From: Macrostomum lignano
Taxonomy: Eukaryota
Reading direction: 5' to 3'
DNA: 60,882 nt
Assembly: GCA_002269645.1 (NCBI GenBank)
Contig: NIVC01000277.1
Coordinates: 171,592 to 232,473, forward strand
Positions within the stretch are counted from its first letter, which is position 1, and each line of letters opens with the position of its first letter. Both the position numbers and the translations under genes were made by a program. Under the pieces are notes generated by a model. The model was not told where the DNA came from. It saw only the letters and a program-made list of their open reading frames with translations, and did no database searches. Of this stretch, positions 1 through 60,882 are shown in pieces.

Positions 1-279
1 TTTTTCTTCAACAAGGCAGTCACGCGAGTTTGAAATCAGTCTTATTGAGAGGCTTTTTGAACCGGAAAAGTTGAGCGTCCGGGTTCTGGAGATAAGCCAT
101 GATGAAGAAGAGGTTAAATATTGATTCTGCTTGGAACAGACTGATCCTCGCAATACTCTGGTCACAGGACCCAGTTAATTCTGGTCACTTCTAGTCACCT
201 TACTGACTGTGATCGCCCTCAGATTCACTTCTGTTGCATTTTTCTACCTTAGTGAATTTGACCTCTTTCGTCACTCTTG

Positions 280-415
280 TCACTCAGGTCATTCGGGTCA
301 TTCGGGTCACTCTGATCACTCAGGGTCAATCTTGTCACTCTGGGTCAATCTTGTCACTTTGGGTCAATCTTGTCACTCTGGTCACTCTGGTCACTCTGGT
401 CACTCTGGTCACCTG
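280..415. repeat. 9-bp tandem repeat (GGTCACTCT-like), degenerate
   Basis: Repeated ggtcactct/ggtcattcg/ggtcaatct units; explains the HSG/VTL/SLW ORFs. Confidence 0.8.
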
Positions 416-429
416 ACTCTCTACCCGAA

Positions 430-960
430 TTTCTACCTGACTGTCTACCTGACTGTCTACCTGACTGTCTACCTGACTGTCTACCTGACTGTCTACCTGA
501 CTGTCTACCTGACTGTCTACCTGACTGTCTACCTGACTGTCTACCTGACTGCCTAACTGACTGTCTACCTGACTGTCTACCTGACTGTCTACCTGACCGT
601 CTACCCGACTGACTATCTAACTGTCTACCCGACTGTCTACCTGAATGTTTACCTGACTGTCTACGCAACTGTCTACCCAACTGTCTAGCCGACTGCCTAC
701 CTGACTGTCCACCTGACTATCTACCTGACTGTCTACCCGACTGCACTTTTATAAGTGCAGTTATAAAAGTGCAGTCGTGCTAGGGTTTTTTTCTACCCGA
801 CTGTCTATCTGACTGTCTACCCGACTGTCTATCTGACTGTCTACCTGACTGTCTACCCGACTGTCTACCTGATTGTGTACCTAACTGTCTACCTAACGGT
901 CAACTCAAATTTCTATCTAACTGTCTACCGTCTACCCGACTCGACTGTCTTCTACTTAAC
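430..960. repeat. 12-bp minisatellite (CTGACTGTCTAC)n
   Basis: Directly visible, near-perfect at 436-600 and degenerate afterwards; interrupted at 738-790 by an inverted repeat. Confidence 0.95.
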
Positions 961-1482
961 TATCTACCATTAGAATGCCTACTGAACTGCACGCTTGAAT
1001 ATATCTACTCAAATGTCTTCAAAATCTTTTGCGAGGTTTTTCAAAGATTCACTGTCGCCCATCAATGATGCACAGATATTCATAGTAAAACAATGTTTAG
1101 CAAACCTCAATAGCCAAGCAATGGTTGCTGTTGCAGCAGGTCCTGAAATCCCTGCCATCCCGTCCGTTTGCCCTTTTTTTCTTAAAAACATCTCAAAATA
1201 TCCCAGGTTTAATGCATTGGTACACAGGGCTGCGATGAACCAGTCAGGTGACTTATCTGAGCAGAAGTGCACGCAGATAAAGGGTCAACTTATTCGCTGT
1301 CTTAAGTCCTCAGCTGCTCAAGCTGTATCAAAGAAGTAGATCTGCAAAAATATTTACTAATTGGACCAAATCGGATGGAATTAATTAATCAATGCAGGAG
1401 AGCATGACACATTTGATTGGATTTCTGGCTGACTGGATTTGCGTGGGTAAAGAGAGTTATTACTCCAAACTAGGATTTAAAC

Positions 1483-2663
<1,181 letters not shown>

Positions 2664-3135
2664 CATAAGGCAGTTTGAAACTGCAAACCACGCACTCGGA
2701 AGATATTGAAGGTTACCAGTTGTCGAATGTTCGAAAAAAACCGATATTTCGGCCAGACTGGGCCTTCGTCAGGGTTTATTTATTCGGGTTTAAAAACAAA
2801 TATATTGGCAGTGAAGTTATTGTAACATAATTTCAATATATATATATGCGACTTTTGGGGGTGCACTGAGCAGTGTTGAGTAAAGATGTGTACGCATAAT
2901 TAGTTAAAAACGTGAGTTGAAGCACGCTGATTGGTTAAAGATTGGCAGCTTAAAGCCTTGCACAAAAAATATTAAAGATGTTAGGTGCTATAGAAAAACA
3001 GATTTAGAGCGTAGAAGTGTATGAATAAGCATCTTGAAAAGTTCAACAAATAAGTTATTTACGCCCGTAGAATTGAGAACAAATATTAAATTAAAACAGA
3101 GCACTGAGAACTTTGAGAACTGAGAAAATTGAGTC

Positions 3136-3848
3136 GCCAGGCAGGCCACTAGTTGCAGTTGGCGGCGTCTGGTCACAGATCGCCGCCTGCACAGCCCCTG
3201 GTCACAGGCGACTGGGCACTGCAGATCAGTTGAGGCTAGATTATCAGTAGTAGTAGCACTAGTAGTTGCAGTAGTAGCTCGTAGTAGTAGTAATGGAAGT
3301 AGTAGTAGTACAAGTATTAGTAGAGTAGTAGTAGAGCAGTCGTAGGCGTAGTCGTAGTAGAGACGTACTGGTAAGCAGTTATTTGAAGTAGCCAGGCAGG
3401 CCACTAGTTGCAGTTGGCGGCGTCTGGTCACAGATCGCCGCCTGCACAGCCCCTGGTCACAGGCGACTGGGCACTGCAGATCAGTTGAAGCTAGATTTTC
3501 AGTAGTAGTAGCACTAGTAGTTGCAGTAGTAGCTCGTAGTAGTAGTAATGGAAGTAGTAGTAGTACAAGTATTAGTAGAGTAGTAGTAGAGCAGTCGTAG
3601 GCGTAGTCGTAGTAGAGACGTACTGGTAAGCAGTTATTTGAAGTAGCCAGGCAGGCCACTAGTCGCAGTTGGCGGCGTCTGGTCACAGATCGCCGCCTGC
3701 ACAGCCCCTGGTCACAGGCGACTGGGCACTGCGGATCAGTTGAAGCTAGATTTTCAGTAGTAGTAGCACTAGTAGTTGCAGTAGTAGTAGTAGTGGTAGT
3801 AGAGTAGTAGTAGTACAGTCGTAGTCGTAGCCGTAGTCGTAGTAGTGT
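3136..3848. repeat. 255-bp tandem repeat, about 2.8 copies, each with a GC-rich head and an (AGT)n-rich tail
   Basis: Units start with gccaggcaggccactag at 3136, 3391 and 3646 (spacing exactly 255). Confidence 0.93.
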
Positions 3849-3914
3849 CGTGATTTCTGGCTGACTGGATTTGCGTGGGTAAAGAGAGTTATTACTCCAA
3901 ACTAGGATTTAAAC

Positions 3915-9037
<5,123 letters not shown>

Positions 9038-9209
9038 TAAGTGCTTTAGAAAGCACTTACACAACTGAAGCCTCTAACTGTCTACCCAGCTTGAGCATCA
9101 TTAGTATCTAAAAATAAATTTGAGAAGCACTGTTACGTTCTCGAAACTGCATCCCTGTGATGCGACACTTGTTCATGATAGACAATGCGAAAAGAATGAG
9201 AGACGTTAG

Positions 9210-9656
9210 GGGTAGACAATTAGGTTGACAGTGTAGCTCGTAGTAGATAGTAGGGGTAGACAGTGTGGTAGACAGTGTGGTAGAACAATGGGGTAGATAG
9301 TAGGATTGACAGTGGGGTGGACAGTGATGTACATAGTGGTGTTGACAGCATGATTGACCGTTTGACAGTGGGTAGACGGTGGGGTAGACAGTGGGTAGAC
9401 GGTGGGGTAGACAGTGGGTAGACAGTGGGGTAGACGGTGGGGTAGACAGTGGGTAGACAGTGGGGTAGACAGTGGAGTAGACAGTGGGGTAGACAGTGGG
9501 GTAGACAGTGGAGTAGACAGTGTGGTAGACAGTTGGGTAGACAGTGGGGTAGACAGTGGGGTAGACAGTGGAGTAGACAGTGGGGTAGACAGTGGGGTAG
9601 ACAGTGGAGTAGACAGTGGGGTAGACAGTGGGGTAGACAGTGGAGTAGACAGTGTG
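9210..9656. repeat. 12-bp minisatellite (GTAGACAGTGGG)n
   Basis: Directly visible; its reverse complement shares the core ACTGTCTAC with the 430-960 array. Confidence 0.92.
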
Positions 9657-10041
9657 GAAGAAAGGTGTAGGTTCGTAAAGTCTGAGAGAGTTGAAGGGTC
9701 GCGACAGCGGGTTGCTCAAAAGTTTCTCCACAAAAGATCCCACAAAAAAGCTCGGAAGGCAACGCGTTGTAAAAAAAATCGGACAGTGTTAAAAGCAGAG
9801 AAATTCTTATTTGGTTCAGCAAAAGAAAAACGTTGAAGAATAGTCAGGCTCGAGGCGCAGAGAAAAAAAACTGACGCAGTCAGCATATTAACCGCTGCGC
9901 AAGGCTCAGGGTTGATGCCATTCGAGTATGAAAACTGATTACGGAAAATTATTTTTATACCTCTTGTTCGTGACGGCGGGTCGACGGAAAAGCAATCGTT
10001 TCTAAGAAACTATTCACCCAGCGATTTCTAAGAAAAAACTG

Positions 10042-11603
10042 TTAAATGCGCCGTTTCGATGGCCGCCTTTGTCTGCCTGGCGGCTGTGGTGGCCTTCGCC
10101 GACTTTGTCGTGGCGCGGCGCTGCCCCAGGTGCCGCAGAACATCGGCACGAACGGCCGCCTTGGCCCGGTGCCGTCGACAATCAAGGAGCTGCCGCAGGA
10201 GTCGTCGTCGTTGTTGTCGAGAAAGTCGAAGTCGTTATTAAAGCCGCCGTTGTCGAGATTCCGTCGGTGAACGCGCGGCAGCGGCCCGACATCGACATCG
10301 TCGAGTTCGTCCTCGCCGTCGCTCTCACCGAAGTCGTCGTCAAGATCATCGGTTGCACCGTCGGGCTCGTGGCCGTCCGGTGGCGGCCGGTGCAGCGGCT
10401 TTGGCGGCTTCTGCTGGCGCCGACTGTGGTTGGTGGAGAAGCTCGTGGAGTCGGCAGGTCCTCCGAAACGCGACTGCCTCGAGCTCGGAGGCGGCGGCTG
10501 GACGGGCGCCGGCAGCGGCAGCGGCGGCTGGTCGCTGAAGCCGACAACCGGCAGCGGCTGCTTGCTGCTGTTGTTCCAGTTGTGCCAGTCGTCCAGACTT
10601 TTCTGGCCTCGACGGCGATTCGTGCTGCTAGCGGGGGTTTTCTGCTGCTGCTGCTGCTGCCTCCGCCGCCTCCGACGCTGGGCGGCAGTCGCCGATGATG
10701 ATTTGTTATTTTCGTTGTCCTCCGTGCTGTCGTAGCCTTGTCTTGTCTTGTTATCCTTTTGTCGCCGGTAGGCGTGGATTACCCGAATGGTTACTCTCGT
10801 TCCCATCGGGTTTTTGACCTTGATATTGTTTAGGGAGGTGCTCTGGGTGGTCGGTCCAGAGCCACTCTGATAGGGGAAGGTTTGCCCCCGAAACATAGTT
10901 TTTACACTATGTTCGAGGGCCTCTCCCCCCCCCCCGGTTCTCTCTTTGCCGGCCGGAAGGCCGCCCGCTTGGCACCTCTTGACGGTGGAGAACCGTTGCA
11001 CCAGCTGCTGTCGTAGCCTTCCTCGTATTCTTCGCCGTCGTCCTCTTCGGTGCCGTACTCTTCTGTAGGCGGCGCCGCCGCCGCTGCTGTCGCCGCCGTT
11101 CCGCCACCGCCTCGCTTGGCCGCCCCGGCGCCGCTCCCGGCACCGACAGATTTGGATTCCTCCGTGGAGTGTCCGGCGACTGCGGCCGACTTTTTCCAGC
11201 CGCTGGCCTGGCCGGCTGTCCCTCCGCCAGCGCCAGGCTGCAGCGCCTTGTTGCACAGGACGTTCCAGACCTCCTGCTGGTAGCGCCGCTTGCAGCTGTT
11301 GATCTCGGCGCGGACTGAAGCCAAGTCGATGCCGAAATCCACCGACATCAGCGGCTGGAGGGCGCGCATGCAGGGGAACGCGGCTCCGACGCCGCCAGCG
11401 GCAGTCGCTGTCGAAGATCCCGACGTCGGTTTGTTTGAAGCAGCGTCGTTGCCGCCGACTGTTGTGGGCGTTTTCGATCGGGCATTGTGCAGATTGCGGT
11501 GATAGTAGGTGGCGCTGGCGCCGCCGCCTCCGAAGCTGTTGTTGTGACCGCCGATGGGCCAGTAGCCAGGTGCGGCTCCGTGCACGCGGTGCTGGTGGTG
11601 CAT
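10042..11603 (-). CDS. Uncharacterised low-complexity protein (~520 aa if the G11 run at 10925-10935 is really G12); Gly/Ala-, acidic- and Pro-rich
   Basis: GC-rich island with two overlapping minus-strand ORFs (10902-11645 and 10042-11256) whose protein-like halves join at the G-run (...AKREPGGG|EALEHSVKTMFRGQTFPY...). First ATG at 11603; the frame is open to about 11700, where a possible acceptor (aaaag|ta, exon start 11698) would make this a terminal exon. No domain recognised. Confidence 0.6.
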
Positions 11604-11909
11604 TCCTTTGGCAATGCTGGTCACAGTTCTTGAACCAACAGGCACTGTTCTCGAATCTTCTCTGATGCTGGCTTTAGCGACAGAACGATTATTTGGTACT
11701 TTTATTTAACAAAAACTAATTAGCGTGAATTGCCAGTTTCTGATTTTTACAAAACGGAACCATTTCGTCTATGGCTCACCCTATCCATCTAAGACAAATT
11801 GGCGTCTGCAGTGCGTTAATAAAGAACTCAGCCAGCTGAGCTTGGGGACTTTAAAAATAACACTTCCAATTTTATTCTAGTATATTAGATATATATCGAA
11901 CAGGTTAAG

Positions 11910-12372
11910 AGATTATCTAAAAGTTAAGTTATTATCCAACAGGTGAAAGATTATCTAACATGTAAGAGATTGTCTAACAAGTGAGTTATTATCCAACAGG
12001 TGAAAGATTATCTAACATGTAAGAGATTGTCTAACAAGTGAGTTATTATCCAACAGGTGGTGGATTATCTAACAGGTGAGAGATTATCTGACAGGTTGAG
12101 AGAATATTTAACAGGTGGGGATTATCTAACAGGTGGGGATTATCTAACAGGTGGGGATTATCTAACAGGTGGGGATTATCCAACAGGTGAGAGGTTATCT
12201 AACAGCTGTGAGATTATCTAACAGGTGAAAGATTATCTAACATGTAAGAGATTGTCTAACAAGTGAGAGATTATCTAACAGGTTGGATATTATCTAACAG
12301 CTGGGAGATTATCTAACAGCTGGGAGATTATCTAACAGCTGGGAGATTATCGAACAGCTGGGAGATTATCTA
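11910..12372. repeat. Degenerate ~17-20-bp minisatellite (GAGATTATCTAACAGGTG-like)
   Basis: Repeated gattatctaacag units. Confidence 0.85.
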
Positions 12373-12851
12373 AAACAGTTGATGTGAATGTAATGAGACA
12401 TGTAATGAGAGCAAAAATTATATATTTTAGATGTTAAATTTGTGTATTTTAATACGGCAGAAGTTCGCATTCGTTGATAATCCTAGCATAAAATTATAGT
12501 AGTTCTTCAGCTATTGCAAAGCACACATGTAAAGCGCTAATGTGAGTAGTATATGCATGCGCAAGTTGTAACTCTAGTGAGAAAGAGAACAAAATTAATT
12601 AGAGATGAAAAAATTTTGAAATCTCAACAAACAATATTGTTATAATATAGTTATTGATAATAGTATGGCCTATTTGAAAATATTTCATATTATCAAGCAA
12701 TACTTGCTAACCTTGAATGTCTATATGTGGATGAAGTTTTGCTATTTATTTAAATGTAGTTATAATAGTACTCATAGTATTATCGAATGAGTTTCTGGCT
12801 ACTTGTGCTCAGACAGGCCTAACGTTATCGTTATAAATCATAAATCATTCA

Positions 12852-24113
<11,262 letters not shown>

Positions 24114-24642
24114 ATCCGCTGCCGCCTTTGACGGCATTTGTACAAAAAAATTGGACCTCTCGGCGAAGCCTTCTGCAGCAGAACGACTGGATTTTTGGCC
24201 TCGCCGCTGGCTTGTAAAATCTGGCTGAAGCTTCTGGAGGGGAAGCCAGCGGGATCTGGGTGCCGGGCAGCCTTTTGCTGGGGGAACATAAGCAGGAGAG
24301 CGATGCAGGGTCCAAGGTCCGGGACGGGGAAGAGGAGGGTAGCACGAAAGAGTGTAGAGAACGAATCCTTGGGAAGTCGGAGCCAGGAACAGGGATTGCT
24401 ATCGACTTGCTGGCGACCCTCCCCCCACCCCCAGACCCCCTGCGCAGAACTTGTAGGCAAAGGGTAGAGCCATGCAGCTGCTAAGGACACTGCGAACTGT
24501 TGCATAGATCTCCCTGGACAGTGGAACTGGACTGTATTTTGCTAACACACCTTAAAGTAGATTGTGGCGTTTTTGGCGCAATAATTCAGCAATTTCTGAA
24601 ACCACCGTATCACAGAGTTTAGCTCGCAGCACCAAATTCAAC

Positions 24643-25537
24643 TGTCAGTCAGTCAGTCAGTCAGTCAGTCACTCACTCAAGTCAGTCAGTCAGTCAGTCA
24701 CTCACTCACTCAAGTCAGTCAGTCAGTCACTCACTCACTCAAGTCAGTCAGTCAGTCAGTCACTCACTCACTCAAGTCAGTCAGTCAGTCAGTCACTCAC
24801 TCACTCAAGTCAGTCAGTCAGTCAGTCACTCACTCACTCAAGTCAGTCAGTCACTCACTCACTCAAGTCAGTCAGTCAGTCAGTCAGTCAGTCAGTCAGT
24901 CAGTCAGTCAGTCAGTCAGTCAGTCAGTCAGTCAGTCAGTCAGTCAGTCAGTCAGTCAGTCAGTCACTCAAGTCAGTCAGTCAGTCACTCACTCACTCAA
25001 GTCAGTCAGTCAGTCAGTCACTCACTCACTCAAGTCAGTCAGTCACTCACTCACTCAAGTCAGTCAGTCAGTCAGTCAGTCAGTCAGTCACTCACTCACT
25101 CACTCACTCAAGTCAGTCAGTCAGTCAGTCAGTCAGTCAGTCAGTCAGTCAGTCAGTCAGTCAGTCAGTCAGTCAGTCAGTCAGTCAGTCAGTCAGTCAG
25201 TCAGTCAGTCAGTCAGTCAGTCAGTCAGTCAGTCAGTCAGTCAGTCAGTCAGTCAGTCAGTCAGTCAGTCAGTCAGTCAGTCAGTCAGTCAGTCAGTCAG
25301 TCAGTCAGTCAGTCAGTCAGTCAGTCAGTCAGTCAGTCAGTCAGTCAGTCAGTCAGTCAGTCAGTCAGTCAGTCAGTCAGTCAGTCAGTCAGTCAGTCAG
25401 TCAGTCAGTCAGTCAGTCAGTCAGTCAGTCAGTCAGTCAGTCAGTCACTCACTCACTCACTCAAGTCAGTCAGTCAGTCAGTCAGTCAGTCAGTCAGTCA
25501 GTCAGTCAGTCAGTCACTCACTCAAGTCAGTCAGTCA
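24643..25537. repeat. Compound (AGTC)n/(ACTC)n microsatellite
   Basis: Directly visible, with a recurrent ACTCACTCAAGTC interruption. Confidence 0.97.
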
Positions 25538-26121
25538 AGAGATCGCTAACGTTTGTGTCCAGTCCAAGTTTTGTCAGCAGTCCTTGGCCAACGGTACCCA
25601 GTGCGTACGGTTCGCGTGCAATCCATCGGAACCGCTTGGAATGCACGGGCAGGCCTGCGATCTGCATGGAACGGAAAATGTCAGCTGAGGGAGGCCACTG
25701 CACGGATGGTCGGCCAGTTGGAGGCTGGCAAAACGCCGTTGGCTGCAGATGCAGCTGTTTTTTCCTATACCCCTACAAGATTCGTTTAGTTGCTAAGCTC
25801 TACAACTGCAATCATAAATGTCGTTTCTTGCAAGGCCGAGCTTAACGCAGAAACAAAGAAATTAGATGGGGGTACAGAGAAGTGCATGAAAAGTACACTA
25901 AGTGAGCGTTGGCAATAGAGCGCTGTGATTATTTGGCTCGCTCGTAATTGCAGCCACTGGTTAGCTGGCCTTAAAGCAGAGTACCAAGCGGACTCTGGCT
26001 ATGTAGTCTGACAGGATGACCATCACCTGAATGCAAACGTAATAGCAACAGCAGTCAATAACGCTTCGTTGTGCATGAAGTAAATAGATTGGACAGCAAG
26101 GCATGCGACTTTGGAATTGGA

Positions 26122-27992
<1,871 letters not shown>

Positions 27993-28457
27993 GAAGACAG
28001 ACGGACAATCTCGCTGCTGTATAGAGCCACACAGTTTCTAATCAACAGAAAAATACACTTTTTTCAATAAGCGCCTATGCTGCTACTTAGACGCATTTTA
28101 AATAGTAGTATCCACACGCTCTGGTTATAAAGACAGGTGTCCATTTGAAGAAAAAATTTATTCTTTGCGGAATTAAAAAACGCCAATTAATCAAGTTGGA
28201 TAATTTTGGTAATCCCTGACAGCACTGCCCCTTCATGCCCGCAGATTCATTTGTCAATGTCAGATGAATAGTCATCTGTGCGCAGAGTCAGAACTCAGCG
28301 CGGCCTCTGACCGATACAGATAAATAATTTTATTGCTAGCTTTTTCACAACATTGCTAAAACAAGAGAACTGTTGGAGAGCAATGCACGCTTTCGAAGTC
28401 GGTGACTTTGAAGCTGTATTTTTGAATAAATTGAAAAGGAGCCATCTCATATCCTTT

Positions 28458-29308
28458 GAGGAGAGACGCCATTTCATTTGAGAAGAGGCGCCATTTCATT
28501 TGAGGAGAGGCGCCATTTCAGTTGAAGAGATGCGCCATTTAATTTGAGGAGAGGTGCCATTTCATTTGAGAAGAGGCGCCATTTCAGTTGAAGAGATGCG
28601 CCATTTCATTTGAGAAGAGGCGCCATTTCAGTTGAGGAGAGGCACCATTTCATTTGAGGAGAGGCGCCATTTCATTTGAGGAGAGGCGCCATTTCATTTG
28701 AGGAGAGGCGCCTTATCATTTGAGGAGAGGCGCCATTTCATTTGAGGAGAGGCGCCATTTCAGTTAAGGAGGATGCGCCATTTCATTTGAGGAGAGACGC
28801 CATTTCATTTGAGAAGAGGCGCCATTTCATTTGAGGAGAGGCGCCATTTCAGTTGAAGAGATGCGCCATTTCAGTTGAAGAGATGCGCCATTTAATTTGA
28901 GGAGAGGTGCCATTTCATTTGAGAAGAGGCGCCATTTCAGTTGAAGAGATGCGCCATTTCATTTGAGAAGAGGCGCCATTTCAGTTGAGGAGAGGCACCA
29001 TTTCATTTGAGGAGAGGCGCCATTTCATTTGAGGAGAGGCGCCTTATCATTTGAGGAGAGGCGCCTTATCATTTGAGGAGAGGCGCCATTTCATTTGAGG
29101 AGAGGCGCCATTTCAGTTAAGGAGGATGCGCCATTTCATTTGAGGAGAGGCGCCATTTCAGTTAAGGAGGATGCGCCATTTCATTTGAGGAGAGGCGCCA
29201 TTTCATTTGAGGAGAGGCGCCATTTCATTTGAGGAGAGGCGCCATTTCAGTTAAGGAGGATGCGCCATTTCATTTGAGGAGAGGCGCCATTTCATTTGAA
29301 GGGCGCCA
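28458..29308. repeat. 22-bp minisatellite (GAGGAGAGGCGCCATTTCATTT)n
   Basis: Period 22; variant GAAGAGATGCGCCATTTCAGTT interspersed. Confidence 0.95.
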
Positions 29309-29658
29309 GTGCTGCAAGCAGATAATAAAGAGGCTCCATGCCGCAACAACACCAGATCCCTTTGTCGAGCACCTCTTGGTCGGTTCCTGCCATGGGTTGG
29401 TTGAGAGCCGTGAGGGAGGCCAATGAGCAATAAATAATTAATGGGGCATAAATGAAGCTGCAGTACTCAGTTTATCCACCGCGGGTTGGCGATCGCATAT
29501 CATGCGGTTATTTGCGATATAAAATTTATTGATTAATTTTTACAACTTAAAAACAGAGCTATGAATAAAAATTTTTATCTAAATTAAAATTAGTGCATTT
29601 TACTACAATAGCCAGAACAATAATATTTTTCTTTTTATAATTAACAACCGCGCAGTGT

Positions 29659-29895
29659 GTGTCAGACAAACTGTCAGGAGTCTAATAGGAGTTTCTATAG
29701 GGTGTCAGACAAACTGTCACGAGTCTAATAGGAGTTTCTATAGGGTGTCAGACAAACTGTCACGAGGCTAATAGGAGTTTCTATAGGGTGTCAGACAAAG
29801 TGTCAGAACTCTATTAGGAGTTTCTATAGGGTGTCAGACAAGCTGTCAGGAGTCTAATAGAAGTTTCTATAGGGTGTCAGACAAGCTGTCAGGAG
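29659..29895. repeat. 43-bp minisatellite, about 5.5 copies
   Basis: gtcagacaa starts at 29661, 29704, 29747, 29790, 29833 and 29876. Confidence 0.95.
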
Positions 29896-30259
29896 ACAGA
29901 AAGAGGTCGCAAGCACAAAAAGATAGGAAAGCATAGTACGAGCGTGGCTAATAAGGAACACATGTATGTATGGTTAAAATTGCATTATGTATTATAATTG
30001 GATAAGAATAACAAACGCTTATAAGCTTTTCATTAGTCTAATAAACTGTTTAGAAAGTGCAATTCTTATAATTCTCAATAGCACATACATCAATTTAGCA
30101 TTAGATTATAGTCGATGGCGGTAACGATGCCGCGTGACCAACATTGCTGAAGTCGACTTGGAATTTCAAATTTTCATCCAGATTCGGTGATGCAAGCTAC
30201 ATTATAGTCTTGAAAGTTCAGCCGGAAACTAATTTAATTTTAGTTTTGACAGAAGCCTT

Positions 30260-30568
30260 TAAACAGGCCCAAAACGGCTCTTAAACAGCCCCGAGACAGC
30301 CCCAAAGCAGCCCCAAAACAGCCCTAAAAACGCCCCAAAACAGCCCCAAAGCAGCCCTAAAACAGCCCGAGACAGCCCCAAAACAGCCCTAAAACAGCCC
30401 CGAGACAGCCTTAAAACAGCCCTAAAACAGCCCGAGACGGCCCCAAAACAGCCCCGAGACAGCTCCAAAGCAGCCCTAAAACAGCCGCAAAACAGCCCCA
30501 AAGCAGCCCCAAAACAGCCCCAAAAAGTCCTAAACAGCCTCAAAGCAGCCCCAAAGCAGCCCCCAAAA
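30260..30568. repeat. ~11-bp minisatellite (AAACAGCCCCA)n just 3' of the iGluR stop
   Basis: Directly visible, degenerate. Confidence 0.9.
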
Positions 30569-30597
30569 GCCCCATTTTCTGATCAAGGCTGAATCTC

Positions 30598-33500
30598 CTA
30601 ATTAGATACATAATCCGCAGACTCCTGCGTCTGCCTCTTCAACACCTTAGTCCACAGCAGCTCCAGCAGCAGAATCAGAAGGCCCAAGCCGTAGAAGACG
30701 CAGGTAACGATGCAGCAACCACCGATGCCCTCGAAGTTGATGGGATCCGTGTCCGATATGGTCTCGTCTTTGCAGCCGTTGTCCTTCGACCAGTAGATGT
30801 CGAACCAGCGCTGGATTTGGCCGGACTCGTGCAGCTTCTGCAGGCTGGAATTGATGAAGTACTTGTTTATAATGGAAATGTTTGCTGGTTTGATTGACTT
30901 TTCTTCTCGTCCATGTTGACAGTTACGCATTATTATTACGCATTAGTAATTCTCTTTTGGAAATTTGGATATTCTCTATGAGCCTCTGGTTCCAGGAAAC
31001 GAAAGCCCCCAGGCCTCGGATGCGTAAAGAACAGTGCTTGCAACCATGGCTGAACAAAAGAGATTGAGTTGTCGGTGCTCCATTGTTTCAAGGCCAGTTT
31101 ATTTTCTTAGAATCAACTATGGGATATGGACCCTTCGTGTTTAGATTCAATCCCAGATATTTCCACTTATGAAATGATTCAACTGATTCAAACTGATTCA
31201 AACTGATTCAAACTCATTCAAATGATTCAATGAGTTGGCCCTGTTGCCTGTTGGGGTTGGAATGCTCTGTTGAAGTTTGCGTCACAACTGAGCAGCAGCA
31301 TTCTTTTCTGTATTGTCGCGACTTTTTTAGTTATTTCTTCAGTTCACCTTCACTTGTCTCTGTTTACTCTGTTTTTCTATCTCTCTCCGTCTCTCTGTCT
31401 AGTTCAATCTTGTTATTCTTATCTCTCACCCTCGCCGCCTTCTGATTGGCTCTCCATTCTTGCCTCTCCTTAGTCGCGCACTCCACTCCTCCTTTTATTA
31501 TCTGCACTTGACCCCCCAGTCGTCTTATACGACGTATAGTCGTAAATATACCCGTTCGGTAATTATTTTTTTACATGTATGTTTATCTCCAGCTGGTGAA
31601 TCTGATAGAATTCAGATATATTCCCAAGGCTTTTCAGTAGCTTCGCTAGGTCCTCACTGAATATGACCAGGTCATCGCTGTATAGCAAACAAACTTTTTA
31701 CCAACTAATTCAGGATGAAAGTTTTGCTGTGGAATGATTCTTTATTTCGCTGAGAGGATCAATATACAGACAAAGCAGTAATGGTGAAAAGGGGAAGTTG
31801 CTATGGTAACTGTACCGTCAGACAAAAAATGGCTTAAAATTTTGCCTCCAAGCTTGCTCTATCTAAATCCAATATCCAATCTAAATCACGGACTTACTGA
31901 AAGTTAAACAAATTAGCATAGGGAGCATCTTCAGGAAACATAAAAGCGATTGTGCCAGTGTTGAACTGTTCGTTCGCTACGTAGTACTGGGTGCAGTTCT
32001 TCAGCGCTATTGCCAGTAAGGCAGAATAGTCCTCCACGCAAGCTTGGTCTGCTCTGGGTGGCTGAAAGACAGAAAGACAGAAAGAAAGGCTTGTTCACAC
32101 CACTGTCATCAAGTGAGGTACGTTACTCATCTTTTGCATGCCCGTATTCAACTATTGCCTGTGAAAACTTTACAAAATTAGATCAGTTTCGTTTTGAAAC
32201 TGCACTGAAGTACATCCATCATTTGAACAACTTTCCCCTAGAGACATGTGTTGCGTTGCTAGGTGGTTTAAAATATTCTAAATACTCAAATTCAAAAGTT
32301 CATAAGGTTGTATGAATAAGATAAGCATTTGCTCACGAGAATATACATTTCAACTGTGTTTTTGGGCAGAAGTGAAATTTATTTGTTTGAAGTTGCTAAG
32401 TTAAAGTCCGAGTCTTCCCTCTTACTTTCGCGAGGCTACACTACGTGTCAGACTTTTAACCATAGACAAACTTCCTGCACGCAAACCTACGTTAGACGGG
32501 CAGCTTTCCACATCCGGGTCGTACAGCACTACTTGTTCGGCAAGCTGCTTGTAGACGCCAGACTGCGCGTTGCTCAACAAATCGAAAAGATTCGTTCCTC
32601 TGCGCACGTAGGGCGTCACCGCAGTTTGGGTAACCAGGTCGTCCAGCGTCTTGATCGGATATTTAGTAACGGTGACAGTCAGGAAAGACGTCAGAACTCC
32701 TGAAATACCGGTATACAAAAAACGGCCATGCAGATCAGCAGCAGAAGTTTCCTGTTCGGATGAACCAGATTTAAAACTTCCTTAGATTGTTTAACACTCT
32801 AACACTCTTTGAGGCAGAAATCTAGACAAAAGTGTTTGGCTTCAATGAATATCCCTATAGTCCGTCAAGTATTAAAATTTTAGAAGGGCTTGATCTGCGG
32901 TGTTTTGTTTGAAGGCGAAGACATAAATACTCAGTTTTCATTAAGAAATTCGACCTTACTGGCGTAAATTTTTAATAGCTATCATAGCTATCATTATACA
33001 AATTAGGGTCAAATTTGTGCACTTTTTAAGCAGCAGAAATATTGCATCGATAATTAGCTACGCACTATGCTAATTATCTATGCTATGCTAACTACGCAGA
33101 GGAAAAAGAAGCAATCTTCAAGAGGTTTCATTTACCCGAGTAGATAGCATAGATAATGACTATGAAGAACCACCAGGAAGCCAGTACGGCTCTGGCGGAC
33201 ATCGCAAACGGATAAAAGTCCTGGCCCTGCTGCAAGAAACTGCCGATGCAGCTCCACAGGTACTCCTTCAGCCACACCTCGTCGGCGACTGCATAGTCGG
33301 CACCCAGATTGAAGGCGGAGAACGGAGAGAAGAAGGCAAACAGCCAGGCGATCAGCGAGCAGCCAACAATGGTGCCGATTATGGTGAGCCAAACCTTGTA
33401 GGTGAAAGGCATGAACAGGTTCCACAGGCGGGACTCGCGCTCCGGCTTCGGCACCAGGATCCCGTTGGACTCTTGAAATAGGGCCGTTGAGTAGTCGATC

Positions 33501-36429
33501 ACTCGGTCGCGAACGGCAGTCTTGGTGAAGGGCCCGGCTCCGATGTGCACCATCTGTGACGTCGGGGAAACCGAGGAGCAGTGATAAAAGTATTGACAAC
33601 CCATGGCTGTGGTACTGGCGTAGGAGTGTACTGGAGCCAGTCGACCCGAAGCCATCGAGTTACTACTAAGCACGCCCACACGTTGCTTTTTACATTAGGT
33701 CTGATTTTCAAGACTCGGTTTTAAGAATTTTTAAGACAACGATGTAGCAACTATGCTGCAAATTCGAATGAATTACCCTCGTGACATAAAATGCCCAGCG
33801 GGATTTCGTGTCTAATACTTCGTGGCTAATATATTAATCTCCAATCCTAGTATCATAGTATCATAGAGAGTCCTCAGTGACACTAGAGAACTCAAATCTA
33901 GGCTTGCGTAGGCCGATGCACCTCAGATTAAGGCTTAAAACCAGCGATCCGGCCTTCATGAGGTTTAGTCCATCTATTCGCTGTCCAACATTAGGTCTCA
34001 CTTAGCTTTCAGAGACGTGAAGCAACGGATTGGGCTCGGATTTCTCACCCCTCGCTGCAGCTCGCCCACGCATCCGTTGTAGAACTCTGAGTCAGCCTGC
34101 GGCGAACCCCAGTTTCCATCGTCGGAGTCCTTTGTGATGAAGCTATATTGGTAAATACAAGTCATGCATGCAGTGTCTTTCTACGACGCACTTGCACTGC
34201 ATATCCACTAGAACGAGAAAGCAAACACTTACCGAAAATCCAGTTTCTCTGCCAGGTAGCGAAGAATATCAACAGCCATACCGTTCAATATTACAGTCTT
34301 GTTGGAAAAAGTGCGATTGAAAATTGTCATAGGAGAACTCTAAAATGATTTGTAAAGCAGAAAATTTAAGTTGCTAGCTGCGATCCAAACCGTATTGAGT
34401 AATTTCAATTAAAAATTATTCATGCACCTCAGGAGAACAAGCCACTATTGTGTCGTTCTTAAACCCCATGAATGTGTTTGGAAAAACCAACTCGATATCT
34501 TTGTACCGAAACAGCAGCCGCATGTTTCCGGTTGATGCGTCAAATTTGACAGACTTTATCATTAAATTTGGAGAGGTTCGAAGTTCATTGTAAGTGGCAA
34601 CCAGTTCCAAGCCCTGCGAGCTGAAGTGCCGGCTAGAGCTATTGTATGAGATGACACCGCGACTCGTGTCATAGTGGCTGATCTGCAGTGAGTGGGGAGC
34701 ACAGTGTTAACAAATGGAACATCGCGCTTGTGAAGCACTCAAGAAAACACTGTTTCTATGTCCTGCTGATGTACAGGTAAATTTCCCATTAAACGTTCTG
34801 TACTGTACAACAGCTCTGTCAAAATTTCAAATATCAAATTTTCAAACTTTTAAGCATCGGCACCAGCAATAGGATATTTGCACCCGCTCACACTGATCAG
34901 TTTGTGAAGCACAGTCGATCCAAAGCTCCACCGCTGCATCGGGAAGCAGGTGGCGTTGCTAGGAGAGAATCCCGGATCCGTTAGAGAATCGTCCAGCGCC
35001 CTGGCCATGGCTTCCACAGCGTCAACGAAGCGAACGTCCATCTCCTGCGTTTTAGGGTTTCAGGTGTAAGTTTGTAAACAAACAAGAAACCTATTGATAA
35101 ATTCACCCACTCCGGCAACAGAAGACTACAATCACAAACCTTAATCCGGTGCAGCTGACATCCGGGAAACACGTCCATCACTGCTGCTGAGCACTCCTTA
35201 AAGACGCCGCCTCTAAGCAGAGCTACATTCGCGTTTGTCGGCGTCGCGCTGAGCAGCTCCGCCTCGGACAGCCGGTGTCCAGCAGCAGCCAGAAATAGTT
35301 CTGCTGCATCACGCCGGCTTCGCTGGCCAGGCTGAGCACGCTGAGCACATTGCGCGGACTGGCGAGCAGCAGCAGCTTGAACACCTTCTTTTTCACAATG
35401 CGTCTCAGGTGCTGCACCAGCTGGGGTGTCACCGATTCGTTGGCAGCCGTGTCCACCTGGAACGTCAGGCTGCTCACTCCGGCAACAGCGAGACCAGACT
35501 GCAGGCTCTGCAGCGACCTCATGCCTTTCAATGGGAAGTCAAGCGGCTGTAAAGAAACTGCAGTGTGACGTCAATCACAGGCATGAACTGTCACTCAACC
35601 AGGGAACTCACTCTGCTGCCTGTCAAACAGAATCGCCACGCTACTGACAATGGAATCGGAAGTGACGGCTTGGACTGCCGCATCCAGCATGTCCGAAAGT
35701 CGGTGGCTGCCCACCACTGTGTGACCTGTTGAAGGAATCGGTGAATGGCTTCAGTGATGGTGCATCAAATGGCGAGATTTAAAAGTGCTGCCTGACCTTT
35801 CAGCAGTGGTTCGGCATCGCACAGGGCCGTCGGCAGGGCGATGAACGGCAGCTTGAGGGACTCGCTGAATGAGGCCAGCTGGTCCAGCAGAGAGCAGCAG
35901 CCCACACCGATGAGGCCTGCTAAGCCGGGCTCTGAGCACACTGCATGTAGGGTGGCGGATTGCTTGGCTGATCAATGATGGATAACTTAAACTGAAATAA
36001 ACTTCCCAGGAAGACATCTTGTCAGTATCAAGACTGTGACAAAGCAAGTTGTCTGTTTCTGGCAGGGTGCAGCTTTATGTCCCGAGGTCAACCATTAGAT
36101 ACGTTTTTACCAGGCACAACCATTCTGTTTGTTACCGGTTGCACAGGTTTGTCACCTTTCAGACAGAAAACCACTCAAAGCCACTCACGAGTTTGCATTG
36201 CAAGCTGCGAGCTGCACCCGTCAACCGTCACGCGCACGAAGGACACCTCGTGATGAGGCAGGACTCGCCAGTTCGAGTTGATCCGCCTGGATGCCGCATT
36301 CTCAATCAGCGACTCGTTGATGAAGCCGTTCTGCACGACCAGTCCGATTTTGAAAGTCAGCGCAGATGAGGCGGACGCACAGATGAGGCAGCTGGCAACG
36401 AACTGGACCAGCGATCTTGAAGCAGTCAT
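30598..36429 (-). CDS. Ionotropic glutamate receptor-family subunit (ATD-S1-M1-M2-M3-S2-M4), divergent; ~854 aa, 12 exons, one apparent 1-nt deletion at ~35271
   Basis: Exons: 36429-36189, 35940-35797, 35725-35612, 35557-35140, 35044-34892, 34682-34428, 34339-34233, 34142-34049, 33553-33136, 32699-32491, 32061-31898, 30844-30598. Sum 2564 nt, or 2565 with one added base. Motifs: signal peptide MTASRSLVQFVASCLICASASSA; FKIG; GMAVDILRYLAEKLDF; YNGCVGELQRG; PFTKTAVRDRVIDYS; LFMPFTYKVWL; SFLQQG; SARAVLASWWFF; PIKTLDDLVTQT; LQKLHESGQIQRWFDIYW..GC; FEGIGG..LLILLLELLW. Confidence 0.92.
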
Positions 36430-37764
36430 GGCTTTCTCGCTTGGTGCTTTACCAGATAGGGCTACAGAGCTACAGATGCAAATGGGGGTGAATCAAGCTG
36501 GCTCAGGATGGAAGGGAGAAGATCCTGAAATAATATTTGCTAGTGCCTGCTGTCAGCCAATCGCAAAGCGCTACTTGAATTGCGGCTTGAAATTTACAGT
36601 AGTTTTATCATTTAAAAATTTATCATCAATTCACCCAATCCGTTCCTCCCGTGCAGCAGATAATTGAGTGGTCAGATGAGCATCTCATATAAAATGCAGA
36701 GTTACGAGAGTAACGAGAGCGCAAAAGCGCATAAATAGGCAGGCCTCCCCCTCACAGTTAAAACCTCATTACTCCGCACCACATACATTGGCAAGCCACT
36801 GAACGCGGCGGAGTAATGGACAAAACAACTACAATTTCGGGACAACTGTAGAGAGTTATTAAACCATACCGTGATGCCCTACTTAAAGTAATATTCTAAG
36901 AAAGTCAATTTATTCTAGAATGAGTCATCTATTTTTAGGAATCACGCGCAAACAGAGTGATTTTGAACCCCACGTGAGAGCAACATTGTTTGATCAAGGA
37001 ATCGGTTTCCAACAGCTGTATTTGCTTCACCCCATTCACGAGTATGGCAATGCTCAAACATACATAACAGCTCAATCAAGCATGAATGACCTAAGTAAAT
37101 ACCCAATTCCAAACCGGTTTTGCCCCAAAATTTTTCTATAAATATAAGTAAAAATCCGAGTAAAAAATTCAGACTCAGAGCGGTCTCTAAGACTCCGAAG
37201 AAACAAAGAAAAAAAGACCAATCTCTGAGGGACCACACGTCCAATTGGTAAGCGTTTACCGGATTCAGTTCTTTGATTGTTAGCGTTAATAAGTTGATTA
37301 ATTGAGTTCACGAGAGCCCTTTGTTGTCGACACATTTGAGAAAAGCCTCCCTGTTTCCTAGGATGTATTCCTAGAGGATTTATTGATTTGAGCTATCCGT
37401 TACGTTTCCGACGTAACGAAGAAGACGCCCCTTCAGGAGGACCCATTGCAGAAACCTAGAGAATTCAATTGTGCATTAAGGCGCACGTTTTATTGTTAAT
37501 TCCGAGTTCGAGGACCGTAGCTCGTAAAGACTTCGGATTCGCTTTCGCTTTTGGTCGATCCACAGATAAAATCAACGACTCACAGAAACATTACCTCACC
37601 GCTGCCGAAACAAGAAGTCAAGAGCTACTAAAGGATCCGCTACAGTAAGAGATATTTGACTTTGCACATGCCGTGGCACTTGTTACCCATTGTCTAGAAG
37701 TGGGAGTTTTTGAGTGACTGATCACCACTCTTAAAATCTACACAACGTTAGCAAAGAAACAGAC

Positions 37765-38025
<261 letters not shown>

Positions 38026-38411
38026 ACAGAAAAGAGGTGCCAATCAAAGGCAAAAGACGATTTTTGGTCATCTTTGTTAGAATTTTTTCAAAGTAAATTT
38101 AGCTGCGTTTATGTGCATTCGATAGAAATCCGGTCAAATCGCTGAACTTTTCCGTGGCATAAAAATCAATAATTATGTGGCTATTGATAGCAAACTTTAC
38201 TAGCACTGCAGTTTAGTCTATAAAAGTCACTGCATAACGCTAACATTGAAAAAGTTATTTAACAGACAGATTCGCACACAAAAATCTTGATAGCATTGCC
38301 CACTCGCATTTCGAGTTAAACTGATAAAAAAAGTCTTCGGACTCAGGAATCATTTTGAAAACCGCATCTTTGCCTGCGGAGCAGCCTGCTCATTCCAGTT
38401 GGACTCCTCCA

Positions 38412-38665
38412 CGACTGACTGACTGACTTGAGTGAGTGGGTGACTGACTGACTGACTGACTGACTGACTGACTTGAGTGAGTGGGTGACTGACTGACTGA
38501 CTGACTGACTGACTGACTGACTGACTGACTGACTGACTGACTGACTGACTGACTGACTGACTGACTGACTGACTGACTGACTGACTGACTGACTGACTGA
38601 CTGACTGACTGACTGACTGACTGACTGACTGACTGACTGACTGACTGACTGACTGACTGACTGAC
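38412..38665. repeat. (GACT)n microsatellite with GACTTGAGTGAGT interruptions
   Basis: Directly visible; reverse complement of the 24643-25537 type. Confidence 0.96.
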
Positions 38666-38973
38666 CGAAAGAGCCAGTGCCTCAAGAAAACATTGGAGAA
38701 GATAGCTCGTATTTGAGAGCTTTTAAGCTAAGCATAATTTATTGTATTTACCTTTTTACTATAAGGTTTATAAAGAACCACTAGCTACTTAGTATTAAGG
38801 ATCAATAAACTTTATACCGCGCTCGCTGTTATTAACCAACATAAATAAGTCTTTGCACAACATTTAACAGTAGTCACGGCTACTATAAGCAGAGTAAATT
38901 GTGGTTAAACAGGTTGTCGATGCGCAAACAGTCTTTGTTGGAAAAAATGGGAATCGATCGGAGAGAATGCAGG

Positions 38974-41900
38974 CTACAACTGGCTGTTGCCATGGTGACC
39001 AGCAGTATTTCTGCCGCCGCAGAGGCTGGCAAAGACGGCCAGCTGCTGCCAGAAGGCGGCCGCGTCCTGCAGACAAACCGATGCAGTTGAGGGCAATCCG
39101 AAGGCTGACGAAGCAGAGGGCATCGACAGTGTCGAATGAGGCGGCGGAGGCGGCGGCGGCGGAGGCGGCAGCAGAGGCGGCGGCAGAACGAACGGGGGCG
39201 GTGCGACAAACTAAAATAATTGTGTACAACGTAATGTTTTGCGACGTTAGCTTACTGCCTTCAAGCATATGAAATGGTAAGTTTAAATCCGGATGCTTAT
39301 AAGCACTGCTCAGTCTACTCACCGGAAACCGCGGCAGAGGCACCACAGGCTTGGAGCCGTGGATCAGGGTGCAGCCTGGAATTAAATGAAAGAAGAGCTG
39401 CGTTAGTTGCCATGGAGCGTCCGGTCTTCATTGGGAAGGTTGGGGGTTCGAATCTAGCAGCGGTTCGGTGTAATGATGTGAAATATATATTTACGATGCT
39501 TATTTATACTACTATGCTTCGTTAGAGAAGTGAGAAGTAGCAAGTAAAGCGTATATAGTAATGTTAAAAGTTTCTGCATTTTTCGATTATCAGCCAAACC
39601 GATATGTATCGAAAATTATAAAAATTGCCTTCTTTGTACGAGCTTAGTGCATCACTGCCTCTAATAGAAGAATAATATAGCCAACCAGGAAAACTCAAAC
39701 AAATAAGAATTGGTATTAAAATCTCAAAAAATATAATGCGTCAAATAATTATATATTGCTCAAGCCTACTCTTCTACTAAAAGTAGAATAAAGGAATTCA
39801 TATCATAGTGGAAATTAAACACTTAACCGATATGTATCGAAAAAAATAATAACAAGGCGGAGAAAAACACTAACCCGGTAGATTAGCCAAGAGTCCAAGA
39901 TCCTGCAGTCCGCTCGCATCGCTCCCGATTCCATCTTCGACGGCGTTGTCAAACTCGTTTCCCATCTCTTCGCTGTGGAAATTCTCTTCTTCCGTGGTGA
40001 TTCCGGCTTGCTGTTGAAGCTCGGACGATTCGACGAGCTCCCGGTCGCCGCCGCCGAGATGCCTCTGGCAGTCGGTGGCATTGGCACTGTTGACCTGCTT
40101 GCGCCATCGGGCGCGCCTGTTGCTGAACCAGACCTGCACCTTGGACTCGGACAGCGCCACCGCCGTGGCAAGGGCCTCCCGCATGGCCAGGCTGGGGTAG
40201 TGCGTCTGCTGGAACGCCGCCTCCAGCGCGCGAACCTGCTGGTCGCTGAAAGTTGTCCGGCATCGGCGACCGCTGCCAGATTTCTGCTGCTGCTGCTGGC
40301 TGTTGATTGACAGCTCCGAGTTGTCCGGAGCTTCCAGGCTGGCGACAGCCGCCTCAGCATCGGACGGAGTTGTCGAAGTCACCAGCGAGTTTGCCGGCGG
40401 GCTGCCGTTTCTGCACTGTCGATTGGATGAAGCAACGGCTTCCGCTGCTGGCACCTCTTCTGCTACGAGGCCATCGTTAGAGTCTTCGCATGCGGCGGTT
40501 GAAGAGGCCTGCTGATGCTGATGCTGCTGTCTGAGCTTCTTCTGCTGCGACTGCTGGCCAGCGTCTGCAGATGACGAGCTGTTCGAGTCTGCGAGAGCGC
40601 GAGGTTTCAAATGGCCCTGCCCGTTACCTTTGGCGAATGGGAGAGGCAGAGGCTACACAGAGGGCACAAAGACGCACACAGAGGGACACAGAGGGCACAC
40701 AGAGGGCACAGAGGTACACAGAGGGCACACAGAGGGACACAGAGTACACACAGAGGGCACGCAGAGGCACACAGAGGCACAAAGACGCACACAGAGGGAC
40801 ACAGAGGGCACACAAGAGGGACACACAGAGGCACACAGAGGGCACGCAGAGGCACACAGAGGCACACAGAGGACACACAGAGGGCACACAGAGGGCACAC
40901 AAGAGGGACACACAGAGGCACACAGAGGGCACGCAGAGGCACACAGAGGCACACAGAGGCACACAGAGGGGCACACAGAGGACACACAGAGGACACACAG
41001 AGGGCACACAGAGGGACACAGAGTACACACAGAGGGCACGCAGAGGCACACAGAGGGCACACAGAGGGCACACAGAGGCACACAGAGGGCACACAGAGGG
41101 CACACAGAGGCACACAGAGGACACACAGAGGGCACACAGAGTACACACAGAGGGCACACAGAGTACACACAGAGGCACACAGAGGGCACACAGAGGGACA
41201 CAGAGTACACACAGAGGGCACACAGAGGACACAGAGGACACACAGAGGGCACACAGAGGACACACAGAGGGCACACAGAGGACACACAGAGGGCACACAG
41301 AGGGCACAGAGGGACACAGAGGACACACAGAGGGCACATTCGAACCCCTTCACAATGAAATACCCGCCAAAATCCAGTGAACCACCTCCAACTCATTGCT
41401 ACAGCAGAGAAGCCAAAAGAAAGTGTCAATTATTCATGGCAACTCGCCGCCCCATCTCAAGCTTCAATCAATCAGAGGACGGCTCTGCTACTCACACGCC
41501 TCACGAATCCGATGACTGGCCCAGTTTCAGGCGGTAATCGCATACAAATAGGCATTAACTCAATGCGAGCGTGCGTGAGTCTAGATTAGCTACTTCATAT
41601 ACGAATAGATGAAACAGGTCGAACTCGGTATTTCTCGAATAGTTTCCTATCCCCCCCCAAAGAACACCGAAATCCCCAACGGCAGGTGATGCGACTATGG
41701 CAACAACAAGGGAAACAGGTACATAGAGTAGAGCATAGAGCCTGCATCCTTGTCCAGGTGGTCATATGGCCGCAGGTTTTTAACGCGTGATTGCGCACGG
41801 AGGCACAACTAAGCAGCAAGCGACATGTGTATCTAGCTGAGCATGTGGGCTGGCGGCACCTCAGTTCTCCCTCACTCAATATTCGCCGTCAGCACATGAG

Positions 41901-44900
41901 CACACTGACAGGTTGGTGGAAGAAATAAATGACTTTGCATACAACTTTACAAGCCTAGTTGTTGGCTGTGTTCGGAGCCGCGGCAACTTTAAGTAGAGAA
42001 TTAAGAATCAGTCAAGCAAGCGAACACAACTGACAAAATGCCGGTGTTCAGAGCGTGTTGTATATAAAAGTCAAGGCTGGACAAGCCTCTCTGTGGCCCA
42101 GCGGACAGATGCACCCTGAGGGGTGTATTAGAATCCCAACTGAATGAGGGGAATATATCCCCAGGACAAGATATCTGTGAATAACGCCCATTTAATTGCA
42201 ATTGATTTATTTGAGTCCCCCGTGTGCTTCGTCCACTTTTTTTCTCTCCTACTATAATGACTGATGAAGCGCCCGTGAGGCTGACTGACTTCATCGGAGG
42301 TGTCAAGCTCTTCTTCTGGGCACCGGCGCACAAAAAATAACGTCAGAGGAGTCAAGGCGGCAGGGCAGGCAGTGCAGGAGGGCAGCTCAGCAAGTCAGCC
42401 AGCCATACATCACACCCTTCTGTTGTGGGCGGTGCCTCATGTCAAGGTCCGAACCATCAGCCTCTCATCTTCTCATTGCAGCCTCACCATAATAGCGCGA
42501 TTGATGACGGAGTTTGGAGGATGGTGGAGGGTCCGGCATGAATTTGACAGCCACTGCGCAATCGCGCTTCTTAAAACGCATTAACAGATTTTCACCTGGC
42601 TGGCGAAAGTGTTTTTTTCCTTCATTTGATACTTCACTCCAACTATCTGAAACTCCTAAATTTCAGCTTTAACTGTCTGAATCTAACCACTGATTCTCGA
42701 GTCTCCCTTATCCCTTTTCTTAATCCGACAAACCCTACCTATCTCCCTTATCTCAATCTTAAACAACTCTACATCTCCCTTATCTCAACCCTACATCTCC
42801 CTTATCTCAACCCTACATCTCCCTTATCTCAACCCTACATCTCCCTTATCTCAACCCTACATCTCCCTTATCTCAATCTTAAACAACTCTACATCTCCCT
42901 TATCTCAATCTTAAACAACTCTACATCTCCCTTATCTCAACCCTACATCTCCCTTATCTCAACCCTACATCTCCCTTATCTCAACCCTACATCTCCCTTA
43001 TCTCAACCCTACATCTCCCTTATCTCAATCTTAAACAACTCTACATCTCCCTTATCTCAACCCTACATCTCCCTTATCTCAACCCTACATCTCCCTTATC
43101 TCAACCCTACATCTCCCTTATCTCAATCTTAAACAACTCTACATCTCCCTTATCTCAATCTTAAACAACTCTACATCTCCCTTATCTCAACCCTACATCT
43201 CCCTTATCTCAACCCTACATCTCCCTTATCTCAACCCTATATCTCCCTTATCTCAACCCTACATCTCCCTTATCTCAACCCTACATCTCCCTTATCTCAA
43301 CCCTACATCTCCCTTATCTCAACCCTACATCTCCCTTATCTCAACCCTGCATGTCCCTTATCTTAACCCTACATCTCCCTTATCTCAACCCTACATCTCC
43401 CTTATCTCAACCCTACATCTCCCTTATCTTAACCCTACATCTCCCTTATCTCAACCCTATATCTCCCTTATCTCAACCCTACATCTCCCTTATCTTAACC
43501 CTACATCTCCCTTATCTCAACCCTATATCTCCCTTATCTCAACCCTACATGTCCCTTATCTCAAACCTACATCTCCCTTATCTCAACCCTACATGTCCCT
43601 TATCTCAACCCTACATCTCCCTTATCTTAACCCTACATCTCCCTTATCTTAACCCTACATCTCCCTTATCTTAACCCTACATCTCCCTTATCTCAACCCT
43701 ATATCTCCCTTATCTCAACCCTACATGTCCCTTATCTCAAACCTACATCTCCCTTATCTTAACCCTACATCTCCCTTATCTTAACCCTACATCTCCCTTA
43801 TCTTAACCCTACATCTCCCTTATCTTAACCCTACATCTCCCTTATCTTAACCCTACATCTCCCTTATCTTAACCCCAGAAACCCAACATCTCCCAATCTC
43901 CCAATCTCCGTCCAGCCTCACCGCTGCGCCTCATCAACCGGCTGATGGCGGCCACGCTGGGTGCCGTCCGCTCGTCGCACAGCCCGCCAGCGACCAGACG
44001 AGCCCGAATCTCCCAGGCCGGCAGGCTGGGCTCCCGGGCCCGGATCGCTTGGATTCGCCGATCAACCGGTTCCGCCACGGCTCGCCGGTTGCCGCCGGTG
44101 ACGCCGGGTGTCACCGTTCCTGCCGTGCGCGGACAAGGTGCATGCACGGCTTTACACATGTTTTTCTTCAGCTAAAACTTATACGCCTGAGATCTACTCA
44201 CCTCTCAACAATGTGTCTTCTCTGCTCACTCTTTTCTCATTGTTTTGCATTCTATCCTTCTTGAGATGTATACTTCTAGGCCCGCTCTTTACTTCTCATT
44301 TCTCTGTTTCGCATGATTGTCTCTTTCTCATGGATCTCTCGTCTCTTTCTCATGGATCTCTCGTCTCTTTCTCATGGATCTCTCGTCTCTTTCTCACGGA
44401 TCTCTCGTCTCTTTTGCATAGATCGCTTTGTCTCTTTCTCATGAATCTCTCGTCTCTTTCTCATGAATCTCTTGTCTCTTTCTCATGGATCTCTCGTCTC
44501 TTTCTCATGGATCTCTCGTCTCTTTTTCATGGATCTTTCGACTCTTTCTCACGGAACTCTCATATCTTTCTCAATCTTTTTCTAACTTAAGTAATCCGTC
44601 TAAATATAAATTGTATTATATCAAATACTTATTTTCAAAAGAAGCCTCACCTGTCTCCTGAAACCGTTGCAAGATCTTGCTCACGCATCCGTGACTGACC
44701 CGCAGTCGGCGGCTGATGTCGCAGGGCCGGACGCCTTTGCCAGCCAGTTCGACAATCTGCACCCGGACGTGGTGCGGCAGCGGCCGGCCGTTGATGAACA
44801 CCCCGCCGAGCTGGTTGACCCGGCCTTGGCCTACTGGGCGAACGCGTCAGAGAGCATGCGTGAATTTTTTGTTATTTATAAATTTGTCAATTGTTTTGTC

Positions 44901-47900
44901 TCTTGGTCTGCATTCCTGTCGTCTCTTGGTTGGCAACCCCTGTCTCTTGGTTGGCAACCCCTGTCTCTTGGTGGGCGCCCCTGTCTCTTGGTGGGCGCCC
45001 CTGTCTCTTGGTGGGCGCCCCTGTCTCTTGGTGGGCGTCCCTGTCTTTTGGTTAGCGCCCCGTCTCTGGTTGGCGCCCCTGTCTCTGGTTGGCGCCCCTG
45101 TCTCTGGTTGGCGCCCCTGTCTCTGGTTGTCGCCTCTGTCTCTGGTTGGCGCCCCTGTCTCTGGTTGGCGCCCCTGTCTCTGGTTGGCGCCCCTTGGTGG
45201 GCGCTCCTGTCTCTGGTTGGCGCCCCTGTCTCTGGTTGGCGCCCCTTGGTGGGCGCCCCTGTCTCTGGTTGGCGCCCCCTGTCTCTGGTTGGCGCCCCTG
45301 TCTCTGGTTGGCGCCCCTTGGTGGGCGCTCCTGTCTCTGGTTGGCGCCCCTGTCTCTGGTTGGCGCCCCCTGTCGCTTGGTGGGCGCTCCTGTCTCTTGG
45401 TGGTCACCCCTGTCTCTTGGTGGGCGTCCCTTGGTGGGCGCCCCTGTCTTTTGGTTGGCGCCCCTTGGTGGGCGCCCCTGTCTCTGGTTGGCGCCCCCTG
45501 TCGCTTGGTGGGCGCTCCTGTCTCTTGGTGGGCGTCCCTGTCTTTTGGTTAGCGCCCCGTCTCTGGTTGGCGCCCCTGTCTCTGGTTGGCGCCCCCTGTC
45601 TCTGGTTGGCGCCCCTGTCTCTGGTTGTCGCCCCTGTCTCTGGTTGTCGCCCCTGTCTCTGGTTGGCGCCCCTGTCTCTGGTTGGCGCCCCTTGGTGGGC
45701 GCCCCTGTCTCTTGGTTGGCGCCCCCTGTCGCTTGGCGGGCGCTCCTGTCTATTGATGGTCACCCCTGTCTCTTGGTGGGCGTCCCTTGGTGGGCGCCCC
45801 TGTCTTTTGGTTGGCGCCCCTTGGTGGGCGCCCCTGTCTCTGGTTGGCGCCCCCTGTCGCTTGGTGGGCGCTCCTGTCTCTTGGTGGGGTCACCCCTGTC
45901 TCTTGGTGGGCGTCCCTTGGTGGGCGCCCCTGTCTTTTGGTTGGCGCCCCTTGGTGGGCGCCCCTGTCTCTTGGTGGGCGTCCCTGTCTTTTGGTTGGCG
46001 CCACTGTCTCTTGGTTGGCGCCTCTGTCTCTTGGTGGTCTCCCCTTGGTGGGCGCCCCCACCCCTGTCTTAGGCCGCTGGAGGTTAACGTCCAACAGGTG
46101 GCAAAAATCGAACTTCTGTCATTCGCCGAGCTCTTTCATTTATAATTCGTTGTAGCGCAATTTTGTGGGGCCTTAGCCGCCTTATTTAGATTCATCTAAC
46201 AGCTTAAAATCATTGCTTTCGTGCAGCAGGCGACTTAGGCTTACGCCCTGTTTGTTGCTACACCGATAGCATACGTGGTTTAAAGGCATCTTGGTATTGG
46301 TATAATAGCTAAACTGCTATAATTAACTTCATCAGTTCTAAATGATAAATAACTGACCAGGTGTATTAAAGGAGCTCAAAAACAAAAGCTTTGTTATTCT
46401 ATACCTGGAATCACTGTATTGGCACTCCAACTATCTACTATCTAACATCGCTTGCTCACACTTGCCTGCTCACTGGCGCGGAAGCTGAAATTATCCTCAA
46501 ACAGAAATGATTTCAAAGTTGAAATATCCTCTTATATAATTGGCCTCGGGGTGTATATGGGAAGGTGTATGGCACCATGCACCAGCCCGCATGCAAAAAC
46601 TTGGCTAGACAGAGCATTCAAGCGAAGTGCAAAGGCTCCAATATAAGCCTATAATGCATATATATGCCCAAGGGCGAAGATTAAACGGAATCATTGTTAA
46701 GCCTATACACTACAGCTCCATTGTAAATGACTTTGCCGAAATCTGGGAGACAAAAGTCAACGATGCGCGCGCGTCAAGGAGATTTTTGCTCTGCGAATAA
46801 CTTTAAAAAATTCGCGTCGAAAACCTTTTTTTATCTTCCAGGCAATGGAATCCCTGGTTAGCCGGGAAATAACCCAGGTGAGGTGAAAAATATCCAAGAT
46901 AGAATCCCTGGCAACTGTAAAATAACCAAGATGGAACCCCTGTCACCCATATCTATCTACAGAAACCCCTATTGTCACCCATATCTATCTACAGACAGAA
47001 ACCCCTATTGTCACCCATATCTATCTACAGAAACCCCTATTGTCACCCATATCTATCTATAGAAACCCCTGTCACCCATACCAATCTATAAGAACCCCTG
47101 TTGTCACCCACATCTATCTATAGGAACCCCTGTCACCCACATCTATCTATAGGAACCCCTGTCACCCATATCTATCTACAGAAACCCCTATTGTCACCCA
47201 TATCTATCTATAGAAACCCCTGTCACCCATACCAATCTATAAGAACCCCTGTTGTCACCCACATCTATCTATAGGAACCCCTGTCACCCATATCTATAGG
47301 AACCCATGTCACCCATATCTATCTATAGGAACCCCTGTCACCCACATCTATCTATAGGAACCCCTGTCACCCATATCTATCTACAGAAACCCCTATTGTC
47401 ACCCATATCTATCTATAGAAACCCCTGTCACCCATACCAATCTGTAAGAACCCCTGTTGTCACCCACATCTATCTATAGGAACCCCTGTCACCCATATCT
47501 ATCTATAGGAACCCCTGTCACCCATATAGGAACCCCTGTCACCCATATCTATAGGAACCCCTGTCACCCATATCTATAAGAACCCCTGTCACCCATATCT
47601 AGCTATAGGAACCCCTGTCACCCATATCTATTTATAGGAACCCCCTGTCACCCACATCTATCTATAGGAACCCCTGTCACCCATATCTATAAGAACCCCT
47701 GTCACCCATATCTATAAGAACCCCTGTCACCCATATCTATAGGAACCCCTGTCACCCATATCTATAAGAACCCCTGTCACCCATATCTATAGGAACCCCT
47801 GTCACCCATATCTATAAGAACCCCTGTCACCCATATCTATAAGAACCCCTGTCACCCATATCTATAGGAACCCCTGTCACCCATATCTATAAGGTCAACC

Positions 47901-48121
47901 CCTGTCACCCATATCTATTTCCATATCTATTGGAAAAAACCTAGGTAATCCTTGTAAGGGTCCCTGTCGGTGACCTCTATATATATCACTTAAACTAATA
48001 GTAACTTACCGTCAAACATCATTGTCGGAAGCTGCGAGCGCCTTGCTGGCTGCTGCGGCTGAGGCAGCGGTGGTGGCGGTGGCGGTGGCGCTTGAGGGTG
48101 TGACAGGAAATTGTCCATCAT
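38974..48121 (-). CDS. Pax3/7: Pax3/7-type (paired/gooseberry-like) transcription factor: paired domain + S50 homeodomain + Pro-rich C-terminus; ~497 aa, 6 exons
   Basis: Exons: 48121-48010, 44830-44651, 44119-43922, 40588-39875, 39375-39323, 39210-38974 (sum 1494 nt, phases consistent). Paired domain [58 protein letters not shown]...[23 protein letters not shown]; homeodomain [38 protein letters not shown]. Exons 2-4 are secure; exons 1, 5 and 6 rest on splice consensus plus phase fit. Confidence 0.92.
40640..41338. repeat. ~11-13-bp minisatellite (CACACAGAGGG(CA))n in Pax intron 3
   Basis: Directly visible; generates the HRGTQR/CVPSVC ORFs. Confidence 0.95.
42700..43876. repeat. 22-bp minisatellite (CCCTACATCTCCCTTATCTCAA)n in Pax intron 3
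   Basis: Period 22 measured (ctacat at 42791 and 42813); a longer TCTTAAACAACT variant recurs. Confidence 0.96.
44325..44570. repeat. 22-bp minisatellite (TCTCTTTCTCATGGATCTCTCG)n in Pax intron 2
   Basis: Directly visible. Confidence 0.9.
44920..46068. repeat. ~19-21-bp GC-rich minisatellite (TGG[T]TGGCGCCCCTGTCTCT)n in Pax intron 1
   Basis: Directly visible. Confidence 0.95.
46935..47912. repeat. 25/29-bp minisatellite (CTGTCACCCATATC[TATC]TATAGGAACCC)n in Pax intron 1
   Basis: Periods 29 (47461, 47490, 47519) and 25 (47701, 47726) measured. Confidence 0.95.
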
Positions 48122-48289
48122 TTTCCTCTCCAACCGAAAAAAACTTCCACTGATTAAAAGCGGCAAGCCTCAGTGCCGATGAGGGTTGGTCAACAGCTTG
48201 GCAATAAATAACTGCAGATTCCCAGTTATAAATTGCCTTCCATTTGTCTTAAACACCAGAGTGGAAGGGGAGCAGGGCAGCGCTGTGAG

Positions 48290-48335
48290 CCAGCCAATGA
48301 AAAGTTGAGCAGATAAATGTGGCGGAACCAATCAG
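48290..48335. promoter_or_regulatory. Two CCAAT boxes upstream of the Pax start codon (candidate core promoter)
   Basis: CCAAT at 48294-48298 (AGCCAATGA) and 48328-48332 (AACCAATCAG), about 175-210 bp upstream of ATG 48121; short motifs, no functional evidence. Confidence 0.3.
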
Positions 48336-48704
48336 ACCGGACTTGAATCAGCGCTTGAATCATTTGTAAATAGTGAGGGGGGGCATTCTTATCGCAATTC
48401 CCTTAATCTATGAAAGCCTGTCTGTCTCAGTGACTGTCGACTCGGAGGAACTGGAGTCGATTTCTCTTTGGGTATGGATCATTAGTTTCTCTTATTAGGG
48501 AGTCTTATCGCCTAGTAACTGTTACTGCTACATGCTTCACTGCCTCTCGCTTGTTCCAATCTGCTTGATTTATTTGCAGGAACAGCTAGTGGGTGGCAGG
48601 GAGATGGATTGGGTGCGGAAGCGAACTGAGAGACCAGCCCATCGAATTCAGCTTGTTTTTAACGGTCAAGACAGATGCTGAAGCTGAGAAATTGGATAAT
48701 TAAA

Positions 48705-49258
<554 letters not shown>

Positions 49259-50123
49259 AGCTGCATGCTGAGTATAGTTCACATCCATAAACCTCACTAA
49301 TCAGCCAAAATGCAAGATACAAGAGAATAAAAAGACAAAGTGAAAATATTGATGCTGGGTCTTAGCAGATCATGACGTCCCGAAATTCGATTCAGCCAGC
49401 CTCCCCTCCTCCTACATCCCCTCAGCCGTCGCTCGTGCTAATTCGCAAAACCAGAGCAGCCTGGCGGGGGAGAGTAAAAATTCCTCACTATTAAAATTTG
49501 AAAATTTAAAACAGCCCCCCCCCCCTGCAGAGTCAGCCAGAGACTGCAGAATCCAAATGTATCCAAATTCCATGGCGTTATGAGCTGGGAGAGCAACAAG
49601 TTTTTTTTCTGCAAACCGCCGCCAGGGGCTTTGCGTTTAGAGATGCGCAAGGGCGGCGGCGGTGGGTTTGGAGGAAATTTCGTATTTTTGATGAGGCTGA
49701 CAGGTGGCGCTGCTCTTGGAGCGAGGAAAAAGTGACAGTTGCGCAGATTGGCAGCGGCGGCGACAGCCTCTGGCGCGGGTGTTGGGCAGACCCAGTTAGC
49801 AGATAAAATTTCCTATTACATTATATAGGCCTATTAGGCCACTTAGACGGCCCGTTAAACCCGGGCCGTTAGCTTGCTGCAGGAGAAAGGTGCTCGCAAC
49901 TGGAACATTATTCTGAAGGAATTTTAGGCCTATGCAGACTGATCCCCTTGAAGGACAACGGGCAATATAGAGAGCGGTATTGAGCTTGCCGCAGCTTAAA
50001 GATAGCTCAGACATGCCACTGCAGTCATGATGCATGCAGTTCATCTCTGATGATGGAGAAATCTGGCGCGATATTTTGAACAGAATTTTTGAAAGTTTGA
50101 AGTTTACGGAGGGTCTTTCAGAG

Positions 50124-53100
50124 TGGATTTACAGAGTGCTATTTTGGATTTACAGAACGCCATTTTGGATTTACAGAACGCCATTTTGGATTTACAGAGT
50201 GCCATTTTGGATTTACAGAATGCCATTTTGGATTTACAGAACGCCATTTTGGATTTACAGAGTGCCATTTTGGATTTACAGAGTGCCATTTTGGATTTAC
50301 AGAGTGCCATATTGGATTTACAGAGTGCCATTTTGGATTTACAGAGTGCCATTTTGGATTTACAGAGTGCCATTTTGGATTTACAGAGTGCCATTTTGGA
50401 TTTTCAGAGTGCCATATTGGATTTACAGAGTGCCATTTTGGATTTACAGAGTGCCATTTTGTATTTACAGAGTGCCATTTTGGATTTACAGAGTGCTATT
50501 TTGGATTTACACAACGCCATTTTGGATTTACAGAGTGCCATTTCGGATTTACAGAGCGCCATTTTGGATTTACAGAGTGCCCTTTTGGATTTTCAGAGTG
50601 CCCTTTTGGATTTACAGAGTGCCCTTTTGGATTTTCAGAGTGCCATTTTGGATTTACAGAGTGTCTATTTGGATTTTCAGAGTGCCATTTTGGATTTACA
50701 GAGTGCCCTTTTGGATTTTCAGAGTGCCATTTTGGATTTACAGAGTGCCATTTTGGATTTACAGAGTGCCATTTTGGATTTTCAGAGTGCCATTTTGGAT
50801 TTACAGAGTGCCATATTGAATTTACAGAGTGCCATTTTGGATTTCAGAGTGCCATTTTGGATTTACAGAACGCCATTTTGGATTTACAGAGTGCCATTTT
50901 GGATTTACAGAGTGCCATTTTGGATTTACAGAGTGCCATATTGAATTTACAGAGTGCCATTTTGGATTTACAGAGTGCCATTTTGATTGAATTTACAGAG
51001 TGCCATTTTGATTGGATTTACAGAGTGCCATTTTGATTGGATTTACAGAGTGCCATTTTGGATTTACAGAGTGCCATTTTGATTGGATTTACAGAGTGCC
51101 ATTTTGGATTTACAGAGTGCCATTTTGGATTTACAGAGTGCCATTTTGGATTTACAGAGTGCCATTTTGGATTTACAGAGTGCCATTTTGTATTTACAGA
51201 GTGCCATTTTGGATTTACAGAGTGCTATTTTGGATTTACACAACGCCATTTTGGATTTACAGAGTGCCATTTCGGATTTACAGAGCGCCATTTTGGATTT
51301 ACAGAGTGCCCTTTTGGATTTTCAGAGTGCCCTTTTGGATTTACAGAGTGCCCTTTTGGATTTTCAGAGTGCCATTTTGGATTTACAGAACGCCATTTTG
51401 GATTTACAGAATGCCATATTGGATTTACAGAGTGCCATTTTGGATTTACAGAGTGCCATTTTGGATTTTCAGAGTGCCATTTTGGATTTACAGAGTGCCT
51501 TTTTGGATTTACAGAACGCCATTTTGGATTTACAGAGTGCCATTTTGGATTTACAGAGTGCTATTTTGGATTTACAGAACGCCATTTTGGATTTACAGAA
51601 CGCCATATTGGATTTACAGAGTGCTATTTTGGATTTACAGAGCGCCATTTTGGATTTACAGAGTGCCCTTTTGGATTTTCAGAGTGCCCTTTTGGATTTA
51701 CAGAGTGCCCTTTTGGATTTTCAGAGTGCCATTTTGGATTTACAGAGTGCCCTTTTGGATTTTCAGAGTGCCATTTTGGATTTACAGAGTGCCCTTTTGG
51801 ATTTTCAGAGTGCCATTTTGGATTTACAGAGTGCCCTTTTGGATTTTCAGAGTGCCATTTTGGATTTACAGAGTGCCATTTTGGATTTACAGAGTGCCAT
51901 TTTGGATTTTCAGAGTGCCATTTTAGATTTACAGAGTGCCATATTGAATTTACAGAGTGCCATTTTGGATTTCAGAGTGCCATTTTGGATTTACAGAACG
52001 CCATTTTGGATTTACAGAGTGCCATTTTGGATTTACAGAGTGCCATTTTGGATTTACAGAGTGCCATATTGAATTTACAGAGTGCCATTTTGGATTTACA
52101 GAGTGCCATTTTGATTGAATTTACAGAGTGCCAATTTGATTGGATTTACAGAGTGCCATTTTGATTGGATTTACAGAGTGCCATTTTGGATTTACAGAGT
52201 GCCATTTTGGATTTACAGAGTGCCATTTTGGATTTACAGAGTGCCATATTGAATTTACAGAGTGCCATTTTGGATTTCAGAGTGCCATTTTGGATTTACA
52301 GAACGCCATTTTGGATTTACAGAGTGCCATTTTGGATTTACAGAGTGCCATTTTGGATTTACAGAGTGCCATATTGAATTTACAGAGTGCCATTTTGGAT
52401 TTACAGAGTGCCATTTTGATTGAATTTACAGAGTGCCATTTTGATTGGATTTACAGAGTGCCATTTTGATTGGATTTACAGAGTGCCATTTTGGATTTAC
52501 AGAGTGCCATTTTGATTGGATTTACAGAGTGCCATTTTGGATTTACAGAGTGCCATTTTGGATTTACAGAGTGCCATATTGAATTTACAGAGTGCCATTT
52601 TGGATTTTCAGAGTGCCATTTTGGATTTACAGAGTGCCCTTTTGGATTTTCAGAGTGCCCTTTTGGATTTACAGAGTGCCCTTTTGGATTTTCAGAGTGC
52701 CATTTTGGATTTACAGAGTGCTATTTTGGATTTACAGAGTGCCATTTTGGATTTTCAGAGTGCCATTTTGGATTTACAGAGTGCCATATTGAATTTACAG
52801 AGTGCCATTTTGGATTTCAGAGTGCCATTTTGGATTTACAGAACGCCATTTTGGATTTACAGAGTGCCATTTTGGATTTACAGAGTGCCATATTGAATTT
52901 ACAGAGTGCCATTTTGGATTTACAGAGTGCCATTTTGGATTTACAGAGTGTCATATTGAATTTACAGAGTGCCATTTTGGATTTACAGAGTGCCATTTTG
53001 ATTGGATTTACAGAGTGCCATTTTGATTGGATTTACAGAGTGCCATTTTGATTGGATTTACAGAGTGCCATTTTGGATTTACAGAGTGCCATTTTGGATT

Positions 53101-53430
53101 TAAAGAGTGCCATTTTGGATTTACAGAGTGCCATTTTGATTGGATTTACAGAGCGCCATTTTGGATTTAAAGAGTGTCATTTTGGATTTACAGAGCGCCA
53201 TTTTGGATTTACAGAGTGCCATATTGGATTTACAGAGTGCCATATTGAATTTACAGAGTGCCATTTTGGATTTACAGAGTGCCATTTTGATTGAATTTAC
53301 AGAGTGCCATTTTGATTGGATTTACAGAGTGCCATTTTGATTGGATTTACAGAGTGCCATTTTGGATTTACAGAGTGCCATTTTGATTGGATTTACAGAG
53401 TGCCATTCTGGATTTACAGAGTGCCATATT
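50124..53430. repeat. 21-bp minisatellite (TTGGATTTACAGAGTGCCATT)n, ~3.3 kb
   Basis: Directly visible; 20-bp and 25-bp variant units shift the frame repeatedly. Confidence 0.98.
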
Positions 53431-53874
53431 AATGGGATTTACTGAGCGTCACTTTGGAACTCTAGTATTCTTATTTTTTGCATATTAATACTGCAAAAAA
53501 GATGCCAAATTTATTAGCAAGTCTTTACTACTCAGATCAGTAGTTTATAAGGAAAATTTAAAAGTTTCTCGGTATAAAAATGAAGCTGAAACTAATTGAA
53601 GCACAAGAACAGAAGCAGATTTTATCAAAAAGCTGTAAAAATCAAATGCAGCAGGAAAGCAGTTGGACCACCTTCCAGCTCAAAAAATTCTTTGCATATT
53701 TTTATATTTTGAATAAACTATCGAAAGAAAACCATTAACAAAAAGGTGATAAAGCAAAAAAGAAACGTTTCTATAACAACTAGAAATATTGGGGAGGCAA
53801 GCTTAGGGTGAGACTTTGACATGCGATTGCAGAACGCGACTCTTATTAAATGATATTATCAAATCTGCCTGAAT

Positions 53875-54400
53875 AGTATGACTCTAATAGGGTGAGATTA
53901 TCAAATTCGATTGAATAGAATGATTCTCATAGGGTGAGATTATCAAATCCGATTCGATGGATTGATTCTAATAGGGTGAGATCACCAAATCCGATTCGAT
54001 AGATTGATCCTAATAGGGTGAGAATATCAGATCCGATTCGATGGATTGATTCTCATAGAGTGAGATTATCAAATCTAATTCGATTGATTGATTCTCATAG
54101 GGTGAGATTATCAAATATGATTCGATGGATAGATTCTCATAGAGTGAGATTATCAAATCTAATTCGATTGATTGATTCTCATAGGGTGAAATTATCAAAT
54201 CCGATTCGATGAATTGATTCTAATAGGGTGAGATTATCAAATCCGATTGAATAGAACAAATTTCATAGGGTAAGATTATCAAATCCGATTCGATGGATTG
54301 ATTCTCATAGGGTGAGATTTTCAAATCCGATTGAATAGAATGATTCTCTTAGGGTGAGATTCTCCCAAAAATTGAATGGTCGATTCTCATAGATGAGACT
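53875..54400. repeat. 42-bp minisatellite (TAGGGTGAGATTATCAAATCCGATTCGATGGATTGATTCTCA)n, ~12 copies
   Basis: tagggt at 53888, 53930 and 53972 (period 42). Confidence 0.93.
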
Positions 54401-54511
54401 CTAATTGGAAACTGTTCTTCGGTTAAACCAATTAATTCTCAGGGGTCAAGAAAACGCAAAAAAATTCAAGACGAACTAAAGTCAGAACAGTAACCAGAAC
54501 AAAAAACTGTC

Positions 54512-57500
54512 TCAATCAATATTAATAGGCGATTCTGGCACGCCGGATCCACTCGGCTCTGGCGAGCTTCCAGTTGACTGGCTGGCATCGAGATCCACTG
54601 GCGCTAATCGACGTCTGCCGAAACTTTTAAAATTGAAGCTTCGGGCCTGCGGTTTCGACTGCTTCTGCTGCTGTTGGTGCTGCTGCGGACCGGACCCACA
54701 AGCAAACATTTCTGACTGAGCCAAACTGAACAGCTCCGATCGGCCGGCCGCAGCTGCACTAAGCAGGCCAGGCAGAGGCGTCGAGTGGCCAACGGACGAG
54801 GAAGCGGCCGACGTCCAAAAGCAGGGAGTCGATGGCGGCGGCGGTGGATCGACTGACTTCTTTAAACCCGGCAACGGCAGGTATGGACTACGAATCAAGT
54901 TTTCTTTTAGCGCCAAAGGTAACACGGATGTTGGTTGGTTGCTAGGTCGGTTGCTTTCGCTGCTGAATACGGCGGAAGCGTCGACGACGAACGAATTATT
55001 GTTGTCGATGCTGGAGACTTCGGAGAGCTTAAATAGCGGCTGCTGCTGCGGTGGTGGTTTTGCAGTTTCTGTGCCAGCCGAGGCATTGGATAAAGAGAGC
55101 GAACTCAAGGACAACATCTGGCTAAACCGTGGAGCCTGCTGCTGTTCTTGTAGCTTACTTTTGTTGTTGACACCTTCGTCACCACATTGCTCTGTGAGAT
55201 GTTCCTCGGCTGCAACTGGAGTTGGCGCCTGCGATGTGGCTCCTGGGGATTCAAGTTGATCGTTAAAGAAGTGCGGCTCAATATCGCCGGAGGGAACTTC
55301 TGCCATAGTTGACTGCGTGGACGATTTAGCTGCATCAGTCTGCGAGGTTGAAGACTCATTAACCGTTGCATCAGTCGACTTCTCAACTAGTTCATCTGGT
55401 GAAGTATCTCTTGAATAACTTGATCTCGGTACTGAAGCCTCACCAGTGTTCTTGCCTGATGGTTCAGCGTTTGAGTGTTTTGCGCGTAACGACACTGAAG
55501 CCTCAGAGGCAGTTTGACCCGATGACTCAACGATTGAGTGATTTGATGTTGGTACCGAGTTTTCAGCTGTATTTTGGTCCGATGACTTAACAGTTGGTTT
55601 ATATGATGTCGGAATAGAGTTCTGGGATGTAGTATGGCTTGATGGCTCAGCAGTAGGCTGGTGTGATGACTCAACGGTTGAGCGTACCGATGTCGGTACT
55701 GAAACTTTGGAAGAAGCATGGCTTGATGATTCAGCAGCAGACTGGTGTGATGACTCAACGGTTGAGCGTACCGATGTCGGTACTGAAACTTTTGAAGAAG
55801 CATGGCCTGACGACTCAACGGCTAAGCAGTCCGGTATCGTTACCTTGGCAGAAGTCTGGTTTGACGACTCAACGGTTGAGCACTCTGATGTCGGTACCGA
55901 AGCCTTGGCAGAATTTGGACGAGAAGAATCGACAACAGTCAATTCTTCTGTTGATTTTTTCAGCTCCGTGAACTGAATGGTTGACTTGGAGTTTGATTGT
56001 GCAGCAGAAGTTTCATTATGCGTCAGAGCATGGGAGCTGCTCAAAGTGGCCGATGAGGCGGTAAACTTTGACGCAGACAAATCAATCGCACCCAGTTGCC
56101 GACACACTCGACTTCTATTGAATATGGGTGACTGCGGTACAGCATTGAAATCTGTGCTACCTGCTGCATTGTGCGTTGACGAGACTGCCGACTGCCTGCA
56201 CACGGTGGACTTTGAGTCACAAGTCTGTTCTGCTGCATATCTCACATACTCAACAGCTGGGGGAGGCATATCAGGTGCAGTTAATGGGTTTGCGTTGCTG
56301 CACAAAGCTTGGCTGCTCTTGTTAGCAGTGCAATTGGTACTAGCATTTTTCTTGACTTGCACCTCGGCTTCAGAAAATTCCTTCACTGTATTAACAGGCG
56401 GCAAGACTCCCGTTGAATCTAGACCATTAGCAACTGCGAGTGTTAAAGTGCTGTAAGAATCCTCAAGAATTGGCGATGTAATATGCTCCTCATCCAGCTT
56501 CACTTTAGTATTTCGACCATGACAGCTCGATGCAGCGGATGTCTGCGACAGACTTCTCTTCCGACTAGTAGGCGCAACAGATAGCGTAGCGCTTTGTGAC
56601 TCGCACGTGAACTCCTCATTTGGACTTCGAATCAAGTCAGTTGAGCCTCCTGTCTGAGAAAAACGAGCTGCATTTTTATCAGAATTCTGAGACAGTATCA
56701 GCTTTTCCAGAGTCTCATAGACAGAAGTAGTCGCGGGAGACTCAAATGACGGCTCTTTCAGAATCTTCTTGTCCAGAGTCTCGTAGACGGAGGCGTTCGC
56801 GGGAGACTTGAATGAAGAAGCTTTCTGAGTCTTCTTGTCCAGAGACTCGTAGGCAGAAGCATTCGCGGGAGACTCAAACGACGGCTCTTTCAGAATCTTC
56901 TTGTCCTGAGACTCGTAGGCAGAAGCATTCGCGGGAGACTCGAATGACGGCTCTTTCAGAATCTTCTTGTCCAGAGACTCGTAGGCAGAAGCGTTCGCAG
57001 GAGACACAAATGACGGCTCTTTCAGAATCTTCTTGTCCAGAGACTCGTAGGCAGAAGCATTCGCGGGAGACTCGAATGACGGCTCTTTCAGAATCTTCTT
57101 GTCCAGAGACTCGTAGGCAGAAGCATTCGCGGGAGACTCAAACGACGGCTCTTTCAGAATCTTCTTGTCCTGAGACTCGTAGGCAGAAGCATTCGCGGGA
57201 GACTCGAATGACGGCTCTTTCAGAATCTTCTTGTCCAGAGACTCGTAGGCAGAAGCGTTCGCAGGAGACACAAATGACGGCTCTTTCAGAATCTTCTTGT
57301 CCAGAGACTCGTAGGCAGAAGCATTCGCGGAGACTCGAATGAAGAAGCTTTCTGAGTCTTCTTGTCCAGAGTCTCGTAGACGGAGGCGTTCGTGGGAGAC
57401 CCAAATGAAGAAGCTTTCTGAGTCTTCTTGTCCAGAGACTCGTAGACAGAAGCATTCGCGGGAGACTCAAATGAAGAAGCTTTCTGAGTCTTCTTGTCCA

Positions 57501-60500
57501 GAGACTCGTAGACAGAAGCATTCGCGGGAGACTCAAATGAAGAAGCTTTCTGAGTCTTCTTGTCCAGAGACTCGTAGACGGAGGCACTTGCAGTAGACTT
57601 TAGCAGAGACTCTTTGTAAACTTTTCTGTCCAGAGACTCGTAGGCAGAAGCGTTCCCAGCAGACTCTGACGAAGACTCTTTCTGCATTTTGGCATTCAGA
57701 AGGCTATCAAGCCTCGTGGCCGGCGATCTAGCAAACATTGGAGTATCCGATCTTGAGAAGGCTGAAGAAGGCCTATCCGGTAGGCACTTGTCGATAGCTG
57801 GGAAAGCTTCATCAAGCGATTCGTTGGGAGCAGCGGTGGTGTCGGAGCTCGGTCCAGCAGCTGCCGGAGCTGCGCCACCCGGTGCCAAGGACTGCCAATA
57901 GGACGGAGCCTCGCTACGCAACCGATTCATCGTTGACATAATGGATTGGTATTTGCTGCTCAGAGTGTTCAGCTGGGCGGCGTAGGAGCTGCTTGGCACT
58001 GACTTCGGTGGCAATGGCTGGACGCGCGGCGACAGGGGTACAGGAGACGGCGGCGGAAATGGTGGCGACTGAGGCAGACGCGGTGGTCTTGAAGATTCAT
58101 CAGTGATGAAGTTCTTGGCTACGGTGAACTTGACATTCGAGGAAGTGGTTACAGATGATGTTGATTTAGCTGCTGTTGTTATTGCTTTTGTTTCTGCTGT
58201 TGCTGCTGTTGTTTCTGTTGTTGTTATTGTTGTTATTGTTGTTATTGTTGTTGCTGTTGTTGTTGTTTCTGCTGCGGCTGCTGATTGACTGCCAGTGTTC
58301 ACAAGCTTGGCCAGATCCGGGAGGCGGCTGTGGATGTAGCGGGACTCCGATTCCTTTAGGCTGAGAGCTGGAAAACAAGGAATAAAAGTAGGAACTGCGT
58401 GGGCTTATTGTGTAAAAACTCTTAGTAATCATTATTATTAAATTCTGTGGGCTTCAAGACATCAGAGATATACTATGTAGATGTTAGATTGATATCAGAT
58501 ACATGTACACGCTAGATAGATATCAATGATATTAGACAAATGTTGGATAGACATGAAATATAAAATTTATAGATACTAATTGGACACAAAGTACGCTCCC
58601 ATTAGATGTAAAAACAGTCTTACTAGCAAGCAGTTTGGCACCGTGAGCCGTCGCTTCAGCTCGGGTGCTGTCGTTCAACAGTAGCACCTGAAGTTGCAGG
58701 AGTCCAACGAATGCGAGCTTGCCTCGAGTCAGTTGCAGCTTCTCTGTTGCCATAGTAACACTCAGACCGATTAGTTCGGGCATTCGAAGCAATTCCCCGT
58801 CCGAGTTGATGATTTTGCTACAAATGAGAAATAATGAATTGCTGACATGAAGTTCATAAAAGTTTTAATCTACACTGAGGTGGTACGAGTCAATTTGCCC
58901 CAGTCTCACTTGATGCAGTAGGCCTGAAACTCAATTGCTGCTTTGGCAATTGGCCAACAGAAATCTTTGCAAGCGGCTAGTCGAGTCAGCTGTTCCAGGG
59001 CGCCGGTGAACTGACCGAGGCCCTTGATGTAGGACACGATTGAAAAGCGAAAACTGAGGTACCTGCCGATGGCGGAGTCCTGCAGCTGCGGGTTGTTGAG
59101 GAGATCAAAACTTGACAAAGAACTTTTGTCGAGGTTCCGAAATCACGAAATCAAATATCCTTCCCAGTTCTAAATCCCAACGCCGATTAGAAATCTCGAT
59201 TTGAAATCCCAGAAATCAGCTTTATAGATTTTGAGGATGGATTAACTCATTGTAGATAAACCTTAGCTATTCACGATGGAAATACATGTAAAATATAGAA
59301 ATAAAGTTTTTACAAACAAAAAAGGTTCCAAAATCGATTATGACTTATCAAGGTCAACGAAAATATAATATAATAACTAATAAGGATGATAAAATATTTG
59401 ATTACACCTGTCCTAATGGGCAGATGTGCAACCGACAGCTCAGCCGCAGCTATTGCGCGGCGCATCTGAAGGCTGCGTACGGCTGTTCAGTCCAAGGACT
59501 GGGGGGTCGCCACACACACCCTCAATTACCCCAGCTAATGCTGGCACCCATTTTACAGCTGGGTGAACTGAAGCAATGCAGAGTTAAGTGTCTTGCTCAA
59601 GGACAATAATTGTTCCGAATGGGTCCAGAATCGAACCCCCGACCTTTCAGTCGCGAGTCCAAGGGGATATCGTCCTACAACCAGCACTGAGACAATTCTG
59701 CCCATTCCGCTACTCCTGAGCCAATAATGTACGGGCACGCACTCACAGGGTGTAAAGTGGCCCTGACTTTCTAAATGTCAGACATGAATGTGGCCACAAA
59801 CCACGGTAACTATATATTATCTCCCATACACCCGCTGTCATTGCATCCCGCTCTCACCTCATTAGCCATCCCGGCAACAGTGACTCCAGTAGCAATGGAT
59901 TCTTTGCTGCCCTCCTGAAGCAGAGTCTCAGCGTATAGGCGCAACAGGATCGCCTGAAAGAATCGGTTCAATGGTTATTGAAAAATGCTTTCATTTTAAA
60001 ATACTCAGTCTCTTTCATAGAGAGAGAGAGTGAGAGAGAGAGACAGTACCTTATCGAAGCTGGCCATGCGCACTGAGGAGCTTTTTGCCAGATTAAATGC
60101 AACGCTGAGCCAGTGAATGGCGTCAGAAAATTTTCCATCTTGGAAGCGTTGCAGCCCGAAGCGGTAGAGCAGGCTGATAAATCGGAGCGACTGGTTTATT
60201 GGCAGGTTGGAGTAGATTTATAATAACGTAGGTTGGATTGTTAGATTGGTAGTTGGACACGTCGGTAGATAGTTAAGTAGTTTTATATTTAGGTATGTCG
60301 ACAGTTTAACAAATTGGTTGCTGGGTAGTTTGGTAGTTGGGTAGGTTTGTTTTTGGGTAGGTTGGGTGCTAGGTAGGTTGGGTGCTAGATGGGTTGGTTG
60401 TTGGGTAGGTTGGGTGCTAGGTAGGTTGGGTGCTAGGTAGGTTGGGTGCTAGATGGGTTGGTTGTTGGGTAGGCTGGGTGCTAGGTAGGTTGGGTGCTAG

Positions 60501-60835
60501 GTAGGTTGGGTGCTAGATGGGTTGGTTGTTGGTAGGCTGGGTGCTAGGTAGGTTGGGTGCTGGGTAGGTTTGTTGGTTAGGTTGTGGTTGTTGGGTATTG
60601 GGTAGGTTGGGTGTTGGTTAGGTGGTTAGGGGTTATGGTTGTTGGCAGCATTGATAGATCTATGTTGGCAACTGTGTTGGGTAGATAAGCACTGCGTCAA
60701 GCGGTAGTCAGCCATTAACTTACGTGCATATTGAGTTTAGCATCGCTAACTAAATCTAGCAGAAGATTCTCATAGTCCAATCCTTGTGATCTTTGTTCTG
60801 CCGTCCATCTGGAAAGCATTAGTTTGAAACCATAA
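54512..60835 (-). CDS. TEX11: TEX11/Zip4/SPO22-like TPR protein (5' end outside the window) with a ~1280-aa low-complexity C-terminal exon; one apparent 1-nt deletion at ~57330
   Basis: Exons: 60835-60724, 60190-60050, 59953-59858, 59085(or 59079)-58910, 58817-58624, 58367-54512; phases consistent. Spliced peptide LLYRFGLQRFQDGKFSDAIHWLSVAFNLAK..KAILLRLYAETLL..AGMANELQDSAIGRYL..ALEQLTRLAACKDFCWPIAK parallels my recollection of TEX11 (CYNFG..KYEESSFWLSQSYDIGK..KVLRLLATNYL..NLANKEHLSSPGLFL..LDFCLNIAK). The gene is well supported; the family assignment is from memory and needs an HMM check. Confidence 0.7.
56700..57660 (-). repeat. Coding 66-bp (22-aa) tandem repeat, 15 copies: SFESPANAS[A/V]YE[S/T]LDKK[ILKEP/TQKAS]
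   Basis: Period 66 measured (cttcttgtcc at 56831 and 56897); 15 YE[ST][LQ][DE][KR]K units counted across the two ORFs. Confidence 0.95.
59400..59700 (-). mobile_element. tRNA-derived CORE-type SINE (MIR-like core), in an intron of the TEX11-like gene
   Basis: Minus strand: tRNA-like head with B-box GGTTCGATTC (plus 59629-59638), then CCTTGAGCAAGACACTTAACTCTGCATTGCTTCAGTTCACCCAGCTGTAAAATGGG (plus 59547-59602). This aligns with the MIR/CORE consensus as I recall it (CCTTGGGCAAGTCACTTAACCTCTCTGAGCCTCAGTTTCCTCATCTGTAAAATGGG). Boundaries approximate. Confidence 0.75.
59715..59786 (+). repeat. Short interspersed repeat fragment, related to 20757-20830
   Basis: See the 20757-20830 alignment; abuts the SINE head. 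Confidence 0.65.
60335..60640. repeat. ~16-bp degenerate minisatellite (GGTAGGTTGGGTGCTA)n, intronic
   Basis: Directly visible. Confidence 0.88.
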
Positions 60836-60882
60836 CTGTAATACTACGTCTATTTAGTGCAATAGCGGTTAGGCTGTATGCT

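What the first reader, a model, noticed from the sequence alone, without database searches (positions are those of the whole stretch)
54512..60835. TEX11/Zip4-like meiotic TPR domain joined to a ~1280-aa disordered tail instead of the usual further TPR repeats
Seen: five short helical-looking exons splice in phase into one 3.86-kb terminal exon of Ser/Thr/Pro/Ala-rich sequence that ends at a stop at 54512. Established: TEX11/Zip4/Spo22 are TPR scaffolds of the ZMM crossover pathway, and TPR-like sequence continues well past the SPO22 region to the C-terminus. Inference: here the C-terminal TPR half seems replaced by a very long unstructured tail with internal repeats, i.e. a lineage-specific paralog or chimera with a new architecture. 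The family match is from remembered sequence (YxFG..K[FY]..[AS]..WLS..[FY].[LI][AG]K; LRL.A..L; DFCxxIAK).
Basis: partly seen in the sequence, partly recalled or inferred. Interest (0 to 1): 0.72.

Follow-up and report, generated by a model that had tools for sequence, protein, structure and literature searches.

The report
Flatworm TPR-like gene with disordered tail
This is a real, already annotated but uncharacterised gene of the flatworm Macrostomum lignano that joins a helical-repeat domain, only weakly TEX11/Zip4-like, to a low-complexity tail of about 1,280 residues. The copy in this window is cut off by the end of its contig and has three single-base deletions that look like assembly errors.

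Summary
The exon chain is real. The window is the last 60.9 kb of M. lignano contig NIVC01000277.1, and the locus is already in GenBank as hypothetical protein PAA86506.1 (Mlig015105.g6).

Three corrections are needed:
- **Not the 5' end.** Sibling copies encode about 290 further N-terminal residues, so the helical domain is about 425 aa (about 20 helices).
- **Frame breaks.** This copy has 1-bp deletions at ~60799, ~60782 and ~57331. The last one splits the 3.86-kb exon into two frames. A near-identical twin contig and a third copy are intact (1284 and 1262 codons), so these are most likely assembly errors.
- **TEX11/Zip4 membership is unproven.** Pfam SPO22 is the top hit but scores only 15-19 bits against a cut-off of 27.5. 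It covers a third of the model, and the second half of the helical region gives no independent hit.

The tail is S/T/P/A-rich, is predicted to have no structure, and contains a 14-unit 22-aa tandem array. No TPR exons lie downstream; the next gene on the strand is a Pax gene. This is a lineage-restricted TPR-like scaffold with a long disordered tail, of modest interest.

The parts
60724..60808 (-). It is 85 nt here and 87 nt in the intact copies, and encodes MDGRNKDHKVLDYENLLLDLVSDAKLNMH. This copy has 1-bp deletions at ~60799 and ~60782. The annotated partial CDS of PAA86506.1 starts at 60771.
60050..60190 (-). Exon 8 (141 nt), SLRFISLLYRFGLQRFQDGKFSDAIHWLSVAFNLAKSSSVRMASFDK. It has a clear TPR-type motif and is the core of the weak SPO22 match. 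The acceptor AG is at 60192-60191, not the 60174 site I first assumed.
59858..59953 (-). Exon 9 (96 nt), AILLRLYAETLLQEGSKESIATGVTVAGMANE.
58910..59085 (-). Exon 10 (176 nt). It is helical and gives no independent Pfam SPO22 hit.
58624..58817 (-). Exon 11 (194 nt). It is helical and its donor is in phase 1.
54512..58367 (-). Exon 12, the terminal exon. It holds the last helix of the solenoid and then the low-complexity tail. It has 1284 codons in the intact twin copy. In the window a 1-bp deletion at ~57331 breaks it into 359 codons (stop at 57288-57286) plus 938 codons in the next frame. The stop TGA is at 54514-54512.
56702..57666 (-). Array of 66-bp (22-aa) tandem units, 14.6 copies ([AE][SP]SFESPANAS[AV]YESLDKK[TI][QL]K). 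It has the same length in the twin copy L003 and one unit fewer in L002. The annotated CDSs skip 3-8 units through gaps that lack GT-AG ends: window 57513-57185 (which hides the frameshift) and 57028-56831.
55634..55817 (-). Repeat of 84 bp (28 aa) x 2.2, inside a longer degenerate Ser/Thr-rich repeat zone (SVPTSxxSTVESSxQ...).
58171..58274 (-). ACA/ATA-type microsatellite read as a Thr/Ile/Ala-rich stretch (TTTTATTITTITTITTTETTAATAE).
60314..60627 (-). Satellite of 16/64-bp units in the intron between exons 7 and 8. Most length differences from the twin contig lie here.
59440..59740 (-). SINE-like insert of about 300 nt in the 772-nt intron between exons 9 and 10. It is not part of the coding sequence.

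Best explanation
The finding is one of three near-identical assembly copies of a transcribed 12-exon Macrostomum lignano gene (transcript cluster Mlig015105; this copy is g6, PAA86506.1).

The protein has three parts:
- An acidic, Ser-rich N-terminal segment of about 120 aa, encoded outside the window.
- An all-alpha, TPR-like solenoid of about 425 aa (about 20 helices). Its second half is encoded by window exons 7-12.
- A Ser/Thr/Pro/Ala-rich intrinsically disordered tail of about 1,260 aa, encoded by the rest of the terminal exon. It includes a copy-number-variable array of 22-aa units.

Most likely mechanism (inferred): the helical-repeat domain is a protein-docking scaffold, and the tail offers many short linear motifs (25 SP, 15 YxxL, 12 PxxP). 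The whole would then act as a multivalent, probably phospho-regulated hub.

Its relation to TEX11/Zip4 is at best remote and is not shown. The window copy is truncated by the contig end. Its three frame-breaking 1-bp deletions are most likely uncorrected long-read assembly errors in a redundant contig, not biology.
For: Shown:
- The window is 100% identical to the end of NIVC01000277.1.
- Three GenBank proteins, PAA86506.1, PAA58640.1 and PAA61232.1, use the same exon junctions.
- That annotation is a genome-guided RNA-seq assembly with TransDecoder ORFs. The assembly is Canu on PacBio reads polished with Pilon, and it has 180 Mb of redundancy at >=95% identity (PMC5730564).
- Outside satellites, the window differs from its twin contig L003 by 7 indels and 1 substitution in 6.9 kb. 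All three CDS differences are deletions in the window.
- L003 and L002 keep the long exon open for 1284 and 1262 codons.
- Both sides of the 57331 shift read the repeat in the same register.
- AF2 in single-sequence mode gives 20 helices for the N-terminal part, with pLDDT up to 77. For 729 aa of tail it gives no secondary structure at all, with mean pLDDT 34.6.
- Composition contrasts sharply: 37% hydrophobic and 1% Pro in the N-terminal part, against 20% hydrophobic and 57% STPAGQN in the tail.
- There are weak TPR signals: TPR_3, and designed consensus TPR in the PDB at E 0.05. The top Foldseek matches are TPR proteins, but none is significant.
- The ORF is open for 142 codons from the acceptor to the first in-frame ATG at 57939. 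An SL-donated ATG would be out of frame at 58367.
- A HMMER scan of 1.84 billion cluster representatives (50% identity) with the first 359 aa of the long exon found only this M. lignano cluster, plus two weak low-complexity hits.

Inferred: the scaffold/hub function.
Against: - No functional or expression data were found for Mlig015105.
- Both structure models were made without an alignment and have low confidence, so 'TPR-like' rests on helix pattern and weak motif hits.
- SPO22 is consistently the top Pfam hit and is placed sensibly. About 165 helical residues precede it, as in TEX11, and the helical region ends about where the 274-position model would end. A true TEX11 relationship is therefore not excluded.
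- The deletions could be real mutations in one gene copy. No reads were available to check.
- The copies are too similar for a dN/dS test of the tail: there are no substitutions in the long exon.
Confidence: 0.5

Rival explanations
1. One reading: the gene is a genuine TEX11/Zip4/Spo22 family member, either the flatworm ortholog or a paralog. It keeps the N-terminal TPRs and the SPO22 region but has replaced the C-terminal TPR half with a long disordered tail. That lost half includes the WN patch that binds Ecm11/TEX12. The protein would act in the ZMM crossover pathway with altered coupling to the synaptonemal complex.
For: - SPO22 is the best Pfam hit in every construct (E 1e-3 to 1e-2). It outranks generic TPR models by about two orders of magnitude.
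- Reversed and shuffled controls give nothing.
- The geometry fits. The match maps to profile positions 35-128 at P0007 residues 326-410. About 165 helical residues lie upstream, and the helices end near residue 549, where a 274-position domain would end.
- Canonical Zip4 has 21 TPRs over its whole length and a C-terminal WN patch (PMC8763056). Neither is present here: the only WN is at residue 182.
Against: - The score is below Pfam's gathering threshold (15.4-19 bits against 27.5).
- Only a third of the model is matched.
- Exons 10-11 alone give no SPO22 hit.
- No Pfam hit is on record for the annotated product.
- There is no PDB or fold-level support.
- No reciprocal search was possible, and no expression data were found.
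Confidence: 0.3
2. The window copy (g6) is a real, decaying duplicate. The three 1-bp deletions are genuine mutations, and this locus would then encode only truncated products.
For: - There are three frame-breaking deletions in 3.5 kb of CDS, while two other copies are intact.
- The DV1 line carries extra large chromosomes and many duplicated blocks.
Against: - Indels outnumber substitutions 7 to 1 outside satellites, and the CDS has no substitutions at all relative to the twin. That is the signature of long-read consensus error, not divergence.
- The 938-codon frame downstream of the shift is still fully open.
- The copy lies at a contig end.
- Two of the three deletions are in short homopolymers.
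Confidence: 0.12
3. These are two genes merged by the annotation: a TPR-like gene that ends after exon 11, and a separate tail gene joined by read-through or by an unprocessed trans-splicing precursor.
For: - About 7% of assembled M. lignano transcripts are precursors that encode two or more proteins, and some transcripts were merged across repetitive gaps.
- The annotated CDSs contain non-canonical gaps in the array.
Against: - The 256-nt intron has GT-AG ends and a polypyrimidine tract, and it joins the two exons in phase.
- The frame is open for 142 codons between the acceptor and the first ATG.
- An SL ATG at this acceptor gives MLSA-stop.
- The last predicted helix of the solenoid spans the junction (residues 529-549; long exon starts at 525).
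Confidence: 0.05

Closest known systems
GenBank PAA86506.1, PAA58640.1 and PAA61232.1 (hypothetical proteins BOX15_Mlig015105g6, g5 and g4, Macrostomum lignano, assembly GCA_002269645.1)
   Same: It is the same gene. PAA86506.1 is annotated on the window DNA itself. The other two are the twin copy and the third copy. All have identical exon junctions and the same C-terminus...ESPINID.
   Different: - The deposited CDSs are partial.
- They skip 3-8 units of the 22-aa array through non-canonical gaps, so the deposited tail is 1108 aa against 1262-1284 genomic codons.
- They carry no domain or functional annotation.
TEX11 / Zip4 / Spo22 (Pfam PF08631 SPO22; ZMM crossover scaffold)
   Same: It is a helical TPR-type repeat protein. 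The best, though sub-threshold, Pfam hit is SPO22, centred on exon 8 and exon 9, and it sits at a plausible position within the helical domain.
   Different: - The score is below the family cut-off and only a third of the domain model is matched.
- There are about 20 helices instead of 21 TPRs spanning the whole protein.
- There is no C-terminal WN patch.
- Long disordered regions flank the solenoid: about 120 aa on the N-terminal side and about 1,260 aa on the C-terminal side.
Generic TPR docking scaffolds (LGN/GPSM2, kinesin light chain and similar)
   Same: They are arrays of helical hairpins of similar size used for peptide docking. They are the commonest top Foldseek matches.
   Different: There is no significant sequence or fold match (E >= 3e-3, TM <= 0.35, from a low-confidence model). 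The resemblance is at the level of fold class only.

Membership tests
TEX11/Zip4/Spo22 | SPO22 domain (PF08631) at or above Pfam's gathering score | tested here: not met
   With the true splicing or the full protein the score is 15.4-19.0 bits (E 1e-3 to 1.3e-2) against a cut-off of 27.5. Only profile positions 35-128 of 274 are matched. It is still the top hit, and it is absent from reversed and shuffled controls.
TEX11/Zip4/Spo22 | TPR repeats along the whole protein (21 in yeast Zip4; PMC8763056) | tested here: not met
   Helices cover only residues ~124-549 of P0007 (about 20 helices). The remaining ~1,080 residues of P0007 (1,262 codons in its genomic locus L002) are low-complexity and have no predicted structure. 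No TPR-like ORF lies downstream before the Pax gene.
TEX11/Zip4/Spo22 | Conserved C-terminal aromatic-Asn (WN) patch that binds Ecm11/TEX12 | tested here: not met
   The only WN in P0007 is at residue 182, in the N-terminal helices. There is none in the C-terminal two thirds. The feature is taken from PMC8763056.
TEX11/Zip4/Spo22 | Reciprocal best hit with TEX11/Zip4, or a profile-profile match | not testable with these tools
   No TEX11/Zip4 sequence could be fetched.
TEX11/Zip4/Spo22 | Meiotic or germline expression and ZZS partners (SHOC1/Zip2, SPO16) | not testable with these tools
   Mlig015105 is not mentioned in the searchable papers or in the supplements I checked.
TPR-like alpha-solenoid (fold class) | Tandem helix-turn-helix hairpins of about 34 aa with the TPR residue pattern | tested here: inconclusive
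   - TPR_3 gives E 0.03-0.17 on exon 8.
- Designed consensus TPR in the PDB matches at E 0.05 over three repeats.
- AF2 gives 20 helices of 13-21 residues, but mean pLDDT is 48.8.
- Foldseek top hits are mostly TPR proteins, and none is significant.
Intrinsically disordered low-complexity region | Composition bias, no predicted secondary structure, no domain hits | tested here: met
   - The tail is 57% S/T/P/A/G/Q/N and 20% hydrophobic.
- There is no credible Pfam domain.
- AF2 gives mean pLDDT 34.6 and no DSSP element over 729 aa. This was in single-sequence mode, which is a caveat.
Mlig015105 gene cluster (GenBank hypothetical proteins) | Identity to the deposited records | tested here: met
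   The window is 100% identical to L001, the locus of PAA86506.1. The protein maps exon by exon.

The most novel reading that the evidence does not exclude
The gene is the Macrostomum ZIP4/TEX11 homolog, or a neofunctionalised paralog. It has lost the C-terminal TPR half, which normally links crossover designation to the synaptonemal-complex central element, and has gained a fast-evolving, repeat-bearing disordered tail. This would have happened in a recently polyploidised flatworm, where control of pairing and crossovers between duplicated chromosomes is an open question (compare wheat ZIP4-B2/Ph1).
Probability: 0.2. Interest if true: 0.6.

Novelty: new member of a known kind. Interest (0 to 1): 0.3.

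Why it matters
As it stands, this adds a domain-level description to an uncharacterised flatworm gene: an N-terminal disordered segment, a TPR-like solenoid, and a disordered tail of about 1,260 aa with a variable 22-aa array. It also flags errors in one assembly copy and in the deposited CDSs. If the weak SPO22 signal proved genuine, it would be an unusual half-length ZIP4/TEX11 lacking the module that binds the synaptonemal complex, in a neopolyploid animal that can be tested by RNAi and transgenesis. Meiosis researchers would care about that. The present evidence does not carry that claim.

Tried and rejected
- **Wrong first splice model.** I first used acceptor 60174 and a tiny MLNSICT exon. 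That raised the SPO22 score to 23.2 bits. I rejected it once PAA86506.1 and PAA58640.1 showed the acceptor at 60192-60191 and exon 7 at 60808-60724.\n- **Word-index homology searches.** Searches with the spliced N-terminus and with the tail found nothing.
Full report
**What is in the sequence**

On the minus strand, short exons at 60190-60050, 59953-59858, 59085-58910 and 58817-58624 are bounded by GT-AG introns. They join in phase to a long terminal exon that starts at 58367 and ends at the TGA at 54514-54512. The short exons encode hydrophobic, proline-poor, helix-type sequence. The long exon encodes Ser/Thr/Pro/Ala-rich sequence: 57% S/T/P/A/G/Q/N and 20% hydrophobic, against 37% hydrophobic in the short exons.

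The long exon holds several repeats:
- a 66-bp (22-aa) tandem array of 14.6 units at 56702-57666;
- an 84-bp x 2.2 repeat at 55634-55817, inside a degenerate Ser-rich repeat zone;
- an ACA/ATA microsatellite read as a Thr/Ile run.

The 729 non-repetitive codons at the 3' end are open in one frame only.

**Where it comes from, and independent support**

An iGluR exon elsewhere in the window is 98% identical to a Macrostomum lignano UniProt entry. A full HMMER scan with the first 359 codons of the long exon found one strong hit, P0004. P0004 is GenBank PAA86506.1, 'hypothetical protein BOX15_Mlig015105g6, partial [Macrostomum lignano]'. Its cluster mates are PAA58640.1 (g5, 1632 aa) and PAA61232.1 (g4, 844 aa).

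The locus of PAA86506.1 is the last 16 kb of contig NIVC01000277.1 of assembly GCA_002269645.1. It is 100% identical to the window, and window position 60882 is the contig end. All three deposited proteins use exactly the junctions above, including 58624->58367.

That annotation is a genome-guided RNA-seq transcriptome (StringTie/TACO plus a mapped de novo assembly, with ORFs from TransDecoder). The junctions are therefore transcript-derived rather than ab initio (PMC5730564).

**Corrections to the observation**

- In the g5 and g4 copies the gene has 12 coding exons. The window holds exons 7-12 only.
- About 290 further residues lie upstream of the window: an acidic, Ser-rich stretch of about 120 aa, then about 170 helical residues.
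- Exon 7 is 60808-60724. Compared with the twin contig, the window lacks one base at ~60799 and one at ~60782.
- Those two deletions are why an ATG at 60819 appears to open the frame. The intact reading is ...EIWF|MDGRNKDHKVLDYENLLLDLVSDAKLNMH|SLRFIS....

(2) The 3.86-kb exon is not one ORF in this copy.
- A third 1-bp deletion (CCC->CC) at ~57331, inside one 66-bp unit, shifts the frame. The upstream frame stops at 57288-57286, and the rest (938 codons) runs in the next frame.
- Both sides read the repeat unit in the same register.
- The twin contig (L003) and the third copy (L002) have uninterrupted long exons of 1284 and 1262 codons with the same C-terminus.

**Error or pseudogene?**

Outside satellites, the window and L003 differ by seven indels and a single substitution in 6.9 kb, and the CDS has no substitution at all. 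The two contigs stay collinear for 13.7 kb. The assembly was made from PacBio CLR reads with Canu and polished with Pilon. It is known to contain 180 Mb of near-identical redundancy, where short-read polishing is weakest. The window copy also sits at a contig end.

Uncorrected consensus errors are therefore the most likely cause. A genuinely decaying copy is the minority alternative. Only reads can settle it.

The deposited CDSs also skip 3-8 units of the array through gaps that lack GT-AG ends. In the window copy one 329-nt gap silently hides the frameshift. This looks like collapsed-repeat transcript mapping rather than splicing.

**One gene or two?**

Several points argue against an annotation fusion or an unprocessed trans-splicing precursor, which is a known issue in this species:
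- The 256-nt intron before the long exon has canonical ends and a pyrimidine tract.
- The frame is open for 142 codons between the acceptor and the first in-frame ATG at 57939.
- The M. lignano spliced leader ends in ATG (PMC8629364), but it would read MLSA-stop at this acceptor.
- The last predicted helix of the helical domain (P0007 529-549) lies at the start of the long exon (residue 525).

Downstream of the stop there are only satellites and about 5 kb of unique DNA with no TPR-like ORF. Next on the same strand comes a Pax gene, with a PAX domain at E 5.5e-33 and a homeodomain at E 3.9e-22. No hidden C-terminal TPR exons exist in the window.

**What the protein is**

AlphaFold2 without an alignment predicts 20 helices of 13-21 residues over P0007 124-549. 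Confidence is low (mean pLDDT 48.8, up to 77 in the first helices). Under the same conditions, 729 residues of tail give no secondary structure at all and mean pLDDT 34.6.

Exon 8 fits the TPR residue pattern. TPR_3 matches at E 0.03-0.17, and designed consensus TPR proteins in the PDB match at E 0.05 over three repeats. Foldseek returns mostly TPR proteins (LGN, KLC, SPY, NatA), but none is significant. 'TPR-like alpha-solenoid followed by a long disordered tail' is the best description.

**Is it TEX11/Zip4?**

In favour:
- Pfam SPO22 (PF08631) is the top hit in every construct, and reversed or shuffled controls give nothing.
- The placement is sensible. About 165 helical residues precede the match, and the helices end about where the model would end.

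Against:
- With the true splicing the score is 18.1-19.0 bits for the domain and 15.4 bits for the full protein, against a gathering score of 27.5.
- Only profile positions 35-128 of 274 are matched.
- Exons 10-11 alone give no hit.
- Canonical Zip4 has 21 TPRs over its whole length and a C-terminal WN patch that binds Ecm11/TEX12 (PMC8763056). Neither is present here.

I could not fetch any TEX11/Zip4 sequence for a reciprocal or profile-profile test. I also could not ask whether M. lignano has a second, canonical SPO22 gene. Three defining features were tested and not met, and two could not be tested. I therefore do not file it as a TEX11 family member. I put the chance of true homology at roughly 0.3.

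**How it probably works (inference)**

A helical-repeat docking module is joined to a very long, repeat-bearing disordered region with 25 SP, 15 YxxL and 12 PxxP motifs. This is the anatomy of a multivalent, probably phospho-regulated scaffold.

The tail appears lineage-restricted. Its first 359 residues have no detectable relative among 1.84 billion cluster representatives (50% identity) outside this M. lignano cluster. The 22-aa array differs by one unit between copies, so it evolves by unit gain and loss. The copies are too similar for any test of selection. I found no expression data for Mlig015105.

**Verdict**

The gene is truncated by the contig end and is frame-broken in this copy. The architecture claim holds. 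The TEX11 label is only a lead. The gene model has been public since 2017 as a hypothetical protein. It is best called a new, uncharacterised member of the broad class of TPR-type scaffolds with disordered tails. Interest is modest unless the SPO22 signal is confirmed by profile-profile and ortholog analyses.

Noticed in passing
window 39873-44846 (minus strand): A Pax gene lies directly downstream on the same strand. Paired-box ORFs are at 44619-44846 and 43872-44171 (PAX, E 5.5e-33 and 2.6e-14), and a paired-type homeodomain exon is at 39873-40610 (E 3.9e-22).
   Followed up: partly
window 30601-36664 (minus strand): An ionotropic glutamate receptor gene. Exon 33131-33679 hits Lig_chan and is 98% identical to M. 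lignano UniProt entry A0A1I8JLH1. This identified the organism.
   Followed up: partly
window 13836-22389 (minus strand): A fibrillar collagen gene. It has a COLFI C-propeptide (E 2e-13) and unusually long Gly-X-Y exons, interleaved with minisatellites.
   Followed up: no
window 1483-9034; 50124-53427; 53851-54361; many others: Tandem-repeat load is extreme. Examples are (ATAG)n of about 7.5 kb (1883 units), a 21-mer satellite of 3.3 kb, a 42-mer satellite just 3' of the gene, and many (GTCA)n, (AGAC)n and (ACTA)n arrays. This fits the reported 15% of the M. lignano genome made up by simple and tandem repeats.
   Followed up: no
window 59440-59740: A SINE-like insert of about 300 nt in the intron between exons 9 and 10. 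It occurs once in the window. ARAGORN calls no tRNA and there is no Rfam family at gathering score.
   Followed up: partly
window 57513-57185 and 57028-56831; L002 16641-17102; L003 15665-15862: The deposited CDSs of all three gene copies skip 3-8 units of the 66-bp array through gaps without GT-AG ends. This is probably an artefact of collapsed repeats in the transcript assembly. In the window copy the 329-nt gap masks the 1-bp frameshift.
   Followed up: yes
tool behaviour (against 37, 39): The word-index protein search returned nothing for queries that are identical over hundreds of residues to three GenBank proteins held in the same collection. Its negative results for this locus should not be read as absence.
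   Followed up: partly
L002 5294-7144 and L003 5128-6978 (opposite strand, upstream of the gene, outside the window): A 616-aa gene with no Pfam hit on record is the upstream neighbour in both full-length copies.
   Followed up: no
window 10042-11645 (minus strand): GC-rich overlapping ORFs of 247-404 aa with no convincing Pfam hit. They may belong to another, unidentified gene.
   Followed up: no
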